A stretch of DNA of 64,000 nucleotides from Planctomycetota bacterium (GTDB lineage Bacteria; Planctomycetota; UBA1135; UBA2386), in NCBI GenBank assembly GCA_031423015.1, contig JANPER010000046.1, forward strand, positions 12,647 to 76,646. Direction: 5' to 3'. The notes beneath the pieces are model-generated. The model ran no database searches and was not told where the DNA came from. It worked only from the letters and a program-made list of their open reading frames with translations. Both the position numbers and the translations under genes were made by a program. How positions within the stretch are numbered: position 1 is the stretch's first letter; the number at the start of each line of letters is the position of its first letter. Positions 1 through 64,000 of the stretch are shown piece after piece.

Positions 1-2
1 GC

Positions 3-779
3 CGCGTGCTGACCATCGGCGCCGACGGTCTGGCGCACATGTTCGATGCCGCGACCGGCGCCAGCCAACCTCTGGAGCGCCACCATGGCGTTTGCCTGTG
101 CGCGGCGTTCGACGCCGAGCTGGGCCTGATCGCCACCGGGGGCGCCGATCGCAAAGTGCACGTCTACGACTGGCAAGGCAAACTGCTGCACCGGCTGGAC
201 ACGTTCTTCGAGGCGCGTCGGCCCTTCTACAACATCGAGGGGAATGCCACCGCGATGACGTTCGACACTGCGCGCCGACGTTTGGTCGTCGCCCATCGTT
301 CGAACCCCGACACGCTCCTGTTGTTCGACGTAGCGGATTGGCAGCCACAGCGCATCGCCCGGCAGCACGAGGGACAGACCTTTTCGGTGCACGCAGCACA
401 TGTGCGCGGTGGACGCTTCTACGCCACCGCGCACAGCGGCGTCGGCGACTGGACATTCGTGAACGCGGAGGCGCGCACCACGCACGACGTCGGACCGAGC
501 AACATGCCTGACACGATCGTGTCGGTGATGCGCTTTTGTCCGACCGATGATGGCCTGCTCCTCGTCGCGTCGCGCGATGGACGCGTGAACCTCTGGGACC
601 TGGACGACGGCGAGCAACACCTCGAACTGCGCGACGAGCACGATGGCGTGCGCTGCGCCGAGTTCAGCGCCGACGGCCAGTGGGTTGTGACGGGCAATCA
701 AGATGGCACGTTGCGGGTCTGGCCGGTGCGCCCGTTGGCGCTGGCGCGCGCTCACTACGCGCGGCTCACCGGGCGTTGA
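3..779 (+). CDS. WD40 repeat protein (5' end probably outside the window; alternative GTG start at 6)
   Basis: ORF 6..779 whose frame stays open to the window edge; repeated blade-like units ending in hydrophobic-W/Y-D or W-P (VHVYDW, LLLFDV, VNLWDL, LRVWPV); convergent with and abutting the sigma gene at 780. Confidence 0.6.
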   Translation, partial: RVLTIGADGLAHMFDAATGASQPLERHHGVCLCAAFDAELGLIATGGADRKVHVYDWQGKLLHRLDTFFEARRPFYNIEGNATAMTFDTARRRLVVAHRSNPDTLLLFDVADWQPQRIARQHEGQTFSVHAAHVRGGRFYATAHSGVGDWTFVNAEARTTHDVGPSNMPDTIVSVMRFCPTDDGLLLVASRDGRVNLWDLDDGEQHLELRDEHDGVRCAEFSADGQWVVTGNQDGTLRVWPVRPLALARAHYARLTGR

Positions 780-1352
780 TCAGACGCCGAGCAGACCCTG
801 CGCGGTCGGCCAGGCGCGCACGCGATCGCGCAACCGTTGCCAACGCTTGGCGAGCGCTTCGTAACTGAGGCCCATGCGCACCGCAACGTCGGCCTGCGGC
901 ATCGCTTCGATACCGACGTGGATCAGCAGACTGCGTTCTTCCTCGTCGAGCGCAGCCGCGCGGTCGAGGAACGCGCGCAGCGCGTCGTCGCGCGACAGGC
1001 GCTGCGTGAGGCTGGTGACCTCGACCGGCACTTGCTCCATCGCCAGCAGCTTGGTGGTGCCGCCGACCGGCAGACCGTCGCGCCCGCGCGACGCCCGCTG
1101 CACTTCGTACAGCACGTGCTTGGCGATCGTGAACAACCACGCCCGCGGCGGTCCGCTCTGGTCGTCGCGCGTCGACCACAACCGCGTCGCGCGCAGCCAG
1201 ATCTCCTGCGTCAAGTCTTCCGGCGTCGCCACGATGCGCATGCGCGGTTCGAGCCGCAGGCAAGCCCACGCGTACAACGCCGCTGCGTGCTCGCGGTAGA
1301 GCACCTCGACGTCGAGGTCATCGCCAGGAGCGGCTGGGTCGGAATCGGCCAC
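780..1352 (-). CDS. ECF-family RNA polymerase sigma factor
   Basis: ORF 780..1457; sigma-70 region 2 (EVLYREHAAALYAWACLRL, LTQEIWLRA) and region 4 (LIHVGIEAMPQADVAVRMGLSYEALAKRWQRLRDRV); start placed at internal GTG 1352 (VADSDP...) because the track start would overlap the divergent JAB gene; start uncertain (GTG 1406 also possible). Confidence 0.7.
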   Translation of the reverse strand: MADSDPAAPGDDLDVEVLYREHAAALYAWACLRLEPRMRIVATPEDLTQEIWLRATRLWSTRDDQSGPPRAWLFTIAKHVLYEVQRASRGRDGLPVGGTTKLLAMEQVPVEVTSLTQRLSRDDALRAFLDRAAALDEEERSLLIHVGIEAMPQADVAVRMGLSYEALAKRWQRLRDRVRAWPTAQGLLGV

Positions 1353-1442
1353 ATCGGAACCATAGCGGCCAAACGGACCACCGGGCACAGTGCTTCGCTC
1401 ATGCACTCGCGCCGTCTTTCTGGGGCGGCCCAGTCTACTGCG

Positions 1443-1922
1443 ATGATCGAGCGCCAAGCACCAACCACCGCAAACGCGGCACCGGCCGCAACCCCTGAGC
1501 GGCGATCGACGTCAACGCTCCATCTGCCTGCCGCATTGCGCGCGCGCATCGGTGCCTGGGCCGTCGCATCGCATCCGCACGAGAGCTGCGGCCTACTCAT
1601 CGGCGCGCGTTCCCCTGGCCGCACCGTGGTGCTCGACGCTTGGCGCGCACACAACCTCGACCACGCGGACGATCGCTACACCATCGATCCGATCGACTTT
1701 CTGGCGGCCGACGCCGACGCGCACGCCCTCGCCCTCGAAGTGATTGGCGTGTGGCATTCCCACCCTCACGGCCGCGCCGTCCCGTCGGCGACCGACCACG
1801 CTCAAGCGTGGGCTGGATGGTCGTACGTGATCGTCGCTACGCTGGCCGGCCGCGCGTGGGACCTGCGCTCGTGGCGGCTCGATGACGGAGTGTTCGTCGA
1901 AGAGACGCTCGTGCGCCCTTAG
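1443..1922 (+). CDS. JAB/MPN (JAMM) domain metalloprotease-like protein
   Basis: C-terminal third of ORF 837..1922 starting at ATG 1443 (MIERQ); JAMM motif E(SCGLL)...HSHPHGRAVPSATD = HxHx7Sx2D; divergent from the sigma gene and 44 bp upstream of fprA. Confidence 0.7.
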   Translation: MIERQAPTTANAAPAATPERRSTSTLHLPAALRARIGAWAVASHPHESCGLLIGARSPGRTVVLDAWRAHNLDHADDRYTIDPIDFLAADADAHALALEVIGVWHSHPHGRAVPSATDHAQAWAGWSYVIVATLAGRAWDLRSWRLDDGVFVEETLVRP

Positions 1923-1966
1923 CGCGCGGCGAACGCGGATACCTCTGCTAGCATCCGCCGCGCTTT

Positions 1967-3406
1967 ATGGCTCAATCTCCGCTGGGATCTTCTGCGCGAC
2001 CCCTGCGCGTCGCCGTCGTCGGGTCGGGACCGTCGGCGTTCTACGCCGTGCAGGCGCTGTTCAAGACGCAGAACATGCACGTGCGCGCCGACGTGTTCGA
2101 TCGGCTGCCGACGCCGTTTGGCCTGGTGCGCGGCGGGGTCGCGCCCGACCACCAGAAGATCAAGTCGGTCACCCGCATCTATGAGGAATTGGCGCAGGAT
2201 CCGCGCTGCCGCTTCTTTGGCAACGTGCTGCTGGGCCGCGACTTGCAGGTCGCCGACCTACTCGCGCACTACGACCAGATCGTGTACGCCCTCGGCAACG
2301 AGAGCGATCGCAAGCTCGGCGTGCCGGGCGAGGACCTCGCGGGCGTGCATTCGGCGACCGAGTTCGTCGGTTGGTACAACGGACACCCGGACTTCAAGGC
2401 GCGTTCCTTCGATCTCGCCAGTGCGCGCACGGTGGCGGTGGTCGGCAACGGCAACGTGGCGATGGACGTCACGCGCATCCTGCTGAAGGATCCCGCGGCG
2501 CTCGCGAACACCGACATCGCCGACTACGCGCTCGCCGAGCTGAAGCGCAGCCAAGTGCGCGAAGTGATCTTGCTGGGGCGTCGCGGGCCGGCGCAGGCCG
2601 CGTTCTCGCCCAAGGAACTCGAAGAGATCGCCGAATTGAGCGACGTCGACGTCGTGGTCACACAGGCCGAGGCCAGCATCGACCCGATGAGCGCCAAGTG
2701 GGCAGAGTCGGAGCCGCGCTCGACGATGCGCAACATCAAGCTCGTCGAAGAGCTGGCCGGTCGCGGCGACGGCAGCAACCCCAGGAAGGCGCGCTGCCGG
2801 TTCTTGGTGGCGCCGGTGGAACTGCAAGGCGAGGGTGGTCGCGTCCGCGCGATCAAGGTCGAGCACGCGTCCCTCACCGCCGACGCCAACGGCACGCCGC
2901 GCCCCAAGGGCAACGGCAAGTACTCGGTGCTCGAGTGCCAGCTCGTGTTCAAGGCGGTGGGTTACCGCGGCGTGCCAGTGCCCGGCGTGCCGTTCGACGA
3001 CAAGGCCGGCATCGTGCCCAACCGCGAGGGTCGCGTGTTGGCACACGCCAAGGGCGAAGTCGTGCCGAACCAGTACGTCGTGGGCTGGGCCAAGCGCGGC
3101 CCCACCGGCCTGATCGGCACCAACAGCCCCGACTCGGTCGAGACCGCCAAGTGCATGGTCGCTGACCTCGCCGCCCAGACCGCGGCGGTCTTGGCGAACG
3201 ACGAACGCCACGCGATCCCACGCTTGCTGCGGAGCCGCCGCGTCGACTTCGTGTCGTGGCAAGACTGGCGGCTGCTCGACGCGCACGAGCAGGAGCAGGG
3301 CAAGCAGCACGGCAAGGTGCGCAGCAAGGTGGTGAGTGTGTCCGACATGATGGCGGTGATCGCCCGCAAACGCGCGGCCACGGGAGCCGCCGAGGAGAGT
3401 GCATGA
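1967..3406 (+). CDS. fprA: ferredoxin--NADP(+) reductase, FprA/adrenodoxin-reductase type
   Basis: ORF 1967..3406; VAVVGSGPSAFYA dinucleotide-binding fold, LPTPFGLVRGGVAPDH, VGWYNGHPDF, second Rossmann GNGNVAMDVTRIL; close collinearity with mycobacterial FprA from memory. Confidence 0.8.
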   Translation: MAQSPLGSSARPLRVAVVGSGPSAFYAVQALFKTQNMHVRADVFDRLPTPFGLVRGGVAPDHQKIKSVTRIYEELAQDPRCRFFGNVLLGRDLQVADLLAHYDQIVYALGNESDRKLGVPGEDLAGVHSATEFVGWYNGHPDFKARSFDLASARTVAVVGNGNVAMDVTRILLKDPAALANTDIADYALAELKRSQVREVILLGRRGPAQAAFSPKELEEIAELSDVDVVVTQAEASIDPMSAKWAESEPRSTMRNIKLVEELAGRGDGSNPRKARCRFLVAPVELQGEGGRVRAIKVEHASLTADANGTPRPKGNGKYSVLECQLVFKAVGYRGVPVPGVPFDDKAGIVPNREGRVLAHAKGEVVPNQYVVGWAKRGPTGLIGTNSPDSVETAKCMVADLAAQTAAVLANDERHAIPRLLRSRRVDFVSWQDWRLLDAHEQEQGKQHGKVRSKVVSVSDMMAVIARKRAATGAAEESA

Positions 3407-5658
3407 AGATCGCCTGCGTCGGCGCGGGCCCGGCGTCGCTCTACTTCGCGATCCTGATCCGCAAGGCGTTCCCCGCCGTCGAGGTCGACATCTTCGAGCG
3501 CAATCGGCACGACGACACGTTTGGCTGGGGCGTGGTGTTCTCCGACGAGACGCTCGGCAACTTCGAGGTCGCCGATCCCGAGACCTACGGCGCGATCCGC
3601 GCCGCGTTTCGCAACTGGACCGACATCGACACCTACTTCGGTGGCGAGCGCACGACGTCGACGGGCCACGGTTTCTGCGGCATGTCGCGCCAGAAGCTGC
3701 TGCTCATCTTGCAGGCGCGCGCGCGGCAGCTCGGCGTGCGGATGCACTTCGAGCGCGAAGTCCGCACACTGTCTGATCTCGGCGCCGCCGACCTGATCGT
3801 TGCCGCCGACGGCATCAACAGCATGGTGCGGGCAGCGCATCAAGACGTGTTCCAAGCGCAGCTCGACTGGCGCCAGTGCAAGTTCGCGTGGTTCGGCACC
3901 GACAAGGAACTGACCGCGTTCACGTTCGTGTTCGCGCCGACCGAGCACGGCCTGTTCCAAGTGCACGCGTATCCGTTCGACCGCGGCCTGTCGACCTGGA
4001 TCGTCGAGTGCCACGAGGACACCTGGAAGAAGGCGGGCCTCGACCAGGCAGATGAGGCCACGAGCGTGCAGTTCTGCGAGCGACTGTTCGCCGATCACCT
4101 GCGCGGCCACCGCCTCCTGGTCAACAAGTCGGTGTGGCGCTCGTTCCCCACGGTCACCTGCAAGACCTGGCGACACTGCAACATCGTGCTGCTCGGCGAC
4201 GCCGCGCACACCGCACACTTCTCGATCGGCTCGGGCACCAAGCTCGCGATGGAAGACTCGATCGCGTTGGCGACCGCGCTGACCGCATCGCGAATGCAGG
4301 ACATCCCGGGCGCCCTGGCCGCCTACGAGACAGCGCGCTACGTCGACGTGCTGAAGACGCAGCGCGCGGCGCAGACCAGCCTCGAGTGGTTCGAGAACTC
4401 GGCGCGCTACATGCAGCAACCGCCGCTCGCGCTCACCTTCAACCTGATGACGCGCAGCAAGCAGATCACGTGGGACAACTTGGGCAAGCGCGATCCTGCT
4501 TTGGTGCGGCGCGTGCGCGACGACTTTGCTGCGCGTGCCGGGGCGCCCAAGCAGTCCGACGGCCAGTGGCCGGTGCCGGTGTTCACGCCGTTCAAGCTGC
4601 GCCAACTCGAGCTGCGCAATCGCATCGTCGTGAGCCCGATGTGCCAGTACTCGGCGGTCGACGGCACGCCTGACGATTGGCACCTCGTGCACCTCGGCAG
4701 TCGCGCCGTCGGCGGCGCTGCCCTGGTGATCTGCGAGATGACGAACGTGACGGCGCAGGGCCGCATCACGCTCGGGTGCACGGGGATGTACCGCGAGGAA
4801 CACGGGCCAGCCTGGCGCCGGATCGTCGACTTCGTGCACACGCACACGGGTGCCAAGATCGGCATGCAGTTGGCGCACGCCGGTCGCAAGGGCTCGGTGT
4901 CGCACCCATGGAACAACGACGACGACCCGCTGCCGCAGGCACAGGCCTGGGAAACGCTAGCGCCGTCAGCGATCCCGTTCCGACCGCACTGGCGCACGCC
5001 GCGGGCGATGACGCGCGCCGACATGGACGCGGTGCGCGATGCCTTCGTGCGCGCCGCGCGCTGGAGCGCCGACGCTGGCTTCGACCTCCTCGAGCTGCAC
5101 ATGGCGCACGGCTACCTGCTGTCGAGCTTCCTGTCGCCGCTGAGCAACCAGCGCACCGACGCGTACGGCGGTTCGCTCGACCGCCGCATGCGCTTTCCGC
5201 TCGAGGTCTTCGCGGCTGTGCGGCAAGCCTGGCCAACGCACCAACCGATCAGCGTGCGCGTGTCGGCGACCGACTGGCTGGGCGCCGCCGGGATGACGCC
5301 ACAAGACACCGTGGTGTTGGCGCGCGCGCTCAAGGCACTCGGCGCCGACCTCATCGACGTGTCGACGGCCGGCAACGTGGCGGAGTCAACCCCCGACTAC
5401 GGTCGCATGTACCAGGTGCCGTTCGCCGAGCAGGTCCGCTTCGAGGTCGGTATGCCCGTCATGGCCGTTGGCGCCATCCTCGGCTCCGACCACTGCAACA
5501 CGATCCTCGCCGCTGGCCGCGCCGACCTGTGTTGCATGGCGCGCCCCCACCTCGGCAATCCGTACCTCACGCTGCACGCCGCGGCGAAGTACGGGTTCGT
5601 GGATCAAGCCTGGCCGGGCCAGTACCTCGCCGGTCGAGGCGCCCCGGATCTGCGCTGA
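3403..5658 (+). CDS. bifunctional FAD-dependent aromatic hydroxylase fused to Old-Yellow-Enzyme-type NADH:flavin oxidoreductase (salicylyl-CoA 5-hydroxylase-like fusion)
   Basis: ATG 3403 overlaps the fprA stop (ATGA); N-half MKIACVGAGPASLYFAIL (FAD fold) ... LLGDAAHTAHFSIGSGTKLAMEDS (FAD monooxygenase DG/GD motifs); C-half FTPFKLRQLELRNRIVVSPMCQYSAVDGTPDDWHLVHLGSRAVGGAALVICEMT ... HMAHGYLLSSFLSPLSNQRTD (OYE/TIM-barrel flavin oxidoreductase). Confidence 0.7.
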   Translation: MKIACVGAGPASLYFAILIRKAFPAVEVDIFERNRHDDTFGWGVVFSDETLGNFEVADPETYGAIRAAFRNWTDIDTYFGGERTTSTGHGFCGMSRQKLLLILQARARQLGVRMHFEREVRTLSDLGAADLIVAADGINSMVRAAHQDVFQAQLDWRQCKFAWFGTDKELTAFTFVFAPTEHGLFQVHAYPFDRGLSTWIVECHEDTWKKAGLDQADEATSVQFCERLFADHLRGHRLLVNKSVWRSFPTVTCKTWRHCNIVLLGDAAHTAHFSIGSGTKLAMEDSIALATALTASRMQDIPGALAAYETARYVDVLKTQRAAQTSLEWFENSARYMQQPPLALTFNLMTRSKQITWDNLGKRDPALVRRVRDDFAARAGAPKQSDGQWPVPVFTPFKLRQLELRNRIVVSPMCQYSAVDGTPDDWHLVHLGSRAVGGAALVICEMTNVTAQGRITLGCTGMYREEHGPAWRRIVDFVHTHTGAKIGMQLAHAGRKGSVSHPWNNDDDPLPQAQAWETLAPSAIPFRPHWRTPRAMTRADMDAVRDAFVRAARWSADAGFDLLELHMAHGYLLSSFLSPLSNQRTDAYGGSLDRRMRFPLEVFAAVRQAWPTHQPISVRVSATDWLGAAGMTPQDTVVLARALKALGADLIDVSTAGNVAESTPDYGRMYQVPFAEQVRFEVGMPVMAVGAILGSDHCNTILAAGRADLCCMARPHLGNPYLTLHAAAKYGFVDQAWPGQYLAGRGAPDLR

Positions 5659-5746
5659 TTCTGCCGCTTGCGGCGGTGGGCGATCACCGATGGATTGGCA
5701 CCGCGAACGACAGCAGGCCCCAGTCGTAGCTGCCGTCGACAATCGC

Positions 5747-5820
5747 CAATCAGCTGCTTTCCAAGGTCATCACCGAAATCGCTGTTCGGTTCCAGCGGAG
5801 GAGTTTCACTTGCGACCTCG
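5747..5820. repeat. left copy of an imperfect ~65-bp direct repeat flanking the toxin-antitoxin cassette
   Basis: caatcaGCTGCTTTCCAAGGTCAtCaCCGAAATCgc...TCACTTGCGAcctcg matches 6551..6612 (caattgGCTGCTTTCCAAGGTCAcCgCCGAAATCcg...TCACTTGCGGcgcgg). Confidence 0.6.
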
Positions 5821-6099
5821 CCATGTCTCGGGATCGCGATGTAGATGGAGGATGGCGAATACGGTCACATCACCGTCACCGACGACAAAGAAGACCCCGT
5901 ATGGAAAGCGGCCGAGCATCGCACGCCGGATCTGCGATTCCACTTCCGGGAACTGCCGGGGTGACTCTTGAATGCGCGCCACCACCCGATCGAAATCAGC
6001 CTCGAACGACCGACCGAGCCCTTCTCGTTCGATTTCATACCAGACGGCAGCATCGAAGAGATCGACCTCCGCTCGGGGTAGGAGGATGAGCGACTTCAC
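5806..6099 (-). CDS. type II toxin-antitoxin system RelE/ParE-family toxin
   Basis: 97-aa ORF; ParE/RelE-like fold signature (AEVDLFDAAVWYE, RFPYGVFFVVGDGDVTVFAILHLHRD); 4-bp overlap with the upstream antitoxin-like ORF. Confidence 0.75.
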   Translation of the reverse strand: MKSLILLPRAEVDLFDAAVWYEIEREGLGRSFEADFDRVVARIQESPRQFPEVESQIRRAMLGRFPYGVFFVVGDGDVTVFAILHLHRDPETWRGRK

Positions 6100-6344
6100 C
6101 TTCGGATTTTGTCGAGCTCGGCGCGAAGATCCTTTCGAACCTCAATCCACGAGCGGCCGTTACCGGCGTTTCCAGCACGATACTCGGCCAGGCGCTCAGC
6201 CAGAATCTTGCGGTGCCAATCCGGAACCGGAAGGCTCTCAGGATGGGCGAGCACTCGGCCCCATAGACCATTGATGTAGTCGATCTGCTCCTCGGCAGAC
6301 ATCTCGTCGAATCCCGGTGGAGGTAGCTTTGGTGCTGCAGCCAT
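6096..6344 (-). CDS. putative addiction-module antitoxin component
   Basis: internal ATG of ORF 6096..6413 (MAAAPKLPPPGFDEMSAEEQIDYINGLWGRVL...); small acidic protein immediately upstream of, and overlapping, the ParE-like toxin; start uncertain. Confidence 0.6.
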   Translation of the reverse strand: MAAAPKLPPPGFDEMSAEEQIDYINGLWGRVLAHPESLPVPDWHRKILAERLAEYRAGNAGNGRSWIEVRKDLRAELDKIRR

Positions 6345-6430
6345 GCCACCAGCATACCAAGATCGTCCTGCGACCGACGCCTCCGTCGACGCCGCGCTAG
6401 TGTGGTGCGTCATGCAGATGGGGCATCAAG

Positions 6431-6511
6431 AAACGAACCACAGAGATGAGAAGACAGAACGAAGGCGTTGTGCCTCTCCGTGATCTCTGTGTGCTCGGTG
6501 GTTCTTCTCTG
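6431..6511. repeat. palindromic REP/MITE-like intergenic element, copy A (degenerate left arm)
   Basis: right arm CTCTGTGTGCTCGGTGGTTCTTCTCTG pairs with left arm GAACCACAGAGAT...; same family as 19151..19247. Confidence 0.55.
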
Positions 6512-6550
6512 GCCTGAGGCGAAGCCGCGCTAGGGCATTGGCATGCAGTT

Positions 6551-6612
6551 CAATTGGCTGCTTTCCAAGGTCACCGCCGAAATCCGCGGCCGCTCGACCT
6601 CACTTGCGGCGC
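6551..6612. repeat. right copy of the ~65-bp direct repeat flanking the toxin-antitoxin cassette
   Basis: see 5747..5820; overlaps the 3' end of the gene at 6600..9008. Confidence 0.6.
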
Positions 6613-9008
6613 GGCGGAGTACTGGCAGGCGGCTTCGGCTTGGCGGGTGGCTTCGGCTTGCGCGCGAGCTGCACGCGCACGTCGACCGGCTGCGGCGCAA
6701 AGGCGTCGACGCCACGCACGACCTGCACATGCGTATTGGGGCCGCGCACGCGCAGCTCGAAGCGCGACAACGCCAGGCCGTCCCACCCCCAGGTCCCACG
6801 CTCCGCCGCCGCCTCGCTCGGCGCGAGCGCCGCGGCCGCGGTGATTCCCTGCGTGTCGACCAACTCGACGCGCACCAGACCCGCGCGAAACGGCTTCCCG
6901 CGCTCGTCGACCACCCGCAGGCGCAGCGATGCGGCCCGTTGCAAGGTCACTTGGTGCAGATCGCGCACCTGACCCGACAACACGATCACCCCGGGCATGG
7001 CGAGCGGTTGATAGCCGCGCGCCTGCAAGCGCAGGTCGACCCGGCCGGCCGGGATGCCGCGCAAGCTGTAGCTGCCGTCGGCGTAGCTCACGCGACGGCC
7101 GTCGACCCCGGCGAACTGCACACCGGCGACTGCTTGGCGGGTGCTCGGGTCGATGACCTCGAGCGCGATGATGCCAGTGCCGGCGGGCATCATCGCCTCG
7201 ACGGGCACGCGCAGCAGGTTGCGCTGCGGGATGCGCACCCGTTGTGGAGTCTGCTGCACGACGTCGGGACCGCGCACGTCGACCAGGTAGTCACCCTCGG
7301 TCAGCTCGGCGATCGAGAAGCGCCCGAGATCGTCGGTCATCGCCCCGGCGTTCTGTCCCTTGCCAGCGACCTCGCGCACCGAGACCCGCGCTGCCCCTTG
7401 TCCCACGTCGGCGCCGCGCGCCACCACGACACCTTCGAGGACGAAGGCGCGCGCCAAGCGCAGCTCGCCCGCGTCGGTCTCGGGGCGATCGTCGGCCACC
7501 TTGACGTCGATACCGGCAGGAGCGTGGTCGGCGGCGCGCGCCTCGACGCGATACTGGAAGGCGGCGACCTCGTCGAAGCGGAACGTGCCATCGGCTGACG
7601 TCAGCACCATGCGCGCGAATCGTTCCGCGCCGAGCTTGGGGACGAGGTTCACCTCGGCGCCCGCGAGCGGGGTGCCCAGCGCCGATCGCACGCGACCGCG
7701 CACGGCGACGCCGCGCTTCATCTCGATCTCGATCCCTTCGCGCACCTCGCCGGCAGCGACCTTGCCCAGCAGCGTGCCGCCCGGGCCACGACCAGGCTTG
7801 CTCGCGACCAGCAAAAGCCCGTCGCGCGGCGCCACCTGGATCTCGAAGCGACCCTGCGCGTCAGTGGGGACTGCGTTGAGGAAGTGCAGGCCGTTGTCGC
7901 CAAAGCCCAAGGTGACCTCGGCGTCGCCCACCGGCTGGTGCGCCGCGTCCACCACGACCCCGCGCACGATCGCGGCACGAATGAGCGCCAACTCCACGTG
8001 CACGTCGCCGTCGGATGACACCACCTCCTGCTCGTGCGCGCGCGCGGCGTGCGTGCTGGTGTCAGCGCGCACTCGAATGCGGCCCGGTGCGACGCCTGAG
8101 AACACGAACCGCCCCGCCGCGTCGGTGCGCATTCTCTGCTCATGGTCGAAGCCATACACGCCACCGCCGCGCGAGTCCCAACGCAGGCGCACGTCGGCGG
8201 CCGCGATGGGCTGCAGCATCGCAGCGTCGCGGACGGTGCCGGACACCGTCGTGCCCTTGGCCATGGTGAACGCGTGCACGTTGTCCCCGGGCGCCAAGAA
8301 CAAACCCGCCACCATGCTGGCACGCACCAAGCCGGTGCTCGCCTCGGAGGTCAGCGCGACGTCGTAGGTTCCCGAACGGATCTCGTCGAGCACGACCGAT
8401 CCCTCCATGCCGGTGACGGCATCGACCCGCGTCCGCCCGCGGACTGCTACGCGCACCCCGGCCACCTTGGCGCCGCCGGCATCCTGCACGCTGGCCAAGA
8501 GCCGCGCCGCGCGCACCATGGCAATGGTGGCCGCCGAACCGAACGGATGATCGACGCGACCTGTCGGCAGATGGCCCGGCGCGCGGGCCCGCAGACTCAT
8601 TGTGGCGGCCTCTGGCAAGCGGACGGTCGCCTTGCCGAACGCATCCGTCGTGCGACGATCGGTGGCACCGGCGGCGGTCGCCTCCACCACCGCTCCCGGC
8701 AGGGCAACGCCCTGCGCATCGAGCACCAGGACCTCACCCGCGTTCAGGCGGGCGCGACCGTCGTCTTCGGCGAACGCCTCGTGGCGCGTGAACGGCGCGT
8801 CGGGCGCCTCGCCGGTCAGCGTCGCGCCCTCGGCATGTGCAGCGTCATCCGCAGCGACTAGCTCCGCCGCGGCGGCATCACCTTCAACTTGCCCACTCGC
8901 GGTGGCCAATGCGCCGCCACCAGTCGGCGTCAACACGAACCAAGCTGCCACGGCAGCTACGGTGCACAGAGCGGCAACGACCAGGCCGCGCGTGCACGAC
9001 ACCCTCAC
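6600..9008 (-). CDS. membrane-anchored protein built of tandem carboxypeptidase-regulatory-like (CarbopepD_reg) beta-sandwich repeats
   Basis: 802-aa ORF; N-terminal TM/signal anchor MRVSCTRGLVVAALCTVAAVAAWFV; many ~80-aa repeats containing G-x-V-x-D/G motifs typical of CarbopepD_reg-like domains; C-terminal KPKPPAKPKPPASTPPRRK tail; ATG overlaps the stop of the upstream sigma gene (ATGA). Confidence 0.65.
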   Translation of the reverse strand: MRVSCTRGLVVAALCTVAAVAAWFVLTPTGGGALATASGQVEGDAAAAELVAADDAAHAEGATLTGEAPDAPFTRHEAFAEDDGRARLNAGEVLVLDAQGVALPGAVVEATAAGATDRRTTDAFGKATVRLPEAATMSLRARAPGHLPTGRVDHPFGSAATIAMVRAARLLASVQDAGGAKVAGVRVAVRGRTRVDAVTGMEGSVVLDEIRSGTYDVALTSEASTGLVRASMVAGLFLAPGDNVHAFTMAKGTTVSGTVRDAAMLQPIAAADVRLRWDSRGGGVYGFDHEQRMRTDAAGRFVFSGVAPGRIRVRADTSTHAARAHEQEVVSSDGDVHVELALIRAAIVRGVVVDAAHQPVGDAEVTLGFGDNGLHFLNAVPTDAQGRFEIQVAPRDGLLLVASKPGRGPGGTLLGKVAAGEVREGIEIEMKRGVAVRGRVRSALGTPLAGAEVNLVPKLGAERFARMVLTSADGTFRFDEVAAFQYRVEARAADHAPAGIDVKVADDRPETDAGELRLARAFVLEGVVVARGADVGQGAARVSVREVAGKGQNAGAMTDDLGRFSIAELTEGDYLVDVRGPDVVQQTPQRVRIPQRNLLRVPVEAMMPAGTGIIALEVIDPSTRQAVAGVQFAGVDGRRVSYADGSYSLRGIPAGRVDLRLQARGYQPLAMPGVIVLSGQVRDLHQVTLQRAASLRLRVVDERGKPFRAGLVRVELVDTQGITAAAALAPSEAAAERGTWGWDGLALSRFELRVRGPNTHVQVVRGVDAFAPQPVDVRVQLARKPKPPAKPKPPASTPPRRK

Positions 9009-9610
9009 GGCGTACCCTCCAGGAGCGCGGCGAGGCGGGCCAGCGCACGACTCAACTGCACGCGCACGGCACCGTCGCTTTGGCCAGTTTGTTCGGCGAT
9101 CTCGGCCGAACTCAGCCCGACGACACGCGACAAGAGCACCACCTCACGGTAGGTCTCGGGCAACGCATCGATGGCGGTCTCGATCCGTGTGACACCCTCG
9201 CGCGCCACCAATTCCTGGGTCGGCGACAGCATGGTGCCGTAGGCATGCCCCAAGGCGGCATCGCCCGCGGTGCCTTGCACCTCGCGGCGCACGTCGCGCT
9301 TGCCGGCGATCAGCACGTTCTTGTGGTTGCGGATCTTGTTGAGGGCAAGCGCGAACAGCCAGTTGCGGAACGAGCCCTCGTTGCGCCATTCGAACTGGCC
9401 GAGGCTCTGCAGCGCCTGCCGGCACGCAGTCTGCACCAGGTCAGAATCCGCCTCGCGCGCGCGCAGCACCTGATCGGAGCGCAGCCGCACGAACGCCCGC
9501 AGCACCGGCAAGTAGCGGCGAATCAACGCATCGGCGGCGCCCCCGTCGCCGTCTTGCGCCGCGGCGACGAGCTGCTGGGTCGGGGCCTCGACCGGGGATT
9601 CGCGCGTCAT
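9005..9610 (-). CDS. ECF-family RNA polymerase sigma factor
   Basis: 201-aa ORF; region 2 (ALIRRYLPVLRAFVRLR, DLVQTACRQALQSLGQFEWRNEGSFRNWLFALALN) and region 4 (LPETYREVVLLSRVVGLSSAEIAEQTGQSDGAVRVQLSRALARL). Confidence 0.8.
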   Translation of the reverse strand: MTRESPVEAPTQQLVAAAQDGDGGAADALIRRYLPVLRAFVRLRSDQVLRAREADSDLVQTACRQALQSLGQFEWRNEGSFRNWLFALALNKIRNHKNVLIAGKRDVRREVQGTAGDAALGHAYGTMLSPTQELVAREGVTRIETAIDALPETYREVVLLSRVVGLSSAEIAEQTGQSDGAVRVQLSRALARLAALLEGTP

Positions 9611-9615
9611 GGGCT

Positions 9616-9664
9616 CGGAACTGTAACAACGAGGGCCGCGCGCGAATCACTCTGTGTGGTCTAG
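9616..9664 (+). promoter_or_regulatory. conserved 49-nt promoter-region block CGGAACTGTAACAACGAGGGCCGCGCGCGAATCACTCTGTGTGGTCTAG (candidate ECF-type -35 GGAAC)
   Basis: perfectly identical in both duplicate copies (9616..9664 and 11425..11473) although the adjacent coding sequence has diverged ~8 % and suffered a deletion; lies upstream of plus-strand genes 9786 and 11540. Confidence 0.35.
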
Positions 9665-9785
9665 GCCGGGGCAAACCATTGGTGCCGGTTCTGTTACAGT
9701 GCTGTCACCCGCGATTCCAACCCTTCGAGTTGCACGAGAAGACAGTGCCTCGAGGCAGCATCTCTTAACAGCACGGAGCATTGTC

Positions 9786-11006
9786 ATGTCGCCCTGGCAT
9801 CACCTCGTCGTAGGTTTCGGAGTGGTCGCGACCGCCGCCGCGCAGCGCACTTGGATCGTCGATGCTGCCAATGGGCCGGGAACCCATTTCACCGACATCC
9901 CGCCGGCGGTGGCCGCAGCGGTCGATGGCGACACCCTGCTGGTGCGCTCCGGCACCTACACCCCGTTCACGACCAACAAGGGGATCGCTGTGCTCGGGAC
10001 GCCCTCCGCGCTGGTGCAGACGCCGTCGTTCTTCCCCGGGATCATGGTGTCTGGGCTGCCAGCGGGCGCCGTGTTTCGCGCGCGTGGGCTGGTGCTCGGC
10101 GGCACGATCTCGCAGACGATGTCGCTGAACAGCAACGAGGGTGCCGTGCATTTGGAAGCGATCGAGTCGGCGGGTGGGCCGTTCCCACAGCCCAACGCCG
10201 CGATCGGCATAAGCTCGAGTCGGTTGGTGACCATCGTCGATTGCGGGCAACGATCGATTCTCGCCGTCAACGTTGCCAGCTCGCGCGTCAGCATCGTCCA
10301 TAGTCAGCTGCGCGGTCGATCGGCATTCAGCGATCCCCGCGCTGGCTCGTGGCCGGCCACGTCCGCACTCAGCATGGCGAGTGGCAGTGTGGTCGATGTC
10401 GCCGACTGCACCCTGCTCGGCGGCCGGGGTGCCTCGATTTGGCCGCACGTGGGCACCTACTGGTCGAGCGCGCCGGCGATCAACCTCAGCAACCTGTTTG
10501 GCGATCCGACCCTGCGGTTGCGTGCGGGAACCGTCGGCTCCGCGAGTTCTGGAATCGGGATCAACCCGGCAACGCCGATGTCGGCCATCGCGGGCATCGG
10601 CGTGGCGCAGGTCGACAGCCGCGTGGCCCTCGCCTCGTACGCCGGCGCGCCCCTGATAGACCCGGGTGTGCGGGCGACGATCGGTTTGGTGCCCGGCTTG
10701 AGCCTGGTCGGCGGCGGGTTGGGGAGCAATCTCGTGCTCACGCACCACGGGCAAGCCAATCAACCCTGTTTGGCGGGGCTCGGCGTGGTCGGCACGGTGC
10801 TGTCCTTCCCGTTTGGCGATCTGGTCCTCGACCTTGCCACCATGCAGACGCTCCCGCTCGTGTTCGCCGACGGCAGCGGCGTCGCAACCTGGACCGTGCC
10901 GCTGCCGAACAATCCCACGCTGGCTGGGGCAGCGTTCACCTGGCAGGTGGGCAGCGACGCAGGTGGACTGATGTTGTCGAATGCGGTGAGCGTGATCTTG
11001 CGCTGA
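9786..11006 (+). CDS. secreted protein, predicted right-handed parallel beta-helix (pectate-lyase-like fold)
   Basis: internal ATG of ORF 9654..11006 giving signal-like MSPWHHLVVGFGVVATAAAQ; GDTLLVRSGTYTP motif and Gly/Ser/Val-rich repeats; sits between the two copies of the duplication. Confidence 0.5.
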   Translation: MSPWHHLVVGFGVVATAAAQRTWIVDAANGPGTHFTDIPPAVAAAVDGDTLLVRSGTYTPFTTNKGIAVLGTPSALVQTPSFFPGIMVSGLPAGAVFRARGLVLGGTISQTMSLNSNEGAVHLEAIESAGGPFPQPNAAIGISSSRLVTIVDCGQRSILAVNVASSRVSIVHSQLRGRSAFSDPRAGSWPATSALSMASGSVVDVADCTLLGGRGASIWPHVGTYWSSAPAINLSNLFGDPTLRLRAGTVGSASSGIGINPATPMSAIAGIGVAQVDSRVALASYAGAPLIDPGVRATIGLVPGLSLVGGGLGSNLVLTHHGQANQPCLAGLGVVGTVLSFPFGDLVLDLATMQTLPLVFADGSGVATWTVPLPNNPTLAGAAFTWQVGSDAGGLMLSNAVSVILR

Positions 11007-11096
11007 CGCGCTGGCCACCGGCGCTGTCGACGCTAGCCGAAGGGGCGCTCCATGAGGGGAAACATGCGTCGCGGGAGGGTAGGGAAGTTCGTGTCA

Positions 11097-11413
11097 CGAC
11101 CAGGCCGCGCGTGCACGCGGCACTCACGGCGTCCCCTCCGGCAGCGCGGCGAGGCGGGCCAGCGCCCGACTCAACTGCACGCGCACGGCACGGTCGGTTT
11201 GGCCGGTCTGCTCGGCGATCTCGACCGAACTCAGCCCGACGACACGCGACAAGAGCACCACTTCACGGTAGGTCTCTGGCAACGCATCGATGACGACATC
11301 GATCCGTGTGACACCCTCACGCGCCACCAATTCCTGCATCGGCGGCACCCCCGTCGCCGTCTTGCGCCGCGGCGACGAGCTGCTGGGTCGGGGCCTCGAC
11401 CGGAGATTCTCGC
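11097..11413 (-). pseudogene. degraded duplicate of the 9005..9610 sigma gene plus the first ~30 nt of its downstream gene
   Basis: ~92 % identical to 8976..9223 then jumps to the equivalent of 9527; start region reads MMRESPVEAPTQQLVAAAQDGDGGAADAGIGGA-stop, remainder (MPPMQELVAREGVTRIDVVIDALPETYREVVLLSRVVGLSS...) in another frame. Confidence 0.7.
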
Positions 11414-11424
11414 ATCATGGCGCC

Positions 11425-11473
11425 CGGAACTGTAACAACGAGGGCCGCGCGCGAATCACTCTGTGTGGTCTAG
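11425..11473 (+). promoter_or_regulatory. second copy of the conserved promoter-region block, 67 nt upstream of the kinase ORF
   Basis: identical 49-mer to 9616..9664. Confidence 0.35.
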
Positions 11474-11539
11474 CAGCCGGGGCAAACCATGGTGCCGGTG
11501 CCATCGTCGCCGCCCTGACCCCGAGCCGCGCCGCGGCTT

Positions 11540-14353
11540 GTGGCACAATGGCCCTCTCGCGTTCCTGCCATGACTCGCTCCTACTCGCCGCCTCCCGAAG
11601 CTGACGCCCTCGGGCCCCTGGACCGGGTCGAAGAACTGCTCGGGGAGTGTCTCGCCGAACCGCAAGCGCAGTGGCCCGCGGCGATCGAGCGCCTGTGCGA
11701 CCGGCATCCAACCGAAGCCCTGGCCCTGCGCCGGCGCTTCGCGGCACTGCAGCGCGCCGGCTTGATGCACGAGCCGGGCAGCCAAGCGAGCGACCTGGCT
11801 CTGGTGCGCGCGTTGGCGCAAGACCAGCCGGAGATCGCCGCCGCGCTGGCCGACGCGGCCGGAGTCGACCGATCGTCGGTGCACGGCCTGCCGACGCCAA
11901 CCGACGCACGGCTCGGTACCACGCTGAGCAAACGCTACCGGCTCGTCGCGCGCATCGGCGCGGGCGCGATGGGCGTGGTCTATCGCAGCCACGACGAAGA
12001 GCTGCGCCGCGAGGTCGCCGTCAAGCTGCTCGACGCCGGCCAAGTCGTCGACCCCAAGGCGGAAGCGCGCTTCCTGCAAGAAGCCGAGCTGCTCGCGGGC
12101 CTGCGCCACGACGCGATCGTGACCCTGCACGACCGCGGACGCAGCGAGCGCGGCGAGTTGTTCTTGGTGATGGAACTGCTCGATGGCGTGCCGCTCACCC
12201 GCGTGCTGCAGGCCATCGACGGCGTGTCGACTGCGGGTCACTTGGCGGCGGTGCGAGAAGTGCTCGCGGCTCGTGAAGCGGGCCAAGACGCGCCACCGGC
12301 CGGGAACGGCAAGGCGTTGCCCGAGTCGAGCGTGGTGCGCCTGATCGCGCGCTGGGGCGCCGAACTCGCCGAGGGCCTCGCGGTGGCCCACGCGGCCGGT
12401 GTTCTGCACCGCGACATCAAGCCGTCGAACGTGTTCGTGCGGCGCGACGGCCGCGCGGTGTTGCTCGACTTTGGCATTGCCACGCGAGGTGGCGACCTCA
12501 CGGCGGCTGGCACCGTGCTCGGCACGCCGTGGTACATGGCGCCCGAGCAGGCCACCGCGCAGGGCAAGCTGACACCGGCGCTCGACGTGTACGGGTTGTC
12601 GTCGTGCCTCTATCACCTGTTGTCTGGTCGCCCGCCGTTCGAGGGTGATCCGCTGGCGGTGTTGGCGCGCATCGCCAGGGACGACCCGCCGCGGTTGTCG
12701 GCGGTCAAGCCCGACCTGGCGCGCGACCTGCGAGCCATCGTCGAGACCGGCATGGCGCGCGCGCCGCGCGATCGCTACGCCAGCATGGTTGCGTTGGCTA
12801 GCGATCTGCGCGCGTTCCTCGAACACCGCCCGATCACTGCGCGACCGCTGTCGAGCGTGGGACGGCTGTGGCGAAGCGCCAAGCGTCGGCCAGCCCGCGC
12901 CGCCCTGATCGCTGCCGCCTTGGTGATCGCGACGCTCTCGCTCGGGCTCCAGGCCGCCCGCGCGCGTGAGGCTGCGCGCAGCAAGGTGGCGCGCAAGACC
13001 GAACTCATGGCGCGCTTGCCGGAGACTCTGGCGTTCGAAGGCCTGCCTGAGCAACGGCTGCTCGCCAGCGTGCGGCCGGAGCACACGGGGTTCCTGGCTG
13101 AACTCGACGAGATCGTCGCGCTCGACCCTGACGACCTGCCGCCGCTGCTGTGGCGGGCGGCGCTGCGCCTCGATGAGGGTCAACACGAAGCCGCGGCCCA
13201 AGACCTGGCGCACGCCGCGCAACGCGCGCCGACGCCCTACTTGGCCGCGGTCGCCGCGCGCTATCAACGCGCGGCGCGCGACCGCCGGGGCACCGAGTCG
13301 ATCGACCTCGCGAACATCGACGCCACGCCGAACACGCCCGCAGATTGCTTCGTCGCCGGCTTCCATGAGCTGCGCAACCGCCACATCGAGGGCTTTGCCA
13401 AGCGGGCCGACGAGCTGCTCACGCGCGCCGCCGAAGCGTACCCCCCGGCGCGCGACCTGCGCCTCGTGGCCTTGGTGGCACGGGGCGACTACGAGGATCC
13501 GCTGTACTTCATCACCGCGGTCAACGAGTCGCTGCGGCTCGAAGGCGTATACGGGCGAGGCACGGCGCGCACGTATGCGCTGCGTGGCGCGGCGCTCGCC
13601 GCCATGGGGCGCAACAAGGAGGCGTTGGCGCCGTTGCAGAAGGCGCTCGAAATGCGGCCCGGCCGCCACTCGCCGCTGCAGAACCTCGCCGTGGTGCATC
13701 GCGCGCTCGGCAACACTGAGCTAGCCAAGAAGTACATCGACGCGGCCTACGCGGCGCGACCGTACTTCTGGAACACGACGTTCCTGCGCGCGCAGATCAT
13801 GTCGGATGCTGGCGAGTTCGCTGCCGCTTGTGAGCTGGTCGCAGGCATCGACGAGAGCGATGCGCCCGACCTCGCATGGCGCAAGCCGTACCTGCTGGCC
13901 ACCATCGGCACCGAAGAGGTGGCCACGCTCTACCGTCGCGGCGCCACCGCGGCCGAACGCGAGGCCGTTGCCGCGCGCGCGTTCACCCACCTGGACACCG
14001 TCTGCGCACACCCGAGCGCGCCGGATGGCTACAAGCAACGCGCGGCCAATCGCCGCGCCATCATCCAGGCGCTCCTGCACCACGACGACGAGGGCGCCAG
14101 CATCCGTTTCCTTCGGCAGCTGACCGAGGTCCCAAACGATGCCGCGGCGCTGCGCAACCTCGCGGCCTTGTTGCCCGAGCGCAACCTGTCGGAACGCGCG
14201 ATCGCCCACCTGCGGCTGTTCCTGGCAACCTTGGCGCACCTGAGCGCCGTGCAGGACAACCGGCAACAGCTGGTGCGCGACGATGCGCGCAAGCGCGTCA
14301 ATCAACTCGAATCCACCGATACCTCAACCTCCACCGAAAGCAGAATCAAATGA
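11540..14353 (+). CDS. serine/threonine protein kinase with C-terminal TPR-repeat region
   Basis: 937-aa ORF (alternative ATG at 11570); kinase subdomains GAGAMGVVYRS, AVKLL, HRDIKPSNVFV, DFGIA, GTPWYMAPE; C-terminal half with TPR-like helical repeats. Confidence 0.8.
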   Translation: MAQWPSRVPAMTRSYSPPPEADALGPLDRVEELLGECLAEPQAQWPAAIERLCDRHPTEALALRRRFAALQRAGLMHEPGSQASDLALVRALAQDQPEIAAALADAAGVDRSSVHGLPTPTDARLGTTLSKRYRLVARIGAGAMGVVYRSHDEELRREVAVKLLDAGQVVDPKAEARFLQEAELLAGLRHDAIVTLHDRGRSERGELFLVMELLDGVPLTRVLQAIDGVSTAGHLAAVREVLAAREAGQDAPPAGNGKALPESSVVRLIARWGAELAEGLAVAHAAGVLHRDIKPSNVFVRRDGRAVLLDFGIATRGGDLTAAGTVLGTPWYMAPEQATAQGKLTPALDVYGLSSCLYHLLSGRPPFEGDPLAVLARIARDDPPRLSAVKPDLARDLRAIVETGMARAPRDRYASMVALASDLRAFLEHRPITARPLSSVGRLWRSAKRRPARAALIAAALVIATLSLGLQAARAREAARSKVARKTELMARLPETLAFEGLPEQRLLASVRPEHTGFLAELDEIVALDPDDLPPLLWRAALRLDEGQHEAAAQDLAHAAQRAPTPYLAAVAARYQRAARDRRGTESIDLANIDATPNTPADCFVAGFHELRNRHIEGFAKRADELLTRAAEAYPPARDLRLVALVARGDYEDPLYFITAVNESLRLEGVYGRGTARTYALRGAALAAMGRNKEALAPLQKALEMRPGRHSPLQNLAVVHRALGNTELAKKYIDAAYAARPYFWNTTFLRAQIMSDAGEFAAACELVAGIDESDAPDLAWRKPYLLATIGTEEVATLYRRGATAAEREAVAARAFTHLDTVCAHPSAPDGYKQRAANRRAIIQALLHHDDEGASIRFLRQLTEVPNDAAALRNLAALLPERNLSERAIAHLRLFLATLAHLSAVQDNRQQLVRDDARKRVNQLESTDTSTSTESRIK

Positions 14354-15855
14354 AGGTCCTCCCGCTCCTGGCAGCTCCCTTGGTCGCGATGGCGCTGCCG
14401 GCCCAGTGCCAACAATCGATGCCGCCGTTCGCTGGCACGCCGATGTTCTTCTCGCTCGACGGTCCAACCGCGCCTGCGGGCACCGCCCTGGCACTCTTCA
14501 AGTGCGAGGGCTTCACCAACGTGCCGCCGGCGCCATGGACGGCAGCGTTCGCGCCCGACTTCAACCTCGACGTAGTGTTCCGCAACCTGCTGACGTCGAC
14601 CTGCAGCGTGGGCCCGACGGCGGCGCTTCCCGACGTCGATGCGGTGAGCATCGGCCTCGACTGGATCTTGTCCGACCACAACGGCATGGTGGACGTGCCG
14701 TTGAATCGTTGGGGTGCGCTGACCTTCACCGTGTCGCGCGATTCGTTAGGACGTGCCGGTTCGCCCATTCGAGTGGAGGCCGACAAGCCCGAGGGCCCGG
14801 GCACCGACGTGTTCAGCTACGTATTGCCACAGAGCAGGCTGCCAGGCCACCTCGTCGGCAGGACGCTGCGCGCTCAGGACGGCCCCGAGATCGGCCTCGC
14901 GCCGGCGCGGACGACGATCGACGCGCTCGATCAGTTCATCCCGCTGTACCGCAGCGACGCGGTCATCCGCGGGCTGCTCAGACCGGATCCGACCCTGTAC
15001 TTCTCGGTCACCAACGCGACGTTGCTTCGAGTGCCGGCGTCTTGGTGGGCCGGCACGCCGCCCAGCGGCGCCACCATCCTGCGCACCACCTGGGACGTCG
15101 GCCGGGGCAAGTGGGGCTGCGTGCAGCCATGGCGCACCTACGCCGCGATCGCCGGCATCAACTTCGGTGGCCTCGGCCTGACGCAATGCGAGGACATCGA
15201 TGGCCTAGCGCTCGACATCGCACGCAGCCACATCCTCATCTCGACCGCGGTCGTGACCAACGGCCGCTGCATCAACCGCCCGATCCAGATTCTCTACCGG
15301 TCGCTACTGACCGACGGTGATCCCCCACCGGTGCCTTACCTCACACAGACCGGCACCGAGGTGGCGACAGCGGCGGGCCTCATCGGCGGCGACGACGTGA
15401 AGGCGATCTGCTCGGTCGATCCGATCGCCCCGCTGCGCCAAACCGGAGGCGCGCCACCCAACGTCATCCGCCTGACCACGGGCACACCGTCGACGGTGCT
15501 CACCTTCCCCGGCATCGCGCATCGCCTCGAAGGCACGACGTTCCTGTCGTGCTGGCCCGGGGCCGGGCCCGCGCGCGTGCGGTCGTATGGCCTCGGTTGG
15601 CCGCGCGGCGAAGCGCCAGGCCTGATCGCTGCATTCTTGACCGTGCCCGGCAGCGGCTTGGCCCCGACGTTCCTCGTCGGCTACGCGCGCAACCCTGTGA
15701 GTCCGTTCTGTGGCGATCCGCGCGAGTGGGCGTTCGACGTGCCCGCTCCGTTGCGCATGTTGGTGCCGGCGCTTCGCTTCGAGGTCACTTGGGTTGGACT
15801 CGACTCAGCGACTGGAACGTTGGCACAAGCGTTCCCCGTCGGACTCGATCTGTAG
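14350..15855 (+). CDS. secreted hypothetical protein
   Basis: ATG 14350 overlaps the kinase stop (ATGA, translational coupling); signal peptide MKVLPLLAAPLVAMALPAQCQQ; no family recognised. Confidence 0.5.
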   Translation: MKVLPLLAAPLVAMALPAQCQQSMPPFAGTPMFFSLDGPTAPAGTALALFKCEGFTNVPPAPWTAAFAPDFNLDVVFRNLLTSTCSVGPTAALPDVDAVSIGLDWILSDHNGMVDVPLNRWGALTFTVSRDSLGRAGSPIRVEADKPEGPGTDVFSYVLPQSRLPGHLVGRTLRAQDGPEIGLAPARTTIDALDQFIPLYRSDAVIRGLLRPDPTLYFSVTNATLLRVPASWWAGTPPSGATILRTTWDVGRGKWGCVQPWRTYAAIAGINFGGLGLTQCEDIDGLALDIARSHILISTAVVTNGRCINRPIQILYRSLLTDGDPPPVPYLTQTGTEVATAAGLIGGDDVKAICSVDPIAPLRQTGGAPPNVIRLTTGTPSTVLTFPGIAHRLEGTTFLSCWPGAGPARVRSYGLGWPRGEAPGLIAAFLTVPGSGLAPTFLVGYARNPVSPFCGDPREWAFDVPAPLRMLVPALRFEVTWVGLDSATGTLAQAFPVGLDL

Positions 15856-16018
15856 CAGTGATCGTGGCAACGCGCGCGTGACATCGATCTCTGCTGCGCG
15901 TATCGTCTCGTGCGTCGTCGGCGGGTCAGCGCCAGGCGCGCGCAGCATGATCTGCGATGGCTTGGCGGAATCACAACCGGCGCTTTCGTTCGTTTCCACC
16001 TCTCACGAAGACACATTG

Positions 16019-16267
16019 ATGCCAAGTAAGCGCACCACCCACCGCAGCACGACCGGCAAGAAGCTCTACGCCGTCCGCGACACCGAAGGTCAGTTCAAGG
16101 ACATCCAGACCTTCGAGCGCGCGCACAGCCAAGACCTGAAGAGCACGAGCAAGACCGAAGCCGCCAGCGCTGCCACGAAGACCAAGAAGAAGGCGAAGAA
16201 GGCGGGCAAGAAGGCTGCCAAGAAGGCCACGAAGAAGGCCGCAAAGAAGTCGGCCCGCAAGGCCTGA
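16019..16267 (+). CDS. small lysine/alanine-rich histone-H1-tail-like protein
   Basis: internal ATG of ORF 15710..16267; MPSKRTTHRSTTGKKLYAVRDTEGQFKDIQTFERAHSQDLK followed by KKKAKKAGKKAAKKATKKAAKKSARKA. Confidence 0.5.
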   Translation: MPSKRTTHRSTTGKKLYAVRDTEGQFKDIQTFERAHSQDLKSTSKTEAASAATKTKKKAKKAGKKAAKKATKKAAKKSARKA

Positions 16268-16340
16268 GCGAGCGATTCCCCGCGCACGAGCGCGCTCTGC
16301 CTGCCTTGTTTGGCGGCGCCGCTCGTATCCTGCCGCCCCC

Positions 16341-19133
16341 ATGAGCGCGCGATCTGGTGGCCCATCGTCCGACGGCAAGACCACTCACGCCGCGACGCCG
16401 CAGGATGCGGAGCGGCCCGGCGATGCAGCGCCGCCGGTTGCTGCCACCGCCGAAGCGCGACGCCTGGACGAGGACGCGCACCGGCGCAAGAACTGGAAGC
16501 GTTGGGGACCCTATCTCGCCGAGCGGCAATGGGGCACGGTGCGCGAGGATTACTCGCCCGACGGCAGCTGCTGGACGTACTTCTCGCACGACCAGGCCCG
16601 CAGTCGCGCCTATCGCTGGGGCGAAGACGGGTTGCTCGGGTTCACCGATCGGCAATGCCGACTCTGCTTTGCGCTCGCGCTGTGGAACGGCAAGGACGCC
16701 ATCCTCAAGGAACGGCTCTATGGCCTGACGGGCCCCGAGGGCAATCACGGCGAGGACGTAAAGGAGGCTTACTTCTATGTCGACGCCACACCGACGCACT
16801 CGTACTGCAAGGGCCTCTACAAATACCCGCAGCGGGCGTTTCCTTACCGCGAGCTGATCGACGAGAACGCGCGGCGCGGCCTTTCGGCAGTGGAATACGA
16901 ACTCAGCGACACCGGCGTGTTCGATGAGCTGCGTTTCTTCGACGTCACCGTCGAGTATGCCAAGGCCTCGCCCGACGACATCTTGATCCGCATCGAGGTC
17001 GAGAATCGCGGGCCCGACGCAGCGCCGCTGCACGTGCTGCCGACCCTGTGGTTCCGCAACACCTGGAGCTGGGGACGCAGCGGCGAGGGCTACTCAACCA
17101 AGCCGCGCATCACGCGCATCGGCCCTGGCACGCTGCGCGCCGAGAGCGACCGCATCAGCGCGCACCGTTTAGCGATCGAGCCGCTGCCCGATGGCCCACC
17201 GCGGCTGCTGTTCTGCGACAACGAGACCGACGTCGTGGGCCTGTTCGGCGCCGCCTCGGGGCCGGTCGCGCCCAAGAACGCGTTCCATGCGTTCGTCGTC
17301 GACGGCAAGGCCGACGCGCTGGCGCCGTCGCACACCGGCACCAAGGCGGCCGCGCACTGCGTGCTGCAGGTGGCGCCCGGGGCACGCGCCGTCATTCGCC
17401 TGCGCTTGGTCGCCGACCGCGAGTCGACGCCGACCCCGTTCCAAGACTTCGACGCGGTGTTCGCGGCAAGGCGGCGCGAGGCCGACGAGTACCACACCGC
17501 GATCGCGCCGCACAACCTCAGCGTCGACGAACGCGCGGTGCTGCGTCAGGCCTACGCCGGTTTGTTGTGGACGAAGCAGTTCTATCACCTCGACGTCAAG
17601 ACCTGGCTCGAAGGCGATCCGGCGCAGCCGGTACCGCCCAAGGAGCGCCAGCACGGCCGCAATCACGACTGGCAGCACCTCTACAACCGCGACGTGATCT
17701 CGGTGCCCGACAAGTGGGAGTACCCGTGGTACGCGGCGTGGGACCTCGCGTTCCACATGGTGCCGTTCGCGCATGTCGACGCGCCGTTCGCCAAGGACCA
17801 GCTCACCCTCATGCTGCGCGAGTGGTACATGTCGCCGTCGGGGCAGATCCCGGCCTACGAGTTCGCCTTCGAAGACGTGAACCCGCCGGTGCACGCGTGG
17901 GCCTGCTGGCGCGTCTACAAGATGACCGGGCCGCGCGGCAAGCGCGATCGCGTGTTCTTGGCGCGCTCGTTCCAGAAGCTGCTCATCAACTTCACCTGGT
18001 GGGTCAACCGCAAGGACCCCGACGGCCAGCACATCTTCACCGGCGGGTTCTTGGGCCTGGACAACATCGGCGTGTTCGACCGCAACAAGCCGCTGCCCGA
18101 CGGCGGGCGCTTGGAGCAGGCGGACGGCACGGCGTGGATGGCGTTCTACTGCGCCACCATGCTGTCGATGGCGCTCGAACTGGCGCACGAGGACCCGGCC
18201 TACGAAGACGTGGCGTCGAAGTTCTTCGAGCACTTCGTGGCGATCACTGACGCGATCAACATGGTCGGTGGCGAAGGCCTGTGGGACGCCGAGGACGGCT
18301 TCTACTACGACCAGATCCGCACCGGCGGGCGCGCCACCCGCCTCAAGGTCCGCTCGATGGTCGGGCTGATCCCGCTGTTCGCGGTCGAGATCCTGGAGGA
18401 GTCGGTGCTGGACGCCCTGCCAGCGTTCACCCGTCGCATGCGCTGGTTCCTCGACAACCGCCCCGAGTTCGCCAAGCACGTCACCCGCACGCGCGGCGCC
18501 GACGGCGGCGACCGCCACATCCTGCTGGCGATTCCCAGCCAAGAGCAACTCGTGCGCGTGCTGCGCTACGCCCTCGACGAGAACGAGTTCTTGTCGCCGT
18601 ACGGCGTGCGCTCGTTGTCGAAGGTGCATCGCATGCGCCCCTTCGTGCTGCAGTCGGATCACAGTGCGTCGCAGGTGGACTACGTGCCCGGCGACTCGAC
18701 GACGCGCATGTTCGGCGGCAACTCGAATTGGCGCGGCCCGATCTGGTTCCCAGTCAACTTCCTGCTGATCGAAGCGCTCGAACGCTACCACCACTTCTAC
18801 GGCGACAGCGTGCGCGTCGAGTGCCCGACCGGCTCGGGGACCTGGCTCACGCTCGGCCAAGTGGCGCACGAGTTGGCGAGCCGCCTATGTCGCCTGTTCC
18901 TGCCCGATGCCACCGGCCAGCGCCCATTCGCCGGCGCTGATCGTCTGTTCGCGCACGACCCCAAGGCGCGCCAGTTGCTGTTGTTCCACGAGTACTTCGA
19001 CGGCGACACTGGCCGCGGGTTGGGTGCGAGTCATCAGACCGGATGGACGGGGCTGGTGACGCGCTGCCTCGAGTACGTGGCGCGCGTGCGCCGGCAGGGC
19101 GCGGCGGCGGCGACGGTCGTGCGGGAACGCTAG
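16341..19133 (+). CDS. glycoside hydrolase family 63-like glucosidase (MGH1-like)
   Basis: 930-aa ORF; WKRWGPYLAERQWGTVREDYS, WGEDGLLGFTDRQCRLCFALALWNGKD, (alpha/alpha)6-barrel region WEYPWYAAWDLAFH recalled from GH63/mannosylglycerate-hydrolase-like proteins. Confidence 0.6.
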   Translation: MSARSGGPSSDGKTTHAATPQDAERPGDAAPPVAATAEARRLDEDAHRRKNWKRWGPYLAERQWGTVREDYSPDGSCWTYFSHDQARSRAYRWGEDGLLGFTDRQCRLCFALALWNGKDAILKERLYGLTGPEGNHGEDVKEAYFYVDATPTHSYCKGLYKYPQRAFPYRELIDENARRGLSAVEYELSDTGVFDELRFFDVTVEYAKASPDDILIRIEVENRGPDAAPLHVLPTLWFRNTWSWGRSGEGYSTKPRITRIGPGTLRAESDRISAHRLAIEPLPDGPPRLLFCDNETDVVGLFGAASGPVAPKNAFHAFVVDGKADALAPSHTGTKAAAHCVLQVAPGARAVIRLRLVADRESTPTPFQDFDAVFAARRREADEYHTAIAPHNLSVDERAVLRQAYAGLLWTKQFYHLDVKTWLEGDPAQPVPPKERQHGRNHDWQHLYNRDVISVPDKWEYPWYAAWDLAFHMVPFAHVDAPFAKDQLTLMLREWYMSPSGQIPAYEFAFEDVNPPVHAWACWRVYKMTGPRGKRDRVFLARSFQKLLINFTWWVNRKDPDGQHIFTGGFLGLDNIGVFDRNKPLPDGGRLEQADGTAWMAFYCATMLSMALELAHEDPAYEDVASKFFEHFVAITDAINMVGGEGLWDAEDGFYYDQIRTGGRATRLKVRSMVGLIPLFAVEILEESVLDALPAFTRRMRWFLDNRPEFAKHVTRTRGADGGDRHILLAIPSQEQLVRVLRYALDENEFLSPYGVRSLSKVHRMRPFVLQSDHSASQVDYVPGDSTTRMFGGNSNWRGPIWFPVNFLLIEALERYHHFYGDSVRVECPTGSGTWLTLGQVAHELASRLCRLFLPDATGQRPFAGADRLFAHDPKARQLLLFHEYFDGDTGRGLGASHQTGWTGLVTRCLEYVARVRRQGAAAATVVRER

Positions 19134-19150
19134 CGAGGCTTCGCCTCCGA

Positions 19151-19247
19151 CCAGAGAAGAACCACCGAGAGCACGGAGAACACAGAGGAACATCCTGGCC
19201 GCCGATCCAGATCTCTGTGGCCTCGGTGGGCTCTGTGGTTCTTCTCT
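19151..19247. repeat. palindromic REP/MITE-like intergenic element, copy B
   Basis: CAGAGAAGAACCACCGAGAGCACGGAGAACACAGAGG ... CTCTGTGGCCTCGGTGGGCTCTGTGGTTCTTCTCTG form an imperfect ~37-bp inverted repeat; right arm near-identical to 6483..6511. Confidence 0.6.
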
Positions 19248-19317
19248 GCTCTGGAGCTGACGTCCAAACTTGACGCATCCGTCACGTCTTCCATCAACCA
19301 AGTCTAGCTGGCTCAGC

Positions 19318-19704
19318 TTAGACGACCTTGGCTCCTCTCTCTGACAACATCTGACGCAAGACCGACCTGTGACAGCGAGCCTCGTCTTCGCAGTAGCAGC
19401 CCACCGAGAACTGCGTCCCGTGCGAGAGCGCTGCCAGCAGATCCAGGACTCTGCTGTTCTCGGGCTTCTTCATCTCGGTGCGGTACCGCTTGACGAAAGC
19501 AGCCCATTGCCGGTCGGTCTGCGCGCGCAGTCCCAGCGCCACCGTCTCTTGCGTGGGAGACAAGTTCGGCAGCCAGACGTCGTACCAGTTGCCCGATGCG
19601 AACTCGGACTTCGGGACGCCGCGTGGTGGGCGCCTGACGGTTCCGATCCTCGGGCCCTCGTTCGGGGCCCTCTCGCTACCAAGTCGGACGATTCGTATAG
19701 CCAT
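19318..19704 (-). CDS. DUF488-family protein
   Basis: 128-aa ORF; MAIRIVRLGSERAPNEGPRIGTVRRPPRGV...WLPNLSPTQETV...VGCYCEDEARCHRSVLRQML pattern recalled from DUF488. Confidence 0.55.
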   Translation of the reverse strand: MAIRIVRLGSERAPNEGPRIGTVRRPPRGVPKSEFASGNWYDVWLPNLSPTQETVALGLRAQTDRQWAAFVKRYRTEMKKPENSRVLDLLAALSHGTQFSVGCYCEDEARCHRSVLRQMLSERGAKVV

Positions 19705-19838
19705 GGATCTGAGGCGTTGAGGAGCCCAGTGGCTTCGGAGCGGAACCCCGCGCAGCGGTCGAAGCCAACTGCGGCTACCCTGTTCTAAAGCGGATTTGTC
19801 GCAACGCCAGGCCGGGGCGCGGTGCCTCCAGCTCCGTC

Positions 19839-22800
19839 ATGAGCAGTCTCCCTACCGATCTCGATCTCGGCGCCTTGCTGGCGGAGCAAGCTTTCGTGCG
19901 GCGCTTGGCGCGCAGTCTGGTGACCAACGCTGACGACGCCGACGACGTCGCGCAGCTGACCTGGATGCAGGCGCTGCGGCATCCGCTGCGGCAGCGCGCC
20001 AGCGCGCGCGCGTTCTTGGGTCAAGTCACCAGGCACGTCGCCAGCAACTTCCGGCGCGGCGATGCGCGGCGTCGGCGGCAAGAGCAGGCGGTCGCGACAC
20101 AACCCGAGGCCACGCCGGTGGTCGACGCGTTCGCGCGCGAGTCGCTGCGCCAGCTGGTCGTCGCCGAACTGGCCGCCCTGCCCGAGCCGTATCGACGCAC
20201 GCTGGTGGCGCGCTTCTTCGACGACCTCACGCCGCACGCGATCGCCCAGCGCGAGAATGCCCCCGACGCCACCGTGCGCGCCCGCACGAAGCGCGGCCTC
20301 GAGCTGTTGCGTGAGCGACTCGATCGCCGCTACGGCGGCGACCGCAGCGCCTGGTGCACGGCGCTCGTGCCGCTCACGCGCGGCGGTCTGCCGGCGGGAA
20401 CCGGCGGGGTGATGGCGACCGTCTCTTTCTTTGGCCTGCGACAGCTGCTGGCCGTCGGCGTCGTGGGACTCGTGCTGGGCGCCGGGTTCTGGTGGCTGAG
20501 CGACGACGAAACTCCAGCGGCCATCCTGGCCATGGAACCGCCCACGGCCACGCTGCGGGTCGACAGCGTGCGCGCGACGACGGCCGAGTCACCGACTCCG
20601 GCGCGAACGACGTTGGCGTCAGCGCCCGAGGCAGCTCGAGAAGATGGCGACGCGCACCCACAGAACGGCATCCGTGGTCGGCTCGTGCTCGAAGACGGTC
20701 GGCCAGCCAAGCAACGCAAGGTCGAAGTCACTGGCCTCGACCCGACGCGGCTGTTCGACGGCGATCCCACGCAGCTCGAAGACTCGACGCCGCTGTTGAG
20801 CGCGACCACCCACAGCGACGACGAGGGGCGCTTCTCTCTCGACAACCTGCGCCCACGCGCCTTGTTGTTGCTGCAGGCTGGCCGCGGTGAGGCGGCGAGC
20901 GCGTACATTCCGGTGGCGCACACGCCTGGCGCCAAGCACGTGGTCGACCTCGGCGACATCGTGTTGCAGGCGCGCGGCACGCTGCGCGGGCGCGTGGTCG
21001 ACGACGCGGGGCAAGCCGTGGCCGGCGCCGACGTGTGGGCGGCGGACATGCCCGGCCTGGTCGCGCTCGCGATCAACGTCGATCGGTTCGTCCCGGCGCA
21101 CGGTGGCATGTTGCTGCTGCCCAAGGCCACCGCCGGCGAAGACCTCGCGCGCTTTGCCGAACGCACACGCGAGTACCTCGGCAGGGAACTGTGCATGCAG
21201 GTCCAGGCGCCGAGCCCCGAGTTCGACGCGCTGGTGCTGGACACGCCCGCATGGTTCACCCGCCTGTGGAACGCGTTGCCGATGGCGCGCACGACGACCG
21301 CGGCTGACGGCACGTTCACCCTGCAAGACGTCGAGCCCGCCAACAACATGCTGGTGGTGACCAAGGCGGGCTTCGATCGCGGCTTCAAGCCGAGCGTGAA
21401 GGTGCAGGCCGGCGCGCCGCGCGACCTCGGCGAGATCACGCTGCAACGCGGTGAAGTGTGCAGCGGCAAGATCGTCGACGCCACCGACCGCCCGGTCGCA
21501 CGCGCCGCGGTGCGCGTCGCGGTGTTGCCGCCAGGCGGCTTTCGCGGCCTCGCGTTCTGCGAGGCCGAAGTGCGCGCCGACACGCAGGGCAACTTCGCGG
21601 TGCCGGGCCTGCGCGCGGGTCGCGTGCTGGTGGCGGCACGCAGTCGTGACGACGCGCCGTGGACCGTGGCTGGCCCGTTCGCCGTCGATGACGACATCGC
21701 GCTGCGGTTGCCGGCGCCGGCCGAGTTGACCGTGCGGGTGACCACGCCCGCCGCGGCGCCGACCGTGCGCCTCACCTTCGGCCCGGCCCTGGGCGAGCTT
21801 GCGCGCATGGGCCTGCGCCAAGCCGTGGCGATGGAGGGTCGCGTAGTCGAAGAATCGCACGGAACGTGGCGCGTGCGCGACCTCGCGCCGGGCAGCTACC
21901 AACTCGAGGTCTCGGCGCCAGGTTGCGTCACCGCGCGTCGGCTGGTGCAGGTGCCGGGCGAGGCCGAGGTCGCTCTCGCGCCCCAAGCGCCGACGTTCGA
22001 CGTGTTGGTGGTGTCGACGGCGAACGTGCCCCTCGCCGGGGCCCGCGTGCGATGCGCACCGCGCGACGCGGCGTTCGCGCGCTCGGTGCTGCCGACGTCC
22101 TTCGGCCTCAACGCATCCGACGTGCTCGCCACCTCGCTCGGGTGCTCAGACCGTGACGGGCGCCTGCGGGTATCAGGGATGCCATGCGGGGAGCTGAACC
22201 TGTGGGCCGATCACCCCGACCACGGCGCTGGCACGGCGCGCGCCGAACTACCGGCGCAGACCCTTGTGCTGCGTTTGCCCGCCGCGTGCACCATCGAGGG
22301 CATGCTGCTCGAAGGTGGCCAACCGGCGTCGGCGAGCGAGTGGCGCATCGCCGCGACCGCCGGCGATCGCGACGACGGCATCGAGCGTCCGTACACGCTC
22401 GCCGCGCCGGCCGCCGACGGCAGCTTCAAGATCACCGGCTTGGACCCCGGCGCTTACACGGTCCGCGCGCTGCCGGCGCTGCCGCCGCGCCTGTCGCTCG
22501 ATGCCCTGCAGTCGCTGTTGCGCGAGCGCATCTTCACGTTCTTCTTGCACTCCGACGCACCGCGATCCCGCGAGGTCGTGCTGGCCGAGGGCGAGTTGCG
22601 CACGATCCAGATCGACGTGCGCGTCGCGCCGCCCGCGGTGCAGCCGCAGGCCGGCGTCGTCGGGCGCGTGACCATCGACGGCAAGGGCACGGCCGGCGTG
22701 GGAGTGCACGGCAACGCGAGCTGGTGGAGCACGACACCTGCGCTCGCCACCACGGCGGCCGACGGCAGCTACTGCGTGACCGACCTCGCCGAAGGGTCGC

Positions 22801-23414
22801 ACACGCTCACGTTCCGGGCGGCGAGCGGCCACACCTTGGGCGAGCGCACGGTGTCAGTGCCCGCGCGCGGCGACGTCGCGCTCGACCTCGACGTGCGCAC
22901 GTCGAGCCTGGCGGGCCAAGTGATCGCGCCGCCTGATCGCTCGCTCCGCGGGGCGCGCCTCGCCGGGCGCAACGCGCAAGGGCGCGCGGTCTTCGAGATC
23001 CCCGTGCAAGACGATGGCGCATTCCACGCGCAGGAAGTGCCTTGTGGCACGTGGTCGTTGACCGTGGAAGGCCCTGGCGTCACCGGGCCTGACCACCAAG
23101 CGATGGTGACGTTGGAGCCGCAGCACGCGGTGGTCGACTGCAAGATCACGGCGGTGGCCGCCTACCAGCTCGAAGTCAAGGTCGAGACCGCGCGCCCGAA
23201 CGAACCCTGTTTCTTGGAGCTGTCGCATCTCGCCACGGGCTCGACGCGGTTGTTCCGCGCCAACGAGGAAGGGCGCGTGGCGTTCGTCGGGTTGAGCGGC
23301 GGCAAGTATCACATGAGCGTCAAGTCCTTGTCGCTGGCCGGTGACGTCGAGCTCAGCGGCGAGGCGCAGCACAAGGTGCTGCTCACCGCGCGCGGAGTGG
23401 TCCGCATCGAGTAG
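19839..23414 (+). CDS. ECF sigma-factor domain fused in one ORF to a transmembrane segment and a large CarbopepD-repeat extracytoplasmic region
   Basis: single 1191-aa ORF; aa 1-165 have sigma region 2 (DADDVAQLTWMQALR) and region 4 (LPEPYRRTLVARFFDDLTPHAIAQRENAPDATVRARTKRGLELLRERL); linker then TM helix FFGLRQLLAVGVVGLVLGAGFWWL; remainder paralogous to 6600..9008. Confidence 0.6.
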   Translation: MSSLPTDLDLGALLAEQAFVRRLARSLVTNADDADDVAQLTWMQALRHPLRQRASARAFLGQVTRHVASNFRRGDARRRRQEQAVATQPEATPVVDAFARESLRQLVVAELAALPEPYRRTLVARFFDDLTPHAIAQRENAPDATVRARTKRGLELLRERLDRRYGGDRSAWCTALVPLTRGGLPAGTGGVMATVSFFGLRQLLAVGVVGLVLGAGFWWLSDDETPAAILAMEPPTATLRVDSVRATTAESPTPARTTLASAPEAAREDGDAHPQNGIRGRLVLEDGRPAKQRKVEVTGLDPTRLFDGDPTQLEDSTPLLSATTHSDDEGRFSLDNLRPRALLLLQAGRGEAASAYIPVAHTPGAKHVVDLGDIVLQARGTLRGRVVDDAGQAVAGADVWAADMPGLVALAINVDRFVPAHGGMLLLPKATAGEDLARFAERTREYLGRELCMQVQAPSPEFDALVLDTPAWFTRLWNALPMARTTTAADGTFTLQDVEPANNMLVVTKAGFDRGFKPSVKVQAGAPRDLGEITLQRGEVCSGKIVDATDRPVARAAVRVAVLPPGGFRGLAFCEAEVRADTQGNFAVPGLRAGRVLVAARSRDDAPWTVAGPFAVDDDIALRLPAPAELTVRVTTPAAAPTVRLTFGPALGELARMGLRQAVAMEGRVVEESHGTWRVRDLAPGSYQLEVSAPGCVTARRLVQVPGEAEVALAPQAPTFDVLVVSTANVPLAGARVRCAPRDAAFARSVLPTSFGLNASDVLATSLGCSDRDGRLRVSGMPCGELNLWADHPDHGAGTARAELPAQTLVLRLPAACTIEGMLLEGGQPASASEWRIAATAGDRDDGIERPYTLAAPAADGSFKITGLDPGAYTVRALPALPPRLSLDALQSLLRERIFTFFLHSDAPRSREVVLAEGELRTIQIDVRVAPPAVQPQAGVVGRVTIDGKGTAGVGVHGNASWWSTTPALATTAADGSYCVTDLAEGSHTLTFRAASGHTLGERTVSVPARGDVALDLDVRTSSLAGQVIAPPDRSLRGARLAGRNAQGRAVFEIPVQDDGAFHAQEVPCGTWSLTVEGPGVTGPDHQAMVTLEPQHAVVDCKITAVAAYQLEVKVETARPNEPCFLELSHLATGSTRLFRANEEGRVAFVGLSGGKYHMSVKSLSLAGDVELSGEAQHKVLLTARGVVRIE

Positions 23415-23645
23415 GACAGACTCCGGTGCGAGCCGGTGGCAACCGGCATCACCACCAGCAGCAGCGATGCGAAGTGGCGGCGCCGGATGGAATCAGCGTT
23501 TGCCGAATCGCGCCAGAAGCCCACTGCTCGGACGGCAACGGGCCACCCCCCCCTTCGCCACGATTCGCCACGACTTGCGGGCCTCGCCCAAGGCGCCTAG
23601 CCTCAGCGCCTTCCTCGCTCGCAGCAACCGCCGCAGGAGCCACCC

Positions 23646-25349
23646 ATGCCTTCGCCACAACCACGGCCGAGGGTTGCACCACCCCCCATGCCTGAACAAG
23701 ACCCGACGCCGCGCTACGACCGCGTCGTCGACCAAGCGGCGTGGGCAGCACGCGCGGCAGCGGCGCGGCCGCTGATCCTGGACTTCATCGAGTTCGCGCG
23801 GCGCGACCGCAACGCGCTCGCCGTGCGCGACCCGCAGCGCGGGGTGACGAGCCGCATGCGCACGCTGATCGGCGCCGTGGCGCTCGCGCGGGCACTGCGC
23901 CCGCGCTGGGCAGGCCAAGCGCGCGTCGGCGTGCTGCTGCCCCCATCGCTCGGCGGCATCGTCGCCAATCTGGCGGCGGCGTTGGCCGGCCGCACCGTGG
24001 TGAACCTCAACTACACAGCCGGCGCCAAGGCGATGGGCGCGTCGGCGCAGCAAGCCGGGTTGCGCACCGTGCTCACCAGCAAGGTCTTCCTCGAGAAAGC
24101 CAACCTGGAATTGCCGGCGGGCGTCGAGCCGATCTGGATCGAAGAGATCGGCGCAAGCATCGGCAAGCTCGCGAAGCTGCGGGCAGCAGCAGCAGCGGCG
24201 TGGCTCCCGAAGATCCAGCTCTTGCGCAGTTGTGGCGCCAACGCGCCGCTGAGCGCCGACGACCCGGTGACGATCATCTTCAGCAGCGGCAGCACCGGCG
24301 ACCCCAAGGGCGTGCCGCTCAGCCACCGCAACATCGCGAGCAACGTGGACGCGGCGTCGTACGTGCTGCCGCTTGGCGAGAGCGACCGCATCCTCGGCAT
24401 CCTGCCGCTGTTCCACGCCTTCGGCTACATGGTCACGTGGTTCGCGCTGAACCGGGGCATGTCGCTGGCGACCTATCCCAACCCGCGCGACGCGGATGGC
24501 ATCAAGAAGACGATGCGGGAGGCCGGCGCGACGGTGATCATCACGACGCCGACGTTCCTGCAGATGTGGCTGCGACGCTGCGAGCCCGACGACTTCCGCA
24601 CACTGCGCTTGGTCATCACCGGAGCCGAGCGTCTGAGCGATGCGCTCGCCGATGCGTTCGCCGAGCGCTTTGGGGTACGACCGCTCGAGGGCTACGGCCT
24701 CACCGAGTGCGCGCCCGTCGTTGCCGTGGGCACGCCGGGGGTGCCTGGCCGCGGCGTACCCGGTGGCACGCGCCTCGGTTTTGTCGGCCGGCCGTTGCCG
24801 GGCGTGCGGATCAAGATCGTCGACCCTGACACCCTGCAAGACTTGGCACCGCACAAGGAAGGCATGATCTTGGTGAAGGGCCCGAACGTGATGACCGGCT
24901 ACCTCGGCCGACCCGACTTGACGCAGGCGGCGTTCAAGGAGGGCTACTACATCACCGGCGACCTCGGCTACCTCGATGACGACGGCTTGCTGAAGATCAG
25001 CGATCGCTTGGCGCGCTTCGCCAAGATTGGCGGCGAGATGGTGCCGCACGGCCGCATCGAAGATGCGCTACACACGGCTGCCGAAGTGGACACGGGCGCG
25101 TTCGCGGTGACCTCGATCTCGTGCGCCAAGAAAGGCGAGCAGCTGGTGGTCTTGTCGACGCTGGGGCTCGACCTTGTGCCGATGCTGTTGGCGAAGTTGC
25201 CGCGTCTGGGGCTCCCCAACCTGTGGATCCCCAGCGAGCGCAACTTCATCAGCGTGCGCGAGCTGCCCGTGCTGGGCACTGGCAAGCTGGATCTGCGCGC
25301 GGTGAAGCAGAAGGCGATCGACGCCGTCGGCAACCGGGTCACGGCGTAG
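23646..25349 (+). CDS. AMP-dependent synthetase/ligase (acyl-CoA/acyl-ACP synthetase, Aas-C-terminal-like)
   Basis: 567-aa ORF (alternative start 23688); AMP-binding motifs IIFSSGSTGDPKGV, GYGLTEC, GDLGYLDDDGLLKISDRLARFAKIGGEMV. Confidence 0.7.
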   Translation: MPSPQPRPRVAPPPMPEQDPTPRYDRVVDQAAWAARAAAARPLILDFIEFARRDRNALAVRDPQRGVTSRMRTLIGAVALARALRPRWAGQARVGVLLPPSLGGIVANLAAALAGRTVVNLNYTAGAKAMGASAQQAGLRTVLTSKVFLEKANLELPAGVEPIWIEEIGASIGKLAKLRAAAAAAWLPKIQLLRSCGANAPLSADDPVTIIFSSGSTGDPKGVPLSHRNIASNVDAASYVLPLGESDRILGILPLFHAFGYMVTWFALNRGMSLATYPNPRDADGIKKTMREAGATVIITTPTFLQMWLRRCEPDDFRTLRLVITGAERLSDALADAFAERFGVRPLEGYGLTECAPVVAVGTPGVPGRGVPGGTRLGFVGRPLPGVRIKIVDPDTLQDLAPHKEGMILVKGPNVMTGYLGRPDLTQAAFKEGYYITGDLGYLDDDGLLKISDRLARFAKIGGEMVPHGRIEDALHTAAEVDTGAFAVTSISCAKKGEQLVVLSTLGLDLVPMLLAKLPRLGLPNLWIPSERNFISVRELPVLGTGKLDLRAVKQKAIDAVGNRVTA

Positions 25350-25461
25350 CGCGCGGATGTGAGGCTACGCGCTCGAGCCTTGCTCGCGACTCCGGGACAA
25401 CCCGCACCCATTGCGAGCGACGCATTGCGAAACGGACGCCGCCGCTCACAATCCACGCCGC

Positions 25462-25854
25462 ATGTCACGCACGTCCCCCCTCCTCACGCTCGGTGCCGCT
25501 CTCGCCAGCTGCGTTGCGCCAAGTCCACACGCCGTCGCGGGTAGCGGCAAACTCGTCCACGTGGTCGCGTTCTGGCTGAAGCCTGGCGCGCCCGCCGATC
25601 TCGTGGCGCGCATGCGCGAGTTCTACGTCACCCGAGTCGCGCGCGAAGTGGCCGGTGTCGAGAACGTTTTTGTCGGTCGACCGCAGCCGTCGGACCGCAG
25701 CGTGGTCGACGCTTCGTTCTCCTGCATGAGCATCGTGCGCTTCGCTGGCGCCGCGGCCGAGGTCGGGTGGCAGACGCATCCGGTGCACGACGAACTCAAG
25801 AAGTTGTTCGAGGCGCATCTCGAACGCGTCGTGGTCTACGACTTCGTCGAGTGA
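25462..25854 (+). CDS. Dabb-family (stress-responsive alpha/beta-barrel) lipoprotein
   Basis: internal ATG of ORF 25411..25854; lipobox LTLGAALASC; LVHVVAFWLKPGAPADLVARMREF ... HPVHDELKKLFEAHLERVVVYDF. Confidence 0.5.
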   Translation: MSRTSPLLTLGAALASCVAPSPHAVAGSGKLVHVVAFWLKPGAPADLVARMREFYVTRVAREVAGVENVFVGRPQPSDRSVVDASFSCMSIVRFAGAAAEVGWQTHPVHDELKKLFEAHLERVVVYDFVE

Positions 25855-25857
25855 GCC

Positions 25858-26244
25858 ATGACCGAATCGACGCACGATCTCGAGCGCACGCAGCAGAAGG
25901 CGGTGGCCGACGCCCTTGGACTGGCCAAGGTCAAGCGCCATGTCTTTCTGTGCTGCGACCAGACCAAGCCCAAGTGTTGCAGCAAAGAAGCGTCGCTGGA
26001 GTCCTGGGACTACTTGAAGCGGCGCTTGAAGGAACTCGGCTTGTCGGAGCACGGCGGCGTGCAGCGCAACAAAGCCAACTGCCTACGGATCTGCGTCGGC
26101 GGCCCCATCGCCGTGGTGTATCCGGAGGGCACGTGGTACACGCACTGCACACCGGCGGTACTGGAGGACATCATCCAGCGCCATCTGATCGGCGGCGAAC
26201 CAGCCCGTGAGCACGCGCTCGCGGACTTTCCGCTGCAGGAATGA
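25858..26244 (+). CDS. thioredoxin-like [2Fe-2S] ferredoxin-family protein
   Basis: 128-aa ORF 3 bp after the previous gene; Cys pattern [14 protein letters not shown] ... [20 protein letters not shown]. Confidence 0.55.
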
Positions 26245-26247
26245 CCG

Positions 26248-26583
26248 CTACTCCGGCAGCCGATCGCGCAGGATCGTCGCTTCCTTGACGCCGAACTCGC
26301 GCTCGAGCGCCTCGCCAATCTCTTGCGCCAGGGGTAGCGCTCGGTCGTCGTAGACGCGGATTTCGCCGTTGGTCGTGGCAAGGCTCTCGACGCGCGCGAC
26401 CAGGGCGTTGTCGCGGTTTCGCGCCTGCCCGGCGTAGATGTCGAAGGTCTTGCGCGTCCAGCCTTCGATGTCGAGGCGGAAGCCGTGCTTCTTGCAGGCG
26501 TCGGCCAACAGGCGGTCGAGGCGTTCGGAGTCTGGGGTCGAGCCCTGGATCTTGACCATGACGAGCGGCGCACTCTGCATGGC
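26248..26583 (-). CDS. hypothetical protein
   Basis: internal ATG (MQSAPLVMVKIQG...) of ORF 26248..26694; no family recognised. Confidence 0.35.
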   Translation of the reverse strand, partial: AMQSAPLVMVKIQGSTPDSERLDRLLADACKKHGFRLDIEGWTRKTFDIYAGQARNRDNALVARVESLATTNGEIRVYDDRALPLAQEIGEALEREFGVKEATILRDRLPE

Positions 26584-26617
26584 CGCGTGCTGGATTTCAA
26601 GCTGACGTCTGGCACGC

Positions 26618-27457
26618 TTGGCGCCGAGTCCTGCCCGCGTGACCGAGTCACCCCTCTCCCTGATCCAAGAGCCGCCACCGCGTCGCATCGACAAGGTGAT
26701 CGTGGTGTTGCCGGCCTACCGCGCCGCCAAGACCTTGGAAACCACCGTGCGGGCGGTGCCAGCGGACTTCCGCTGCGAGTTCCTGTTGGTCGACGACCAC
26801 AGCCCCGACGACACCTTGGCGGCGGCACAACGACTCGGCATCCGTGCCATGCGCCACGACAAGAACCTCGGCTACGGTGGCAACCAGAAGACGTGCTACC
26901 GCTTGGCCCTGGAGATGGGCGCCGACATCGTGGTGATGTTGCACCCCGACTATCAGTACGACCCGCGCGTGCTGCCGGCGATGGTCGAGTTCCTGCGCTT
27001 GAACATCTGCGACGTCGTGCTCGGCAGCCGGATCCGCAGTCGACGTGAGGCGGTGGCTTGCGGCATGCCACCTTGGAAATACCTGGCGAATCGTTTCCTC
27101 ACCATCACCGAGAACGTGGTGCTCGGCCAGAACCTCGGCGACTTCCACACCGGGTATCGCGCGTACGCACGCGAGGTGCTCGAGCAGATCCCGTGGCAAG
27201 CGAACTCCGACGACTTCGTGTTCGACAGCCAGTTCCTCGCCCAGGTCGCCTGGTTCCGCTTCCGCATGAGCGACGTGCCCGTGCCGTGTCGCTACTTCAA
27301 GGAGGCGTCGTCGATCAACTTCAAGCGCAGCGCCCGCTACGGCCTGCTGACCCTGTGGACGCTCTTGCAGTTCATGCTGGCGAAGCTCGGGCTCCATCGG
27401 GCCGCGATCTTCCGCAAGAAGGCGTCTGCCCCGGCTGAGCGATTACCGCAGCGGTAG
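26618..27457 (+). CDS. family 2 glycosyltransferase
   Basis: VIVVLPAYRAAKTLETTVRAV, LLVDDHSPDDT, DIVVMLHPDYQYDP (DXD-type) typical of GT2 / dolichol-phosphate-mannose-synthase-like enzymes. Confidence 0.75.
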   Translation: MAPSPARVTESPLSLIQEPPPRRIDKVIVVLPAYRAAKTLETTVRAVPADFRCEFLLVDDHSPDDTLAAAQRLGIRAMRHDKNLGYGGNQKTCYRLALEMGADIVVMLHPDYQYDPRVLPAMVEFLRLNICDVVLGSRIRSRREAVACGMPPWKYLANRFLTITENVVLGQNLGDFHTGYRAYAREVLEQIPWQANSDDFVFDSQFLAQVAWFRFRMSDVPVPCRYFKEASSINFKRSARYGLLTLWTLLQFMLAKLGLHRAAIFRKKASAPAERLPQR

Positions 27458-28516
27458 CGGCTTGGCGGCGCGCGTCTCGGCGGCGCACCAATCGAGCCCG
27501 AGCAACTGCGCCACCGTGGCGGCGGTTTGACTCTGCGTCACTTCGACATCGCTGCGCACACCGAGCGGCGCCGTGTCGGGGCCAAGCACCGCGAACCAGA
27601 CCTTGTCGGCGCCGACGGTCTTGTCGTTGTGGTCGGTCCAAGCAGCGCCATCGCCACGACCATGATCGACGGTGATCACCAGCGAAGTCTTGCCGGCATA
27701 CTCGGGCATGGACTGCAACTCCTGCCACATCCCCGCGAGCCAGCGGTCGGCGCGCTGCGCTGCTTCGCAGTACAGGTCGTAGCGCTTCTCGTGCGCCCAG
27801 CAGTCGGTTTCGCCCAACGCGATGTAGACGAGGCGCGGTTCCTTCACCGGCAGATACTCGGCGAAGCCCTCGAAGGCGGCGACGTCGAACGCGCAGTCGT
27901 CCCAATAGGTGGGCAGCGCGCGCAGCATCTGATTCTTCACCAGCAGCCTCGACTCCTGCAGGCCGTGCTCGATCGGCGCGTGACAGGCGAGCACATAGAT
28001 GCCGCTGCGTTCGACGTTGAGGATGTAGGGGAACACATCCCAAGTGCAGAACGCCGCCACGCGGCCGGCGAAGCCCTCTTGCTTGTGGATCCACTCGAAC
28101 ACCGTCTGATTCGGATTCGGCCGCTTGGCGTTGGAGTCGATCCGCGCGTCGACGAACCCACACAGCAGCTCGTGATAGCCGGGATACGAGAAGTGGTGCG
28201 GGTTGGTCACCTTGGCGATGCACCGGGCCGACGGATCGCCAAACAGTTGGCCTTCCTTGGCCACGGTGCCCCACAGGAACGGGAACAGCTGCCTGCGGCG
28301 CTCCTGCGGCGTGCCGCGCCAGAAGCGTTTGCGGAACGCGAGCAAGTCCTTCACCCCACCCAGCTCCTTGCTGACGAGCGCACTCTCGGCGCCGCCGAAC
28401 ACCTCTTGCCAACGCAATCCGTCGAGGGTCACGAGGATGACGTTGCGCGTGTTCTGCGCCGCCAACGACGCGACGGCCAAGAAGAGAGCGAGCAGGGTTC
28501 GCATGGGCGCGTGCAT
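27443..28516 (-). CDS. secreted alkaline-phosphatase-superfamily protein
   Basis: signal peptide MHAPMRTLLALFLAVASLAAQ; metal-site motif VILVTLDGLRWQE; ITVDHGRGDGAAWTDHN. Confidence 0.6.
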   Translation of the reverse strand: MHAPMRTLLALFLAVASLAAQNTRNVILVTLDGLRWQEVFGGAESALVSKELGGVKDLLAFRKRFWRGTPQERRRQLFPFLWGTVAKEGQLFGDPSARCIAKVTNPHHFSYPGYHELLCGFVDARIDSNAKRPNPNQTVFEWIHKQEGFAGRVAAFCTWDVFPYILNVERSGIYVLACHAPIEHGLQESRLLVKNQMLRALPTYWDDCAFDVAAFEGFAEYLPVKEPRLVYIALGETDCWAHEKRYDLYCEAAQRADRWLAGMWQELQSMPEYAGKTSLVITVDHGRGDGAAWTDHNDKTVGADKVWFAVLGPDTAPLGVRSDVEVTQSQTAATVAQLLGLDWCAAETRAAKPLPLR

Positions 28517-28648
28517 AACCGACCCGGTGCGCCGTTGCCACCGCGCCCAAACTCACCCCGACCCGCAACCCACGTGCAACGGCGTCCGGCGTCTATACAC
28601 TGCCCCGCCCGCCATGCCCCGCCTTGTCGCCCCAGCAAGCCCAGCCGC

Positions 28649-30088
28649 ATGACCGTCGCCATCCTGGGTGCCGGCATCACCGGCTTGGCATTCGGCTATC
28701 TGCTGACCAAGCAGGGCATTCCGGTGCGCATCTTCGAAGCCGCGGCAAGCGAGGGCGGCCTGGCGAGCAGCTTCGAGTCGCATGGCTTCTACTTCGACTA
28801 TGGGCCACACGAGTTCGTCACCGACAACCCGGCGCTCGAGACCCTGCTGACCGAGGTCTGCGGCGACGACCTGCTCACCGTCGTCAAGCGCACGTCGCAG
28901 CACTTCGGCGGTCGCTTCATCCCGTATCCCTTTGGCATCGTCGACATCGTTCGCAGCATCAACCCGCTGGTCACCTTGCGCGCGGGCATCGACGTCACGT
29001 GGAACCGCCTGTGCAACCTTTTGCGCAAGCCGAAGGACGACAGCTTTGCGGCGTGGACGAAGTCGCGCTTCGGCAAGACCCTCTACGACATCTACTTCGG
29101 CCCCTATACGCACAAGGTGTGGGGTGTCGAGCCGCACCACCTGGACCCCCGCACCGCGTCAGATCGCATCACCGTGGACTCGGTGTGGGACCTGCTGATG
29201 AAGTCATTGAAGCATCGCTGGCTCGGCGCCGACGACTTCAAGAAGACGCACAGTGAGTTCCGCAAGGACTTCTACTACACCAAGCGCGGCGCCGGCACGC
29301 TGCAGCACCACCTGCGACGGCACGTCGAGAAGGCCGGCGGTGTGTTCGAGTTCGGCAAGCAACTCACCGGGTTGACTCGCAACGACAAGGGCGACGTCAA
29401 CGAACTTCGTTTCGCGGACGGCACGCGCTTCTCAGGCTTCTCGACGGTGGTGTCGACGATTGCGCTGCCGACGTTGACCAAGCTGGTGCTCGGCAACAAG
29501 GCCGACGCGCTCCTTGCCGACAACCAGCTGCCATTCCGCGGCATGGCGTTCGTGTTCGTGCGCGTCAACAAAAGGGTGGCCTCGGGCTACCACTGGGTCT
29601 ACTTCCCCGACCGCAAGGTCCCGTTCCAGCGCACGACCGAGTTCGGCTTGTTCGGGGCCGAGATGTCGCCGCCGGGCACCACGGGCTTGGCGCTCGAAGT
29701 CGCGATGAGCCCAGACGAAGCCGAGTGGCAGCGCGCCGACGCCGACATCGCCGAGGACTGCATCCGCTGCGCGATCGAGCTGGGTTGGTTCACGCGCGAG
29801 GAACTGCTCGGCTACGACGTCGTGCGCACCCGCTACGCCTACCCCGTGCAGGTCAAGCACTACAAGGAGCGAGCGATGGCGCTGCTCGAAGCGATCGCCG
29901 AGGCGCCCAACCTGATCTCCGTCGGCCGCCAGGGCTTGTTCCGCTACTGCAATCAGAATGAGTGCATCGAGATGGCGCTCGAAGTCGTGCCCCGGATGTT
30001 GGCCGGCGAACGCAACATCCGCTACACCAAAGAAGGCTCCTGGCTCGGCGTCGGCGTGACCGATCGCTACCAGACGAGCCGGTCGTGA
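28649..30088 (+). CDS. FAD/NAD(P)-binding oxidoreductase (amine-oxidase / protoporphyrinogen-oxidase-like)
   Basis: internal ATG of ORF 27527..30088 (upstream part is antisense of the previous gene); MTVAILGAGITGLAFGYLL, EAAASEGGLASSF. Confidence 0.65.
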   Translation: MTVAILGAGITGLAFGYLLTKQGIPVRIFEAAASEGGLASSFESHGFYFDYGPHEFVTDNPALETLLTEVCGDDLLTVVKRTSQHFGGRFIPYPFGIVDIVRSINPLVTLRAGIDVTWNRLCNLLRKPKDDSFAAWTKSRFGKTLYDIYFGPYTHKVWGVEPHHLDPRTASDRITVDSVWDLLMKSLKHRWLGADDFKKTHSEFRKDFYYTKRGAGTLQHHLRRHVEKAGGVFEFGKQLTGLTRNDKGDVNELRFADGTRFSGFSTVVSTIALPTLTKLVLGNKADALLADNQLPFRGMAFVFVRVNKRVASGYHWVYFPDRKVPFQRTTEFGLFGAEMSPPGTTGLALEVAMSPDEAEWQRADADIAEDCIRCAIELGWFTREELLGYDVVRTRYAYPVQVKHYKERAMALLEAIAEAPNLISVGRQGLFRYCNQNECIEMALEVVPRMLAGERNIRYTKEGSWLGVGVTDRYQTSRS

Positions 30089-30561
30089 AGCTGTGGATCC
30101 TCAGCGTCGGCAAGCCGAAGGCCTCGATGATCGCCGACGGCGTGCGCGACTATGTGCAACGCTTGCAACGCTACGCGAGCCTGGAGCTGCTCACAGTGGT
30201 GGGCGAGGACATCGCGCCGCGCGCGCGCAAAGGCGACGTCGCGGTGGCGCTGGGCAAGGAGGCCGCGCGGATCCTCGACAAGATTCCGGCCGGCGCGTGC
30301 GTCGTGGCGCTCGATCGAGAGGGGCGTGCCCTGAGTTCGCCCGAGCTGGCGACCGAGCTAGGCCGCTGGCAGCAGTCCGAACGGGCCGTCGTGTTCGTGA
30401 TCGGCAGCGCCTTTGGCCTCGACGCCAAGGTGCTGGAGCGCGCCCGCTTGCGGTTGAGCCTGTCGCGGCTGACCTTGCCGCACGAGCTGGCCATGCTGGT
30501 GCTCGCTGAGCAGGTCTACCGCGCCCACACCATCCTGCGCGGCGAGCCCTACCACAAATAA
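30085..30561 (+). CDS. rlmH: 23S rRNA (pseudouridine1915-N3)-methyltransferase RlmH
   Basis: GTG 30085 overlapping the previous stop; VKLWILSVGKPKA ... VVFVIGSAFGLD ... SRLTLPHELAMLVLAEQVYRAHTILRGEPYHK (SPOUT fold, RlmH signature). Confidence 0.8.
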   Translation: MKLWILSVGKPKASMIADGVRDYVQRLQRYASLELLTVVGEDIAPRARKGDVAVALGKEAARILDKIPAGACVVALDREGRALSSPELATELGRWQQSERAVVFVIGSAFGLDAKVLERARLRLSLSRLTLPHELAMLVLAEQVYRAHTILRGEPYHK

Positions 30562-30628
30562 GGCTGCGGCGCGGGAAGTCCCGGAGAATGCCCCAGCCCT
30601 CACTCAGTAGGCTGCGCGGTTCAGCCGT

Positions 30629-31171
30629 ATGGAGACGACCTACCTCATTTGTGCAGTCGCGGGCGGCACCGTCCTCCTCGCGCAGACCCTGCTCTCTCTG
30701 CTCGGTGGCGTCGGACACACCGACATCCACGCCGACGATGCGCTGGAGACGATCGCTGACGCGCACGACTCGTTCCTGAAGCTGCTGTCGCTCAAGACGA
30801 TCGTCGCCTTCATCACCTTCTTCGGGTTGACCGGACTCAGCGGCCGTAGCGCCGGCTGGGGCGACTGGACGACGCTCGGCATCGCGATGGCCGCCGGCGT
30901 CGTCGCCCTGTGGATCGTGGCGTGGTTGATGTCGTCGCTCGCCCACCTGCAGTCGCGTGGCAACGTCGACATGAACAACGCGGTCGGTCAGCCCGCACAG
31001 GTTTACCTGCCGATTCCCGGGCAACACAAGGGACACGGCAAGGTGCTCGTGACTGTGCAGGGACGCACGGTGGAGAGCCGCGCACAGACCTCGGGACCGA
31101 CGCTAGAAACCGGCGCGTCCGCCGTTGTTGTCGCTGTGCACGACGACATCGTCGAAGTGCAGCGCGCTTGA
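30629..31171 (+). CDS. NfeD-family membrane protein
   Basis: 180-aa ORF, N-terminal TM helices and C-terminal OB-fold-like VYLPIPGQHKGHGKVLVTVQGRTVESRAQT; directly upstream of a flotillin gene as in NfeD-SPFH operons. Confidence 0.6.
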   Translation: METTYLICAVAGGTVLLAQTLLSLLGGVGHTDIHADDALETIADAHDSFLKLLSLKTIVAFITFFGLTGLSGRSAGWGDWTTLGIAMAAGVVALWIVAWLMSSLAHLQSRGNVDMNNAVGQPAQVYLPIPGQHKGHGKVLVTVQGRTVESRAQTSGPTLETGASAVVVAVHDDIVEVQRA

Positions 31172-31219
31172 CTCGGACCACCCTCGAACACCAGCCATCC
31201 ATCCCTCTGAGGACCCACG

Positions 31220-32782
31220 ATGCCCACTGAAAACCCCTTCCTGATCGCCATGGTCGCCGCCGGCGTCTTGGTGCTGTTCGGTTTCGCGCTCCTCGTGATC
31301 AAGCGCTACAAGCGCTGCCCGAGCAACAAGGTCCTGGTCATCTACGGCAAGGTCAGCCAGGGTCAGTCGGCGCGCTGCCTGCACGGCGGCGGTGCCTTCG
31401 TCTGGCCGCTCATCCAAGACTACGCCTACCTGCACCTCGACCCGGTGCAGATCGAGGTGCCGCTGCGCGGCGCGTTGTCGATGGAGAACATCCGCGTCAA
31501 CGTGCCGAGCGTGTTCACGGTGGCGATCGGCACGCAGCCGCATCAGATGCAGAATGCCGCGATCCGCCTGCTGGGCTTGGACAACAAGGCGATCATCAAG
31601 CAAGCGGAGGACATCATCTTTGGCCAGCTGCGCCAAGTGATCGCGTCGATGGGGATCCAGGACATCAACCGCGACCGCGACAAGTTCCTCGACTCGATTC
31701 AGCGCTCCCTCGAACCCGAGTTGGAGAAGATCGGCCTGGTCCTGATCAACGTCAACATCACCGACATCACCGATGAGTCCGGCTACATCGAGGCGATCGG
31801 GCGCAAGGCTGCCTCGCAGGCCGTGCAGCAGGCGTTGATCGACGTCGCCGAACAGACCAAGAAGGGCGCCATCGGCGTCGCCGACGCCGACCGCGAGCGC
31901 GAGGTGCAGGTGGCCTTGGCCGGCAAGTTCCGCGAGATCGGCATCAAGGAAGCCGACCGCGACAAGTTGGTGAGCCTCGCCGACCTCGACAAGGAGACCG
32001 CGATCGGCCAGCGCGCCGCGGCGTTCGCGCAGGAGTCGCGCGTCAAAGACGAGGAGCGCAAGATGCGCGTCGCCGTCGCCGAGGCAAACGCCGCCGCGGT
32101 GACCGGCGAGAACAAGGCCAAGGCAGCGGTCGCCGAAGCCGAGTCGATGCTCCGGATCAAGCAAGCCGACGCCTATCAAGCGGCGGAGACGCGGCAGCGT
32201 GAGGCCGAGGCCAAGGTGCTGCAGGCGCAGTACGAGGCTCAGGCACTCGCCGCCGAAGCGATGGCGCGCAAGGTCGAGGCCGAGAAGCGCGCCGAACTCG
32301 AAGCCTTCGCCAAGGCGACCAAGGCGAAGGTCGTGGTCGACGCCGAGGCCGCGGCCGAGCAAGTCCGCATCCATGCCAAGGCCGACGCCGACGCGATCTT
32401 CCTCAAGCTCGATGCGCAGGCGCGCGGCAACTTCGAGATCCTGGCCAAGAAGGCCGAGGGCTTGCAACGCATCGTCGATGGCTGCGGCGGCGCGCAGCAG
32501 GCGTTTCAGCTGCTGATGATCGAGAAGGTCGAGGCGCTCGCGGCCACCGCGGCGACCGCGATCAGCAACATCAAGTTCGACAAGATCGTGGTGTGGGACG
32601 GCCAGAACGGCAGCGCCACTTCCAACTTCGTGCGCAGCCTCGCCGGCGCTCTGCCGCCGATGATGCAGATGATGCGCGACGTCGGCGGCGTAGAGATGCC
32701 GGAGTTCATCGGCAAGCTGGCCGGGGAAGCGACGGCGACAAAGCCGGCGCTGGATGGCAAGGCGAAGGCAGGGCCGAGCTAG
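31220..32782 (+). CDS. flotillin (SPFH/band-7) family protein
   Basis: 520-aa ORF; N-terminal TM, SPFH core (NKVLVIYGKVSQGQ, RVNVPSVFTVAIGT) then long E/A/K-rich coiled-coil flotillin tail. Confidence 0.8.
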   Translation: MPTENPFLIAMVAAGVLVLFGFALLVIKRYKRCPSNKVLVIYGKVSQGQSARCLHGGGAFVWPLIQDYAYLHLDPVQIEVPLRGALSMENIRVNVPSVFTVAIGTQPHQMQNAAIRLLGLDNKAIIKQAEDIIFGQLRQVIASMGIQDINRDRDKFLDSIQRSLEPELEKIGLVLINVNITDITDESGYIEAIGRKAASQAVQQALIDVAEQTKKGAIGVADADREREVQVALAGKFREIGIKEADRDKLVSLADLDKETAIGQRAAAFAQESRVKDEERKMRVAVAEANAAAVTGENKAKAAVAEAESMLRIKQADAYQAAETRQREAEAKVLQAQYEAQALAAEAMARKVEAEKRAELEAFAKATKAKVVVDAEAAAEQVRIHAKADADAIFLKLDAQARGNFEILAKKAEGLQRIVDGCGGAQQAFQLLMIEKVEALAATAATAISNIKFDKIVVWDGQNGSATSNFVRSLAGALPPMMQMMRDVGGVEMPEFIGKLAGEATATKPALDGKAKAGPS

Positions 32783-32800
32783 CCTGGCTCGGCGGTTCGA

Positions 32801-35800
32801 TCACGCCGCCAAAGCCATCGTTCGCACCCGCTCCAACGCGGCAATCAACTCGTCGACCTGCACCGACGAGAACAGCCCGTCCGGCCCTTGCGGCGTGAGA
32901 TCGGTGAACGGCGACTCGTAGAGCAACGACGCCGACATCACGCCGTGCTCGGTGAGATGGTCGACGACCAGATTCACGAACTCGATCTGGTTTGCACTCA
33001 ACGTCTTGCCGGTGAGAAACCCCGCCATCGCGGCCTTGGCGGCCTCGCGGTCCAGCCCCACGAGCGAACGTACGAAGAGCCCGAGACCCTGCGCGGCTTG
33101 CTTGGCGTGGTCGATCTCAGCAACGCCTCCGACTCCGCTCTCCGCCAACATCCGCTCGAGGTCCGAGAGGTCCGCCGTGGTGAGCGGCAGGTTCATGCGC
33201 AGCTTGTGGATCGCGAGGTGGTCCCGGTGCGCGCGCAGAAAGGCGCGGGCCTTGGCGCGGAACTTCTCGAAGTCGCCGCCTGGCGCCGCGAAACCCGGCA
33301 GGTCGACGGTCGTCTCAGCACCGATCTCGTCCTCGAAGTCAGTGTAGATGGGCTTGCGACGCTGCTTGTCGATGAGCTTGATGAGATCACGCAAGCGTCG
33401 GCGCACCGACTCCAACATCGGCGTCGTCACATCCTGCCACCATGCCTCGCTCTGCAGGTCTTGGATCAGCGGCAGCTCCTTCTGCACCATCGGGATGGCG
33501 GCCTTCTCTTCCAGCAAGCCGGCGATCGCCATGACCTGATCGCGCAGGCGCTCGAACCCTGGCTCGGCGCGCAACAGGGCCAACTGCAGGCTGAGGATGA
33601 GCAGGTCGAACCGCTTGGCCTCCTCGCCTTCGGCTTCCAGCTCCGACGGGAGCCCAGCGATCTCGTGCGCCAGCTCGGACAACGCCGCATCAGACAACAT
33701 CCCCCATGCCGCAGGCTGGCCGTACTTCTCGACCAAGCGGCGCTTTGGCCGAACCACGAAGTTGGCGACGTTCATCGCCGCAACCTCGGCGTGCAGCGTC
33801 TCGGCAATGCCAGTCCGCATCTCCGCTTCGTTGCGCGGCGGACCAAACGTCGCAGCACGTTCTTTGACTACCGCACCCGAGGCTCCGGCCGCACACCTCT
33901 TGTCCAGCTCGCCGAGCATCTCGAGCCGCGCCGTGAACAAGCGCTTGCCAAGCGCCTCTCCCACCGCACCGTCGGTCGTCTCTGGATCCTGCGCGAAGTA
34001 CTCCAGGTTCTGGCAGAAGTCGAAGACGTAGAAGAACTGCTTGTGCCGGCCCGGGCCGAACAGATCCCGGCACAGCCGTGTGCCGCGCCCAAGCATCTGC
34101 CAGAACTTGGTCTTCGAGCGGATGAGCTTGAAGAACACCAGGTTCACCACCTCCGGCACGTCGATCCCCGTGTCCAGCATGTCGACCGAGATCGCGAGGT
34201 GCGGCGGCTTGTCCTTCTCCGCAAAGTCGTCGATGAGAGTCTGGACGTACTCGACCTTGAAGGTGATGACCTGCGCGAACTTGCCCTTGAGCTGCGGGTA
34301 GTTGACGTCGAAACGCTTGGCGATGAAGTCGGCGTGGGCTTGGTTCTTGGCGAACACGATCGTCTTGCCGAGGCGATCGCCGCCCGCCACCTTCAACCCG
34401 CGTGTCATCAGGTGCGCCAGCACTTTGTCGACGGTGTCCTCGTTGAACAACCACTTGTTGACCGCCTCGGCCTCGACGCGTTCGGGCGCGCCATCGTCTT
34501 CGTCCCATTCGAGCGCGTCCCACTGCTCCTTGTCCGCCTCTGATAGCTCCGCGTAGGTGATCCCCCGGCGCGGGAACTTCAGCGGCACCGACACCGACCG
34601 CGGCGGCACCAAGAACTTGTCCCACACCGCTTCTTCGAGGGAGTACGCGTCCGTGGGCACCCCGTTCTCCAAATCGAACAGGCCATACGTGTTGCGATCG
34701 ACCTCGTCTTTCGGCGTCGCCGTCAACCCCACCAACAACGCATCGAAGTAGTCGAAGATGGCGCGGTACTTCTGAAACACCGAGCGGTGCGCCTCATCGA
34801 TGATCACCAGGTCGAAGTGCCCCACGCCAAAGCGCCGCTGCCCGTCGAGCCCACCGCCTTCGAGTGACTGGTCGATCAAACCCATGATCGTCGGGTAGGT
34901 CGACACGAACACGCGCCCCTCGGTGGTCTTCTCGGTCACCAGGTTCACCGGCGACGCGTCCGGTAGGTGCTTCTTGAACGCGTTCACCGCCTGCTTCACC
35001 AGCGCCACGCGGTCGGCCAAGAACAGCACCCGCTTGGCCCAGTTGCAGCGCAAGAGCACGTCGCACAGCGCAATCACCGTGCGCGTCTTGCCGGCGCCGG
35101 TCGCCATCACCACCAACGCCTTGCGCTCGTGGTCGCGCTCGAACGCCTCGCCGATGCGCCGGATCGCGCGCGTTTGGTAGTAGCGCTCGACGATCGCGGT
35201 GTTGATCGCAGCGGTCGACAGCGACTTCCGGCTCGTGCGCCGCTGAATCATCAGCTCCAGCTCCGCCTTCTTGTAGAAGCCTTGCACCGGTCGCGGCGGG
35301 TACTGCGCGTCGTCCCACAGCCAGTGCTCGTAGCCGTTGCTGTAGAAGATCACCGGCCGCTGCCCACACATCGCCTCCAGGCAGTCGGCGTAGAGCTTGG
35401 CTTGTCGCTGGCCAACGCGGGGATCGCGCCGCGTGCGCTTGGCCTCGATGAGGCCGAGCGGCTTGCCGTCGTCGCCCCACAACACGTAGTCGACGAAGCC
35501 CGTCTCTTGCTGGTTCGGCATGCCGGCGACCTCGAACTCGCGGTCGCGGGGTTGATCGAGCGTCCAACCTGCTTCCTTCAGCAGCAGATCGATGAAGTAG
35601 TCGCGCGTCTCGGCTTCCGAGTAGTCGTGCGTATCCGGTTGCGCTGCACTCGCCTTCTTGGCGGCCGCGACTTCGGCGCGCAGCCGTTCGAGTTCCGCAT
35701 CCAAGGCTGCCTTGTCGGCGCGCAGCTCCGACAACTTCGCGTCGCGCTCGCGCAGGGTGGCTTCGAGCTTCTGCAGATCCTCGGCGGACTGCTTGGCGAC

Positions 35801-36250
35801 CTCTGTCGTCCTCGGCAGGGCGTTCGCGTCGAACAGCAACCCAGGCTCCGGCCGCGTCCCCCGCGCATACGTGCGCGCCAGCCAGTAGCCCACGTGGAAC
35901 AGCTCGCGCAACGACACCAGCGCTTCTGCCAGCAGGATCGGCCGCGCGCTGTGCGCAGCCTGGTTGCCGAGCTGCGTGATGACGCGCGCCTTGCTGAACA
36001 CCGCCGCGCCCGCCGTGGCTTTGAACGTGGGCTCATGGATCAGCGCGCTGAGGTTGTCCTGGTAAGGAACGCGCAACGACGAGTCGTGCTTGAACACCCA
36101 CGCCACCAAAAGCTCCAACGCCCGCCGCGCGTAGAAGCACGCCGCGCGCGGATCTTGGTGCGCTGCCGTCGCCGCCTTGCTGGCCGCCTCGAACACTGCC
36201 GGCCACTCCGCTTGCAGGATGGCAAAGGGGTGCGTCACGGCCGGCGACAC
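32801..36250 (-). CDS. hsdR: type I restriction enzyme R (endonuclease/helicase) subunit
   Basis: 1149-aa ORF; N-terminal DUF4145-like region, nuclease region ([21 protein letters not shown]), SF2 helicase motifs ([31 protein letters not shown]). Confidence 0.85.
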
Positions 36251-36465
36251 CCGGTTGCTTGCGCACTTCGCCCGATTCGTTGGCTCCGCTGCTGCGTGTC
36301 GCGACTGCTCATGCCGTCACCTGAGGCCGGGTGGCCAGCCTACGTGGCGCGGCGCCCGGCCTCCTCTAAGGCCCAGTCTAAGGCCCAACCGCTTACGGAA
36401 CGTCCTTCATAAGTCATTGCTAGCCATACGTTCCACTGCTTCAAGGTGATCGCCATTAGGTGCCG

Positions 36466-38137
36466 TCAGGGGTTCTGAGCCTTAGCAGGCGCGACTACCC
36501 AGCGCGCCCACCGTTTCACTCCCCGGAGCACCACACGTCCTTCGGTGCGCAGTTCGACCAGCAGACGTTGCACACCACTCTCAGACTCAGCCGGCAACAC
36601 CTGACACAGCTCGGCGAGAGGCGCACCCACGTCACCCTGCTGGCGCAAGTGTCGCTCGAGCAGCGCCTTGTTGGTTTCGCGATCGAGCCCACGCTTGCGC
36701 GTGTAGACGCCCTTGGCTCCGAGCGCGGCGTAGAGACGTTGCGACAGCAGGTAGCGCGTTCCCTTACCGCGACCGATTGACTCCACCACGCCCGCGGCAA
36801 CCAGTCCCGGCAGCCGCGCTTGCAGAACTTCGGGCAGCGGCTTCTCGTGATGCAGCGCATCGAGCGCGAGGAAGTCGTAGGTGGAGAACGAGCGCAGCGT
36901 CTCCTCGCCCAGTCGCTCCATGAGCCGCACCAAAGCAGGACTGTTGACCTCGCCTTCCAGCGCCAGTCGCACCTCGTGGTCAGCGGTGCCGGCGAAGCTC
37001 GGCAGCGGTTTGCCCTGGCGGACCGCGCTCTCGAACATCAGATTCATCCCCTGCCCCGACCGCTCGATCAACCCGCACTTGGCCAACGCTTCAGCCAGCC
37101 GCCGGTTGCGCGGGTTCTGCTGGTCGAGAATGTTCTGCGGCGTGATGCCGGCCGGAAAACCGCCGGGGCTCACGATCTCGAGCCGCCGCGGGTGCTGCCG
37201 CACGAACACCGACCCGCCGAGCCGATAGTCGCGGTGCGCCACCGCGTTGAGCAGCGCCTCGCGCACCGAGACCTCATCGAAGGTGGGGATATCCATGCGG
37301 AACAAACCCTCCTGGTAACTCTGCCGATCGTTGCGCAGGTTGATGCGGTGCCAGATCGCGTCCTGCCACAAGAAGAAGCCCTCGCGGAACTCGGCGCGAT
37401 CGGCCGCCGCCCGAGGCATCCGACGAGCGATACTCGAACACCACCTCGGCCTGGGCAAGCCAGCGACCCAGCGCGACGCGCGTGCCAAACAGAATCAACG
37501 CCGCGTACGCGACCTGATTGTCGACCAGCAGCTCGGCGTTGGTGAGCGTCTCGATGTCTGACCAGCTCGCTTTGCGTTCGTCGCGCGTCTTCTTCGCCCA
37601 GCGCTCTCGGTAGACGGTGATCGCCTCGGGCGCAAGGTCGTCCATCGAGGCGCCAGCACCCAGCTCAGCCGAAAAGTCCGGCCCCGTCTCGGCAAAGATG
37701 GCGCGCAGCTCTGCTGCACCCAGCGACGCCAGTTCGTCCCCGGTGCGCTTCAGATACCGACCGTCGATCTGCCACGCGGTGCCGGGCAAACGTGAGGGCA
37801 CGTGAACGACGAGCACGCGGCCATCCGGTGTCGCGATCTCTTCGATCGGAATGCGGTGCGACAGCCGCTCGAGCAGCCCGGCTTGTGTGCGGCCAGGCTC
37901 AGCAAACGCCGCGGTGCCCACGATGCGACGCGGGCGCTTGTCGCTCACCCCGAAGATGATCCTGCCGCCGCCCTCGTTCGCCAGCGCCACGCAGTAGTCC
38001 ACCAGCTTTTCGAAGTGGAAGTTGTGCTTGGCCTCCTTGAACTCGAGGTTGGCGCCCTCGGGTTGGCTGAGCCATTGCTGGAGTTGTTCAGCGGTGGTCG
38101 ACATGGCGGCGCGCTTACAACTCGCCGCGGAAGGCAC
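36466..38137 (-). pseudogene. AlbA_2 DNA-binding + HATPase-like (RecG-C-terminal-like putative regulator) gene split by a frameshift
   Basis: ORFs 37274..38137 (EFKEAKHNFHFEKLVDYCVALANEGGGRIIFGV ... EVVFEYRSS) and 36466..37488 (ADRAEFREGFFLWQDAIWHRINLRNDRQSYQEGLF ... RLEIVSPGGFP) are consecutive parts of one protein in different frames; switch lies in the GC tract cggccgccgcccgagg at ~37401..37416; overlaps hsdS start. Confidence 0.6.
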
Positions 38138-39269
38138 GGTGTTGGAGGGAGGCGAAAAGGGCGTCGAGTTGGGCGAGGGAGGCGCGGTGGGAGGACTTCA
38201 GGGTCTCGATGGCGGCGATGCGACGGGCGAAGTCTTGTTGGAGCCGCACTGGCGGCAGTGGAATCTGAAAGCGCCGAATCTGCTCAAAGTTCAGTCCGGG
38301 CTTGGTTTGGCCGTACTGAGCTCTCGCGATCTGCCGCTGACCGCCAGCCTCCAGACTCAGAAAGAAAGAGAGGAACTCCGGTTCGATGCACGTTGGATCT
38401 GGTCGCAGGATGGCGACGTGTTGGCTGACATATGCCCCGGCCAGGTCGGCGGGAACCGAGGCCACGCGACCGATCCGCGAACCTGTAATCGTGAGCACTA
38501 CGTCGCCAGCTGCCACTCGCGTGCGACGTGCCTCGGCATTGTCGGGGGGAGTTACGAATGCGATGTCCTCAGACCCGATGTGGTTCATCTGCACATCAAG
38601 AGATCGGATGAACCTGGAACCCTTCGAGACATAGAACTCCGCCCAACCTCGGCCACCGCTCGTGACAAAGGTTAAGCAGTTGCCGAGCGCACCTATGTTC
38701 AGGTTGTTTGAGTTGGTAGCGGGGTCGCCGAACAGGTCGAGGAAGACGGATTGGGTAAGGGTGTCGAGTTGGGCGAGGGCGGCGCGGCGCTTGGCCTGCA
38801 GCGTCTCCGCCCGGTCCAGCACGTCCGCAATCCGCCGCTGCTCCCCCACGGGCGGAAGTGGTATCCCAATCTGGCGAATGGCGTTGACCGACAAGTGCCT
38901 CACTGTGACGTAGGGTGTCACGGCTTCGATGGCTCGCAGCGCCGCGGGCAAGAAATGAAACAAGTAGGCGTCGTCCAAGTTGCAGCTCGACGAAGCAATC
39001 CTGCACACGCGCTGGTTCAACAGTGCTTTGCCGCCCTGCCATCGTGCCCGATTGAACTCTCCGTCCATGCCAATGAGCATATCGCCGTTACGGATGACGA
39101 ACCTGGGATCATAATCACCGCGATAGAGGGTCGAGGAGAATCCTGGAACCACATCTCGGATGCGAACAATCGGAATGTCACCACAGTTTCCAAAACTGGC
39201 CGAGTCGAACGCGAACCCGGAGAGGATATCCACGAACTCGCCGAGCTTTCCTAGCGCCCATCGAGTCAC
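38115..39269 (-). CDS. hsdS: type I restriction-modification specificity subunit
   Basis: 384-aa ORF with two target-recognition domains separated/terminated by conserved helices IPLPPVGEQRRIADVLD...LDTLTQSVF and IPLPPVRLQQDFARRIAAIE...LDALFASLQHRAF. Confidence 0.8.
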   Translation of the reverse strand: MTRWALGKLGEFVDILSGFAFDSASFGNCGDIPIVRIRDVVPGFSSTLYRGDYDPRFVIRNGDMLIGMDGEFNRARWQGGKALLNQRVCRIASSSCNLDDAYLFHFLPAALRAIEAVTPYVTVRHLSVNAIRQIGIPLPPVGEQRRIADVLDRAETLQAKRRAALAQLDTLTQSVFLDLFGDPATNSNNLNIGALGNCLTFVTSGGRGWAEFYVSKGSRFIRSLDVQMNHIGSEDIAFVTPPDNAEARRTRVAAGDVVLTITGSRIGRVASVPADLAGAYVSQHVAILRPDPTCIEPEFLSFFLSLEAGGQRQIARAQYGQTKPGLNFEQIRRFQIPLPPVRLQQDFARRIAAIETLKSSHRASLAQLDALFASLQHRAFRGEL

Positions 39270-40816
39270 TTCAGCATCCCCTCCAACTCCTTCATGCCTC
39301 GCTCAATCTCTCTCTCCAACTTCGCCAGCTCCGCCAGCAGCTCCAACGGCGACCGATGCTCCACCTCCACATGCACGGTTTCCTTGTACCGATTGAGGCT
39401 CAAGTCATGGCCCTGCGCCGCGATGTCCGCCTTGCTCACACAGAAGCTCTGCGCCGTGCGCGGTCGCTCACGCTCGGCACCGGCTCGCTCCTTCCACCGT
39501 ACTAACACATCCGGCAAGTTGTTCTTCGCGTGCTCCGACTCAGTCAACACCACGTGCGGCACCGGCCCGAGCTTGTCGTCGCTCAGCAACGCCGTGCGTT
39601 TGTCGTCCAAGCTCCAACCGTCCGCATCCACGTCGTAGAACCACACGTGATCGGTGCCGCCACTGTTTGTCTTCGTGAACAACAGAATCGCCGTCGACAC
39701 GCCCGCATACGGCTTGAACACGCCGCCGGGCAGCGACACCACGCCATCCAGCTTCTGCTCCTCCACCAGCACACGCCGTAGTTCCTTGTGCGCCTTGCTG
39801 CTGCCGAACAGCACGCCGTCCGGCACGATCACCGCGGCCCGGCCGCCTGGCTTCAGCAGCCGCAGAAACAACGCGAGGAACAGCAGCTCGGTCTTCTTGG
39901 TCTTGACGACCTTGAGCAGGTCTTTGGCGGTGTTGTCGTAGTCGAGGCTGCCGGCGAACGGCGGATTGGCGAGCACCAGCGTGTAGGCCTCCTCGTCCGC
40001 GGCGTGGTCTTGCGCCAGGGAGTCGCGGTAGCGGATATCGGGGTTCTCGACGCCGTGTAACAGCATGTTCATGCTGCCGATGCGCAGCATGGTGTTGTCG
40101 AAGTCGAAGCCGTGGAAGGCGTGCTGGTGGAAGTGCTCCTTCTGCTTCTTGTCGTGCAGGATCGCGGGGTGGTGCTCGCGCAAATACTCCGCCGCCGCCA
40201 CCAGGAACCCACAGGTGCCGCTCGCCGGATCACAGATCAGGTCGCCGGCTTGCGGCGCCGTCATCTCGACCATCAGCTTGATGATGTGCCGCGGCGTGCG
40301 GAACTGACCGTTCTGCCCGGCGGTCGCGATCTTGCCGAGCATGTATTCATAGAGGTCGCCCTTGGTGTCGCGGTCGACCATGGGGACGCCGTCGATCAGG
40401 TCCACCACCTTGGCCAGGAGCGCCGGTGTCGGGATGGTGAAGCGCGCATCCTTCATGTGCGTCGCATAGGTGGAGCCCTCGCCACCCAGGTCGCGCAGGA
40501 AGGGGAACACGTGCTGGTCGACGACCTTGTGCATGTCGGCCGCTGCGAAGTGCTTGAAGCGCGACCAGCGAAAGTCCTCGTAGGCGCGGCCGCCCTTGTC
40601 GCCCCGGCCATCCTTGCCCGGTGGAAACACCCGCCGTTCCATCGGCTGCTTCAGCCGCGCCGCCTTGTTCTCCTCCAGCGTGTGCAGGTCGTCGAGCCGG
40701 CGCAGGAACAGCAGATATGTGATCTGCTCGATGACCTCGATCGGGTTCGAGATGCCGCCCGACCAGAACGCGTTCCAGATCTGGTCGACTTGATTCTTGA
40801 TCTCGCCAGTGAGCAT
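39266..40816 (-). CDS. hsdM: type I restriction-modification N6-adenine DNA methyltransferase subunit
   Basis: internal ATG (MLTGEIKNQVDQIWNAFW) of ORF 39266..40879; HsdM N-domain, SAM motif DPASGTCGFL, catalytic NPPF (LANPPFAG); 4-bp overlap with hsdS. Confidence 0.85.
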   Translation of the reverse strand: MLTGEIKNQVDQIWNAFWSGGISNPIEVIEQITYLLFLRRLDDLHTLEENKAARLKQPMERRVFPPGKDGRGDKGGRAYEDFRWSRFKHFAAADMHKVVDQHVFPFLRDLGGEGSTYATHMKDARFTIPTPALLAKVVDLIDGVPMVDRDTKGDLYEYMLGKIATAGQNGQFRTPRHIIKLMVEMTAPQAGDLICDPASGTCGFLVAAAEYLREHHPAILHDKKQKEHFHQHAFHGFDFDNTMLRIGSMNMLLHGVENPDIRYRDSLAQDHAADEEAYTLVLANPPFAGSLDYDNTAKDLLKVVKTKKTELLFLALFLRLLKPGGRAAVIVPDGVLFGSSKAHKELRRVLVEEQKLDGVVSLPGGVFKPYAGVSTAILLFTKTNSGGTDHVWFYDVDADGWSLDDKRTALLSDDKLGPVPHVVLTESEHAKNNLPDVLVRWKERAGAERERPRTAQSFCVSKADIAAQGHDLSLNRYKETVHVEVEHRSPLELLAELAKLEREIERGMKELEGMLK

Positions 40817-40889
40817 GGGTGCCGGCGGACAGCATGCAGGCGGAGCGGAGGCGACGGAAGCGCAGAAAGTGTCAGGCACTCTCTTGCGA

Positions 40890-43136
40890 TCACGTCATCG
40901 ACGACGGGTCCACGTCGAGCGTCACCCGCAACGTACTCGTGGTGAGTGCTTCGCAGTCGCGCAGCGCGGCCATCGCGCGGGCGAAGCCTTCCTGGGTGAA
41001 CGCCTTCACCAGGAAGTGCACGCGCACGCGGTCCTTGATGCGCTCGATCGGCGCGGGCGCGGGACCTAGCACCGCGAGGTCTTGCGCGTCGGTTACCCGC
41101 GTGCGCAGCGCGGCCGCCGTCTGCCGCACGACGTCGGGCTTGCGCCCTTCGATCAGCACGCGCAGCAGGCGCGCGAACGGCGGGTAGCCGGCTTCTTTGC
41201 GGAACACGAGTTCCTGCTGCACGAAGCTCTCGAAGTCGAGCTTGGCGGCGGCGCGCACGGCGTAGTTGTCGGGACACAGCGTCTGGAAGACCACGGTGCC
41301 CGCTTTCTCGGAGCGCCCCGCGCGCCCCGCCACTTGATACAGCAAGTGAAACGTCCGCTCCGCGGCGCGGAAGTCGGCGTGCATCAAGCCCGTGTCGGCC
41401 GAGATCACGCCCACCAGCGTCACGTCGGGGAAGTCGAGGCCCTTCGCCAGCATCTGCGTGCCGACCAAGATGTCGATGTGGCGCTTGCGGAACGCCTCGA
41501 GCACGCGCTCGTGCGCGCCGCGCTTGCTCATGGTGTCAGCATCCATGCGCTGCACGACGGCGTTGGGAAACAGACTCTTGATCGCTTCCTCGACCCGCTC
41601 GGTGCCGGCGCCGAGGTCGTGCATCGGGCCGTGCTCGCACACCGGACAGCGCGGCGGCACGCGGCACTCGCTGTTGCAGTAGTGGCACACCAACCGATTC
41701 ACGCGCCGATGCAGCGTCATGCTGATGTCACAGTGCGTGCACTTCAACGCCTCGCCGCACTTGCCGCAGATCAACACAGGTGAGTAGCCGCGGCGATTCA
41801 GGAACAGGATCACCTGATCCTTCATCGACAGGCGTTCCTCGATCAGCCCGCGCAGCGTGCGCGACACCATCACGCCCCCGACATAGGAGGTCTTGGGCTC
41901 CTTGCGCAGATCCTCGACCACGATGCGCGGCAGCTTGCCCATGCCCGCGCGCTCGGGCAGCTCGATCAACCGATACACGCCACGCCGCGCGCGGCCATAG
42001 CTCTCGAGGCTCGGGGTCGCTGAGCCGAGCACCACGACGGCCTTCTCGATCTCGCCGCGCGCCACCGCCATCTCGCGCGCGTGGTAGCGCGGCGTGTTCT
42101 CCTGCTTGAACGACGTCTCGTGCTCCTCGTCGACCACGATCAAGCCGAGATTTTGCACCGGCGCGAACAGGGCAGAGCGCGCGCCGATGGCGATGTTGGC
42201 GTGCCCATCCATCAGGCGGCGCCACTGCTCACCTCGTTCGGCCGCGGTGAGGCCCGAGTGCAAGACGGCCACGTCCGGAAAGCGCGACGCAAAGCGGCCG
42301 ACGGTCTGTGGCGTGAGCGAGATCTCCGGCACGAGCACGATGGCGCTCTTCTTGGCCGCGCGCACTTCTTCGAGGATACGCAGATACACCTCGGTCTTGC
42401 CGCTGCCCGTGACGCCGTGCAGCAGGAACACCGCGTGCTCGCCAACCTGCACGCACTTGGTCGCCGCGTCGACGGCCGCCTGTTGACGCGGGTTCAGGTC
42501 GTGCCGGTGCGCGGTGAACTGACTGGGCACGAACGCGTTGTGCTCTTCCTCCAAGAACTCGCGCTTCAACACGCCTTGCTTCACCAGCGTCTGCCACGGG
42601 CTCGGCGATGTCTTGGTGCGCCGCTGCACGTCGATCACCTGCATGGGCGCGCCGAACTCCAGCACGGTGCGCAAGACCCGCGCGCGCGCGCCCTGTTTCT
42701 CTTCGAGCTGGCGCACCAACTCGGTGGCTTGCGGCCGATCGATCGCGACGTCGAGGTGAGCGACCTTTCGGGCACTGCGCCGCTTGACCGCCGCGGGCAA
42801 CGTGGCGTCGAGCGCTTCACCGAGCGAACAGCCGTACTCCTTGGCGATGCGCCGCGCCAACGCCAGCACGCTGTCGGGCAGCAACAGCTCGGCGTCCAAT
42901 ACGTCGTTGACCGCCCGCACGCGTGCCTTGGGTACATCGCCAGGGTCAGCGGCGATGGCCACGACGACGCCCGACAAGACCTTGTTGCGGAACGGCACGA
43001 GCACGCGATTGCCGACGCGCAGCCGCATGCCCGGCGGCACCGAGTAGGTGAACTCAGTATCGAGGGGCAGCTTGAGCGCGACGCGCGCGTACTTCGCGCC
43101 GGGCAGCGGCGCTGACATTGGATCGAAGAGACTCAC
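40890..43136 (-). CDS. priA: primosomal protein N' (replication-restart helicase)
   Basis: 748-aa ORF; Walker A LLHGVTGSGKTEVY, DEEHE box (VVDEEHETSF), Cys-rich zinc-binding region CGKCGEALKCTHCD...CHYCNSECRVPPRCPVC. Confidence 0.85.
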   Translation of the reverse strand: MSLFDPMSAPLPGAKYARVALKLPLDTEFTYSVPPGMRLRVGNRVLVPFRNKVLSGVVVAIAADPGDVPKARVRAVNDVLDAELLLPDSVLALARRIAKEYGCSLGEALDATLPAAVKRRSARKVAHLDVAIDRPQATELVRQLEEKQGARARVLRTVLEFGAPMQVIDVQRRTKTSPSPWQTLVKQGVLKREFLEEEHNAFVPSQFTAHRHDLNPRQQAAVDAATKCVQVGEHAVFLLHGVTGSGKTEVYLRILEEVRAAKKSAIVLVPEISLTPQTVGRFASRFPDVAVLHSGLTAAERGEQWRRLMDGHANIAIGARSALFAPVQNLGLIVVDEEHETSFKQENTPRYHAREMAVARGEIEKAVVVLGSATPSLESYGRARRGVYRLIELPERAGMGKLPRIVVEDLRKEPKTSYVGGVMVSRTLRGLIEERLSMKDQVILFLNRRGYSPVLICGKCGEALKCTHCDISMTLHRRVNRLVCHYCNSECRVPPRCPVCEHGPMHDLGAGTERVEEAIKSLFPNAVVQRMDADTMSKRGAHERVLEAFRKRHIDILVGTQMLAKGLDFPDVTLVGVISADTGLMHADFRAAERTFHLLYQVAGRAGRSEKAGTVVFQTLCPDNYAVRAAAKLDFESFVQQELVFRKEAGYPPFARLLRVLIEGRKPDVVRQTAAALRTRVTDAQDLAVLGPAPAPIERIKDRVRVHFLVKAFTQEGFARAMAALRDCEALTTSTLRVTLDVDPSSMT

Positions 43137-43204
43137 ACCACCTGGTGTCTTGGGTGGCGCGAAAGGTTACGCCTCGAGTCAACAAATCCGAATCGCGAGC
43201 GCGA

Positions 43205-43636
43205 CTACAGCAGAAAGCGGCCGCGCACGGCCGGCGTTGGCACGCCGCAACGATCCGCCGTTCCAAACCACTTCAGCCGCCGCCGCGCCACGAAGTCGTA
43301 GGCACAGTTGCGCAGCGGCCGCGGCACGATCCGACCCACCGCGCCAAACACGCGCCACACTCCGCCGAGGTGCCGCAACAGGCGCAAGACCGCGTCGCTG
43401 CGCAGGTGCAGGCCGTCGGCGTCGTGCAAGACCACGGTCAGAAGGTCGCCCGGCTTGTGCTCTGCCGCCAGCCGTGCGTACGTTTCGCCCTGCAGCGGCG
43501 CATAGCGCAGCACACCCCGGCGGTCGCGCGCCAGACTCCACTGCACGGCACGCGCGCACAGACCGCACTCACCGTCGTAGAACAGGATCGGCCCGTCGTG
43601 CGTACTGGTTGTCGTGCTGGACGTCGTACTAGTCAT
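43205..43636 (-). CDS. DCC-family thiol-disulfide oxidoreductase (DUF393)
   Basis: ILFYDGECGLCARAVQW motif. Confidence 0.6.
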   Translation of the reverse strand: MTSTTSSTTTSTHDGPILFYDGECGLCARAVQWSLARDRRGVLRYAPLQGETYARLAAEHKPGDLLTVVLHDADGLHLRSDAVLRLLRHLGGVWRVFGAVGRIVPRPLRNCAYDFVARRRLKWFGTADRCGVPTPAVRGRFLL

Positions 43637-43676
43637 TGTCGGAACGCGTATCGGCCGTATCGTGCGGCAAGCGAAG

Positions 43677-43913
43677 ATGCCGCTCTACCTATATCGCTGC
43701 ACCAAGTGCAGCCACCGTTTCGAACAGCTCGTGCATACCACCAACGGCGCGGTCACCACGGCGGTGCAATGCCCGAGTTGCGGCAGCGACCAGCAGGAGC
43801 GCCAGCTCACCAGTTTCAACGTCGGTGGCAGGGCGAACACAAGCGCCACTGCCAACGAGAGCGAGCCGTTCTGCGGCCGCTGCGGCGAAAACCGACCGCC
43901 GTGCAGCCCGTAG
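43677..43913 (+). CDS. FmdB-family zinc-ribbon protein
   Basis: internal ATG of ORF 43614..43913; MPLYLYRCTKCSHRFEQLV ... CPSCGS ... CGRCG. Confidence 0.55.
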   Translation: MPLYLYRCTKCSHRFEQLVHTTNGAVTTAVQCPSCGSDQQERQLTSFNVGGRANTSATANESEPFCGRCGENRPPCSP

Positions 43914-43979
43914 AACGCGGCGCCACTCCTCGAGCGTTGACCGCCTCCAGCAGCTGAACCGTATAGTGCGCGGCCCCTC

Positions 43980-45005
43980 GTGCTCCGCGACACCTTCCAC
44001 CGCCCGCTCGCCAACCTGCGCGTGTCGGTCACCGACCGCTGCAACCTGCGCTGCGCCTACTGCATGCCCGAGGAGGAATACGTCTGGCTGCCGCGGACCG
44101 ACATCCTCGACTTCGAGGAGACGAGCCGCTTGGTCGACGTGTTCGCAAAGCTCGGCGTCGAGGAAGTGCGGGTCACCGGCGGTGAACCCCTCGTGCGGCA
44201 CGACCTCGACGTGCTCGTGCGCATGCTGGCCAGCAAGCCGGCGCTGCGCGACCTGGCGTTGACCACCAACGGCGTGCTGCTCGATCGGCACGCCGCGACG
44301 CTGAAGGCCGCTGGCCTCTCCCGCGTCACCATCAGCCTCGACACGCTGCGGCCCGAGCGCTTCTTGGCGTTGACGCGGCGCGACGATCACGCGCGCGTCC
44401 TCGCCGGCATCGACGCTGCGCTCGTCGCTGGCTTCGAGCGCGTGAAGCTCAACACCGTCGTGCTGCGCGGCACCAACGACGACGAGATCGGCGACTTGCT
44501 GGCGTTTGGCCGCGAGCGCAATATCGAGGTGCGCTTCATCGAGTACATGGACGTCGGCGGGGCGACGCGTTGGTCGCGCGCCGACGTGGTGTCGGCGCGC
44601 GAGATCCTGGCCTCGATCGCCGCGCGCTTCGGCGCCGTGCAGCCGGTCGACGAGGCGCGCGGCACGGCGCCGGCGGAACGCTTCGCGCTCGCCGACGGCA
44701 CGCGCTTTGGCGTGATCGCGAGCACGACGCAGCCGTTCTGCGGCACCTGCGATCGCGCCCGGCTGACCGCCGACGGCACGTTCTTCACCTGTCTCTACGC
44801 GCGCAACGGGCTCGACCTGCGCGCGCCGCTGCGCGCCGGCGCCAGCGACGAGGAGTTGCGCGAACTGATCGCGCAGACGTGGAGGCTCCGCGCCGACCGC
44901 GGCGCCGAGCAGCGACTGGGCCTGGCTGCGGCAAGGCAGCCGCTCGCCGACGTCACCGAACTGCGCGCCGAGCCGCACCTCGAGATGCACACGCGCGGCG
45001 GCTAA
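43980..45005 (+). CDS. moaA: GTP 3',8-cyclase (molybdenum cofactor biosynthesis protein A)
   Basis: radical-SAM CNLRCAYC, VRVTGGEPL, C-terminal CGTCDRARLTADGTFFTCL cluster. Confidence 0.85.
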   Translation: MLRDTFHRPLANLRVSVTDRCNLRCAYCMPEEEYVWLPRTDILDFEETSRLVDVFAKLGVEEVRVTGGEPLVRHDLDVLVRMLASKPALRDLALTTNGVLLDRHAATLKAAGLSRVTISLDTLRPERFLALTRRDDHARVLAGIDAALVAGFERVKLNTVVLRGTNDDEIGDLLAFGRERNIEVRFIEYMDVGGATRWSRADVVSAREILASIAARFGAVQPVDEARGTAPAERFALADGTRFGVIASTTQPFCGTCDRARLTADGTFFTCLYARNGLDLRAPLRAGASDEELRELIAQTWRLRADRGAEQRLGLAAARQPLADVTELRAEPHLEMHTRGG

Positions 45006-46294
45006 GCGATTGGCGTCGTCGCGGCCGGCGTGCTGCGTCGGCGAAAGGCGGCGGCCAGCCAGTAGCAGACGATCACCCAGCCCACGGCCAACGGCAGCGC
45101 GACCGCCGCCGCCTGCGTTGGCGAGGCGTCGGTGAGGACGGCGAGGGACCACAGCACCACGACGTCGGCGGCGCGGTTCACCACGGTGTCGATGAACGCC
45201 TTGGCCTCGTACTTTTCCTGACGTGGCACCACGGTGAAGAGCACCTCGCGCGCCGGCTTGGCGAAGCCGAATTCGACGCCACGCCGCACCACCTGAACCA
45301 CCGCGAGCACCGCCAACGTCGGCGACCAGGCGAGCGCGGCCACCGCGCCGAGGCTCACCACGGGAAGCAACGCCATCACCGGGCCGAGGCCGACGCGGCG
45401 CATCGCGTGCGCGACGACGAACACTTCGAGCAGGAGCGTCAGCAGGTTGGCGCCGAGGTCGACGTTCGCGAAGAACGTGGTGCGCTCTTCTTCGCCGCCG
45501 AGCAGCGCGCGCGCCATCCGTCCCTGCGTGTAGTACAGGTAGGTGGAGGTCAGGATGTCGAAGAGCATCACCAGCGCCAGCGCACCGAGGTAGCGGGAGC
45601 GCGCCACCTGCCGGGCACCCCGAAACGCGTCGGCGAACGACGACACCCGCGCCGCGGCGCGCGGCTCTACGTGCGCGAGGCCGTGCACAGCCACCAGGCG
45701 GTGCACGCAGACGACGGCGAACTCGATGCCGAGCGCCGCCACGAGCAAGACGATCTCGACGCCGACTTGGCCCATGACGCTAGTGAGCGCCGAGCCGACG
45801 ACGGCGCCGAGCGTGCCGCCCGCAGCGATGAAGCCAAACAGACGTTGGCCCTGCGCTGGCGTGTGCACGTCCGCCATGAACGCCCAGAACACCGCGGTGA
45901 GGCCAAACAGGTTGTAGACGCTCAGCCAGACGAAGAAGACGTAGCCCGCTCCCACGCGCGCGTTGCCTGCCGGCAGCAGCCACAGCAGCGCCGCGAACAC
46001 GACGCAACACACGGCGGCCAGGTGATAGACGACGGGCAGCAGCCGTGCGCGCGGCAAGCGACCCACGAGCCAGGTGTAGGCTGGCATGGCGACCAGCGTG
46101 GCGGCGAGCGTGCCGAGGAACAGCCACTTCAACGTCTCCGGCCCGCGCTCGACGCCGAGCGCGTCGCGCACTGGGCGCAGCATGTAGTAGCTCGCCAGCA
46201 AGAAGAAGAAGTAGGTCGCCGCGAGCAACAGGCTCTTGGATTCGCCCGGCTCGACGTTCACCAGTCGCCGCAGGAGAGTGCCAGGAGCTTGCAT
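45002..46294 (-). CDS. TLC-type (ATP/ADP-translocase-like) nucleotide-transporter-family membrane protein
   Basis: start at internal ATG 46294 (MQAPGTLLRRL...); ESKSLLLAATYFFFLLASYYMLRPVRDALGV parallels the TLC N-terminal signature ([28 protein letters not shown]) recalled from memory; ~12 TM segments; the first 250 codons of the track ORF are Arg/Ser-rich out-of-frame noise. Confidence 0.55.
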   Translation of the reverse strand: MQAPGTLLRRLVNVEPGESKSLLLAATYFFFLLASYYMLRPVRDALGVERGPETLKWLFLGTLAATLVAMPAYTWLVGRLPRARLLPVVYHLAAVCCVVFAALLWLLPAGNARVGAGYVFFVWLSVYNLFGLTAVFWAFMADVHTPAQGQRLFGFIAAGGTLGAVVGSALTSVMGQVGVEIVLLVAALGIEFAVVCVHRLVAVHGLAHVEPRAAARVSSFADAFRGARQVARSRYLGALALVMLFDILTSTYLYYTQGRMARALLGGEEERTTFFANVDLGANLLTLLLEVFVVAHAMRRVGLGPVMALLPVVSLGAVAALAWSPTLAVLAVVQVVRRGVEFGFAKPAREVLFTVVPRQEKYEAKAFIDTVVNRAADVVVLWSLAVLTDASPTQAAAVALPLAVGWVIVCYWLAAAFRRRSTPAATTPIA

Positions 46295-46298
46295 GCGG

Positions 46299-47927
46299 TC
46301 AGCGGCCCCGCAGGAGCGCGAGGTTGTGGCGCGCGGCTGCGAAGTTCGGTTCGAGTTCGAGCGCTCGGAGGAGGTGCCGCTCCGCGTCCGCGCGCAGGCC
46401 GAGCGACGCGAGACACGCGGCCAGTCCGACGTGCGCGGGCGCGTGCACCTCGTGCGCGCGAAGGATGGTCTCGAACATGGCGCCAGGTCGGCGCCAGTCG
46501 GGTTGTGCGGACTCAGCCTCGGCGAAGAAGGCGCACCACGCGAGGCCAGCTTCGATATCGGCCTGCAGACGTACGCGGCCGTCTTCGCCGCCAAAGCGAC
46601 GCTCGACGACGCGCTCTGCCGCGTGCGCGAGCCAGAACTTTGCCGCCTTGACGCCCGGCGGCTGCGCTTCGAGTTCGATCTGTCCGAGCATGTAGAGCAC
46701 GCGCGCATCGGCCTTGGCGAGATCCGTCGCGCCGAGCTGCGCGTGCGCAAACGTGATCGGACTCGCCCAAGACCCAGCGGCGACGAACGCCCGTCCGGCG
46801 TAGAACGCCGCCAGAAGCAGCAGCGCCGCCAGGCCGGCGCGACGCCAGCGCAGGAGCGACGCGAGCGCGAGCGCGAGGCCAAACACCGGCACGTAGAGGT
46901 AGCGATCGGCGATCGGATACTCGCCGGCTTTCGACGGGGCGGACACCACCAGGAAGATCGGCAACAGAATGGCGACGCCGCCGAACGCCACGCGCCAGGC
47001 TCCGCGTTGGCGAGCCAGGACCACCACCGAGATCGTGGCAAGGGTCAGGCCGACGAAGGCATAGTGGAAGACGCTGAACTCGACCGGCGTCAGCCGCATC
47101 GCTTTCGGTTCCAGCGGCCACAAGAGGACGGCGAGCAAGCGCCCCGCGAGCGTGAATGCCAGGCGTCCGGCGTCGCGCGCCGCCACGCTGAGAATCGGCC
47201 CACGGTTGAATCCGGCGTGCCAGTCGCCGAACACCAGCACGCGCGCTGCAAGCCACGGCAGCAGCACCAAGAGAAACGCCAGGTAGCTCGACCATCGTGG
47301 CGAGGTCTGGCGCGGCGACGTCTGGCGTGGCGACGGCACCCACCGATCGATCGCGAACAGAAGGCCCGGGATGACGAGAGCCGTCTCCTTGGCCATCAAC
47401 CCGAGCGCGAACCAGGCGAGCACGCGCCACGACACGCCCGCGCGGCCACGACCGCGTTCCTCCAGATGGCGGTTCAACGCCAGCAGGACGCACAGTCCGC
47501 ACAGCACGTCGTTCAAGGCGGCACACCAGGCCACGCTCTCGGCCTGCGCCGGATGCACGCCGAACAGCAGCGCCACGCAGAACGCCGCGACGGAGTTGCT
47601 AGTGAGCCTATTCGCCAAGCGATGTGCGACGAGGACCGCCAGCAGGTGGGCGGCAAGCGCCAGCGCATGCACGAAGGTGGCGCCACCGAGCGCGTGCCCG
47701 ACCGCGAGCAACACTTGCGTGAGCGGCCGCCAGTGCGGAAAGGCCGGCCCCCACAACGGCTGCACCACCGCTTGCCACCACTCGCCCCCGGCGATCACCG
47801 GGTTGCCCGCGATCAGGGTAAGGTCGTCATAGACGTAGGCACCGAACAGCGCGCGACCGAAGGTCGCGGACACCAGCGCCACGAGCAGCAAGTGCGGGAG
47901 ATGGCGCGCCAAGGCGGGCGATGCTAC
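46299..47927 (-). CDS. polytopic membrane protein (PMT/TMTC-like glycosyltransferase fold suspected) with C-terminal TPR repeats
   Basis: ORF 46299..48242, real start probably near 47927 (VASPALARHLPHLLLVAL); many TM helices, early-loop YVYDD motif, C-terminal TPR-like helices (ACLASLGLRADAERHLLRALELEPNFAAARHNLAL). Confidence 0.45.
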   Translation of the reverse strand, partial: VASPALARHLPHLLLVALVSATFGRALFGAYVYDDLTLIAGNPVIAGGEWWQAVVQPLWGPAFPHWRPLTQVLLAVGHALGGATFVHALALAAHLLAVLVAHRLANRLTSNSVAAFCVALLFGVHPAQAESVAWCAALNDVLCGLCVLLALNRHLEERGRGRAGVSWRVLAWFALGLMAKETALVIPGLLFAIDRWVPSPRQTSPRQTSPRWSSYLAFLLVLLPWLAARVLVFGDWHAGFNRGPILSVAARDAGRLAFTLAGRLLAVLLWPLEPKAMRLTPVEFSVFHYAFVGLTLATISVVVLARQRGAWRVAFGGVAILLPIFLVVSAPSKAGEYPIADRYLYVPVFGLALALASLLRWRRAGLAALLLLAAFYAGRAFVAAGSWASPITFAHAQLGATDLAKADARVLYMLGQIELEAQPPGVKAAKFWLAHAAERVVERRFGGEDGRVRLQADIEAGLAWCAFFAEAESAQPDWRRPGAMFETILRAHEVHAPAHVGLAACLASLGLRADAERHLLRALELEPNFAAARHNLALLRGR

Positions 47928-47953
47928 GCCGCGGCACCGGGCCTTGGCACGCC

Positions 47954-49387
47954 TTACGGCGTGAGGATCTTGAAGTCCAAGCCCTGGCTGCCCGACAGCT
48001 GGAACGGCCCGCCAAGGTCGAACACCAGGAACTGCGTGTAGAGATGCTGTCCGCTCAGCTGGGGCACGTTCGGCACGGGCAATGGCACGCTCGCGGCCCC
48101 GTTGGTATCGGTCACGATCGGAATCGTGATCGGCGTCGTCACGAACACATCCACGTTGAGACGCAGGCCGGCGAGGTTGACATTCGCGCTGGCGGCGTTG
48201 AGGAGCATCACCCCCGGCGAGTTTGACACCGCCTTGGCGCATTCCAGCTTGAACGCCGCGTTGCCGAGATAGGCCGCGCCGAAGCCGTGGATCGCCGGCT
48301 TGTTGCCGCTCCCACCCGCCGTCGGCTCACCGTAGCGCACGACCGCGCTGTCGGGTCGCAGCACGTAGAGGCCCGTCTGCACATCGCTGATGTAGACGAT
48401 CCCGGTCGGCAAGTAGGGGAACACGCCCCATGCACCGTTGAAGCCGCTGCTCGGCCCCGCATAGGTGTCGTAGTCGCCCACGACCACGGGTTGCGTCGGC
48501 ACCGAGATGTCGATGCCCACGTAGCCCTCGGTGTAGTACGCGATGTGCACCACGCGGTCGCGCTCCATCACCAGGTGGATCACCGCCGTCGCGGGCGCGG
48601 GATGGATCTGCGCGACCAGAATCGGCAACGACTTGATGCGCACGTCCCACACCGACATCGGCCCGCCGCCGGCCTCGCTGGTTCCCACCGCGTAGTCGTT
48701 GTCGCGCGTCGCGCGCACGTTGTGGAAGAACCGCCGGCCTGGCGCAAGCGCCGACCCCAACACGGTGATGGCCGGCAGATTGCTCACGTCGGCGACGAAG
48801 AAGCGGTGGCCAAAGATGTCGCACAGGTAGGCGTAGCCGTCCTGGACGTGCCCGTCGTGCACGTAGAAGTTGATGAACGAAGTGACCAGCGGCGGCTGCG
48901 TCGGATTGGCCGCGACGTCGAACACCAACATCCCGAGGTTGGTGCCGCAGCAGTAGATCTTGCCGGTGCCGTCGTCGACCAAGATCGTGTGCGTGTAGTT
49001 CCAACCCGCCACCGTGTGCGTGCCCACGAGCAGTGGACTCGCGGGATTGGAGAGATCGATGACCTGCATGCCACCGCCGCCCTGGGTCACCACGTAGCAG
49101 TAGTGACCGTAGGTCTTGGCCTCGCGCCAACCCGAACTTGGTCCCGCGATGAACGCGCGCTGCACCGGAACACCCGTCGTGCAATCGAGCACGTAGGTGC
49201 CGCTCATCGACAGCAAGAACGCGAGTTCAGTGCCGTTCGTCGGCTCGCGATAGCCCCACACTCCGCTGCTCATCTCCCCTGGATTGAAGCTGCCGAGCAG
49301 CTGCGTGTTGCGCCCGGTCTGCGCCAGCAGCGTCGCCGGCAGAGACAGGGATAGCAAGGCGAGGGCGAGAGCTGACGAACGGGGCAT
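47954..49387 (-). CDS. secreted LVIVD-repeat / choice-of-anchor-B-like beta-propeller protein
   Basis: signal peptide MPRSSALALALLSLSLPATLLAQ; repeated G-x-Y-x-V-x-hydrophobic-D/S units (MQVIDLSNPASP, LVFDVAANP, FFVADVSNLP, MSVWDVRIKSLP). Confidence 0.5.
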   Translation of the reverse strand: MPRSSALALALLSLSLPATLLAQTGRNTQLLGSFNPGEMSSGVWGYREPTNGTELAFLLSMSGTYVLDCTTGVPVQRAFIAGPSSGWREAKTYGHYCYVVTQGGGGMQVIDLSNPASPLLVGTHTVAGWNYTHTILVDDGTGKIYCCGTNLGMLVFDVAANPTQPPLVTSFINFYVHDGHVQDGYAYLCDIFGHRFFVADVSNLPAITVLGSALAPGRRFFHNVRATRDNDYAVGTSEAGGGPMSVWDVRIKSLPILVAQIHPAPATAVIHLVMERDRVVHIAYYTEGYVGIDISVPTQPVVVGDYDTYAGPSSGFNGAWGVFPYLPTGIVYISDVQTGLYVLRPDSAVVRYGEPTAGGSGNKPAIHGFGAAYLGNAAFKLECAKAVSNSPGVMLLNAASANVNLAGLRLNVDVFVTTPITIPIVTDTNGAASVPLPVPNVPQLSGQHLYTQFLVFDLGGPFQLSGSQGLDFKILTP

Positions 49388-49684
49388 CGCGACGGGAGAG
49401 CTGCGACCGTGACGAGAGAGGAGAAGGGGCGCAGGAGTTTAGCACGCCGAATCGTGTGGTCGGCGCCGTTGCCGACACCTTCACGGGCATTCTGTGGTCG
49501 ATGCGATCGGAGTTACGGCGCAGCGAGGAAGAGGCGCGCAGGGGTCATGCGGTCTGCGAGCGCGAGACCGACGTGATCGCAAGTGGCAGGGACCTTCGAT
49601 GTCGATGGCGACGCGAGCGAGCCGGCCGATGACGTGGGGACCTGCCGCGCGTTGGCGCGAACGTTTGCACCGCCGGGGCCGCAC

Positions 49685-49724
49685 GCGCCCGTAGCTCAGT
49701 TGGATAGAGCACCGCTTTCCTAAA
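49685..49724 (+). repeat. 40-nt copy of the 5' half of tRNA-Arg(CCT): left attachment-site repeat of an integrated islet
   Basis: GCGCCCGTAGCTCAGTTGGATAGAGCACCGCTTTCCTAAA identical to 52300..52339, diverging in the 3' side of the anticodon loop. Confidence 0.8.
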
Positions 49725-49906
49725 CGGCTGCGAAGTCGGCACCGGGTACGCCCCCAAGCGCCCCAACTGGCCGCCGCGGTCGGGGTTGCGATGACTTGTT
49801 CGCCCCGGGCACGCCCCGGTGGACGCGGTTTCAGGACCTTTCGATGGCCTTACGGAGGCGAACGGTAGTGCAAGTAAGGTCAATCGGCTTGTCGATGTAG
49901 CAGGCG

Positions 49907-51118
49907 ATGGGTGGCACCAAGAGACTGATGCAGGAGTTGGAGGCGCAGGCAGAGTGGTTCGTGCCTGTTCGCGACAAGTCCGTGTGCGCGGCGTGTCTCT
50001 ACGACGAGTTCCTGGCCGGCTGGGCACGCCAATCCGCAGACCAAGGCGAGTGCACGTACTGCGAGGCCGAGGGGCCGATCCGCCCGGTGGACGGCCTGCT
50101 CGAACTGGTGCGCAGTGGCATCGACCTCGAGTGGACTTGCGCTGACTCCGCCGGCATGATCTGGGATGGGGAAGAGAAGTGTTACGTGGGTGGCGCCCAC
50201 GACACGTACGACCTCGTCCGCGACCACCTGGATCCCATCACGGAGAACGAGACGCTCCTCGCGGACATCTGGCGTGCGCTGCCCGACCGCCAATGGTGCA
50301 AGCCGGATCCATATGACCCAACTCTGTACGACCGGCTCTCATGGGACTTTCGGCGCTTCGAGAGTTGCGTCCTGCATAAGCGCAGGTTCTTCTTCCACGA
50401 AGTCCGGGAGGAAAACGAGGAGACTGGACAACCCACAGTCTCGATCGGTGGCTGGCTTCGCTTGGTCGCGCACGGCATTCGCGAGTGTGGGCTCTTACGG
50501 GACTGGGCGCCGGGAACGAAGACCTGGCGGGCGCGCGTCGACTACAAGGGCGAGCGCTTCGCAACGGCGGACGCGCTTGGGTCCCGGCGCGAGGAAGAGG
50601 CGACCCAGTCCAACAGGATGAGTCCGCCAGGCATCCCCGTGTTCTACGGTGCGCTCGACCCAGACACGACGGTAGACGAGATCTTCGAGCGACGCGAGGG
50701 GGATGCGGTTGCTTCGATAGGCTGCTTCACGCTGGCGAGGCACTTTCGCGTCCTTGATCTCACAGACCTTCCCAACTTCCCGAGCCTGTACGACCCCGAC
50801 CGCCGGAAACAGAGGAAGTACCTTCGCTTCCTTCGCGAGTTCGCGGAGCGAATCGCCAGACGGATCGCGGGCGACGACCGCCACCACATTGATTACATCC
50901 CGACGCAGATCGTCGCCGAGTACTTCAGGTTCCATCTTGAGCCCAGGGTGCGGCCACTTGATGGCATCGCGTGGAAAAGCAGTTACAGGTCGGGCGGAGT
51001 CTGCGTTGCGCTCTTCTTGAAGAACTCCGAGTGCGTTGACCGCGAGACCAACAAAGGTCCCGACAGACCTGGCGTTCGCCTGGAATCGGTCGAGCATCGA
51101 CCTCTACCGGGACCGTGA
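49907..51118 (+). CDS. Cys-rich N-domain + RES-like C-domain protein (putative NAD+-targeting toxin/defence effector)
   Basis: 403-aa ORF; N-terminal CAACLYDE...CTYCEAEG Cys pairs; aa ~235-290 NRMSPPGIPVFYGALDPDTTVDEIFER resemble the RES core (GGRWNPPG..LY.A.S...E) as recalled from MbcT/ResT; no database search run. Confidence 0.5.
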   Translation: MGGTKRLMQELEAQAEWFVPVRDKSVCAACLYDEFLAGWARQSADQGECTYCEAEGPIRPVDGLLELVRSGIDLEWTCADSAGMIWDGEEKCYVGGAHDTYDLVRDHLDPITENETLLADIWRALPDRQWCKPDPYDPTLYDRLSWDFRRFESCVLHKRRFFFHEVREENEETGQPTVSIGGWLRLVAHGIRECGLLRDWAPGTKTWRARVDYKGERFATADALGSRREEEATQSNRMSPPGIPVFYGALDPDTTVDEIFERREGDAVASIGCFTLARHFRVLDLTDLPNFPSLYDPDRRKQRKYLRFLREFAERIARRIAGDDRHHIDYIPTQIVAEYFRFHLEPRVRPLDGIAWKSSYRSGGVCVALFLKNSECVDRETNKGPDRPGVRLESVEHRPLPGP

Positions 51119-51243
51119 TCGAGGGGCTTCAACAAAGAACCCTCGCCCCGAACTTGCCCCCGCTGCTCCCATCCTGACCCCGGCTGCTCCCGACGCGGAA
51201 CTGCTGCAGAAGCCGAGTGCTCCGATCCGAGGCATGCTTCTGC

Positions 51244-52309
51244 ATGCCCAAGTTCAAGTTGACGACGACCAGCGTCAAGCAGCGCTGCCGGCCGCACGCG
51301 CCGCGTCAAGGTTGGGCGCTACCCCACCTGGACGGTTGACCAGGCCCGCAAGCGCGCCCGCGAGCTGCTGGTGCAGATGGACCGGGGCGTGGACCCGAAC
51401 GCCCAGAAGCGAGAGGCCGCCGCCCGCGGCACGACGCTGCGCGAGGCCCGAGATTGGCACTGCGCCGCCATGCGGGCGAAGCGCGCGGCGCCCAGGTCCT
51501 TGGACACGGTGCGCGAGGAGACCGATCGGCACCTGTCCGACTGGCTCGACCGGCCGCTGACTAGCATCCGTCCGACCGAGTGCGCCAACCGGCACTCGCG
51601 GGTCACCGAGACCAGCGGGCCGTACGCCGCCAACCGGGCGCTGCAGACGTTCCGCGCCTGCTGGAACACTGCTCACCCGCAGGCTCGACGACCTGCCGCC
51701 CTGCCCTACGCGTGGAGTGGTGTTCAGCCCGGTCCGCCGGCGGCGTGAGCCGATCGTCTGGGCGCAGCTGCCCGCTTGGAGGGCAGCCGTGGAGGCCATC
51801 GACAACCCGATCCGCCGCGACCTACAGCTCTTCATCCTGCTGACCGGGCTGCGCTCGACCGACGCCAAGACCGTGCGCTGGGAGCATGTGGACTTCGAGA
51901 AGGGCACGATCCACCGGCCCAAGCCCAAGGGCGGTGAGGACCGCACGTTCACCGTGCCCGTGTCGCAAGCCGTGCTCGACATCCTGCGCCGCCGGCGCGA
52001 GGAGAACGCCATCATCTTCCCGCGCGACGAGGGGTGGGCCTGGCCGTCGCGGGCAAGAAGACGACCACGTTCCCCGGCCCGCACCGCCTACGCGACACGT
52101 TCGCCAGCGCCGCGCACGAGGCCAAGGTGGACTGGTACGACCTCAAGGTCTTGATGAACCATGCGCTGCCGGCCAACGGCGACGTGACCATGGGCTACAT
52201 CCGCGTGTCGGTCGAGCACCTGCGTGAGGCGACGGAGAAGATCGCGGGCTTCCTGCTGGAGAAGATGGCTGCGCCAGAGGGTACGATCGCGCCCTGCAAG
52301 CGCCCGTAG
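51244..52309 (+). pseudogene. tyrosine recombinase/integrase, P4-like, multiply disrupted
   Basis: arm-binding start MPKFKLTTTSVKQ then stop and internal deletion; SAM-like segment RYPTWTVDQARKRARELLVQMDRGVDPNAQKREA (ORF 51371..51748); catalytic fragments LLTGLRSTDAKTVRWEHVDF (51717..52154) and HRLRDTFASAAHE...VLMNHALPANGDVTMGYIRV (52034..52309) in three different frames; stop overlaps tRNA nt 8-10. Confidence 0.7.
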
Positions 52310-52376
52310 CTCAGTTGGATAGAGCACCGCTTTCCTAAAGCGGGGGTCACAGGTTCGACTCCTGTCGGGCGTGCCA
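52300..52376 (+). tRNA. tRNA-Arg(CCT)
   Basis: manual cloverleaf: acceptor GCGCCCG/CGGGCGT (G1-U72 wobble), D-arm GCTC-AGTTGGATA-GAGC, anticodon arm CCGCT-TTCCTAA-AGCGG (anticodon CCT), T-arm ACAGG-TTCGACT-CCTGT, discriminator G, encoded CCA. Confidence 0.85.
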
Positions 52377-52380
52377 TCAG

Positions 52381-52439
52381 CCGCGCGTAGCGCGGATGAT
52401 GGCAAGCCCGGCAGGAGTCGGGCGCGCGCTTGCGCGCGC
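52381..52439. terminator. two GC-only hairpins (CCGCGCGTAGCGCGG and GCGCGCGCTTGCGCGCGC) between the convergent tRNA and phnE; possible bidirectional terminator, no U-tract
   Basis: perfect short palindromes read directly from the sequence. Confidence 0.3.
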
Positions 52440-52515
52440 GACCGACGCGGCAGCGACTCCTTCAGGCCGGCGCAGAGGAGAGGGGTTCGATGGTCGGACG
52501 CGCTCGTAGAACCAC

Positions 52516-54261
52516 TCACCCAGACATCCGCGTATGCGCAAGCCCCAACCACCGCGACAGCCGATCGAGCAGAAGCGACAAAGCGACGATCACGATCAGG
52601 TAGGTGCTGGCTTCGCGGTACTTGAAGAACGCGAAGTTGAGCTGGAAGAAGTGGCCGAGGCCGCCGACGCCGACGGCGCCGAGCACGATGGCGGTGCGCA
52701 CGTTGGACTCCAGTTGGAAGAACGCGTTGGCGAGCCAGTGCGGCGCCACGGCGGGGACGGCGCCGTACACGAACGTCTTGGCGGGTGAGCCCACGGTCGC
52801 GTGCACGCTCGCGAGCGTGCGCTCGGGCACGCCGTCGACGTTCTCGATGAACAGGCGGGTGAGGATGCCGATGGTGTGGAACATCAGCGCGACCACGCCG
52901 GCGATCGGACCCGGCAGGAAGAAGCTCACCAGCAGGTAGGCCCAGAACACTTCGGGGACGCCGCGCAGCACGACGGCGATGCCGCGCGCCAGCCAAGCGC
53001 GTGACAAGCGCAGGGTGCGCGAGGTCGACGCGGCGCGCGCGCCGGCACGGCGTGATGCCGAGCGCACCATCAGCAGCGAGCCCCAGTACGACAGCAGGGC
53101 TGACACGGCGACGGCGGCGAGCGTGGCGAGGAACGCCATCGACAGCGGCAGCACGCACGCGGCCAACGCGTGCGGCAACCACGCCAGGTTGGGCAGCAAG
53201 AAAGGCCCGAAGAACTCGCCGACGAACGCGAACTTCTCGCTCCAGGTCTGACCGCCGGTGCCGCCGAGCTGCGATAGATCCCGCTGCAGCCACAGCGCCG
53301 ACAGCGCGATGGCCACGCCGAGGCCCACACCGAGTCCGAGCAGGCGGCGACGGGCGCGCGCCAACGAGCCTTGGTTCGCCGCTTCGCCGTCGCGTTCCAT
53401 GCGGCCGCGCACGAACTGGCTCAGCAGATCGCTGCCAACGGTCAAGATCAGCATCAGCGCCAGACACGTGAGCACCTTGTCGTACTCGCCGTAGTCGGTG
53501 CGCACGCGGATCTCGTCGCCGAGGCCGCCGGCGCCGACGGCACCGATCACCGCCGCGTTGCGCACCGAGCACTCCCAGCGCAGCAGGGTGAACGACAGCA
53601 GCGGCGTGCGCACGCGTGGCAGCACCCCGTAGAAGAACGTCTGCAAGCGGCCAGCACCAACGCTGCGGATGGCCGCGAGCTGCCGAGGCGTCACCGCGTC
53701 GTAGGTCTCGGAGTAGACGCGCGCCAGGATCCCCGCGACGTTGAGCGCCAGCGCGAACACGCCGGCCTGCGCGCCGAAGCCCAAGAGCGGGATGAGGAAC
53801 ACGGCCCACAAGAGGTCGGGCACGCCGCGCAGCACGTCCTGCACGACGCGAGCGAACTCGCAGATCGCGATGCGGAGCACGCGGTTCGTGCCGCGCGCGT
53901 CGCCGACGAACACGGTGCGGCTGGCGACCAGCGACAGCGCGAACCCGAACACCACGGCGAGCGCGGTGCCGAGCATCGCCATCGCCAGCGACGTGAGAGC
54001 CAGCGGCCCAACGTAGGCGAGGAACTCGACGCTCACGTTGGGCGCCGCGAACGACGCCAGGAACCCGCTCACGCGCGCGACGGCCTTGCCGCGTTCTTCT
54101 GCCGTCGCGAGCACACCGAGGTCGTAGCCACCCACCGCAACCATGAGGCCCGTGAGCGCCGCGAGCAGCGTCAGCACCAGGAGCCCGCGCGCGCGGAACG
54201 GCCGCTTCGCCGCCGCGATGCCGTCGCCCGGTGGGCGCGAAAGATGCTGCGCTACCTGCAC
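52516..54261 (-). CDS. phnE: phosphonate-type ABC transporter permease with two fused PhnE-like domains
   Basis: 581-aa polytopic ORF with an internal duplication (two ~270-aa halves each ending in a ...AIVLGAVG.GGLG... EAA-like motif). Confidence 0.7.
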   Translation of the reverse strand: MQVAQHLSRPPGDGIAAAKRPFRARGLLVLTLLAALTGLMVAVGGYDLGVLATAEERGKAVARVSGFLASFAAPNVSVEFLAYVGPLALTSLAMAMLGTALAVVFGFALSLVASRTVFVGDARGTNRVLRIAICEFARVVQDVLRGVPDLLWAVFLIPLLGFGAQAGVFALALNVAGILARVYSETYDAVTPRQLAAIRSVGAGRLQTFFYGVLPRVRTPLLSFTLLRWECSVRNAAVIGAVGAGGLGDEIRVRTDYGEYDKVLTCLALMLILTVGSDLLSQFVRGRMERDGEAANQGSLARARRRLLGLGVGLGVAIALSALWLQRDLSQLGGTGGQTWSEKFAFVGEFFGPFLLPNLAWLPHALAACVLPLSMAFLATLAAVAVSALLSYWGSLLMVRSASRRAGARAASTSRTLRLSRAWLARGIAVVLRGVPEVFWAYLLVSFFLPGPIAGVVALMFHTIGILTRLFIENVDGVPERTLASVHATVGSPAKTFVYGAVPAVAPHWLANAFFQLESNVRTAIVLGAVGVGGLGHFFQLNFAFFKYREASTYLIVIVALSLLLDRLSRWLGLAHTRMSG

Positions 54262-54281
54262 GCGGCCCCCACGGCGACGCG

Positions 54282-55070
54282 CTAAGCGCGCCCTTCCGTC
54301 GCCGCCTGGTCGGTGCGCGCAAACAACCGGTCGCGCACTGCCGCCAACTCGCGCGGCAAGCCATCGAAGAACACGCGGCCGTCGCGCACGGCGAGCACGC
54401 GATCGAAGCGCTCAGTCACCAGCTCCAGTTGGTGCAAGCCGACGATCGCGGTGCGGCGCTCGCGACGCACCAGATCGACCAGCAAATCGATCATGTCGCG
54501 CGCCAGGGTCGGGTCGAGCGACGCCGCTGGTTCGTCGGCGAGCACCAACCGCGGCTCTTGTACCAGCAGGCGCGCAAACGCCACGCGCTGGCGCTGACCG
54601 CCGGACAGCGTGCCGATCGGCGCTTCGACTTTGTCCTCGATGCCGGCCGCGCGCAGCGCCGCCGCCGCCTTGTCGCGTTCTTGCGGCCACAGCAAAGACC
54701 AGACGCTGCGCAAGAACGACCAGCGACCCACGCGGCCGAGCAGCACGTTGTGGATCGTGCGCAGCCCAGGCACCAACGCGTCGGCTTGGTAGAGGTGACC
54801 AATGTCGAGCCGCAGCTTGCGCAGCTGCCGCGCCGACAACCCGGCGAGGTCTTGGCCGAGCACCGTCACACGACCCCGATCGGGCGCAAGATCACCCGAC
54901 AGCAGGCGCAGCAGCGTGGTCTTGCCGGCTCCCGACGGGCCGACCAGCGCGACGACTTGACCCTCGGGGATGGCGAAGGTGACGTCGCGCAGCACCGCGT
55001 GCGCGCCGAACACCTTGTCTACCCCTTCGACGCTGACCGCCGACCGCGGCTGCGCTGCGACCGCAGTCAT
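54282..55070 (-). CDS. phnC: phosphonate-type ABC transporter ATP-binding protein
   Basis: internal ATG 55070 (MTAVAAQPRS); Walker A GPSGAGKTT, signature LSGGQRQRVAFARLL, Walker B LVLADEPAASLD. Confidence 0.75.
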   Translation of the reverse strand: MTAVAAQPRSAVSVEGVDKVFGAHAVLRDVTFAIPEGQVVALVGPSGAGKTTLLRLLSGDLAPDRGRVTVLGQDLAGLSARQLRKLRLDIGHLYQADALVPGLRTIHNVLLGRVGRWSFLRSVWSLLWPQERDKAAAALRAAGIEDKVEAPIGTLSGGQRQRVAFARLLVQEPRLVLADEPAASLDPTLARDMIDLLVDLVRRERRTAIVGLHQLELVTERFDRVLAVRDGRVFFDGLPRELAAVRDRLFARTDQAATEGRA

Positions 55071-55155
55071 GCCAGGTCCCCACGAGGAATCGATGGAGTT
55101 CGTCGTTCGCGCACGGGCTTGCGATCCTCGGTTCACGCTGACGACGAACGCGGGC

Positions 55156-56079
55156 CTAGCTGCCCTTGAACATGGACTCGAGCGCCGGCGACTGCAGGAC
55201 CGCCTTGATGCCATCCCACCACTCAGGAACAGCGACCACATACTTGCCGCCGACATTGTCGTTGGCACCCATCACCGTCTTCTCGAGGTCGCTGGATCCA
55301 TCCAGTCCGAGGAACGCCTTCTTCAACTTGTCGAGCGTGCCCGCGCCAAAGCGCTGGTCGATGTCCGTGCGCGCACTCCACGAGTAGTCGATGTACTTCG
55401 GCGTCTCCCACAGCACCCGCACCTGCTCCTTGGTGACCTTGCCCTCCCTGATCCACTTGTCGTAGGTGGAGTAGTTCACCGCGCCAGCATCAAAGGTGCC
55501 GTCGCGCACATCGGTGATGGTCTTGTCGTGGTTGCCACTGAACGCCACCAAGCTGAAGAACTTCTCGGCCTCGGCGACGCCTTGCTCCTTGGCCAGCAGG
55601 TGGCGCGGCATGACGTGCCCCGACGTGCTCTTCTTGTCGCCAAAGGTGAACTTCTTGCCCGCGAGGTCGGCGACCTTCTGGTACGGCGAGTCACCCTTGA
55701 CGATGATGTAGCTCTTGAACTCGAGGTCCTTGGCGCGCGACACCAGCGGCAGCACGGCGCCCTTGCTCTTGAGCATCGCGTCGACCGTGGTCACGCCGCC
55801 GAGCCAACCGAGGTCGGCTTGGTTCGAGACCAGCGCGACGACGGCGCCTTCATACGTCGTCGGCTTGATCTCGGCGTCCACGCCCAGCTCGGCCTTGATC
55901 CAGGCCGCGATCTGCAACTGGTCATCCCGCAAGCGATCCTTGTTGGCATCCGGGATCGCCACCACGCGCAACACGGCGCGAGCTTCGCTGGGTTTGGCGG
56001 GAGCCGAAGGGGCTTCGCTGGGTTTAGAGCAAGCGGAGAGGAGAAGGCCGAGGCCGGCCACGCAGAGCGTCAGGCGCAT
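55156..56079 (-). CDS. phnD: phosphonate-type ABC transporter substrate-binding lipoprotein
   Basis: internal ATG 56079; lipobox LLLSAC; PhnD/SsuA-like fold motifs (LRVVAIPD, YEGAVVALVSNQADLGWLGG, GHVMPRHLL). Confidence 0.7.
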   Translation of the reverse strand: MRLTLCVAGLGLLLSACSKPSEAPSAPAKPSEARAVLRVVAIPDANKDRLRDDQLQIAAWIKAELGVDAEIKPTTYEGAVVALVSNQADLGWLGGVTTVDAMLKSKGAVLPLVSRAKDLEFKSYIIVKGDSPYQKVADLAGKKFTFGDKKSTSGHVMPRHLLAKEQGVAEAEKFFSLVAFSGNHDKTITDVRDGTFDAGAVNYSTYDKWIREGKVTKEQVRVLWETPKYIDYSWSARTDIDQRFGAGTLDKLKKAFLGLDGSSDLEKTVMGANDNVGGKYVVAVPEWWDGIKAVLQSPALESMFKGS

Positions 56080-56168
56080 GGCCGCGAGCCTAGGGCGCGC
56101 ACGCGGTGCACACAAACAAAGACACGCAGCGCGCGCAGATGGAACGACTACCCGGCCCCCGACACCCC

Positions 56169-57329
56169 TCAGTCGGGTTTGCGCTGCTTCACTTGGGTGC
56201 GCAGCTTCTGCAACAACTCGCGCAGCTCCTCAACCTCGCGACGCAGACCGTCGACCTCGTTCTCCAGGCGATCTTCGGGCGGCGCAACCCGCACGCGGCG
56301 CGCCGTCGGAGCGTCTGGTGGTGTCGGGTAGGCCGGCTCGGTTGTGGGTGTCGTGACGCTGCCCGCGCGCACGGGGTTTGGACTGCGCGGCCGAGTCGTG
56401 CGAACCTGCGCTGGGGCGGGCGCGACCGGAGCTGGGGTCGCAAAGTCGAGGAGCCTCCGGCGACCGTCTTGCGCACCGAACGGCGAGTGGGGGGGCGTCG
56501 TCGGGGTGGCAGGTGATGCCAGGGTGGGAGCGGGCGCCGGGGTGCGTGCTTGGCGGGGGCTACGGGCGCTGAAAGGGTCCATCGGAGCAAAGCCGCGGAT
56601 CGCGCCGCGCGGCGCGGACGTTTGGCCAGGCGGCTGGGGCGTCGGCGGTGCGATGGTGCCCGCAAAGCCCAGCCCGCTTCCACTTGGCGGCGCGCCGTGG
56701 AAGTAGTGGTGCACCTCGTGCCGATGCGTGTACTCGTGCGGCTGCGCGGCACTCGGCTCGGGAATGGCGGCCGGCGCGGGCGCCGGCCGTGCGAACATCA
56801 GGGAGCGCAACGCGCTCAATGGTGCCGTTGCTTCTGTTGGTGCTGGTGGCGGTGTTGACGCCTCGGCGACCGGCCGCACGACGCGCGGCGCAACCAAAAG
56901 CCGACGGGCGACCCCTGGCTCGCGGCCAATGTTCAACAGGTTCGTCAACGGCTCGAGCGACGGCACCTCCACGGGTGACGCGGGTGCGCCTTGGGGGGCG
57001 AGAAGACGACCGAGCACCGGTACCTCCTCCACCACCGACGCGCCCGCGTCGGACGGCTGACGACGTCCCGCGCGCGTGCTGGCCACCGGCTTATCGGTGG
57101 CCTTGTTGGTGGCCTTATCGCTGGCCTTCTCCGCGGCGATCTTGCGCGCCGCCTCCATCACCTCGGCGGCGAGCTTCTCGTCGCCAGCGCGACGCAACTC
57201 GGCGGCGACGCGTTCGAAGCGGGCCATGTCCGAAACAGGCTTGGGAGACGGCGCCGGTGCCGACTGGGCAAAGATACCGCCGAGACTCAGCATGGCGCTG
57301 GCGGCGGAAACGAACAGGAAACGACTCAT
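56169..57329 (-). CDS. secreted proline-rich protein with His-rich patch and C-terminal coiled coil
   Basis: signal peptide MSRFLFVSAASAMLSLGGIFAQ; long P/A/T-rich low-complexity region; HEYTHRHEVHHYFHG; C-terminal ENEVDGLRREVEELRELLQKLRTQVKQRK; overlaps the BlaR1 stop by 4 bp. Confidence 0.45.
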   Translation of the reverse strand: MSRFLFVSAASAMLSLGGIFAQSAPAPSPKPVSDMARFERVAAELRRAGDEKLAAEVMEAARKIAAEKASDKATNKATDKPVASTRAGRRQPSDAGASVVEEVPVLGRLLAPQGAPASPVEVPSLEPLTNLLNIGREPGVARRLLVAPRVVRPVAEASTPPPAPTEATAPLSALRSLMFARPAPAPAAIPEPSAAQPHEYTHRHEVHHYFHGAPPSGSGLGFAGTIAPPTPQPPGQTSAPRGAIRGFAPMDPFSARSPRQARTPAPAPTLASPATPTTPPHSPFGAQDGRRRLLDFATPAPVAPAPAQVRTTRPRSPNPVRAGSVTTPTTEPAYPTPPDAPTARRVRVAPPEDRLENEVDGLRREVEELRELLQKLRTQVKQRKPD

Positions 57330-58657
57330 CGTGGGTTCTCCAAAGGAAGATCAGAAGGACGAGAGGGAAAGCGAAACTGGTCGATGACGCGCCCGCAGCG
57401 CACCTCGAGATGTGCCAGGCGCGCGTCGATGGCGCGCATCAGGGTGCCGATGTCGAGATCGTCGGCGAGCGTGCTCTGGCCCAGCAGCTCGCGGATCGCA
57501 TCGACTTCGACGCGCAGCGCGGCGATGTCGCGCGCCAGCGCCACGACCGGCGCCGGCAGCGACGCGGCGACGACCGGGTCGAGCGCCACCGCGATGGGCG
57601 GCCTGGGGTCGATGGCGCGCACGTCGGGCAGCACGAAGGGCGCGCTGCCGCAGAACGCGAGGACAAGGGCGCGTGCCAGGCTGGAGCCCACGCGGCTGCG
57701 CCGCGGCGCCCCTTCGAGCAGCAGGCGCACGCGACGTTGCAGGCCGCTCGTGGTCGCCGCCATGGCCTGGCCATGCGCCATGCCAACGCCGCGCGGCGCG
57801 TGCGCCAGCCACTCGGCCGCGCGCACCAGCGCGCGCGCCAACGCCACGCCGGCCTGCGGATGCGTGCTACGCGCGATGGCGTCGCATCGCAGTTCCGCCA
57901 GCGCCAGCAACCGGCGGCGCGCCACCCACAACAACGGGTGGAAGAACAGCGCGCGGCACACCAAGGCGTAGAGCAGGCTCCATGCCGGATCACGCCGCCG
58001 CACGTGCGCCAGCTCGTGCGCCAGCATCGCGTGCAGCTCGGCGGCGTCGAACTCGCGCACCGCGCGGTCGGACACGCACACCTCGGGGTGCAACAGACCG
58101 AGGGCGAGCGGGGTCGTGGCACGCGCCGAGGTCGTGATCAACGGCACGCGCGACAGGCGAAGCGCAGTGGCCAATGCGACGGCGTGATCGCGCAAACTCG
58201 CGCTCGGCGCGCGTGGCGACAGCCCGCGTCGCAGCCGGCTGTACACCCACGCCAGGTGCACCAGCGCGAACGCGGCCAGCGCGAGCCATGCCAGGGTCGC
58301 GACGTCGACGCGCGTGAGGCGTTCATGCCACGCCACAGCAGTCGCCAAGGAAGGCTCACTCGACACCGCCGAGAAAGCGCCTGGCACCGAGGGCGTCGCC
58401 GCAGTCAGCGACTCACTCGCGAGCGCGCGCCACGAACCCACCCACGGGTCGATGCCGACGCCGAGTTGCAGCGAGGCGGTGAGCAACCCGCCGAGCAACG
58501 CGACCCGCCACACCAACTCGCGCGCCGCAGCACTGGCGCGGGGCAGCACGCGATCGAGCAGCAGCGCCACGAGGCCAAGCGCGAGAGTATGCAGCGCGGC
58601 GGTAGCGACCCAGGCCTGCACTGCGCCGAGCCACGGAGTGAGCGCGTCACGCATCGT
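57326..58657 (-). CDS. BlaR1/MecR1-family M56 peptidase signal transducer
   Basis: internal ATG 58657 (MRDALTPW); four TM helices, HELAHVRRRD (HExxH zinc site), extracytoplasmic C-domain with a coiled-coil end. Confidence 0.7.
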   Translation of the reverse strand, partial: TMRDALTPWLGAVQAWVATAALHTLALGLVALLLDRVLPRASAAARELVWRVALLGGLLTASLQLGVGIDPWVGSWRALASESLTAATPSVPGAFSAVSSEPSLATAVAWHERLTRVDVATLAWLALAAFALVHLAWVYSRLRRGLSPRAPSASLRDHAVALATALRLSRVPLITTSARATTPLALGLLHPEVCVSDRAVREFDAAELHAMLAHELAHVRRRDPAWSLLYALVCRALFFHPLLWVARRRLLALAELRCDAIARSTHPQAGVALARALVRAAEWLAHAPRGVGMAHGQAMAATTSGLQRRVRLLLEGAPRRSRVGSSLARALVLAFCGSAPFVLPDVRAIDPRPPIAVALDPVVAASLPAPVVALARDIAALRVEVDAIRELLGQSTLADDLDIGTLMRAIDARLAHLEVRCGRVIDQFRFPSRPSDLPLENPR

Positions 58658-59063
58658 CGTTGCGCTCCTTCGGCGTCCCGGCTTGACGCAGCTGCGCTTC
58701 ACGCGCATCGATCAGCTTGCGCAGCTCGGACAGCTCGCGCGGATCGAACTCGCCGTCGCGCAGCAACTGACTCACCAACGCCGCCTGGCTGCCGTCGAAC
58801 ACGCGCTCGACCACGTCGGTCACCATCGAGCGGCCCACGTCGTTCTCACGCACCGCGGGTCGATACACGAACACGCGGCCCTCGGCGCGATGCCGCACCA
58901 GGCTGCGCGTCTCCATCTTGCGCAGCATGGTGCCGATGGTGGTGAGTGCGAGTCCGCGCTCGCGCCCGAGCGTCTCGTGCACCTGGGCCACGGTGGCTTC
59001 GCCGTGGTGCCAGAGTTCCGTAAGGATGGCGAACTGCAGTTGACCGAGTCGATGAACGCGCAT
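58647..59063 (-). CDS. BlaI/MecI/CopY-family transcriptional repressor
   Basis: winged-helix motif LGQLQFAILTELWHHGEATVAQVHETLGRERGLALTTIGTMLRKMETRSLV; overlaps the BlaR1 start. Confidence 0.75.
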   Translation of the reverse strand: MRVHRLGQLQFAILTELWHHGEATVAQVHETLGRERGLALTTIGTMLRKMETRSLVRHRAEGRVFVYRPAVRENDVGRSMVTDVVERVFDGSQAALVSQLLRDGEFDPRELSELRKLIDAREAQLRQAGTPKERNDDA

Positions 59064-59281
59064 GTGCAACTACCAGAGTAGTCGGATGTGACTACTCTGG
59101 TAGTTGAGGTTTCTCCTGATGTCGGGGAAACTTGCGTCGGGAGAGTCGCCCGGACGACCCCGTGCCTCCCAGAGCCCGACGACCTCCCGAGTTTGCACGT
59201 GATTCCACAATTGCCTGTCACCGCGTGACATCCAGCGGTGGTGCGCGGCCGCGCAGCGCCGGTGCGCGCTACACTTGGCGC

Positions 59282-59944
59282 ATGGAACGCCCCCTCGCCG
59301 CGCGCCCCCGGGTCTACCTGGTCGGCGCCCACGCCACCGGCAAGACCACGCTCGCGCGCTGGATCCGCGACCGCTACGGCCTGCCGATGATCTCCGAAGT
59401 CGCGCGCCGCGTGATGGCCGAGATGGAGGTGCCGATCGAATCGTTGCGCGTGAACCTGCACCTGGTGAACGCCTTCCAGGCGCGCGTCTTCGAGGAGCAG
59501 ATCCGCGCCGAGGCCGAGCACGACGGGCCGTTCGTGTCCGACCGCGCGTTCTGCAACATCGCCTACGCCGCGCACCACTCGACGATCCTGCCGGAGATCG
59601 CTGCCGACCCGCGCCTCGCCCGCTACATGGACACCGTGCGCGACGGCGTCGTGTTCTTCTTGCGCCCGCACAAGGAGCTACTCGCGGTCGACGGCGTGCG
59701 CGAGATCCCCGCGTGGGACGACGTGGTGCGCGTCGACGGCATGGTGAAGCTCATGCTCGAGCTGTTCTCGATCCCCTACATCCAGGTCGATTGTCTCTCG
59801 ATGCAGGAGCGCGTGCGCTTGGTTGAGCGCGTGCTCGACCTCGCGGGGATGCCATCGGTGGCGACGACGAAGCGGTATTTGAAGACTGGCGAGGAGCAGC
59901 CCGCGCAGTCGGCGCGGAAGAGTGGGCAGCAGCCGGTGAACTGA
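59282..59944 (+). CDS. P-loop NTPase (AAA_28 / NadR-kinase-like)
   Basis: internal ATG of ORF 59132..59944; Walker A LVGAHATGKTTLARWI, Walker B-like VVFFL. Confidence 0.5.
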   Translation: MERPLAARPRVYLVGAHATGKTTLARWIRDRYGLPMISEVARRVMAEMEVPIESLRVNLHLVNAFQARVFEEQIRAEAEHDGPFVSDRAFCNIAYAAHHSTILPEIAADPRLARYMDTVRDGVVFFLRPHKELLAVDGVREIPAWDDVVRVDGMVKLMLELFSIPYIQVDCLSMQERVRLVERVLDLAGMPSVATTKRYLKTGEEQPAQSARKSGQQPVN

Positions 59945-59996
59945 GTAAGGCACCGTCGTCGTGCGCCGACTCGTGACGCGCACCACTGGTCGCCAG

Positions 59997-62210
59997 CTAG
60001 GGCCAGCGACAGACTCCAATCCCGCCGTTGCTCGCCGTGACGCCGAGGGGGTTCGCCGAGGGGTCGAGCGACAAGTGCTGATTGAAGCAACGAAGCCCCT
60101 CCAGCGCAGCCAGCGCCGGAATCGTGTAGGTCAGTCTCGTCGTGCCCGTGGCGGTCGACAAAGGGATGAGGTTCTCGCCGCTGACGTAGAGCGTGCAGCC
60201 CGGCATGCCAAGTGACGCGAGGTCGTGCGGCAGCAGGATCGGGCCCCAGGCGCGATCCGAATCACCGAAGAACAGCACTCCAGGCTGGCCAGCGCGGAGG
60301 CCGTGGATCTCGTGGCTCATGGGCAGGCCGAGATAGGGCGCCGTGCCGGATAGTCGCGGCGTGCCCGAACTGCCGACGCATCCGGTGCCGAACACCTCGT
60401 AGGTGGCCGGTGTCACGGGAGAGTACTCCCAGAGATCGGACAGCGGGACTGAGTCAGCACCGCCGAACATCACCACCTTGGCGCGTGCCGTGTCGTAGGC
60501 GAGCGCGGCGCCCGACCGTGCGGTCGGCATCGACGATGGAACGCGCAGGGTCCACGCACCATCCCATTCCCAGATCTCGGAGGAGAGTCCTCGGTTGTCG
60601 CCGCCCCCGAACAACACCAAGCGCGCCCGCGCCACGTCGTACGTCATCCCGTGCCCAACGCGCGGCGGAGGATCCGTCGGCGAGCCGCCTGAACGACTCC
60701 AGTCGTTGCCGTTCCATTCCCACGTGTCGCCCAACGGGATGTATGGCGGGCCCGCACTCTGTCCACCGAACAACACCACACGGCGGCGCGCGGCATGGTA
60801 CGCGAGCGTGTGGCCAGAGCGTGCGGCGGGGCTGTTAGACGGAAACCGCTGAGTCCAGCCGACCCCATCCCACTCCCACGTGTCCGCTGAGCTCGGGAAC
60901 CCGCCAAAGAGAACGACTCGGCGGCGCTCCGCGTCGTAGGCGATCGCGTGGCCCCAGCGCCAGGGCGGGTTGTTGGTCGCAGTGCGCTGAGCCCAATTGC
61001 TGCCGTCCCACTCCCACGTGTCGGCATGACTCAGCCCCGCGGTACCCCCGACGAGGACGATCCTCGAGCGCGCGGCGTCGTACGTCATGGCGTGCCCCGA
61101 GCGGGCGCTGGGTCGTGATGCTGGGGTTCGCTGAATCCACCTGACTCCATCCCACTCCCAGGTGTCGGACAGAGAGACGGACTCAGACCTCCCCCCACCG
61201 AACAACACCGTGCAGCCGCGACTGACATCTTCGACAAGAGCGTGGCCCCCCCGCGCAGAGGGGCCCTGCCCCATCGGCTGAGTCCAACCGGTTCCATCCC
61301 ATCGCCAGGTCTCGGACGACCCGGAGTAGAGGCCTGTCGCACCACCAAACAGGATGATCCCCGCGCCGGTCGCGTCGGGGGCCATGGCGTGTACCGCTGT
61401 GGGAGGCGGGCTGGTCAGGGGCGCGCGCTGAACCCAGTTCGTGCCGTCCCACTCCCACGTGTCTCTGAGCCAGATCGAAAAGCCATTGACGAGTCCGCCA
61501 TACAGAACGACCCGACCGCGTGTGGCATCGTACGCCATGGCATGCGCTGAGCGCGGCGAAGGACTGTTCGCCGGGACGCGTTGAGTCCAGACGTTGCCGT
61601 CCCACTGCCACGTTTGCAGCGAACCGGAGAACGTCGCGACGAGGATGACCTGGCCGCGCGCAGCGTCGTAGGCCATGGCGAGGCTGCCGCTCCACGCTGG
61701 GTGAGCGGCCGGGCTGCGCTGCGTCCAAACCGCACCATCCCATTCCCACGTGTCGTCAAACAAAGCGCTGCGGCCATCGCCGCCGAACAGGACGACCCGA
61801 CGGCGCGCAGCGTCATAGCCGAGCGCATGCGATCGACGCGCGGGTGGACCCCCGACCGCAACCTGCGTCCACTCGCTGCCGTCCCACTCCCACGTGTCAC
61901 CGAAGTACGAGTTGCCGCTCTCGCCACCGAACAGGACGACCCGGTCGCGCGCCGCGTCGTACGCGAGCGCATGGCCCGAACGCGCCGAGGGACGCGTGGT
62001 TTGCTGCCGCTGGTGCCAGTGAGCCCCGTCCCATTCCCAAGTGTCCGCGCTTGCGATCCCGCTCCGATGCCCACCGAACAGCACCACGCGGTTGCGCGAG
62101 GCGTGGAGTGCCATCGAGTGCCCGACGGACCAGGGCGGCGACATCCCTTGCCACATCACTTGCCCTGTCTGCACGCTCGGGATTGCGGCCAGGATTGCGG
62201 CGATGATCAT
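59997..62210 (-). CDS. Kelch/galactose-oxidase-type beta-propeller repeat protein
   Basis: internal ATG 62210 (MIIAAILAAIPS, signal-like); about 14 units of ...R.GHA.AYDAAR.RVVLFGG......DTWEWDG..WTQ. Confidence 0.7.
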   Translation of the reverse strand: MIIAAILAAIPSVQTGQVMWQGMSPPWSVGHSMALHASRNRVVLFGGHRSGIASADTWEWDGAHWHQRQQTTRPSARSGHALAYDAARDRVVLFGGESGNSYFGDTWEWDGSEWTQVAVGGPPARRSHALGYDAARRRVVLFGGDGRSALFDDTWEWDGAVWTQRSPAAHPAWSGSLAMAYDAARGQVILVATFSGSLQTWQWDGNVWTQRVPANSPSPRSAHAMAYDATRGRVVLYGGLVNGFSIWLRDTWEWDGTNWVQRAPLTSPPPTAVHAMAPDATGAGIILFGGATGLYSGSSETWRWDGTGWTQPMGQGPSARGGHALVEDVSRGCTVLFGGGRSESVSLSDTWEWDGVRWIQRTPASRPSARSGHAMTYDAARSRIVLVGGTAGLSHADTWEWDGSNWAQRTATNNPPWRWGHAIAYDAERRRVVLFGGFPSSADTWEWDGVGWTQRFPSNSPAARSGHTLAYHAARRRVVLFGGQSAGPPYIPLGDTWEWNGNDWSRSGGSPTDPPPRVGHGMTYDVARARLVLFGGGDNRGLSSEIWEWDGAWTLRVPSSMPTARSGAALAYDTARAKVVMFGGADSVPLSDLWEYSPVTPATYEVFGTGCVGSSGTPRLSGTAPYLGLPMSHEIHGLRAGQPGVLFFGDSDRAWGPILLPHDLASLGMPGCTLYVSGENLIPLSTATGTTRLTYTIPALAALEGLRCFNQHLSLDPSANPLGVTASNGGIGVCRWP

Positions 62211-62306
62211 GCTTTGGTCTCTCCGACGGTTGGGGTTGACAGCAAGGTGGTTGCCGCCGCGCACACGATACCCACGCGAGTGTCAGGCGGCAGGCGCCTC
62301 AGCGCC

Positions 62307-63251
62307 TCAGTCCGACCCGAGCGCCGCGGTCGCCGCCGCCTTCGCTTCCTGCATCAACTCCGGCGGGTCGATGCCGCCCGTGGGCACCCACTCGATGCCG
62401 TCGCGCAGCAGCGGCGCGAGCTGTTCCCACAGATCGCGGTTGCCGACTTCCTTGCCATCCGCGGTGCGCCAATCGCGCGCTCGCCACGCGGGCAGCCAAC
62501 GGGTGGCGCCGTCGATCACGTAGTCGTTGGCGCAGAACACGCGCACCGACACGGCGCGCTTGAGCGCGCGCAGGCCCTCGATCACGGCCAGCAGGCTCAT
62601 GCGGTTGGCGGAGGCCGCCTCGACCTTGCCGCTGAGCAACTTCTTGACGCTGCCAAAGCGCAGCACCACGGCCCAGGCGCCGCGGTTGGTCTTGGGTGCA
62701 TGCGACGCCGCGGAGAACAGGTCGACCCCCTCGTCGGTCGCGTCGTTCGTCAGCGTAGCGGCCACGTGCACCTGGCGCCGGCGAGCGCTGGCGATCGCGG
62801 CGGCGGCGAGTTGGTCGGCGCGTTCGTTGAACTCGTTGCCGGCGTGCCCGCGCACCCAGTGCCACTGCACGTCGTGCTGCGCCGCGGCTTCGTCGAGCGC
62901 GCGCCACAGGTCCTGATTCTTCACCTCCTTACCAGCCGCCGTCTTCCAGCCGCGCTTGCGCCAGTTCGTGATCCACTCGGTGATGCCGCTGCGGACATAC
63001 GTGGAGTCGGTGTGCAACGCCACGCGCGTGCCGGGCGGGAACGCGCCGAGCGCCTGCAGCGCAGCCATCAGCTCCATGCGGTTGTTGGTGGTCTGCTCCT
63101 CGCCACCCGACAGCTCGCGCACCACGCGCTTGCCCTCGACCACGGCGACACCCCACCCACCGCGTCCGGGGTTCGGATCGCACCCGCCGTCGGTGTAGAC
63201 CACGACGCGATCGCCGGTCGGGACGTCCTGGTGCGCGCGCTTCTTGGCCAT
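62307..63251 (-). CDS. rnhA: tandem RNase H protein: canonical RNase HI domain followed by a degenerate RNase H-like domain
   Basis: domain 1 [44 protein letters not shown] (all four RNase HI catalytic acidic residues); domain 2 AWAVVL...NRMSLLAV...ANDYV...WVPTGG with catalytic positions substituted. Confidence 0.65.
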
Positions 63252-63320
63252 GTGCAACCCGGCAGACTATGGCGCGGCGCTAGCATGGCAACGAGCCTTC
63301 CGAACGAGGCTCTACCCACG

Positions 63321-64000
63321 ATGCTGTTCCAACGCTTCTACTGCGAGCCGCTGGCACAGGCGGCGTATCTCATCGCGCACGGCGGCGAAGCGGTCGTCGT
63401 CGATCCGCCGCGCGACGTCGACGAGATCCTCGCGGCCGCCAAGGCCGCGGGCGTGCGCCTGCGCTGGGCGCTGGCGACGCACGTGCATGCCGACTTCGTC
63501 GCGGGCCTCGCGGAGGTCGCCGCGGCCACCGGCGCGCGCATCGGCATGGGTGAACGCTTTGCCGGCGAACTGGTGTGCGAGCGGTTCGCCGACGGCCAAG
63601 ACCTTGCCGTTGGTGGCGCGAACCTGCGCGTGATCGCGACCCCGGGGCACACGCACGAGAGCGTGTGTTTCCTGTTGCAGCCGCCATCGAACGAAGACGC
63701 CCCCGTTCGTCTCCTCACCGGCGACACGCTCTTCTTGGGCGACGTCGGCCGACCCGACCTCGTGGTTGCCGCCGGCACCTCGGCGCGCGACATGGCGCGC
63801 ACGTTGTTCCACAGCCTGCACGAACGCGTCGCGCCGCTGCCCGACGCTACCGAAGTGTGGCCCGCGCACGGTGCCGGATCGGCCTGCGGCGTGAACATCG
63901 CGAGCGCCGCGTCGTCGACCCTCGGCCTGCAACGCCTCGGCAACTGGGCGCTGGCGGAGTCCGATGCAGAACGCTTCTGCGATCGCCTGCTCGGCGCCCT
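63321..64000 (+). CDS. MBL-fold metallo-hydrolase (glyoxalase-II / persulfide-dioxygenase-like), 3' end outside window
   Basis: own translation of frame 63321: MLFQRFYCEPLAQAAYLIAHGGEAVVVDPP...ATHVHADFVAG...IATPGHTHESVCFLL...GDTLFLGDVGRPDL; not in the ORF track because it runs off the window end. Confidence 0.65.
   Translation, partial: MLFQRFYCEPLAQAAYLIAHGGEAVVVDPPRDVDEILAAAKAAGVRLRWALATHVHADFVAGLAEVAAATGARIGMGERFAGELVCERFADGQDLAVGGANLRVIATPGHTHESVCFLLQPPSNEDAPVRLLTGDTLFLGDVGRPDLVVAAGTSARDMARTLFHSLHERVAPLPDATEVWPAHGAGSACGVNIASAASSTLGLQRLGNWALAESDAERFCDRLLGA

Follow-up and report, generated by a model that had tools for sequence, protein, structure and literature searches.

The question raised by this locus is why 49 nt of non-coding DNA are identical in two copies of a sigma factor gene region of which one still encodes the factor and the other has decayed. 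The initial annotation of the window, by which we mean the whole 64,000-nt stretch of DNA analysed, had suggested that a duplication carried a promoter to two new operons and that selection has kept it perfect there. We put forward a different answer: the locus is probably an ordinary pseudogene remnant of a lineage-specific duplicative insertion, a degree of confidence that covers the whole explanation, duplicative insertion and promoter reading jointly. The duplicated region and its gene content are as follows.

8977..9691: repeat copy 1, 715 bp, from pairwise alignment (repeat families D1-D3)
11096..11501: repeat copy 2, 406 bp, from pairwise alignment and an independent contig
9005..9610, minus strand: intact ECF sigma gene, 201 aa (Pfam Sigma70_r2, Sigma70_r4_2 and Sigma70_ECF, PF07638)
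11124..11418, minus strand: sigma pseudogene with a 311-bp deletion, junction 11335/11336
6600..9008, minus strand: gene 3' of sigma, 802-aa protein (Pfam PF13620 in 7 stretches, E 1e-59)

Pairwise alignment confirms a segmental duplication of the ECF sigma gene with its upstream region: the copies are collinear, in direct orientation and about 93% identical, 374 of 404 aligned columns being without difference and the rest comprising 27 substitutions and 3 indels. Specifically, 219 of 240 positions (91.2%) are identical between 8977-9216 and 11096-11335, 81 of 85 between 9528-9612 and 11336-11420, and 51 of 52 between 9613-9664 and 11422-11473, beyond which the homology extends to 9691/11501 with two small indels. 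Each copy starts with the initial 32 nt of the 802-aa gene (8977-9008 matching 11096-11127); in copy 1 these are followed by the intact sigma gene with 81 nt of upstream DNA, and in copy 2 by what is left of the dead sigma gene, again with its upstream DNA. The loss in copy 2 is out of frame, as annotated, since 311 mod 3 is 2, while its size is 311 bp (copy-1 positions 9217-9527) and not about 303 bp. The reported coding difference of about 8% is borne out, with 21 of 295 positions (7.1%) in sigma coding DNA and 8.75% across 8977-9216, and so is the identity of the 49-mer, which matches exactly at 9616-9664 and 11425-11473, occurs exactly twice in the window with no further match there even at 3 mismatches, and gave 0 chance matches in 100 shuffles.

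The intact gene encodes a sigma factor with regions 2 and 4 only, which scores above the cut-offs of PF04542, PF08281 and PF07638 and of TIGR02937 (80 bits, cut-off 42.9); its best NCBIfam match, TIGR02984, reaches 121 bits, under the 184-bit cut-off. Orthologues are 71-99% identical, and a dN/dS of 0.04 against the nearest known strain (L055) indicates strong purifying selection. Region 2.2 reads DSDLVQTA, with both Asp residues of DxxD kept and a Thr, invariant in 7 orthologues, in place of Glu. That one copy had decayed was rightly recognised: copy 2 has the frameshifting deletion, which reduces the coding sequence to 36 N-terminal codons and, apart from these, a sigma-4 ORF of 74 aa, and its sigma-4 part carries E->D, A->V, G->R and L->P replacements at ortholog-invariant residues, a second A->V, at 9105, falling on a variable site. 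The copy-2 branch bears about 14 changes versus about 5 on the copy-1 branch, the latter nearly all synonymous. Judged from these alignments, copies 1 and 2 are each other's closest relatives and diverged after the split from L055; about 10 sites are shared-derived between them relative to L055 and outgroups.

Related loci place this duplication in an older gene order, for which the remaining large features are needed.

9692..11095, plus strand: inserted cassette, 1,404 bp, which no related locus has between its sigma and kinase genes
9786..11006, plus strand: gene for a putative secreted beta-helix protein, 406 aa (predicted signal peptide, right-handed beta-helix and C-terminal beta-sandwich)
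11570..14353, plus strand: Hanks-type Ser/Thr kinase with TPR repeats, 927 aa (Pfam Pkinase, E 7e-37, and TPR)

The sigma gene divergent from a Ser/Thr kinase gene, with a membrane protein gene 3' of sigma, is the ancestral order in 7 related Planctomycetota loci. Kinase orthologues, 58-69% identical, are divergent from sigma in all 7, as full TPR kinases of 905-922 aa in L050, L052, L054 and L141 and as partial orthologues in unchanged position in L057, L059 and L143. The 802-aa protein, which has an N-terminal membrane anchor and CarboxypepD_reg repeats and in which a Pfam search found no anti-sigma domain, is encoded by a gene whose start overlaps the sigma stop codon (GTGA); its orthologue lies immediately 3' of sigma in L057 (55% identity) and L059 (57%), and also after sigma in L056 (63%). 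The start of the kinase gene is ATG 11570 and not 11540 as first annotated, because the M-[ST]-R N-terminus that it yields is conserved among orthologues. Here, a 2,119-bp unit, made up of the 715-bp sigma region and the 1,404-bp cassette, parts the intact sigma gene from the kinase. Because the sigma/kinase order is ancestral in 7 related loci, it is the truncated sigma copy that occupies the original slot beside the kinase; indeed, copy 2 runs uninterrupted into the ancestral sigma-kinase spacer, and its 151-nt spacer holds both conserved promoter motifs described below with ortholog-like spacing. The duplication thus neither created the pair nor spread a promoter to two new operons, and the novelty is the cassette flanked by the repeat.

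The cassette consists of a 94-nt leader, the beta-helix gene and an 89-nt tail. None of the related loci examined has a beta-helix gene between sigma and kinase, homologues of the cassette sit elsewhere, and the window contains no second copy of the cassette flanks. The 406-aa protein has no match in Pfam or NCBIfam. Its AlphaFold model is all-beta (pLDDT 81), and the best PDB matches in Foldseek are tailspikes and beta-helix enzymes (polysaccharide lyases and a pectin methylesterase), which are weak matches (E about 7e-4) with TM values of 0.2-0.4 for the top ones.

What the 49-mer does can be read from its position relative to three short elements.

9616..9664, minus strand: 49-mer copy 1, the region that would hold the core promoter of the live sigma gene (exact match; ortholog alignments)
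11425..11473, minus strand: 49-mer copy 2, putative promoter region of the dead sigma gene, with TGTTACAGT at 11429-11437
9620..9628, minus strand: TGTTACAGT, resembling an extended -10 element, 9 nt upstream of the sigma ATG
11541..11549, plus strand: TGGCACAAT, likewise resembling an extended -10 element and belonging to the kinase, 20 nt upstream of its ATG

We infer that on the minus strand the 49-mer serves the sigma gene as its own core promoter, giving a leaderless or near-leaderless mRNA. Within it, a GC-rich spacer links an A/T-rich island that resembles a -35 (TGATTC) to TGTTACAGT, a 9-mer with 3 occurrences in the window versus 0.02 expected. The initial annotation was correct in that the block holds a genuine conserved regulatory element: its ortholog-invariant core, GTTACAGT on the minus strand, is carried without change upstream of sigma by both copies in the window and by 8 of the 10 related loci. 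These loci represent 5 of 7 distinct lineages, since L050 and L051 have one and the same sequence, as do L052 and L053, and L057 is nearly identical to L050. In L054 and L059 the motif has one or two bases changed (GTTACAGC, GTTACACC) and is 126-195 nt from the annotated sigma start. Of the 11 sequences compared, 8 have GTTACAGT 9-11 nt before the sigma ATG, and in L141 the distance is 18 nt. Since no Shine-Dalgarno sequence precedes the sigma ATG, the architecture would be of the leaderless type; the -10 and leaderless assignments are based on motif position and conservation, and a simple sigma-70 consensus scan of the region returned no match.

The two plus-strand genes appear to be served by elements of their own. 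The kinase would be transcribed from TGGCACAAT, which is outside the duplicated DNA, shows no variation in any of the 7 sequences that extend to this side (the window and 6 related loci), where it lies 12-22 nt from the kinase ATG, and, like GTTACAGT, fits TGnYACArT. The beta-helix gene, similarly, would be transcribed from a third TGTTACAGT at 9692-9700, the first bases of the cassette, which faces the gene and lies outside the 49-mer, with a 79-85-nt leader and a ribosome-binding site, GGAG, 9 nt before the ATG; beta-helix homologues elsewhere have the close-set arrangement of the sigma and kinase elements, with TAGGAT 8 nt before their ATG. These positions speak against the block as a plus-strand promoter for either gene, as had been suggested: on the minus strand its conserved core keeps a distance of 9-11 nt to the sigma ATG, but its distance to the kinase start ranges over 77-186 nt.

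Whether the identity of the block calls for selection in both copies depends on the null, that is, on whether average repeat divergence or synonymous sites only are taken for comparison. When the 30 differences are placed at random in the 404 columns, 47% of the permutations contain 49 or more identical nt in a row, and the longest identical run observed, 56 nt at 9540-9595, is in coding DNA. Coding and intergenic DNA do not differ significantly in density of differences (Fisher p = 0.19 for substitutions, 1.0 with indels), so that the per-region alignment lacks a significant contrast between a perfect promoter and decayed coding DNA, which had been taken to suggest selection. Against synonymous sites (12 differences at about 78), intergenic DNA (2/81, p = 0.0045) and the 49-mer (0/49, p = 0.003) are the more conserved, which is expected because this is the promoter of a live gene. 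On the copy-2 branch, the block has 0 changes in 49 positions versus 14 in 292 of dead coding DNA (Fisher p = 0.23), about 2.4 changes being expected in the dead-copy block and 0 seen, with P(0) = 0.09. The identity would thus need no special selection, purifying selection on the live copy and a short time in the dead one being enough. If copy 2 was functional for some time, the neutral rate on its branch would be nearer 0.1 per site, and under that rate its spacer, with at most 2 substitutions in 81 nt, evolved more slowly than neutral (P about 0.015), so that residual constraint or gene conversion may have acted on the copy-2 spacer.

In the history that we favour, duplicative insertion at a conserved planctomycete ECF-sigma/Ser-Thr-kinase locus would have left the sigma pseudogene. 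The rearrangement was probably one event, by template switching or by integration of a circle carrying a homologous segment. That the structure is instead an assembly artefact, in which strain variants were joined in tandem, comes to mind since the source is a contig of a metagenome-assembled genome, repeats of about 91% identity may mislead assemblers, and the independent Logan contig L134 (run SRR20217180) ends within both repeat copies. We regard this as extremely improbable. L134 is 100% identical to window positions 9635-11254 and crosses both novel junctions, 9691/9692 and 11095/11096, so that the structure is not the artefact of one assembly; copy 2 carries pseudogene-type changes; and the copies are not alleles because the left flank of copy 2 is the beta-helix 3' region and not the 802-aa gene. 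Gene conversion or a crossover during the rearrangement could have homogenised the promoter-proximal part (about 9528-9691), giving it a younger ancestor than the sigma-4 part. The left part has 21/240 substitutions and the right part 6/164 (Fisher p = 0.066), L055 differs at 4 positions of the 49-mer from both copies, which are identical, and a cluster at 9078-9092, ancestral in copy 2 and derived in copy 1 and L055, hints at a mosaic. We nevertheless consider homogenisation unlikely, as the gradient is non-significant, the supposedly homogenised part holds 3 indels and 2 substitutions, and the N-terminal coding part has a normal synonymous density (3 of about 20 sites).

The block could also be a plus-strand ECF promoter for this sigma factor, with copy 1 driving the beta-helix gene, copy 2 the kinase and selection maintaining the identity. 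Here ACTGTAAC would supply TGTAAC as the -35 'AAC' and an A/T island 15-17 nt downstream the -10. ECF -35 elements do look like this, an example being B. subtilis sigma-X with TGTAAC-N17-CGAC. The A/T island is at that distance in all related loci, the motif is locus-specific, intergenic DNA is conserved above synonymous sites, zero differences are, by our own estimate, about 5-37 times likelier if the copy-2 block was constrained as it is between strains, and autoregulation is common among ECFs (PMC7826278). Several points make such a promoter distinctly unlikely, however. The would-be -10 varies (AATC, AACTG, GTTCT, CTAAC, GTTTTC) and is without a CGT core; the spacing to the sigma ATG is constant but that to the kinase start is not; the kinase is preceded by an invariant proximal element of its own; the order of sigma and kinase predates the duplication; the third copy of the motif is turned towards the beta-helix gene in sigma-type and not ECF-type orientation; and the copy-2 branch test is non-significant. 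Nor does the block look like the sigma factor's own target when read towards sigma, as ortholog alignment upstream of sigma reveals no ECF-type AAC/CGT pair, for which a spacing of 16-17 nt is expected, in that direction, where only GTTACAGT is conserved, and the -35 region varies (TGATTC, TTGATT, TCAGTT, CAGAAC, GTTAGT, GAAAAC) though sigma region 4 is nearly invariant. Because GTTACAGT is locus-specific and not a general promoter word, with no other occurrence in about 125 kb (the window and related planctomycete loci), a dedicated regulator or sigma factor would also fit. We hold it to be improbable that GTTACAGT is the recognition element of such a factor (either this ECF sigma, under control of the kinase, or a regulator specific to the locus) with a small leaderless-type regulon and not a housekeeping -10. 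If it were, the rearrangement would have wired the secreted beta-helix gene into the sigma/kinase circuit via the third element copy, and the dead copy's intact promoter would fire antisense into the beta-helix gene.

Under the favoured reading, a sigma promoter duplicated with its gene, the elements resemble extended -10 (TGnTATAAT-type) leaderless promoters: TGTTACAGT and TGGCACAAT fit TGn plus TAnnnT-like hexamers and lie 9-22 nt before start codons that have no Shine-Dalgarno sequence. They differ in that their hexamers match the E. coli consensus at 4 of 6 positions and that, unlike general extended -10 elements, the exact 8-mer is restricted to this sigma locus. With autoregulated ECF promoters the locus shares a conserved motif that is directly upstream of an ECF gene and reads TGTAAC on the complementary strand.

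The sigma/kinase pair itself is comparable to ECF43 (EcfP/PknT of Vibrio parahaemolyticus and EcfK/PknS of Xanthomonas citri) and to the kinase-linked groups of planctomycetes, ECF59-62, in which an ECF gene likewise lies beside that of a Hanks-type kinase, the sigma factor has regions 2 and 4 only and no recognisable anti-sigma domain is encoded nearby. Two features of kinase-associated ECFs are seen here, kinase co-occurrence in 7 related loci and the lack of a co-encoded anti-sigma factor. In ECF43, the DxxDxxQE motif of region 2.2 loses acidic residues and has a conserved phospho-acceptor Thr, with a QTTA consensus (PMC13147305). The sigma factor described here has a Thr at an acidic position of DxxDxxQE, a position class that is phosphorylated in ECF43 (PMC13147305, PMC7826278), and phosphorylation is here putative; unlike in ECF43, both Asp residues of DxxD are kept. 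The pair also departs from ECF43 and ECF59-62 in that the genes are divergent and not co-oriented and the kinase has TPR repeats. As a rearrangement, the locus resembles bacterial pseudogene remnants of segmental or tandem duplication, with direct repeats of about 93% identity, one frameshifted and the other under purifying selection. It differs from the usual remnants in that the repeats flank an unrelated 1.4-kb gene cassette (A-B-A) and that the ancestral neighbour has stayed with the dead copy and not with the live one.

The segmental duplication of a sigma gene with its upstream DNA, proposed in the initial annotation, is borne out by pairwise alignment: one segment is present in the window as two collinear direct copies, copy 1 (8977-9691, with an intact ECF sigma gene) and copy 2 (11096-11501, with a sigma remnant), at an overall identity of about 93%. 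Positions 8977-9216 and 11096-11335 are identical at 219 of 240 sites, 311 bp of copy 1 (9217-9527) are absent from copy 2, and 9528-9612 matches 11336-11420 at 81 of 85 sites. From there to the ends of the repeat at 9691 and 11501 follow, in order, a substitution beside a 1-nt indel, a non-coding block of 49 nt that is identical in both copies (the 49-mer), a 2-nt indel, 14 identical nt, a 1-nt indel and a substitution. The 49-mer is found in the window at two sites alone, 9616-9664 and 11425-11473, with up to three mismatches permitted. The copies are not alleles, because copy 2 is flanked on its left by the 3' end of the beta-helix gene that lies between them, and a Logan contig from an independent assembly (L134, run SRR20217180) is 100% identical to window 9635-11254 and spans both of the junctions that are absent from related loci (9691/9692 and 11095/11096). 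The observation in the initial annotation is therefore confirmed, including the deletion and decay of one copy, with the size of the deletion corrected from ~303 to 311 bp, and its interpretation is supported in part alone.

Genes of the locus.
6600-9008, minus strand: 802-aa protein with a membrane anchor and seven CarboxypepD_reg repeats, overlapping the sigma stop codon
9005-9610, minus strand: ECF sigma factor of 201 aa (PF04542, PF08281, PF07638)
9786-11006, plus strand: 406-aa protein without a family match (beta-helix gene)
11570-14353, plus strand: Hanks-type Ser/Thr kinase with TPR repeats

The kinase had been assigned a GTG start at 11540, which falls within a conserved kinase-side motif (TGGCACAAT), and a conserved M-[ST]-R N-terminus places the true start at ATG 11570. 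The description of the 406-aa product as a secreted beta-helix protein is consistent with its signal peptide and with a predicted all-beta model (pLDDT 81) whose best structural matches, all of them weak, are right-handed beta-helix tailspikes, polysaccharide lyases and pectin methylesterases. An Rfam scan of 8500-12000 (E<=1) gave no known RNA and one chance viral match (18.6 bits against a gathering score of 70 bits). For the sigma protein, an exact-sequence look-up returned no record, a scan of the genome collection returned relatives of <=35% identity save for short 46-49% matches limited to the sigma-4 end, and a metagenome scan yielded one useful orthologue (in the related planctomycete locus L059), the remainder being distant ECFs.

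Relatives of the sigma protein at 71-99% identity all come from metagenomes or Planctomycetota MAGs. In seven related loci (L050, L052, L054, L057, L059, L141 and L143) sigma and an orthologous TPR kinase (58-69% identity) are divergently transcribed; across related loci the spacer between the two is 95-388 nt, and none of the seven has a beta-helix gene in it. An orthologue of the 802-aa protein lies directly after sigma in L057 and L059. The gene at this position varies among related loci, being a second Ser/Thr kinase in L141 (5684-7932) and, in L050 (8603-8863), an 86-aa ORF that overlaps the sigma stop and replaces the 802-aa gene. This synteny gives the ancestral order as the 802-aa gene and sigma on one strand, then the spacer, then the kinase on the other. 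Copy 2 thus holds the ancestral slot beside the kinase, with a continuous, ortholog-like spacer of 151 nt, and the intact copy 1 retains the ancestral link with the 802-aa gene. The novelty in the window is a cassette of 1,404 bp (9692-11095) flanked by the 715-bp repeat, and homologues of its beta-helix protein (67-68% identity, L135-L140) occur in another neighbourhood without sigma or kinase. G+C content over the sigma gene, cassette and remnant (window 9100-11300) is 0.64-0.69, slightly below that of the flanking genes (0.70-0.73).

We propose that repeat and cassette together (2,119 bp, A-B) were inserted to give the A-B-A arrangement, for which a single duplicative insertion would be the simplest account; template switching, or single-crossover integration of a circle bearing a homologous segment, would be candidate mechanisms. 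A tandem-duplication route would require an additional deletion, one that recreated the spacer of the ancestral locus exactly. The feature is unremarkable as genome rearrangements go: a duplicative insertion after which the kinase, ancestral partner of the sigma gene, was left with an ECF sigma pseudogene as its neighbour. That the duplication spread a promoter to new operons, which would have meant natural regulon growth via promoter copying, is contradicted by the ancestral order of sigma and kinase and by the position of copy 2 in the ancestral slot.

In copy 2 the first 27 sigma codons are intact and are followed by a frameshift and a stop after 36 codons, and the sigma-4 part persists solely as a separate ORF of 74 aa. 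In the codon alignment of related loci, the two copies share the derived state at about 10 sites relative to the nearest known strain (L055, 99% identical) and outgroups; hence the copies are sisters, and L055 had already split off when the event took place. About 5 changes, nearly all synonymous, fall on the copy-1 branch, and about 14 in 292 nt on the copy-2 branch, the latter including E to D, A to V, G to R and L to P at residues invariant across orthologues. By the Nei-Gojobori method, dS is 0.173 and dN 0.044 between the copies (ratio 0.25), and 0.228 and 0.009 between copy 1 and L055 over the full gene (ratio 0.04). Copy 2 is a pseudogene, and copy 1 is subject to normal purifying selection. 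In annotation, gene calls should exclude the sigma pseudogene, and the start of the kinase should be corrected to 11570. Four clustered differences at window 9078-9092, where the dead copy is ancestral at all four and copy 1 shares the derived state with L055 at two, may reflect a short tract of mosaic origin or gene conversion, or else homoplasy.

The initial annotation suggested that selection had kept the promoter perfect while the coding copy decayed. When the 30 observed differences are placed at random in the 404 columns, 47% of trials contain an unbroken identity of 49 nt or more, and the longest identical run, of 56 nt (9540-9595), lies within coding DNA. The density of differences does not differ significantly between coding and intergenic parts (p = 0.19 with substitutions only, 1.0 with indels), an outcome that the initial annotation had itself named as evidence against its reading. 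With synonymous sites taken as a better neutral yardstick than the average divergence of the repeat, the intergenic part is more conserved (2/81 vs 12/78, p = 0.0045), as is the 49-mer (0/49, p = 0.003), and the block is likewise more conserved between copy 1 and L055 (3/49 vs 31/158, p = 0.027); such conservation is what should be expected of the promoter of a live gene. On the copy-2 branch itself the 49 nt of the block have no change and the 292 nt of dead coding DNA have 14 (P(0) = 0.09, Fisher p = 0.23), a result that is non-significant even before allowing for the post hoc choice of the block, and maintenance of the dead copy's block by selection is not borne out. The identity of the block needs no selection on the dead copy, the block being a putative sigma promoter carried along with the sigma gene. 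Some residual constraint on the copy-2 spacer may nevertheless have acted, for example because it is still the upstream region of the kinase: if copy 2 was functional for a time, the neutral rate would be higher and the spacer slower than neutral (P about 0.015). Gene conversion between the copies is a marginal candidate for the source of the identity, the left and right halves of the repeat differing only marginally in substitution density (p = 0.066). The locus is a worked example that a perfect non-coding run in a ~93%-identical repeat is not, alone, evidence of selection.

Alignment of the sigma-kinase spacers of related loci shows two conserved islands, GTTACAGT and TGGCACAAT, within otherwise unalignable DNA. 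The 8-mer GTTACAGT, which lies within the 49-mer, occurs in exact form in the two window copies and in 8 of 10 related loci (L050, L051, L052, L053, L055, L056, L057 and L058), or 5 of 7 distinct lineages, with the variants GTTACAGC in L054 and GTTACACC in L059; L141 and L143, outside this set of 10, likewise carry it. It is always on the sigma strand. Of the 11 sequences compared, 8 have it 9-11 nt ahead of the sigma ATG; the distance is 18 nt in L141, and two loci whose starts are doubtful have 126-195 nt. In the sequences compared no Shine-Dalgarno sequence stands in between, and 16-17 nt upstream of the word is an A/T-rich island of variable sequence. TGGCACAAT, on the kinase strand, precedes the kinase ATG by 12-22 nt and does not vary among all seven sequences that cover that side (the window, L050, L052, L054, L057, L059 and L141); its window position, 11541-11549 (+), is 40 nt beyond the end of the duplicated DNA. 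TG..ACA.T is common to both words, and each fits an extended -10 element (TGn plus a TAnnnT-like element). Position and conservation lead us to interpret the 49-mer as the core promoter of the sigma gene itself, oriented along the minus strand, and to infer a separate predicted promoter for the kinase. The only copy-2-specific upstream changes, one substitution and a 1-nt insertion (9612-9615 / 11421-11424), both fall in the 9-nt spacer from the -10-like motif to the ATG, where a leaderless start would be.

The suggestion that the block is the sigma factor's own target promoter is not supported: as an autoregulated ECF promoter it fails the defining test, there being no AAC/CGT pair in the sigma direction and no conservation of the -35 region despite a near-invariant sigma region 4. 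On the opposite strand, TGTAAC could be an ECF -35 element facing the plus-strand genes; we regard this as a minority reading, since the -10 is unconserved, the distance to the kinase is variable (77-186 nt) and the kinase has a proximal element of its own. A dyad operator, CTGTnACAG, is less likely in view of its asymmetric conservation, ACAGT being fixed and the other arm varying, and a sigma-54 reading of TGGCAC in the kinase motif was rejected because the offset of the -12 GC is not constant across related loci. The degenerate TGNYACART is not enriched as a general promoter motif (5 matches vs 2.8 expected), and a fourth GTTACAG (50982) and TGTCACAGT (41726), neither in an evident upstream context, are taken as chance. 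A scan with the E. coli-type sigma-70 consensus gave no promoter match and a terminator scan one terminator-like site, at chance level.

The 9-mer form of the word, TGTTACAGT, occurs three times in the 64 kb against 0.02 expected. The third occurrence (9692-9700, +) forms the first 9 nt of the cassette, directly past the end of repeat homology. It is oriented towards the beta-helix gene, whose ATG follows 85 nt downstream, and pairs with the sigma-side copy (9620-9628, minus) as an inverted repeat of 9 bp with 63 nt between the arms. Because the 8-mer, in about 125 kb of window and related planctomycete loci, is confined to sites before sigma and the cassette start, the cassette gene seems to have been equipped with the promoter word of sigma, either through descent or because selection favoured co-expression. 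As an inverted, decayed copy of the sigma promoter and 5' coding region, the leader 9692-9790 is unconvincing (best P 0.03, uncorrected over 8 comparisons). The beta-helix homologues (L135-L140) have a conserved GTAGGATGTCGAGC(A/G)ATG 8-14 nt upstream of their starts, with TAGGAT 8 nt before the ATG, and hence a leaderless-type layout seems common in the clade. The window gene, unlike these homologues, has no proximal TAGGAT and instead an 85-nt leader with a GGAG ribosome-binding site, which suggests that it was re-wired after relocation. Its leader also holds a perfect 12-nt palindrome, TGCCTCGAGGCA (9746-9757, +), that could be a hairpin or an operator.

Planctomycetota promoters are poorly known. 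The promoter-like words GTTACAGT (sigma) and TGGCACAAT (kinase) mark a kinase-linked ECF locus in an uncultured Planctomycetota clade and provide concrete targets for transcription-start mapping; apart from this pair, we consider only the third copy of the motif, the one preceding the beta-helix gene, to be a lead worth experiment.

By function, we propose to group the sigma factor with the kinase-associated ECFs (ECF43 and the planctomycetal ECF59-62). These groups are without anti-sigma factors and are thought to be activated via Thr phosphorylation in region 2.2, as shown for EcfP and EcfK (PMC7826278; PMC13147305). Region 2.2 of the window sigma factor is DSDLVQTA (residues 55-62, window 9425-9448, minus strand), and its Thr, invariant in seven orthologues, stands where ECFs usually have Glu. 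It is residues of this position class that undergo phosphorylation in the kinase-linked ECF43 sigma factors.

Follow-up and report, generated by a model that had tools for sequence, protein, structure and literature searches.

A planctomycete ECF sigma factor fused to a transmembrane helix and a large CarboxypepD_reg repeat array

A stretch of 64,000 nucleotides from a Planctomycetota bacterium (the window) carries a real and conserved gene that encodes, as one polypeptide, a sigma factor, a transmembrane (TM) helix and a beta-sandwich rod. The fusion is genuine and under selection, as attested by its orthologues, by an independent assembly and by GC3. The reading that we favour, at a probability of roughly 0.55, is that of a membrane-sequestered pro-sigma factor which would be released by regulated intramembrane proteolysis (RIP). 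The finding is a bioinformatic one, and long extensions on planctomycete ECF sigma factors were known in outline before.

Results

The gene and its parts are as follows.

19794..19826, forward strand: ECF-type promoter-like element, a block shared by six orthologue loci
19839..23414, forward strand: fused sigma/TM/repeat protein (ORF listing; identical protein P0001 in NCBI and Logan)
19887..20069, forward strand: Sigma-70 region 2, aa 17-77 (Pfam PF04542 Sigma70_r2, 30.8 bits, cut-off 24)
20154..20306, forward strand: Sigma-70 region 4, aa 106-156, helix-turn-helix (Pfam PF08281 Sigma70_r4_2, 27.9 bits, cut-off 25.7)
20343..20381, forward strand: conserved cytoplasmic linker helix, aa 169-181, RSAWCTALVPLTR (orthologue alignment, AF2)
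20409..20498, forward strand: pre-TM motif GGVMATVSFFGLR and single TM helix, core aa 203-220 (hydropathy scan, AF2 helix 190-220)
20499..20666, forward strand: Pro/Ala/Thr-rich juxtamembrane spacer, aa 221-276 (AF2, orthologue alignment)
20667..23411, forward strand: CarboxypepD_reg-like beta-sandwich array, aa 277-1191 (Pfam PF13620, iterated HMM, AF2, Foldseek)
21051..21278, forward strand: partly helical insertion in repeat 2, ~aa 405-480 (HMM repeat map, AF2)

As the sequence-only reading had stated, 19839..23414 is a single uninterrupted ORF of 1191 aa plus a stop codon in the ORF listing, and the layout proposed there, of sigma regions 2 and 4, a short linker, a single TM helix and a large extracytoplasmic repeat array, proved correct. 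An artificial joining of two adjacent genes, through loss of a stop codon or a frameshift in the MAG, might be suspected, as spurious long ORFs are typical of high-GC DNA (antisense ORFs of 492 and 455 aa overlap the gene) and one relative, L023, has an apparent frameshift between its sigma and extension halves. However, run SRR20217180 as assembled in Logan matches positions 19237..24301 of the window at 100% identity (5,065 nt, junction included), which excludes the loss of a stop codon between the sigma domain and the TM helix, a point that the earlier reading had wished to see checked. The sigma part has a GC3 of 0.87 and the extension one of 0.88, thus indicating a single coding frame throughout. 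The earlier reading had also proposed a comparison of fused and split relatives; all seven full-length orthologues (33-48% identity, aligned over the whole length, both halves conserved) are fused, as are most of the thousands of relatives and nearly all of the best 150 of 12,032. An assembly or annotation artefact is effectively refuted, the chance of one being negligible.

By domain content and predicted fold, aa 1-165 constitute a complete ECF (group 4) sigma factor. Region 2 contains the conserved motifs DDVxQxxW and RPWLxxVxRNxxxxxxR and is modelled by AF2 as helices at pLDDT >90, and region 4 aligns to region 4 of SigL and SigE; no match to sigma region 3 or region 1 was found in the Pfam scan of the fused protein. 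TIGR02937 (sigma70-ECF) scored 41.8 bits, slightly below its cut-off of 42.9, and the family profile matched M. tuberculosis SigL end to end (E 3e-26, positions 15-162), as well as SigE and SigW. The AF2 model of aa 1-221 (pLDDT 87) had SigL, sigmaE, AlgU, SigH and SigW as its best Foldseek PDB matches, with E values of 7e-6 to 5e-4. No Cys was found among the conserved columns of the sigma domain in a 34-sequence family alignment.

The linker that follows (aa 165-196, YGGDRSAWCTALVPLTRGGLPAGTGGVMATVS) has a single Cys and no His, and no HxxxCxxC zinc motif was found between sigma4 and the TM helix. Its helix, predicted at pLDDT 81-93, carries the family motif GGDRxxWxxALLPL; R169, A171, W172, P178 and L179 are invariant across the orthologues, and at least 90% of the 34 family members aligned keep W172. 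A linker of ~40 aa had been claimed, and a linker there is, but the actual distance from sigma4 to the TM helix is about 30-40 aa, ~13 of which form the conserved helix. Across the family this distance is about 25-40 aa, too short to accommodate an anti-sigma domain of about 80-90 aa, and none was found between sigma4 and the TM helix. The hydrophobic segment (aa 197-220) has R201 ahead and D222/D223/E224 behind, which fits an N-in/C-out orientation, and the family as a whole has one TM helix (median start aa 204) with a net charge of +0.94 before and -0.51 after. Of 151 family members, 63% have a Met within the 12 aa before the TM helix, where 12% would be expected, and Lys or Thr-Lys often follows it; the hydrophobic residues just upstream of this Met are likewise conserved across the family. 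The spacer that follows is predicted to be disordered (AF2 pLDDT 22-28) and is poorly conserved bar P226 and A227.

Beyond the spacer, CarboxypepD_reg scores 165 bits in five stretches of the protein (cut-off 32.3), and eight repeats were detected with the iterated HMM, at aa 277-367, 381-529, 542-624, 630-712, 723-811, 818-888, 939-1014 and 1023-1100. All-beta segments continue past aa 1100 to the C-terminus; in the full-length AF2 model aa 277-1189 are all-beta at a pLDDT of mostly 70-93, and the Foldseek matches are tandem Ig-like arrays. From the profile and the model, the array is predicted to hold at least 8-10 CarboxypepD_reg beta-sandwich repeats. Repeat 2 measures 149 aa, against about 80 in the others, and its insertion, with AF2 helices at 406-412, 436-449 and 471-479, ranks among the parts of the extension best conserved across the orthologues (NVDRFVPxHGGM, VLDTPxWxxRLWxALPxAR). 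The repeat region had been put at ~1000 aa and considered exceptional in size; it measures about 915 aa, and the family has a median post-TM length of 764 aa, with proteins of up to about 1450 aa.

The family itself is large; the sigma-linker-TM profile retrieved 12,032 cluster representatives (50% identity) at E<=1e-30, the best 150 of which all match through the TM helix and are mostly 700-1450 aa long. Among the Planctomycetota loci in GTDB species genomes, 18 of 22 are fused and one more has an apparent frameshift. Several paralogues occur per genome. The sigma domain and the extension are co-inherited, the closest N-terminal partner falling within the top five C-terminal partners in 55 of 129 proteins compared with ~5 by chance. 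The recurrence of one sigma lineage, linker, TM helix and repeat class, along with this co-inheritance and the conservation of both halves, indicates that the fusion arose once, long ago, and has been kept by selection, and did not come from repeated accidents.

A second combination of this kind is present within the window at 9005..9610 and 6600..9008, and had been taken for a coupled, homologous and split version of the fused gene. These are indeed two genes overlapping by GTGA, in different frames, where the fused gene is one ORF, but they do not represent its split form. The sigma factor 9005..9610 (TIGR02984-like planctomycete type, 121 bits) and the fused sigma domain share 29% identity over 58 aa only, and thus are homologous at superfamily level only. 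A degenerate duplicate of 9005..9610 adjoins a Ser/Thr kinase gene, a sign of the planctomycete ECF type regulated by kinases; the pair was rejected as a split form because it belongs to this different, Ser/Thr-kinase-type ECF lineage. The likeness lies in an ECF sigma factor being combined with a single-pass membrane protein of the same repeat class; the product of 6600..9008 (802 aa, single TM helix from about residue 9, eight CarboxypepD_reg repeats) is also without a cytosolic anti-sigma domain.

An autoregulatory ECF-type promoter had been sought upstream of 19839, and a plausible counterpart, conserved in the orthologues, lies at 19794..19826. It consists of a T-rich ATTTGT, a -35-like CGCAAC(GC) at 19800-19807, a 14-nt gap and a -10-like GTGCC at 19822-19826; as the ATG stands 12 nt after the latter, the transcript would be nearly leaderless. 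The motif YGMAACGC-N14-15-GKGMC is present about 10-15 nt upstream of the ATG in 6/6 orthologue loci, a count made in the same six sequences from which it was derived, and the upstream DNA of these loci is otherwise unalignable. In its strict form it has 10 matches in 1.09 Mb (both strands), seven of which are sites upstream of these genes. It is not common to the wider family beyond the orthologues, and a search of the window and of the DNA up to ~10 kb from the orthologues gave no second strict copy, so that no regulon is defined. The element could instead be a translation signal or another regulatory signal. The neighbours of the gene encode DUF488, a GH63-like hydrolase and an acyl-CoA synthetase; no conserved neighbouring gene is common to the orthologue loci, and the window yielded no gene for a site-1 or site-2 protease, nor was one found conserved beside the orthologues.

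Discussion

In the reading that we favour, the sigma factor would reside in the cytoplasm, anchored to the cytoplasmic membrane through the linker and the N-in/C-out TM helix, with the ~915-residue beta-sandwich rod reaching into the periplasm, where it would presumably serve as sensor or bind a ligand. As there is no anti-sigma domain, the sigma factor is most likely held inactive through membrane tethering alone, and packing of the linker helix on sigma4 may help to keep it so. A periplasmic trigger, be it a bound ligand or damage to, or trimming of, the rod or the disordered spacer, would produce a stub that is a substrate for a site-2 protease (S2P); cleavage within the Gly-rich TM helix would then free a sigma fragment of ~20 kDa, which would bind core RNA polymerase and transcribe its regulon together with its own gene from the YGMAACGC-N14-15-GKGMC element. 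Hydrophobic ends left by S2P cleavage act as degrons in other systems, and a released fragment ending in hydrophobic TM residues thus counts against this reading.

The lack of an anti-sigma domain, together with a sigma domain that appears complete and unobstructed in the model, could equally suit a sigma factor which is active while tethered, in the manner of ToxR or CadC. Core RNA polymerase would be recruited to the membrane and to nearby promoters, and the rod would modulate activity without cleavage, acting through oligomerisation or conformation; the linker of about 25-40 aa could allow some reach, and no protease is genetically linked. We consider this unlikely, however, as IutY, the sole characterised protein of the same topology, requires release, and a sigma factor kept ~30 residues away from the bilayer would make holoenzyme formation and promoter escape sterically demanding. 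Moreover, the Gly-rich TM helix and disordered juxtamembrane spacer resemble RIP substrates, these being features typical of the RseA/RsiW type. The odds are no better that the extension is mainly a structural or adhesive envelope protein with the sigma factor as its passenger and no sensory coupling of the halves, the product of a duplicated sigma gene inserted upstream of a signal-anchored CarboxypepD_reg gene. Sigma-less TM-CarboxypepD_reg proteins do exist in the same genomes (P0010 and the 802-aa protein), the conserved Met-Lys/Thr-x-x-Lys before the TM helix resembles the start of a signal-anchored protein, and planctomycete ECFs have been proposed to acquire unrelated C-terminal extensions by "fortuitous insertion" (Pinto and da Fonseca, 2020; PMC7671368). 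Yet thousands of clusters show the same sigma lineage, linker motifs, TM helix and repeat class, co-inheritance of the halves far exceeds chance, both halves are conserved in the orthologues, and the residues upstream of the pre-TM Met are conserved too. Conservation and co-inheritance argue against a lack of functional coupling, whilst being compatible with an origin by insertion.

The over-represented pre-TM Met, with the Lys or Thr-Lys after it, and the existence of sigma-less proteins of the same layout could also point to a dual product, in which an internal start at Met192 would give a sigma-less membrane rod as rival or partner of the full-length protein. This is less probable again; neither an internal promoter nor a ribosome-binding signal could be found for such a start, and the conserved hydrophobic residues upstream of the Met suggest a juxtamembrane protein motif over a start site.

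A broader version of the pro-sigma reading is offered tentatively, and is on balance doubtful. It would make the fused family a major unrecognised class of one-component transmembrane signalling in Planctomycetota, controlled purely by tethering. The planctomycete periplasm is unusually wide; a rigid rod of ~10 beta-sandwich domains, its length possibly in the tens of nanometres, might span it and sense the geometry or integrity of the envelope, or else bind polysaccharide, and the conserved motifs DRxxWxxALLPL and G-h-h-x-M-K/T-x-x-K on the cytoplasmic side might form the switch for release or auto-inhibition.

Among the major modes by which bacteria transduce signals, ECF sigma factors are the third, and planctomycetes have about 40 of them per genome. 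To our knowledge, mechanistic understanding of ECFs comes almost entirely from sigma/anti-sigma pairs, and we know of a single tethered sigma factor without an anti-sigma domain that has been dissected, IutY, which was regarded as an oddity. Judged by profile matches, the IutY-type architecture appears to exist on a very large scale in Planctomycetota, in ~12,000 clusters formed at 50% identity, where the sensor module differs and the linker motifs are the family's own. The family may therefore be a natural system in which to ask by what means a sigma factor that lacks an anti-sigma factor is silenced and set free, what CarboxypepD_reg arrays sense and how planctomycetes wire the envelope to transcription; the fused proteins might also serve synthetic biology as compact single-gene transmembrane sensors.

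Comparison with known systems

The classical systems RseA-sigmaE and RsiW-sigmaW rely on a single-pass N-in/C-out protein in which a periplasmic event leads to site-1/site-2 proteolysis and sigma release (PMC8103513). The fused protein is likewise single-pass and N-in/C-out, and coupling by proteolysis would be a further likeness; there, however, a separate sigma factor is held by a cytosolic anti-sigma domain of ~80-90 aa, whereas here the sigma factor is attached covalently, with no anti-sigma domain.

The multi-copy planctomycete group ECF57 (formerly ECF01-Gob) has long C-terminal extensions (PMC7826278, PMC8999054), and its description mentions WD40-like repeats and a pair of conserved cysteines that link sigma2 to sigma4 (PMC8999054). 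Phylum, several paralogues per genome and long C-terminal extensions are shared with the present family; by the published description of ECF57 the two differ, as there is no WD40 match and no conserved sigma-domain Cys here. SCO4117 (ECF52), ECF48 and ECF53 have a C-terminal extension across the membrane with an extracytoplasmic domain of carbohydrate-binding type and predicted proteolytic activation (PMC8999054). A membrane-crossing extension with an extracytoplasmic part is thus common to both; those groups, however, have a ZAS-like zinc-finger anti-sigma segment between sigma4 and the membrane, one or two TM helices and extensions reaching ~400 residues at most (PMC8999054), in contrast to a linker of about 30-40 aa without ZAS and an extension of about 1000 aa here.

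The sequence-only reading described fused ECF-TM architectures as essentially uncharacterised, a view now outdated, since SCO4117 has been studied in part (PMC8999054) and IutY of Pseudomonas putida (ECF243) more fully; in the latter, Prc trims the periplasmic part and RseP cuts to yield a sigma fragment of ~23 kDa (PMC5411451). IutY (374 aa) has a FecR-like periplasmic domain of ~190 aa, works with the TonB-dependent receptor IutA and is described as unique among its relatives. It bears the closest comparison, with a cytosolic ECF sigma factor, a single TM helix and a periplasmic domain in one polypeptide, and no cytosolic anti-sigma N-tail between sigma factor and TM helix. However, no FecR match was found in the fused protein (Pfam, E<=0.1) and no TonB-dependent receptor beside its gene or any orthologue examined; instead there are ~970 periplasmic residues of CarboxypepD_reg repeats, in another phylum and another ECF lineage, and in a family of thousands.

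The fused reading frame

The gene at 19839..23414 (+) had been read from the sequence alone as an ECF sigma factor joined to a transmembrane (TM) helix and a long repeat region, and this was borne out by Pfam, GC3 and ORF listing, the three parts lying in one uninterrupted ORF of 1191 codons. The frame called for validation: long ORFs arise spuriously in high-GC DNA, and the fused ORF is overlapped by two antisense ORFs of 492 and 455 aa. Pfam matches were obtained to Sigma70_r2 at aa 17-77 (30.8 bits, cut-off 24), Sigma70_r4_2 at aa 106-156 (27.9 bits, cut-off 25.7) and CarboxypepD_reg (165 bits, cut-off 32.3), whilst GC3 was 0.87 over the first 660 nt and 0.88 over the remainder, which means that a single frame is coding over the full length.

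The possibility that the fusion is an assembly artefact was rejected, as orthologues and other relatives are fused and an identical independent assembly exists. The identical protein (P0001) is recorded in NCBI and in the Logan assembly of run SRR20217180, where a contig of 5,065 nt shows zero mismatches to window 19237..24301. Whether orthologues are fused or split, a check proposed in the sequence-only reading, was answered by seven full-length orthologues from other metagenomes and MAGs (P0002, P0003 and P0005 to P0009; 33-48% identity, 1198-1250 aa), all of which have the same fused architecture and align end to end with no stop in any. Labels in their source records point to the Planctomycetota, with ENA bins named UBA2386. 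P0002 is entered in NCBI as a "sigma-70 family RNA polymerase sigma factor", and annotation pipelines label members of the fused family merely as sigma-70 family factors.

Sigma domain, linker and membrane segment

The family profile aligns end to end with SigL of M. tuberculosis (E 3e-26), SigE, B. subtilis SigW and AlgU, and the same ECF sigmas were the best PDB matches of an AF2 model of aa 1-221 (mean pLDDT 87). Conserved sigma motifs comprise DDVxQxxW in region 2.2, RPWLxxVxRNxxxxxxR in region 2.3/2.4 and EPYR...TVRxRLxRG in region 4. The linker between sigma4 and the TM segment is only ~25-40 residues long, which leaves too little space for a class I anti-sigma domain (80-90 aa), and an HxxxCxxC motif is absent from it. 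It contains two family-specific motifs. The first, GGDRxxWxxALLPL, has R169, A171, W172, P178 and L179 invariant across the orthologues (W172 is kept in at least 90% of 34 sequences) and coincides with a helix in the AF2 model at 169-181 (pLDDT 81-93). The second is a pre-TM motif, G-h-h-x-M-(K/T)-x-x-K, in which a conserved Met is followed by Lys or Thr-Lys-Thr-Lys directly before the membrane:

20409..20444 (+), aa 191-202: conserved Met then Lys or Thr-Lys-Thr-Lys, also in proteins P0005-P0054 (e.g., LAMTTKTK, LLMKK)

In 63% of members (12% expected) a Met is found no more than 12 residues ahead of the TM core, and position -1 relative to the TM is a Lys in 65 of 151. The pre-TM Met-Lys stretch looks like the beginning of a signal-anchored protein.

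The hydrophobic segment noted previously corresponds to aa 197-220, with Arg201 ahead of its core and Asp222, Asp223 and Glu224 behind it. Across 152 members the TM starts at a median residue of 204 and is followed by a median of 764 aa, with a net charge of +0.94 in the 14 residues before the TM and -0.51 after it; this charge pattern around a single TM fits an N-in/C-out topology. The TM core has a median of 3 helix-destabilising residues in the family and is Gly-rich in the present protein (GVVGLVLGAG).

The extracytoplasmic rod

Beyond the membrane, a Pro/Ala/Thr-rich juxtamembrane spacer (aa 221-276) is predicted to be disordered (AF2 pLDDT 22-28), followed by eight repeats delimited by iterated HMM searches (277-367, 381-529, 542-624, 630-712, 723-811, 818-888, 939-1014 and 1023-1100). 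The AF2 model of the array is all-beta to residue 1189, with pLDDT mostly 70-93, and repeat 2 bears a well conserved, partly helical insertion at ~aa 405-480. Foldseek searches of the extension against the PDB matched tandem Ig-like or transthyretin-like arrays exclusively (the Robo2 ectodomain, pilins, SdrD B domains and alpha-2-macroglobulin MG domains), with no enzyme among the matches.

Size and distribution of the family

Nearly all other matches in a whole-protein search were proteins of 670-1470 aa with Sigma70_r2/r4_2 and CarboxypepD_reg, each with one hydrophobic segment at ~aa 180-260. A profile of the N-terminal 221 residues, built from 34 sequences and searched against 1.84 billion cluster representatives, retrieved 12,032 of these at E<=1e-30; in the best 150 of the 12,032 (all E<3e-69) the match extends through the TM helix, and these are mostly 700-1450 aa long, the shorter ones probably being cut by contig ends.

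In GTDB species genomes, 22 loci were found in Planctomycetota, 18 of which are fused (722-1141 aa). The remaining four comprise one cut by a contig end, a genuine 319-aa short form (L019), a 185-aa stand-alone sigma with unrelated, convergent neighbours (L015), and L023, in which the repeat part, with six repeats detected, continues in another frame, probably through a frameshift. In this last MAG (4959..7485) the 325-aa sigma-linker part and the repeats occupy different, overlapping frames, reflecting either a sequencing frameshift or a copy recently split or pseudogenised. Several copies are present per genome: MAG OFTM341 has three loci, and L004, the locus of orthologue P0009, has two within 8 kb, which shows local multiplicity of the fused family:

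L004 2209..5424, same strand as P0009 and ~4.5 kb upstream: second fused sigma/CarboxypepD_reg paralogue, 1071 aa

P0010 is a TM and CarboxypepD_reg protein without any sigma domain. A true split version within the fused family was considered and rejected, as P0010 has no upstream sigma gene and L015, L023 and L019 are explained otherwise.

The coupled sigma and membrane protein genes

A pair of genes elsewhere in the window had been taken as the homologous, separate form of the fused gene.

9005..9610 (-): ECF sigma, 201 aa, TIGR02984-like; GTGA overlap with 6600..9008
6600..9008 (-): 802-aa membrane protein, TM at residues ~9-28 and eight CarboxypepD_reg repeats
9654..11006: 450-aa ORF, no Pfam match, between the two sigma copies
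11124..11420: degenerate duplicate of the pair sigma, repeats D1-D3 at 90-98% identity, without the region-2 part
11540..14353, divergent: Ser/Thr kinase with TPRs, 937 aa, adjoining the degenerate duplicate

The pair exists and is coupled by the GTGA overlap; as a split form of the fused gene it was rejected, since its sigma factor shares only 29% identity over 58 aa with the fused sigma, has a different best NCBIfam match (TIGR02984, Planctomycetaceae-specific subfamily 1, 121 bits) and has a kinase-linked duplicate. As the TM of the 802-aa protein begins at about residue 9, there is no cytosolic anti-sigma domain. The duplication covers the sigma gene and its upstream region (11096..11473 against 8977..9664) in three direct-repeat blocks, and the duplicate lacks ~300 nt encoding region 2. 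Such a position next to a Ser/Thr kinase is the hallmark of those planctomycete ECF groups that are regulated by kinases (PMC7826278).

Gene neighbourhood

The fused gene stands alone.

16341..19133: GH63/MGH1-like hydrolase, beyond the DUF488 gene
19318..19704, divergent: DUF488 gene, upstream of the fused gene
23646..25349: AMP-binding acyl-CoA synthetase, downstream of the fused gene
57326..58708 (-): BlaR1-type M56 peptidase, a membrane signal-transducing protease (Pfam)
59997..62264 (-): Kelch-repeat beta-propeller protein, 755 aa

None of its three neighbours (the DUF488, hydrolase and synthetase genes) is conserved at the six orthologue loci examined, where the flanking genes are unrelated, and no linked anti-sigma, protease or target operon was found in the window neighbourhood or in these six contexts. 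The BlaR1-type peptidase is the sole peptidase-family match among the window ORFs scanned against Pfam, with no evident link to the fused sigma. A Kelch protein similar to that of the window occurs at L004 15208..17268, ~1.5 kb downstream of P0009, which is probably a coincidence as this gene family is abundant in these genomes. Other features of the window are as follows.

5806..6413 (-): two small overlapping ORFs, 97 and 105 aa, putative ParE/RelE-type toxin and antitoxin, by eye only
32801..40879 (-): type I restriction-modification genes, with HsdR (1149 aa, N-terminal DUF4145)
38115..39269 (-): HsdS, type I restriction-modification
39266..40879 (-): HsdM, type I restriction-modification
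40890..43136: PriA, following the type I restriction-modification genes
49907..51118 (+): HEPN/RES N-terminal and RES domain protein, a toxin-type module

An unannotated 340-aa ORF sits among the restriction-modification genes.

A conserved promoter-like element

Upstream of six orthologues, the DNA could be aligned only over a single block, which keeps the same distance to the ATG and consists of a T-rich run, YG[CA]AACGC, 14-15 nt and G[GT]G[AC]C.

19794-19826: promoter-like element ATTTGT-CGCAACGC-(14 nt)-GTGCC, ending 12 nt before the ATG of the fused gene

ECF promoters are classically laid out as TG(C/A)AAC with an AAC core, a ~16-nt spacer and a short -10 rich in G/C, the version for sigmaW being TGAAAC-N16-CGTA. 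The sequence-only reading had suggested looking for a GGAAC-type promoter upstream of 19839; what was found is a conserved candidate of the form YG[CA]AACGC-N14-15-G[GT]G[AC]C, whose fixed position across orthologues of only 33-48% identity is hard to explain by chance, and which suggests autoregulation and a nearly leaderless transcript. If the element is a promoter, the leader would be only a few nt long with no Shine-Dalgarno sequence (window 19827..19839), and likewise in all six orthologues. Over 1.09 Mb of sequence, both strands included, there are 10 instances of the strict pattern, and 7 of the 10 are the conserved orthologue sites, a count which enters the window and its Logan duplicate separately and is not an independent test, the pattern being derived from the same sequences.

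A promoter motif common to the whole family was rejected, k-mer enrichment in 24 upstream regions returning start-codon context only. Of 21 other loci, only 3 scored above the 95th percentile of the control with a PWM of the orthologue -35 block, so that the motif is specific to the orthologue group, as would be expected if paralogues diverged in promoter specificity. There were no further copies in the window or the orthologue flanks, and therefore no regulon can be named. Scans for sigma-70-type promoters and intrinsic terminators at the fused gene gave nothing above chance.

Origin and proposed mechanism

Pinto and da Fonseca (PMC7671368) proposed that planctomycete ECFs acquire unrelated C-terminal extensions when duplicated sigma genes insert fortuitously, and the pre-TM Met-Lys signature would fit an event in which a signal-anchored gene was captured. 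In 55 of 129 proteins, the nearest relative by N-terminal part also ranks among the five nearest by C-terminal part, with ~5 expected by chance, and both the sigma half and the extension half are conserved in the orthologues; this joint inheritance and conservation points to an old fusion maintained by selection.

The sole characterised protein with a sigma/TM/periplasmic topology is IutY of Pseudomonas putida (374 aa), in which one TM joins a sigma domain in the cytosol to a FecR-like domain in the periplasm. Prc trims IutY to ~50 periplasmic residues before a cut by RseP frees a ~23 kDa active sigma, and its truncations are constitutively active (PMC5411451, PMC8999054). Beyond the architecture of the fused protein, we infer every mechanistic step. 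By analogy, the sigma domain would be held inactive by sequestration at the membrane and released by regulated intramembrane proteolysis (RIP) on the IutY pattern, a proposal made because no other regulator was found, the juxtamembrane spacer is disordered and the TM is Gly-rich. The conserved linker helix could add auto-inhibition or protect the released fragment.

Other readings have to be weighed against release by proteolysis. The sigma factor may be active whilst tethered, in the manner of ToxR, or the protein may be a structural rod carrying a passenger sigma. Internal initiation at Met192 may also occur; the pre-TM Met motif may be left over from the fusion, mark an internal start or serve in recognition next to the membrane.

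Comparison with known systems

Literature searches yielded no relevant paper joining sigma factors with CarboxypepD_reg arrays or on membrane-tethered or transmembrane sigma factors, and none on the fused family itself. The fused protein would work like IutY but is not of the same family, having neither a FecR domain nor a TonB-dependent receptor. It differs from ECF52, ECF53 and ECF48 in having no ZAS segment, and is set apart from ECF57, as described, by the absence of the WD40 repeats and paired cysteines reported there. Long extensions of planctomycete ECFs and fused sigmas released by RIP are already known in outline, whilst the scale of the family, its sensor module and its linker motifs are new and merit experimental follow-up.

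Follow-up and report, generated by a model that had tools for sequence, protein, structure and literature searches.

The 2.6-kb islet at positions 49685 to 52376 of the window (the whole stretch of 64,000 nt that was analyzed) is very probably what remains, now fixed, of a small integrative element that inserted site-specifically into the tRNA-Arg(CCT) gene of its host, a planctomycete known only from metagenomes. The element would belong to a Planctomycetota family driven by tyrosine integrases of about 410 aa (Arm-DNA-bind_3 + Phage_integrase), whose attP would carry a promoter-like box and tRNA nt 1 to about 39, and not the tRNA 3' part, which is the reverse of the usual polarity. Upon integration, the host's own 5' half would have been pushed to the left end (49685-49724), and the 5' copy brought by the element would have been joined to the host 3' half, regenerating the gene at the right end (52300-52376). 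The body of the element would run in the order junction-proximal DNA, RES cargo, integrase upstream region and integrase. Three deletions and a 1-nt insertion have since destroyed the integrase, which leaves the islet unable to excise by site-specific recombination; the RES gene is intact. The features are as follows.

49685..49724, forward strand: left repeat (putative attL core), the displaced 5' half of tRNA-Arg(CCT), nt 1-40; exact copy of 52300-52339
49725..49906, forward strand: junction-proximal element DNA running into the cargo gene, conserved with loci L015 and L005
49907..51118, forward strand: intact cargo gene for a 403-aa HEPN_RES_NTD1 + RES protein, identified with Pfam
51119..51245, forward strand: integrase upstream region with two direct repeats GCTGCTCCC at 51162-51170 and 51183-51191
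51246..52309, forward strand: tyrosine integrase pseudogene of Arm-DNA-bind_3, Phage_int_M, Phage_integrase architecture, with Pfam matches on fragments
52282..52299, forward strand: -10-like box TACGAT (52282-52287), then 12 nt to tRNA nt 1
52300..52376, forward strand: intact tRNA-Arg(CCT), identified with ARAGORN and Rfam; its nt 1-40 are the right repeat copy (putative attR)

The initial annotation had reported the left repeat as an exact copy of the start of the tRNA, with identity ending on the 3' side of the anticodon loop, and both statements were confirmed. The two copies are identical at 40 of 40 positions, and none of 100 dinucleotide-preserving shuffles gave a match, so that a repeat of this kind is not expected by chance. 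When 4 nt are added on the left, 43 of 44 nt match (the left flank of the half-copy reads ...GGGGCCGCAC). The tRNA is 77 nt long (66.6 bits), its acceptor and anticodon stems are fully paired and its anticodon loop is formed by nt 33-39; the last base of the repeat, nt 40, opens the 3' strand of the anticodon stem and lies 1 base beyond the loop. It had also been asked whether the 40-mer might be part of a second functional tRNA gene. This was ruled out, since the tRNA at 52300-52376 is the only one that ARAGORN and Rfam report for the window and neither of them calls the left copy; a YrlA-like Rfam match over the fragment (25 bits versus 69) was dismissed as tRNA-like similarity. The islet thus shows the arrangement sought by Islander, an intact tRNA gene with a cognate end fragment in the same orientation, here a 5' fragment lying upstream, and an integrase gene, here a pseudogene, between the two. 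The configuration filter of Islander explicitly allows 5' fragments that are located upstream (PMC4383910).

Comparison with a syntenic relative (L045) separates host DNA from element DNA. The relative has one tRNA-Arg(CCT) and carries no half-copy, RES gene or integrase, and it retains LVIVD and the phosphonate ABC operon, one on each side. The window is collinear with it from 52280 to 56259, and the two genomes do not differ in the 3' half of the tRNA; by this comparison the 3' part of the tRNA and the downstream DNA belong to the host, with host DNA starting straight after the tRNA. The element sits 5' of the regenerated tRNA, and therefore it must have supplied the 5' part, as had been proposed; intact relatives of the element have the same polarity. 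L045 does not offer a clean unoccupied site: the half-copy, RES gene and integrase are missing from it, but other DNA flanks its tRNA on both sides, with 2.9 kb of unrelated DNA (a 724-aa ORF) separating LVIVD from the tRNA and additional DNA inserted before PhnE on the other side. A metagenome scan for the left flank of the window joined to a tRNA obtained only unrelated tRNA-Arg(TCT) genes sharing 10 upstream nt.

As no perfectly empty site was recovered and the source is a metagenome-assembled contig, the half-copy might be a partial tRNA duplication or an assembly artefact, with the integrase remnant there by coincidence. We consider this extremely improbable. Both flanks and the left junction are recovered at 100% identity in independent Illumina contigs of the same sample, which break inside the repeat copies (49695/49712 and 52310); the association of fragment, integrase and tRNA recurs in dozens of unrelated contigs; the DNA inside both junctions is common to other elements; and the whole set is absent from L045.

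Inside the left junction, the DNA from 49725 to about 49856 is about 80% identical to that following a tRNA-Arg 5' half in L015, and is matched at about 80% in L005 as well, where it is inverted; in both loci the genes that come next are other than those of the window. The segment opens with a CGG...AAGTC/T motif, which is also present after the fragment in L051. On the right, L015, L005 and L006 share the stretch 51145-51300 ahead of their integrases, and the box before the tRNA is conserved in this set of loci too. The GCTGCTCCC repeats, whose motif is also found in L005, are putative arm-type binding sites. The box before the tRNA is probably the promoter of the regenerated gene and was probably supplied by the element, in which case the gene would be transcribed from element DNA. 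An identical box at identical spacing to the tRNA is present in L005, where the element lies in another host context. In L045, TACCAT is found 11 nt ahead of the native tRNA. Against the proposed integration history, the DNA immediately upstream of the left half-copy carries no -10-like box, and the short upstream region of the intact tRNA in the window is closer to that of the L045 tRNA than the upstream region of the half-copy is (z 3.3 versus 0.8). TACNAT-like boxes are carried by host and element copies alike, so the upstream DNA does not single out the native copy. A consensus promoter scan gave no matches. Boxes resembling TACGAT also precede tRNAs at other loci.

The RES gene is the sole intact gene between the repeats, and its earlier description as toxin-like agrees with the Pfam matches (PF18870, HEPN_RES_NTD1, E 9.7e-24; PF08808, RES, E 7.2e-18). 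The protein, which may be active, is full length, and when it is aligned with 12 homologs none of the invariant residues is missing. PADLOC and NCBIfam models gave no match to it. No Xre-type antitoxin gene adjoins the RES gene, and no ORF with a coding signal was found at 49725-49906 or 51119-51245. A homolog of 44% identity is located in L051, beside an intact integrase of the same family.

The integrase pseudogene reads in three frames and most of its arm-binding domain is missing. The reconstructed protein is 81% identical to an intact 411-aa homolog (P0001), and DNA alignment to the intact homolog locus L005 mapped four lesions. At 51296, 137 nt have been lost; at 51675, a single nt has been gained; a loss of 58 nt at 52047 falls in the catalytic domain; and a 10-nt loss at 52269 took the native stop codon with it. 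The three frames and the arm-domain deletion had been recognized from the start, but that account was incomplete, as the catalytic-domain deletion shows. Likewise, the stop codon described as overlapping tRNA nt 8-10 does exist, the last-frame ORF terminating at TAG 52307-52309, but the overlap is secondary because the 10-nt deletion took the native stop; intact homologs stop 22-103 nt short of the tRNA. PF13356 (Arm-DNA-bind_3) is present in all full-length homologs, and in the window only both of its ends outlast the 137-nt deletion. The catalytic domain (PF00589) is matched on two fragments, and the TGLRSTD, HRLRDT, NH and GYIR motifs align with invariant columns of the intact homologs. Since the reading frame is broken, an active protein is not expected. 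The junction of the 137-nt deletion is reproduced by an independent Illumina contig (L001); the other three lesions are seen in one assembly only, with no independent contig over them on record. The three frame segments contain no in-frame stops. The initial annotation had regarded the islet as an old element eroded to its present 2.6 kb. Its reading as an integrative-element remnant is supported, but neither great age nor an origin from something large is favored by a 40/40 repeat, by frames free of stops and by the 1.5-kb fragment-integrase-tRNA units that are common in the integrase family.

Intact homologs of the integrase, about 410 aa in length, were found in Planctomycetota MAGs with the same reversed polarity as in the window. 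At 16 loci, the integrase is preceded on its own strand, at a distance of 174-243 nt, by a tRNA-Arg 5' half that is cut at the anticodon loop, and at nine loci a tRNA begins 22-103 nt past the integrase. L043 has an intact integrase beside tRNA-Thr(TGT), with an exact 41-nt copy of the 5' half about 10 kb upstream. In L019, L023 and L039, homology starts at nt 1 of the fragment and extends rightward via the integrase into shared cargo. Two loci (L037 and L050) are classical members with mirror geometry and a displaced 3' half, and their fragments start within the loop (nt 30-33). The family also carries cargo of defence type (RES, GmrSD, R-M and SieB). Tandem arrays were rejected as a general explanation, there being one integrase copy per locus except for L029 and a remnant in L035. 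A scan of viral contigs for a free attP obtained one distant classical member only.

The end points of the fragments across the family make strand exchange in the anticodon loop likely; we grade it no higher because a repeat by itself cannot place the crossover. It is also conceivable that the element supplies the 5' part but that strands are exchanged in the acceptor/D-arm region (nt ~7-15), the segment up to the loop being element DNA kept for integrase binding. At the short fragment-integrase-tRNA loci, GTAGCTCA (nt 7-14) is the sole block in which fragment and tRNA always agree, whereas they diverge at positions of the D-loop and anticodon stem; the adjacent tRNAs are self-consistent, and att sites reaching over the D-loop are described in a review of archaeal recombinases (PMC8371274). 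Such an exchange is nevertheless unlikely in our judgement, since the GTAGCTCA block is near-universal in tRNAs and its identity therefore little informative, and since all family fragments end at the 3' edge of the anticodon loop and the classical 3' fragments begin in the loop, which is the signature of a loop crossover. Furthermore, the anticodon stems of the fragments vary among closely related integrases as host sequences do, and the tRNA types to which they correspond occur intact in other hosts, as expected of displaced halves derived from hosts and of an exchange in the anticodon loop.

Some family loci are not a simple attL/attR pair. In L012, L013, L020, L034 and L040, the anticodon-stem strand of the fragment cannot pair with the 3' strand of the adjacent tRNA, which has island-type cargo on its right. 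The islet might descend from a larger island with its own complete tRNA-Arg after the integrase, which would have split and replaced the host tRNA; its right-hand cargo would then have been lost when the element tRNA recombined homologously with the 3' half displaced from the host gene. The integrase does precede a complete tRNA at L006, L012, L013, L020, L040 and one end of L051; beyond this tRNA comes island-type cargo (type I R-M plus Abi, GmrSD, DNA methylase, SieB, DUF4238 and AAA_15) without a second integrase, and the upstream fragment is of a different tRNA sequence type from the adjacent tRNA. However, neither a right-hand end nor a second tRNA or orphan 3' half was found within 10 kb at any of these loci; the extra step is not needed in the window, with its 40/40 repeat and host DNA directly after the tRNA; and L043, whose integrase is intact, is simply an island between direct repeats. 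We regard the larger island as quite improbable. Neither a tRNA-derived repeat nor an orphan T-arm was found as a right-hand island end at the short fragment-integrase-tRNA loci, and no left-hand repeat was found within 10 kb at the two closest intact loci (L003/L005 and L004/L006).

The same loci raise the tentative possibility that the integrase family routinely takes over its target tRNA, splitting rare-codon genes (Arg-CCT, Arg-TCT or Thr-TGT) and supplying either a promoter plus 5' part or a whole replacement tRNA, the latter placed between integrase and defence cargo. In that case, the host would need element DNA for decoding the codon, which would make even a dead islet difficult to lose; the signature would be mismatched fragment/tRNA pairs with cargo beyond the tRNA, as in L006, L012, L013, L020, L040 and L051. 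More generally, elements that restore the 5' half must bring a promoter and an essential host gene comes under element control, a situation rarely reported in bacteria. The islet is an ordinary decayed example, yet it points to a whole Planctomycetota integrase family with 5'-half polarity. Full-length copies are present in the complete genome of Engelhardtia mirabilis Pla133 (chromosome NZ_CP036287, which holds locus L019), in which the crossover site and tRNA expression may become testable, and the defence-type cargo makes the family relevant to the acquisition of such genes by planctomycetes.

Known P4-type islands adjoin the tRNA downstream and restore its 3' end, and archaeal SSV-type integrases of the pTN3-like kind are described with an attP inside the integrase gene. 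The integrase had been called P4-like, and this holds for its architecture: like P4 Int and the CP4-57/IntS-like integrases of enterobacterial islands, the family has an N-terminal Arm-DNA-bind_3 (DUF4102), a central domain and a C-terminal catalytic domain, and targets tRNAs. It does not hold for sequence, which is distant (the intact homolog P0001 scores 29 bits against the NCBI model PRK09692, whose cut-off is 434). The RES domain of the cargo protein scores above the Pfam threshold and keeps the invariant residues, as in Xre-RES toxin-antitoxin systems; unlike them, the islet has no adjacent Xre gene and its RES domain is fused to an N-terminal HEPN_RES_NTD1 in one 403-aa protein. As in other tRNA-gene islands (Reiter 1989; Williams 2002; Islander), an intact tRNA and a fragment in direct orientation bracket integrase and cargo, with the break at the anticodon loop; here, by contrast, the element would provide the 5' part together with the DNA just upstream, and the islet is only 2.6 kb long with a dead integrase. 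In nearly all bacterial cases, it is the 3' part that the element restores, so that the promoter of the tRNA stays its own (PMC8371274). The opposite polarity is rare but already described there, for pTN3-like archaeal integrases and a few bacterial cases. For the pTN3-like integrases of Thermococcales plasmids and viruses (Cossu 2017, as summarized in PMC8371274), attB is the tRNA 5' half and the regenerated tRNA has to be transcribed from element DNA. The islet resembles them in its att site, the tRNA 5' half, and in the integrase lying upstream of the regenerated tRNA. They are of archaeal SSV type, whereas the host of the islet is bacterial and the architecture is Arm-DNA-bind_3 + Phage_integrase; moreover, an attP within the gene is not seen, as the intact homologs stop 22-103 nt before the tRNA, with the -10-like box between. 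The islet is thus a further member of a known, uncommon kind of 5'-half-restoring elements.

The islet at 49685-52376 is an immobile, decayed mini-island in which one RES-domain gene is intact. The observation behind the initial annotation is real and its interpretation is essentially right, with corrections on the stop overlap, the lesions, the age and the P4-likeness.

Features of the islet (window coordinates)
49907-51118, forward strand, cargo ORF of 403 aa with HEPN_RES_NTD1 (E-value 9.7e-24) and RES (E-value 7.2e-18) domains
51246-52309, forward strand, tyrosine integrase remnant, read in three frames
51296, integrase lesion, 137-nt deletion
51675, integrase lesion, 1-nt insertion
52047, integrase lesion, 58-nt deletion
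52269, integrase lesion, 10-nt deletion, native stop codon lost
52300-52376, forward strand, tRNA-Arg(CCT) (ARAGORN; Rfam tRNA model, 66.6 bits)

ARAGORN and Rfam revealed a single tRNA in the window, whose nt 1-40 recur exactly (40/40) at 49685-49724, as first described. Extended 4 nt leftward, the repeat is identical at 43 of 44 positions, and dinucleotide-preserving shuffles gave no comparable match. Since the anticodon loop occupies nt 33-39 of the 77-nt tRNA, the repeat ends at the first base of the anticodon stem's 3' strand, which bears out the earlier statement that identity stops on the 3' side of the loop. The left copy was recognized as a tRNA by neither program, so the 40-mer is not part of a second functional tRNA. 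A YrlA-like Rfam match over this copy (25 bits, threshold 69) was rejected and attributed to its tRNA-like part. Three Illumina-based Logan contigs from the same sample as the window (SRR20217180) are 100% identical to it. They break off inside the repeat copies, at the equivalent positions 49712, 49695 and 52310, as a de Bruijn assembler would be expected to do on meeting a true repeat.

The gene on the 3' side of the tRNA encodes a PhnE-type permease, and its nearest relative (82% identity) lies on the syntenic JGI contig L045. Collinearity with L045 extends on the left through the LVIVD gene to about 49470, and on the right over 52280-56259, from 20 nt ahead of the tRNA through the phosphonate ABC operon. 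L045 has one tRNA-Arg(CCT), with the same 3' half and a 5' half that differs by one D-loop base, and the 5'-half copy, the RES gene and the integrase remnant are all absent from it. This comparison supports an insertion. The search for an empty site yielded a relative with a single tRNA and no islet parts, but not a clean site, as additional DNA is found on both sides of the tRNA: 2.9 kb of unrelated DNA with a 724-aa ORF of no clear family separates LVIVD from the tRNA, and the gap between tRNA and PhnE is about 1 kb longer than in the window.

Several smaller features were seen around this site. At 52353-52423, the 3'-terminal ~24 nt of the tRNA and 10 nt more form a very stable hairpin with their inverted copy directly downstream (-77 kcal/mol, z -9); the hairpin is a host feature, because L045 has the same arrangement, and is perhaps a terminator competing with tRNA folding. 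L045 (reverse complement, 4695-5091) carries three to four tandem ~106-nt units between tRNA and Gly-zipper gene, each opening with the final 9 nt of the tRNA and continuing into the hairpin region. A single unit is present in the window, and those in L045 could be traces of events at the tRNA 3' end. Within 49388-49684, the conserved LVIVD upstream region and the half-copy are separated by about 215 nt that have no L045 counterpart, and the half-copy lacks a -10-like box ahead of it. Host DNA left of the half-copy, including the original tRNA promoter, may have been lost in an adjacent deletion.

The reconstructed integrase is 81% identical to P0001, an intact 411-aa homolog. Its relatives number in the hundreds (~410 aa, Arm-DNA-bind_3 plus Phage_integrase domains), and those with a named source are nearly all from Planctomycetota MAGs. 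The break into multiple frames was confirmed, and the lesions were mapped against the DNA of the intact gene, which aligns at 81.5% identity; an independent contig covers the 137-nt deletion, while the other three rest on the window sequence. The initial annotation had noted a stop codon overlapping tRNA nt 8-10. This TAG is present, but it is a by-product of decay rather than a design feature, because the 10-nt deletion took the native stop, which in intact homologs lies 22-103 nt ahead of the tRNA. The element had also been called old; the frame segments contain no internal stop codons, which, together with the 40/40 repeat, argues against great age. Additionally, Logan contig L001 ends on the right at 51323, ~27 nt beyond the 137-nt deletion junction, which may reflect k-mers that it shares with further family members present in the sample, or a population in which only some variants carry the deletion. 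Direct repeats of GCTGCTCCC at 51162-51170 and 51183-51191, 5' of the integrase start and conserved in L005, the locus encoding P0001, are candidate arm-type sites for the Arm-DNA-bind_3 domain.

A simple insertion would require the order host, repeat, element, repeat, host. In line with this, the stretch from 49725 to about 49856 shares ~80% identity with the DNA following a tRNA-Arg 5' half in locus L015 and, inverted, in L005, and a different gene follows this conserved junction DNA in each of the two. L005, L006 or L015 likewise share the DNA that precedes the integrase start and the TACGAT box that stands 12 nt ahead of the tRNA. Because the inner junction DNA is common to other elements, the tRNA 5' part and the DNA directly upstream were supplied by the element, in agreement, as to the 5' half, with the original proposal. 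The short upstream regions give no independent confirmation, because the native tRNA of L045 has a similar box (TACCAT) and the displaced half in the window has none.

The toxin-like cargo proposed at the outset is indeed intact: the protein is full length against about 100 homologs and keeps all invariant residues in an alignment with 12 of them. Its closest relative is just 44% identical, and no PADLOC or NCBIfam match was obtained. Contig L051 ties the RES cargo to the integrase family, as it starts with a 5' half of the window type (39/39), after which come 190 nt, an intact family integrase (68% identical) and a RES homolog. On this 5.2-kb contig (1-5249) two integrase modules converge: 5' half, integrase, RES and orf126 are on one strand, and the other has the terminal part of a second integrase, an entire tRNA-Arg(CCT) whose sequence type differs, and an AAA_15/AAA_21 gene.

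A scan of species-representative genomes gave 40 family loci. In nine, a tRNA begins 22-103 nt past the integrase and on its strand (five Arg-CCT, two Arg-TCT and two Thr-TGT), and in 16 a tRNA-Arg 5' half (CCT or TCT), cut directly past the anticodon loop, precedes the integrase start by 174-243 nt. Homology among L019, L023 and L039 starts at base 1 of this fragment and extends rightward via the integrase to common cargo, so the fragment is the left end of the island. Locus L043 has the window layout: its intact integrase adjoins tRNA-Thr(TGT), of whose 5' half an exact 41-nt copy lies about 10 kb upstream. The classical member L037 and viral contig L050 are the mirror image, in that a 3' half, inverted, precedes the integrase by ~200 nt; the complete tRNA of L037 is 9.3 kb off on the opposite strand. 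Anticodon stems of the fragments vary between close integrase relatives and match tRNA types intact in other hosts; judged by these sequences, the fragments appear consistent with displaced host halves.

Two further arrangements were observed. The tRNA-Thr(TGT) loci carry an inverted copy of the tRNA 3' part upstream of the integrase, by ~250 nt in L043 (9711-9754, exactly nt 30-73) or ~150 nt in L018 (about 9849), and a complete tRNA-Thr after it, so that inverted tRNA sequences bracket the integrase. A short integrase type occurs in five loci (L024, L026, L030, L032, L035), with the tRNA starting about 2.9-4.3 kb past it. L035 (Engelhardtia mirabilis Pla133) has a ~300-aa integrase that lacks the arm domain, and the DNA from there to the tRNA contains, at 12132-12302, a short remnant of an integrase and nt 1-20 of tRNA-Arg(CCT) twice over, as 20-nt copies.

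Some loci do not fit a simple repeat pair. In the anticodon stem, non-pairing differences separate the fragment from the tRNA after the integrase in L012, L013, L020, L034 and L040. Host-like genes lie left of the fragment, and island-type cargo without a second integrase lies right of the tRNA (GmrSD, DNA methylase, SieB, DUF4238; type I R-M and Abi in L006; AAA_15 in L051). Within 10 kb, neither a right-hand repeat nor an orphan 3' half was detected. The tRNA after the integrase is of one type in L012 and L014 but lies in opposite orientations. Possibly some elements bring a complete spare tRNA, or the crossover lies 5' of the anticodon stem; both leave the reading of the window as an insertion unchanged, because its repeat is perfect and host DNA directly follows its tRNA. 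In L020 (11276-11350), the tRNA-Arg(CCT) by the integrase has a C28-A42 anticodon-stem mismatch (CCGCT/AGCAG), as could be seen in a hybrid tRNA with its 5' part from the element and its 3' part from the host. L005 carries an inverted module directly past the tRNA following P0001 (11353-12232), made up of an entire tRNA-Arg 5' half, the conserved junction DNA and a gene for a 217-aa NUMOD3-motif protein. The module points to an inversion or else to a second remnant in opposed orientation, and the integrase of L005 is flanked on its other side by phage-like genes.

The value of the islet is that it points to a Planctomycetota integrase family with reversed tRNA polarity and a partly unexplained architecture. 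In bacterial recombinant tRNA genes the original promoter drives expression "with very few exceptions", and an element-restored tRNA 5' half is "seldomly" met in bacteria (PMC8371274, a review of archaeal recombinases). The Islander filters accept a 5' fragment upstream of a tRNA gene. Because both already allow for such cases, an islet restoring the 5' half is of a known but uncommon kind. The "P4-like" label holds for the domain architecture of the integrase and not beyond it. The islet works like the pTN3 case of Thermococcales, whose integrases use a tRNA 5' half as att site and leave the regenerated tRNA dependent on transcription from element DNA, but it is not a member of that family, since its attP does not lie within the integrase gene.

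Follow-up and report, generated by a model that had tools for sequence, protein, structure and literature searches.

A divergent stand-alone aRES-type gene, probably encoding an NAD+-depleting anti-phage effector, in a decayed tRNA-Arg(CCT) islet

Results

Anatomy of the islet

The gene described here lies in a stretch of 64,000 nucleotides (the window), within a 2.6-kb islet bounded by the two copies of a direct repeat (Table 1). As judged by a repeat search, the repeat is 44 nt long and consists of 4 nt followed by tRNA positions 1-40, so that the left copy holds a displaced 5' fragment of tRNA-Arg(CCT) extending as far as the anticodon loop. Between the repeats we found a gene for a 403-aa protein and the remnant of a tyrosine integrase, and nothing else intact. 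The initial annotation had described this gene as the only intact cargo carried by a tRNA islet, and the repeats, the tRNA-Arg(CCT) and the broken integrase all bear this out. The duplication involves the tRNA's 5' half, which places the islet upstream of the complete tRNA-Arg(CCT). The Islander paper accepts an upstream position of the 5' fragment as legal, and the layout is thus a known one. The crossover lies in or beside the anticodon loop, and the intact tRNA must draw its 5' half, together with any promoter, from the element.

Table 1. Features of the islet and of the 403-aa gene, in window coordinates
Feature	Position	Strand	Evidence or remark
Left repeat copy, attL core of the islet	49681..49724	+	43/44 match to 52296-52339
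Displaced tRNA-Arg(CCT) 5' fragment	49685-49724		tRNA positions 1-40
Leader, non-coding, 182 nt, attL to start codon	49725..49906	+	presumed promoter location
403-aa ORF, ATG start, intact	49907..51118	+	ORF list of the window
Zinc-ribbon-like CxxC...CxxC (C27, C30, C49, C52)	49985..50062	+	conserved Cys columns
HEPN/RES N-terminal domain 1 (PF18870), aa 43-167	50033..50407	+	mostly helical
RES domain (PF08808), aa 207-382	50525..51052	+	predicted ART-fold NAD+-processing catalytic domain
Tyrosine-integrase pseudogene, three frames	51290..52309	+	51290-51748, 51717-52154, 52034-52309
Right repeat copy (52296-52339) plus intact tRNA-Arg(CCT), attR	52296..52376	+	ARAGORN, Rfam, repeat
tRNA-Arg(CCT), intact	52300-52376	+	ARAGORN; Rfam tRNA, 66.6 bits

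With regard to the integrase remnant, the Pfam match to Arm-DNA-bind_3 was limited to profile positions 42-83, and Phage_integrase was matched in two frames. Aligned with the 415-aa integrase of a related element (L091, see below), which is intact, the remnant is 69-76% identical in amino acids, from residue 67 of that integrase onward, and 74-79% identical in nucleotides. Since the alignment starts only at residue 67 of the intact relative and then changes frame, the remnant must have lost about 66 N-terminal residues and acquired at least two frameshifts. Its stop codon (52307-52309) falls within the first 10 nt of the tRNA-Arg(CCT).

The leader showed no similarity to the flanks of the homologues. 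No sigma-70-like site was found in it by a scan that covered the sigma-70 consensus only and is uninformative for an organism of about 70% GC. The GC content of the gene (0.62-0.645) is below that of the flanks (about 0.69-0.72), which encode housekeeping-type proteins, namely an LVIVD-repeat protein and ABC-transporter subunits.

Two other parts of the window were noted. The segment 55000-56000 is as low in GC (0.61-0.65) as the 403-aa gene, has a negative GC skew and is possibly foreign or atypical. On the minus strand of 45002-48242, the ORFs 45002..47041 and 46299..48242 are read in different frames and share about 740 nt, the former with a weak match to the TLC ATP/ADP transporter and the latter with no Pfam match; long ORFs are also present on the opposite strand there, which is typical of DNA of about 70% GC.

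Domain architecture and conserved residues

The motif and the paired cysteines on which the initial annotation had based its RES proposal are present exactly as it gave them: NRMSPPGIPVFYGALDPDTTVDE spans aa 236-258, CAAC aa 27-30 and CTYC aa 49-52. Its two domain calls both proved correct, as Pfam matched the protein to PF18870 (HEPN_RES_NTD1; E 9.7e-24, 84.6 bits against a cut-off of 27.4) and to PF08808 (RES; E 7.2e-18, 65.5 bits against a cut-off of 23.2). The predicted combination of HEPN/RES-NTD1 and RES is far beyond chance. These two families were the only ones that Pfam yielded at E values up to 10, and a HEPN domain with its Rx4-6H motif is absent. PADLOC 2023, NCBIfam (release 20) and PHROGs gave zero matches to the protein; PADLOC predates aRES, the family to which we assign it below.

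Among 5.8 billion proteins searched, 109 homologues were found, nearly all of about 400 aa and with both Pfam domains, the nearest non-identical one having just 44% identity. When 45 relatives were aligned, the columns of R160, R208, R237, S239, G242, E258, F308, P332, Q334 and S358 were invariant; C27, C49 and C52 were conserved in at least 90% of the family, and the position of C30 was occupied by either C or H. R237, E258 and S358 were likewise invariant in 48 of 48 aligned sequences. The same holds for R160 (nt 50384-50386), here with three validated aRES proteins among the 48. This arginine is part of a KHxxRYxF-type motif in HEPN/RES N-terminal domain 1, and W130, L144, W148 and F151 of the N-terminal module are strongly conserved in the family alignment. 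The key residues of the RES domain are R208, R210, R237, Y247, E258 and S358. The ORF opens with the MGxxK N-terminus of the family, and its 403 codons compare with lengths of about 390-425 aa in the relatives.

Predicted structure

With the family alignment as input, AlphaFold2 produced a confident model of the protein (mean pLDDT 89.6, pTM 0.85). In the structure models, aa 25-27, 46-48 and 55-60 in the zinc-ribbon-like region form short strands. ParT and Res ranked first when the model was submitted to Foldseek, and the fold comparison assigned the ART-fold to the C-terminal half of the protein. The module formed by the zinc ribbon and NTD1 has a fold without a solved analogue. Whether run with the single protein or with the family profile, sequence searches of the PDB matched no solved RES toxin, and the link to these toxins is provided by fold comparison only. 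The RES domain thus stands far from theirs.

Search for a partner gene

To judge by sequence, the 403-aa gene stands alone, and the initial annotation was right that no small partner ORF accompanies it. Besides the gene, the region 49300-51700 contains 35 ORFs of 20 aa or more, none of which gave a BLASTP match to the neighbours in 80 homologous loci. Compared with the homologous loci by BLASTN, the intergenic DNA of the islet matched an identical short contig (L001) only. The ORFs at 49796-49900 and 51036-51560 were blank in Pfam, and no ORF within the islet encodes an antitoxin of the Xre, MbcA or ParS type. In the search for a non-coding partner, Rfam yielded the tRNA alone in the islet region; the window as a whole contains no rRNA. 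A YrlA-like Rfam match at 49622-49734 (25 bits, with a gathering score of 69) was rejected as it represents the displaced tRNA fragment.

An antisense ORF of 200 aa (50495..51097, minus strand) was also considered and rejected as a gene, being the codon-for-codon antisense frame of the RES-coding region. In tblastn it matched the antisense strand at over 50 homologous loci. The antisense stops in the homologues numbered 0-8 at a GC content above 0.6 and 18-31 at a GC content below 0.4, and because they climb in this way in the low-GC homologues, we regard the ORF as a shadow of the conservation on the sense strand.

Neighbourhoods of the relatives

At least 583 loci matched, and the 80 loci surveyed were taken from species-representative genomes of Actinomycetota, Bacillota, Pseudomonadota, Acidobacteriota, Bacteroidota, Chloroflexota, Planctomycetota and Nitrospirota and of one archaeon. 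When every ORF of 40 aa or longer lying within 3 kb of the gene was clustered, no neighbour family proved common to more than three of these loci, and where a family did occur in three loci the genomes were closely related. The strand, distance and length of the nearest neighbours varied freely. A Pfam scan of the nearest neighbours (73 upstream, 76 downstream) found no family more than three times; an HTH protein held this position in 3 of the 73 upstream and 2 of the 76 downstream cases. Adjacency to a tRNA is not general in the family either, any tRNA being present within about 6 kb at only 4 of 60 homologous loci.

What recurs across the relatives is the kind of neighbourhood, not any one neighbour family. 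Relatives adjoin genes for type IV restriction (SRA/PvuRts1I), ABC-3C, Eco57I, a UvrD helicase, PglZ and Fic; the surroundings of others comprise RM and helicase genes, an ICE with ArdC and ParB, IS66 and AlpA, or OLD/GajA-like genes, and on a Vibrio plasmid the Hhe anti-phage gene is found near a relative. Relatives are present in 136 plasmid records, 104 of them conjugative, and in none of 50,697 phage records.

Some individual loci deserve mention. PGAP labels RES-bearing, HEPN-less relatives (e.g. NZ_CP123382.1 99225-100400) as "HEPN-associated N-terminal domain-containing protein", which is misleading as to the effector. At one locus a NarE-like ART is encoded 40 nt upstream of the aRES-like gene, and at another an FRG-domain protein is encoded 37 nt downstream, with an ADP-ribosylglycohydrolase further on (L087 4574-4960; L088 6258-6950 and 10817-11221). 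Such flanking by NAD+/ADP-ribose enzymes is confined to these single loci and does not recur across loci.

The related element L091

The closest relative, P0002, is encoded on a 5.2-kb contig (L091 1-5249; Logan SRR14932548), directly downstream of the intact 415-aa integrase (L091 230-1477), which belongs to the same family as the remnant in the window. The database start of P0002 (331 aa) is 57 codons late: the frame opens at L091:1506 (1506-2672) and encodes 388 aa, and the corrected protein begins with MGFAKRQLEE and contains a CAGC...CSYC zinc ribbon. The contig also holds a 126-aa ORF and, on the minus strand, a 640-aa ATPase (3146-5068) matching the AriA, Old and GajA models. Its left end (1-40) carries the 39-40-nt tRNA-Arg(CCT) 5' fragment of the window, and an intact variant tRNA-Arg(CCT), preceded by the 3' end of a second integrase, is located on the opposite strand at 5093-5169. 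The gene order is unlike that in the window, and the two tRNA-related sequences of the contig are mutually inverted. The integrase, the ATPase and the tRNA sequences of L091 tie this aRES lineage to elements that target tRNA-Arg(CCT) and carry defence genes.

Relationship to the aRES family

The HEPN/RES-NTD1 architecture was described in silico in 2013 by Anantharaman et al. (PMC3710099, Table 2). The same table already records a zinc ribbon N-terminal to RES-fused NTD1, and such N-terminal domains were grouped there with Abi-like architectures (PMC3710099). Stand-alone RES proteins of defence islands have since been named aRES by Osterman et al. (bioRxiv, 28 Jan 2026, doi 10.64898/2026.01.28.702374), who report homologues in about 4% of genomes. 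In their work the aRES proteins of E. coli UC5, K. pneumoniae S_34AVR and E. chengduensis GN04826 protected E. coli from diverse phages, with growth arrest, and were non-toxic until infection. During infection NAD+ was depleted and ADPR-1''-phosphate accumulated, the reaction products being nicotinamide and ADPR-1''-phosphate. According to the text of the preprint, point mutations in the RES active site abolished defence; the mutants listed, all of the E. coli UC5 protein, are R182A, R184A, R215A, Y225A, E236A and S334A (doi 10.64898/2026.01.28.702374).

The preprint detects aRES by a length of 300-600 aa together with matches to the RES Pfam family and to PF18870. The RES accession is printed there three times as PF00808, which we take as a misprint of PF08808. 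The window protein classifies as aRES by this rule, since its 403 aa carry PF08808 and PF18870 in one polypeptide. The initial annotation had contrasted the gene with characterised RES toxins of about 180 aa that all come with an antitoxin. This picture has been overtaken by the stand-alone aRES proteins of 300-600 aa, and as these had already been described, the novelty claimed for the gene falls away.

The reference for E. coli UC5 aRES was taken from supplementary table S4, of which the first 399 residues were used. Alignment of the family alignment to this reference by hhalign gave a probability of 99.86% and an E value of 2e-31 over 325 columns, spanning residues 22-380 of the query and 3-363 of the target, so that the aligned region takes in the RES domain as well as the NTD and the zinc ribbon. 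BLASTP recovered the RES core with 31% identity (E 9e-14), and overall identity between the two proteins is about 22%. In the joint alignment each of the six mutated UC5 residues is conserved in the window protein, R182, R184, R215, Y225, E236 and S334 corresponding to R208, R210, R237, Y247, E258 and S358. The Arg, Glu and Ser put forward as catalytic in the initial annotation (R237, E258 and S358) thus align with R215, E236 and S334 of the UC5 protein. The equivalent of R160 is also Arg in E. coli aRES and is not in the mutant set of the preprint (doi 10.64898/2026.01.28.702374).

Discussion

Proposed function and alternatives

In our judgement the 403-aa gene probably encodes a stand-alone anti-phage effector of the aRES type that acts by depleting NAD+. 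The basis for this is the domain content, the fold, the full-length homology to aRES, the conservation of the probed residues, the lack of a partner and the anatomy of the islet. The anti-phage activity and the reaction products are known from the literature on relatives, and we infer the same for the window protein. It would be held inactive in the uninfected cell until, upon phage infection, some cue switches on the C-terminal RES domain of ART fold. This domain would then phosphorolyse NAD+ to nicotinamide and ADP-ribose-1''-phosphate, and the collapse of NAD+ would stop the growth of the infected cell and block phage replication (abortive infection). The cue would probably be read by the N-terminal module of zinc ribbon and HEPN/RES-NTD1, which may act as a sensor or as an autoinhibitor; most likely it replaces the separate antitoxin and keeps the enzyme off until the cue arrives. 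The gene probably came in as cargo of a small element integrating into the 5' half of tRNA-Arg(CCT), and subsequent decay of the element left it fixed in place. A single-gene effector depleting NAD+ had been proposed in the initial annotation. The depletion has been shown for the aRES relatives and would hold for the window protein as well; the proposed glycohydrolase activity would have to be amended, as the chemistry in these relatives and in MbcT is phosphorolysis, not simple glycohydrolysis.

A more far-reaching reading, itself unlikely, is that the gene represents a deep aRES-like clade carried as cargo by small integrative elements aimed at the 5' half of tRNA-Arg(CCT), in which the N-terminal module reads a phage cue or gates the RES site by a mechanism new among NAD+-depleting defences, or in which the chemistry or the target is not that of the enterobacterial aRES.

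A little less credible still is that the decayed mobile element has left behind a gene that is silent or no longer functional. The ORF has its full length, the MGxxK start of the family and every family-invariant residue, which argues against such a relic, even though the neighbouring integrase is truncated and frameshifted. A promoter-like site was not found, but the scan covered the sigma-70 consensus only, in an organism of about 70% GC; moreover, the exact sequence is on record in one copy only, so that selection is not measurable.

We give still less credence to the possibility that the RES domain is a ParT-like ADP-ribosyltransferase that modifies a cellular or phage protein, such as phosphoribosyl-pyrophosphate synthetase, instead of depleting the NAD+ pool.

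In the least probable reading the gene serves the islet for addiction or stabilisation, as a toxin with a fused cis-acting antitoxin that keeps the element in the genome, and not for phage defence: RES-Xre pairs stabilise plasmids (e.g. PMC10896132), conjugative plasmids and ICEs often carry relatives, and the gene has outlasted its integrase, but a single polypeptide offers no differential-stability mechanism for post-segregational killing, tested relatives are harmless until infection and protect against phage (doi 10.64898/2026.01.28.702374), and many relatives reside in chromosomal defence contexts.

Significance

The observation is real, and homology to proteins characterised by experiment supports its interpretation as an aRES-type effector. 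The window protein is a divergent member of the already known aRES family, to which it adds a divergent high-GC environmental representative; the family has been tested in three enterobacterial proteins only. The stand-alone status of aRES receives independent support from the 80-locus survey across many phyla, and the islet shows that members of the family can ride tRNA-targeting mini-islands and outlive their decay.

The preprint holds no account of the trigger or of the role of the N-terminal module (doi 10.64898/2026.01.28.702374). This module is amenable to testing because its features (the zinc ligands, R160, W130, L144, W148 and F151) are strongly conserved, and C27, C30, C49 and C52, R160, and W130, W148 and F151 are targets for mutagenesis. 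The question of aRES activation is not specific to the window locus and is no easier to answer here than with the E. coli proteins.

Comparison with known systems

The closest known system is aRES itself. The window protein shares with it the order of CxxC...CxxC, PF18870 and RES, the size class and the stand-alone gene; relatives are found on mobile elements and in defence contexts. It differs in motif variants, with NRMSPPG in place of GRMNAQG and YIPTQ in place of YLITQ, in its host, an environmental bacterium of about 70% GC, and in its location in a degenerate tRNA-Arg islet, in contrast to a multi-system defence island.

The RES-Xre toxins (MbcT/MbcA, NatT/NatR, P. putida Res/Xre and VPA0770/VPA0769) are single-domain proteins of about 145-250 aa, each neutralised by a separate Xre-type antitoxin; in MbcTA the C-terminus of the antitoxin plugs the active-site cleft. 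The catalytic RES fold is common to these toxins and the window protein, whereas the window gene has no antitoxin gene and instead carries a fused N-terminal module of about 200 aa. MbcT is an NAD+ phosphorylase for whose toxicity R47 and Y58 are essential, and the spacing of R237, Y247 and E258 in the window protein parallels that of R47, Y58 and E69 in MbcT. ParT of ParST ADP-ribosylates Prs, is paired with the antitoxin ParS and lacks the N-terminal module.

The HEPN RNases of the MAE_18760/MAE_28990 type have the family of their N-terminal domain in common with the window protein (PMC3710099), and their NTD1 has been predicted to interact with the phage or to serve for regulation in single-protein systems of the Abi-like kind (PMC3710099). 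The effector of the window protein, in contrast, is RES and not HEPN. DSR2 and the SIR2- or TIR-based systems follow the same logic, with a sensor and an NAD+-destroying effector in one polypeptide leading to abortive infection or growth arrest. Their catalytic folds are unrelated to RES and they release ADPR, whereas RES yields ADPR-1''-P, which phage NARP1 is unable to recycle (doi 10.64898/2026.01.28.702374).
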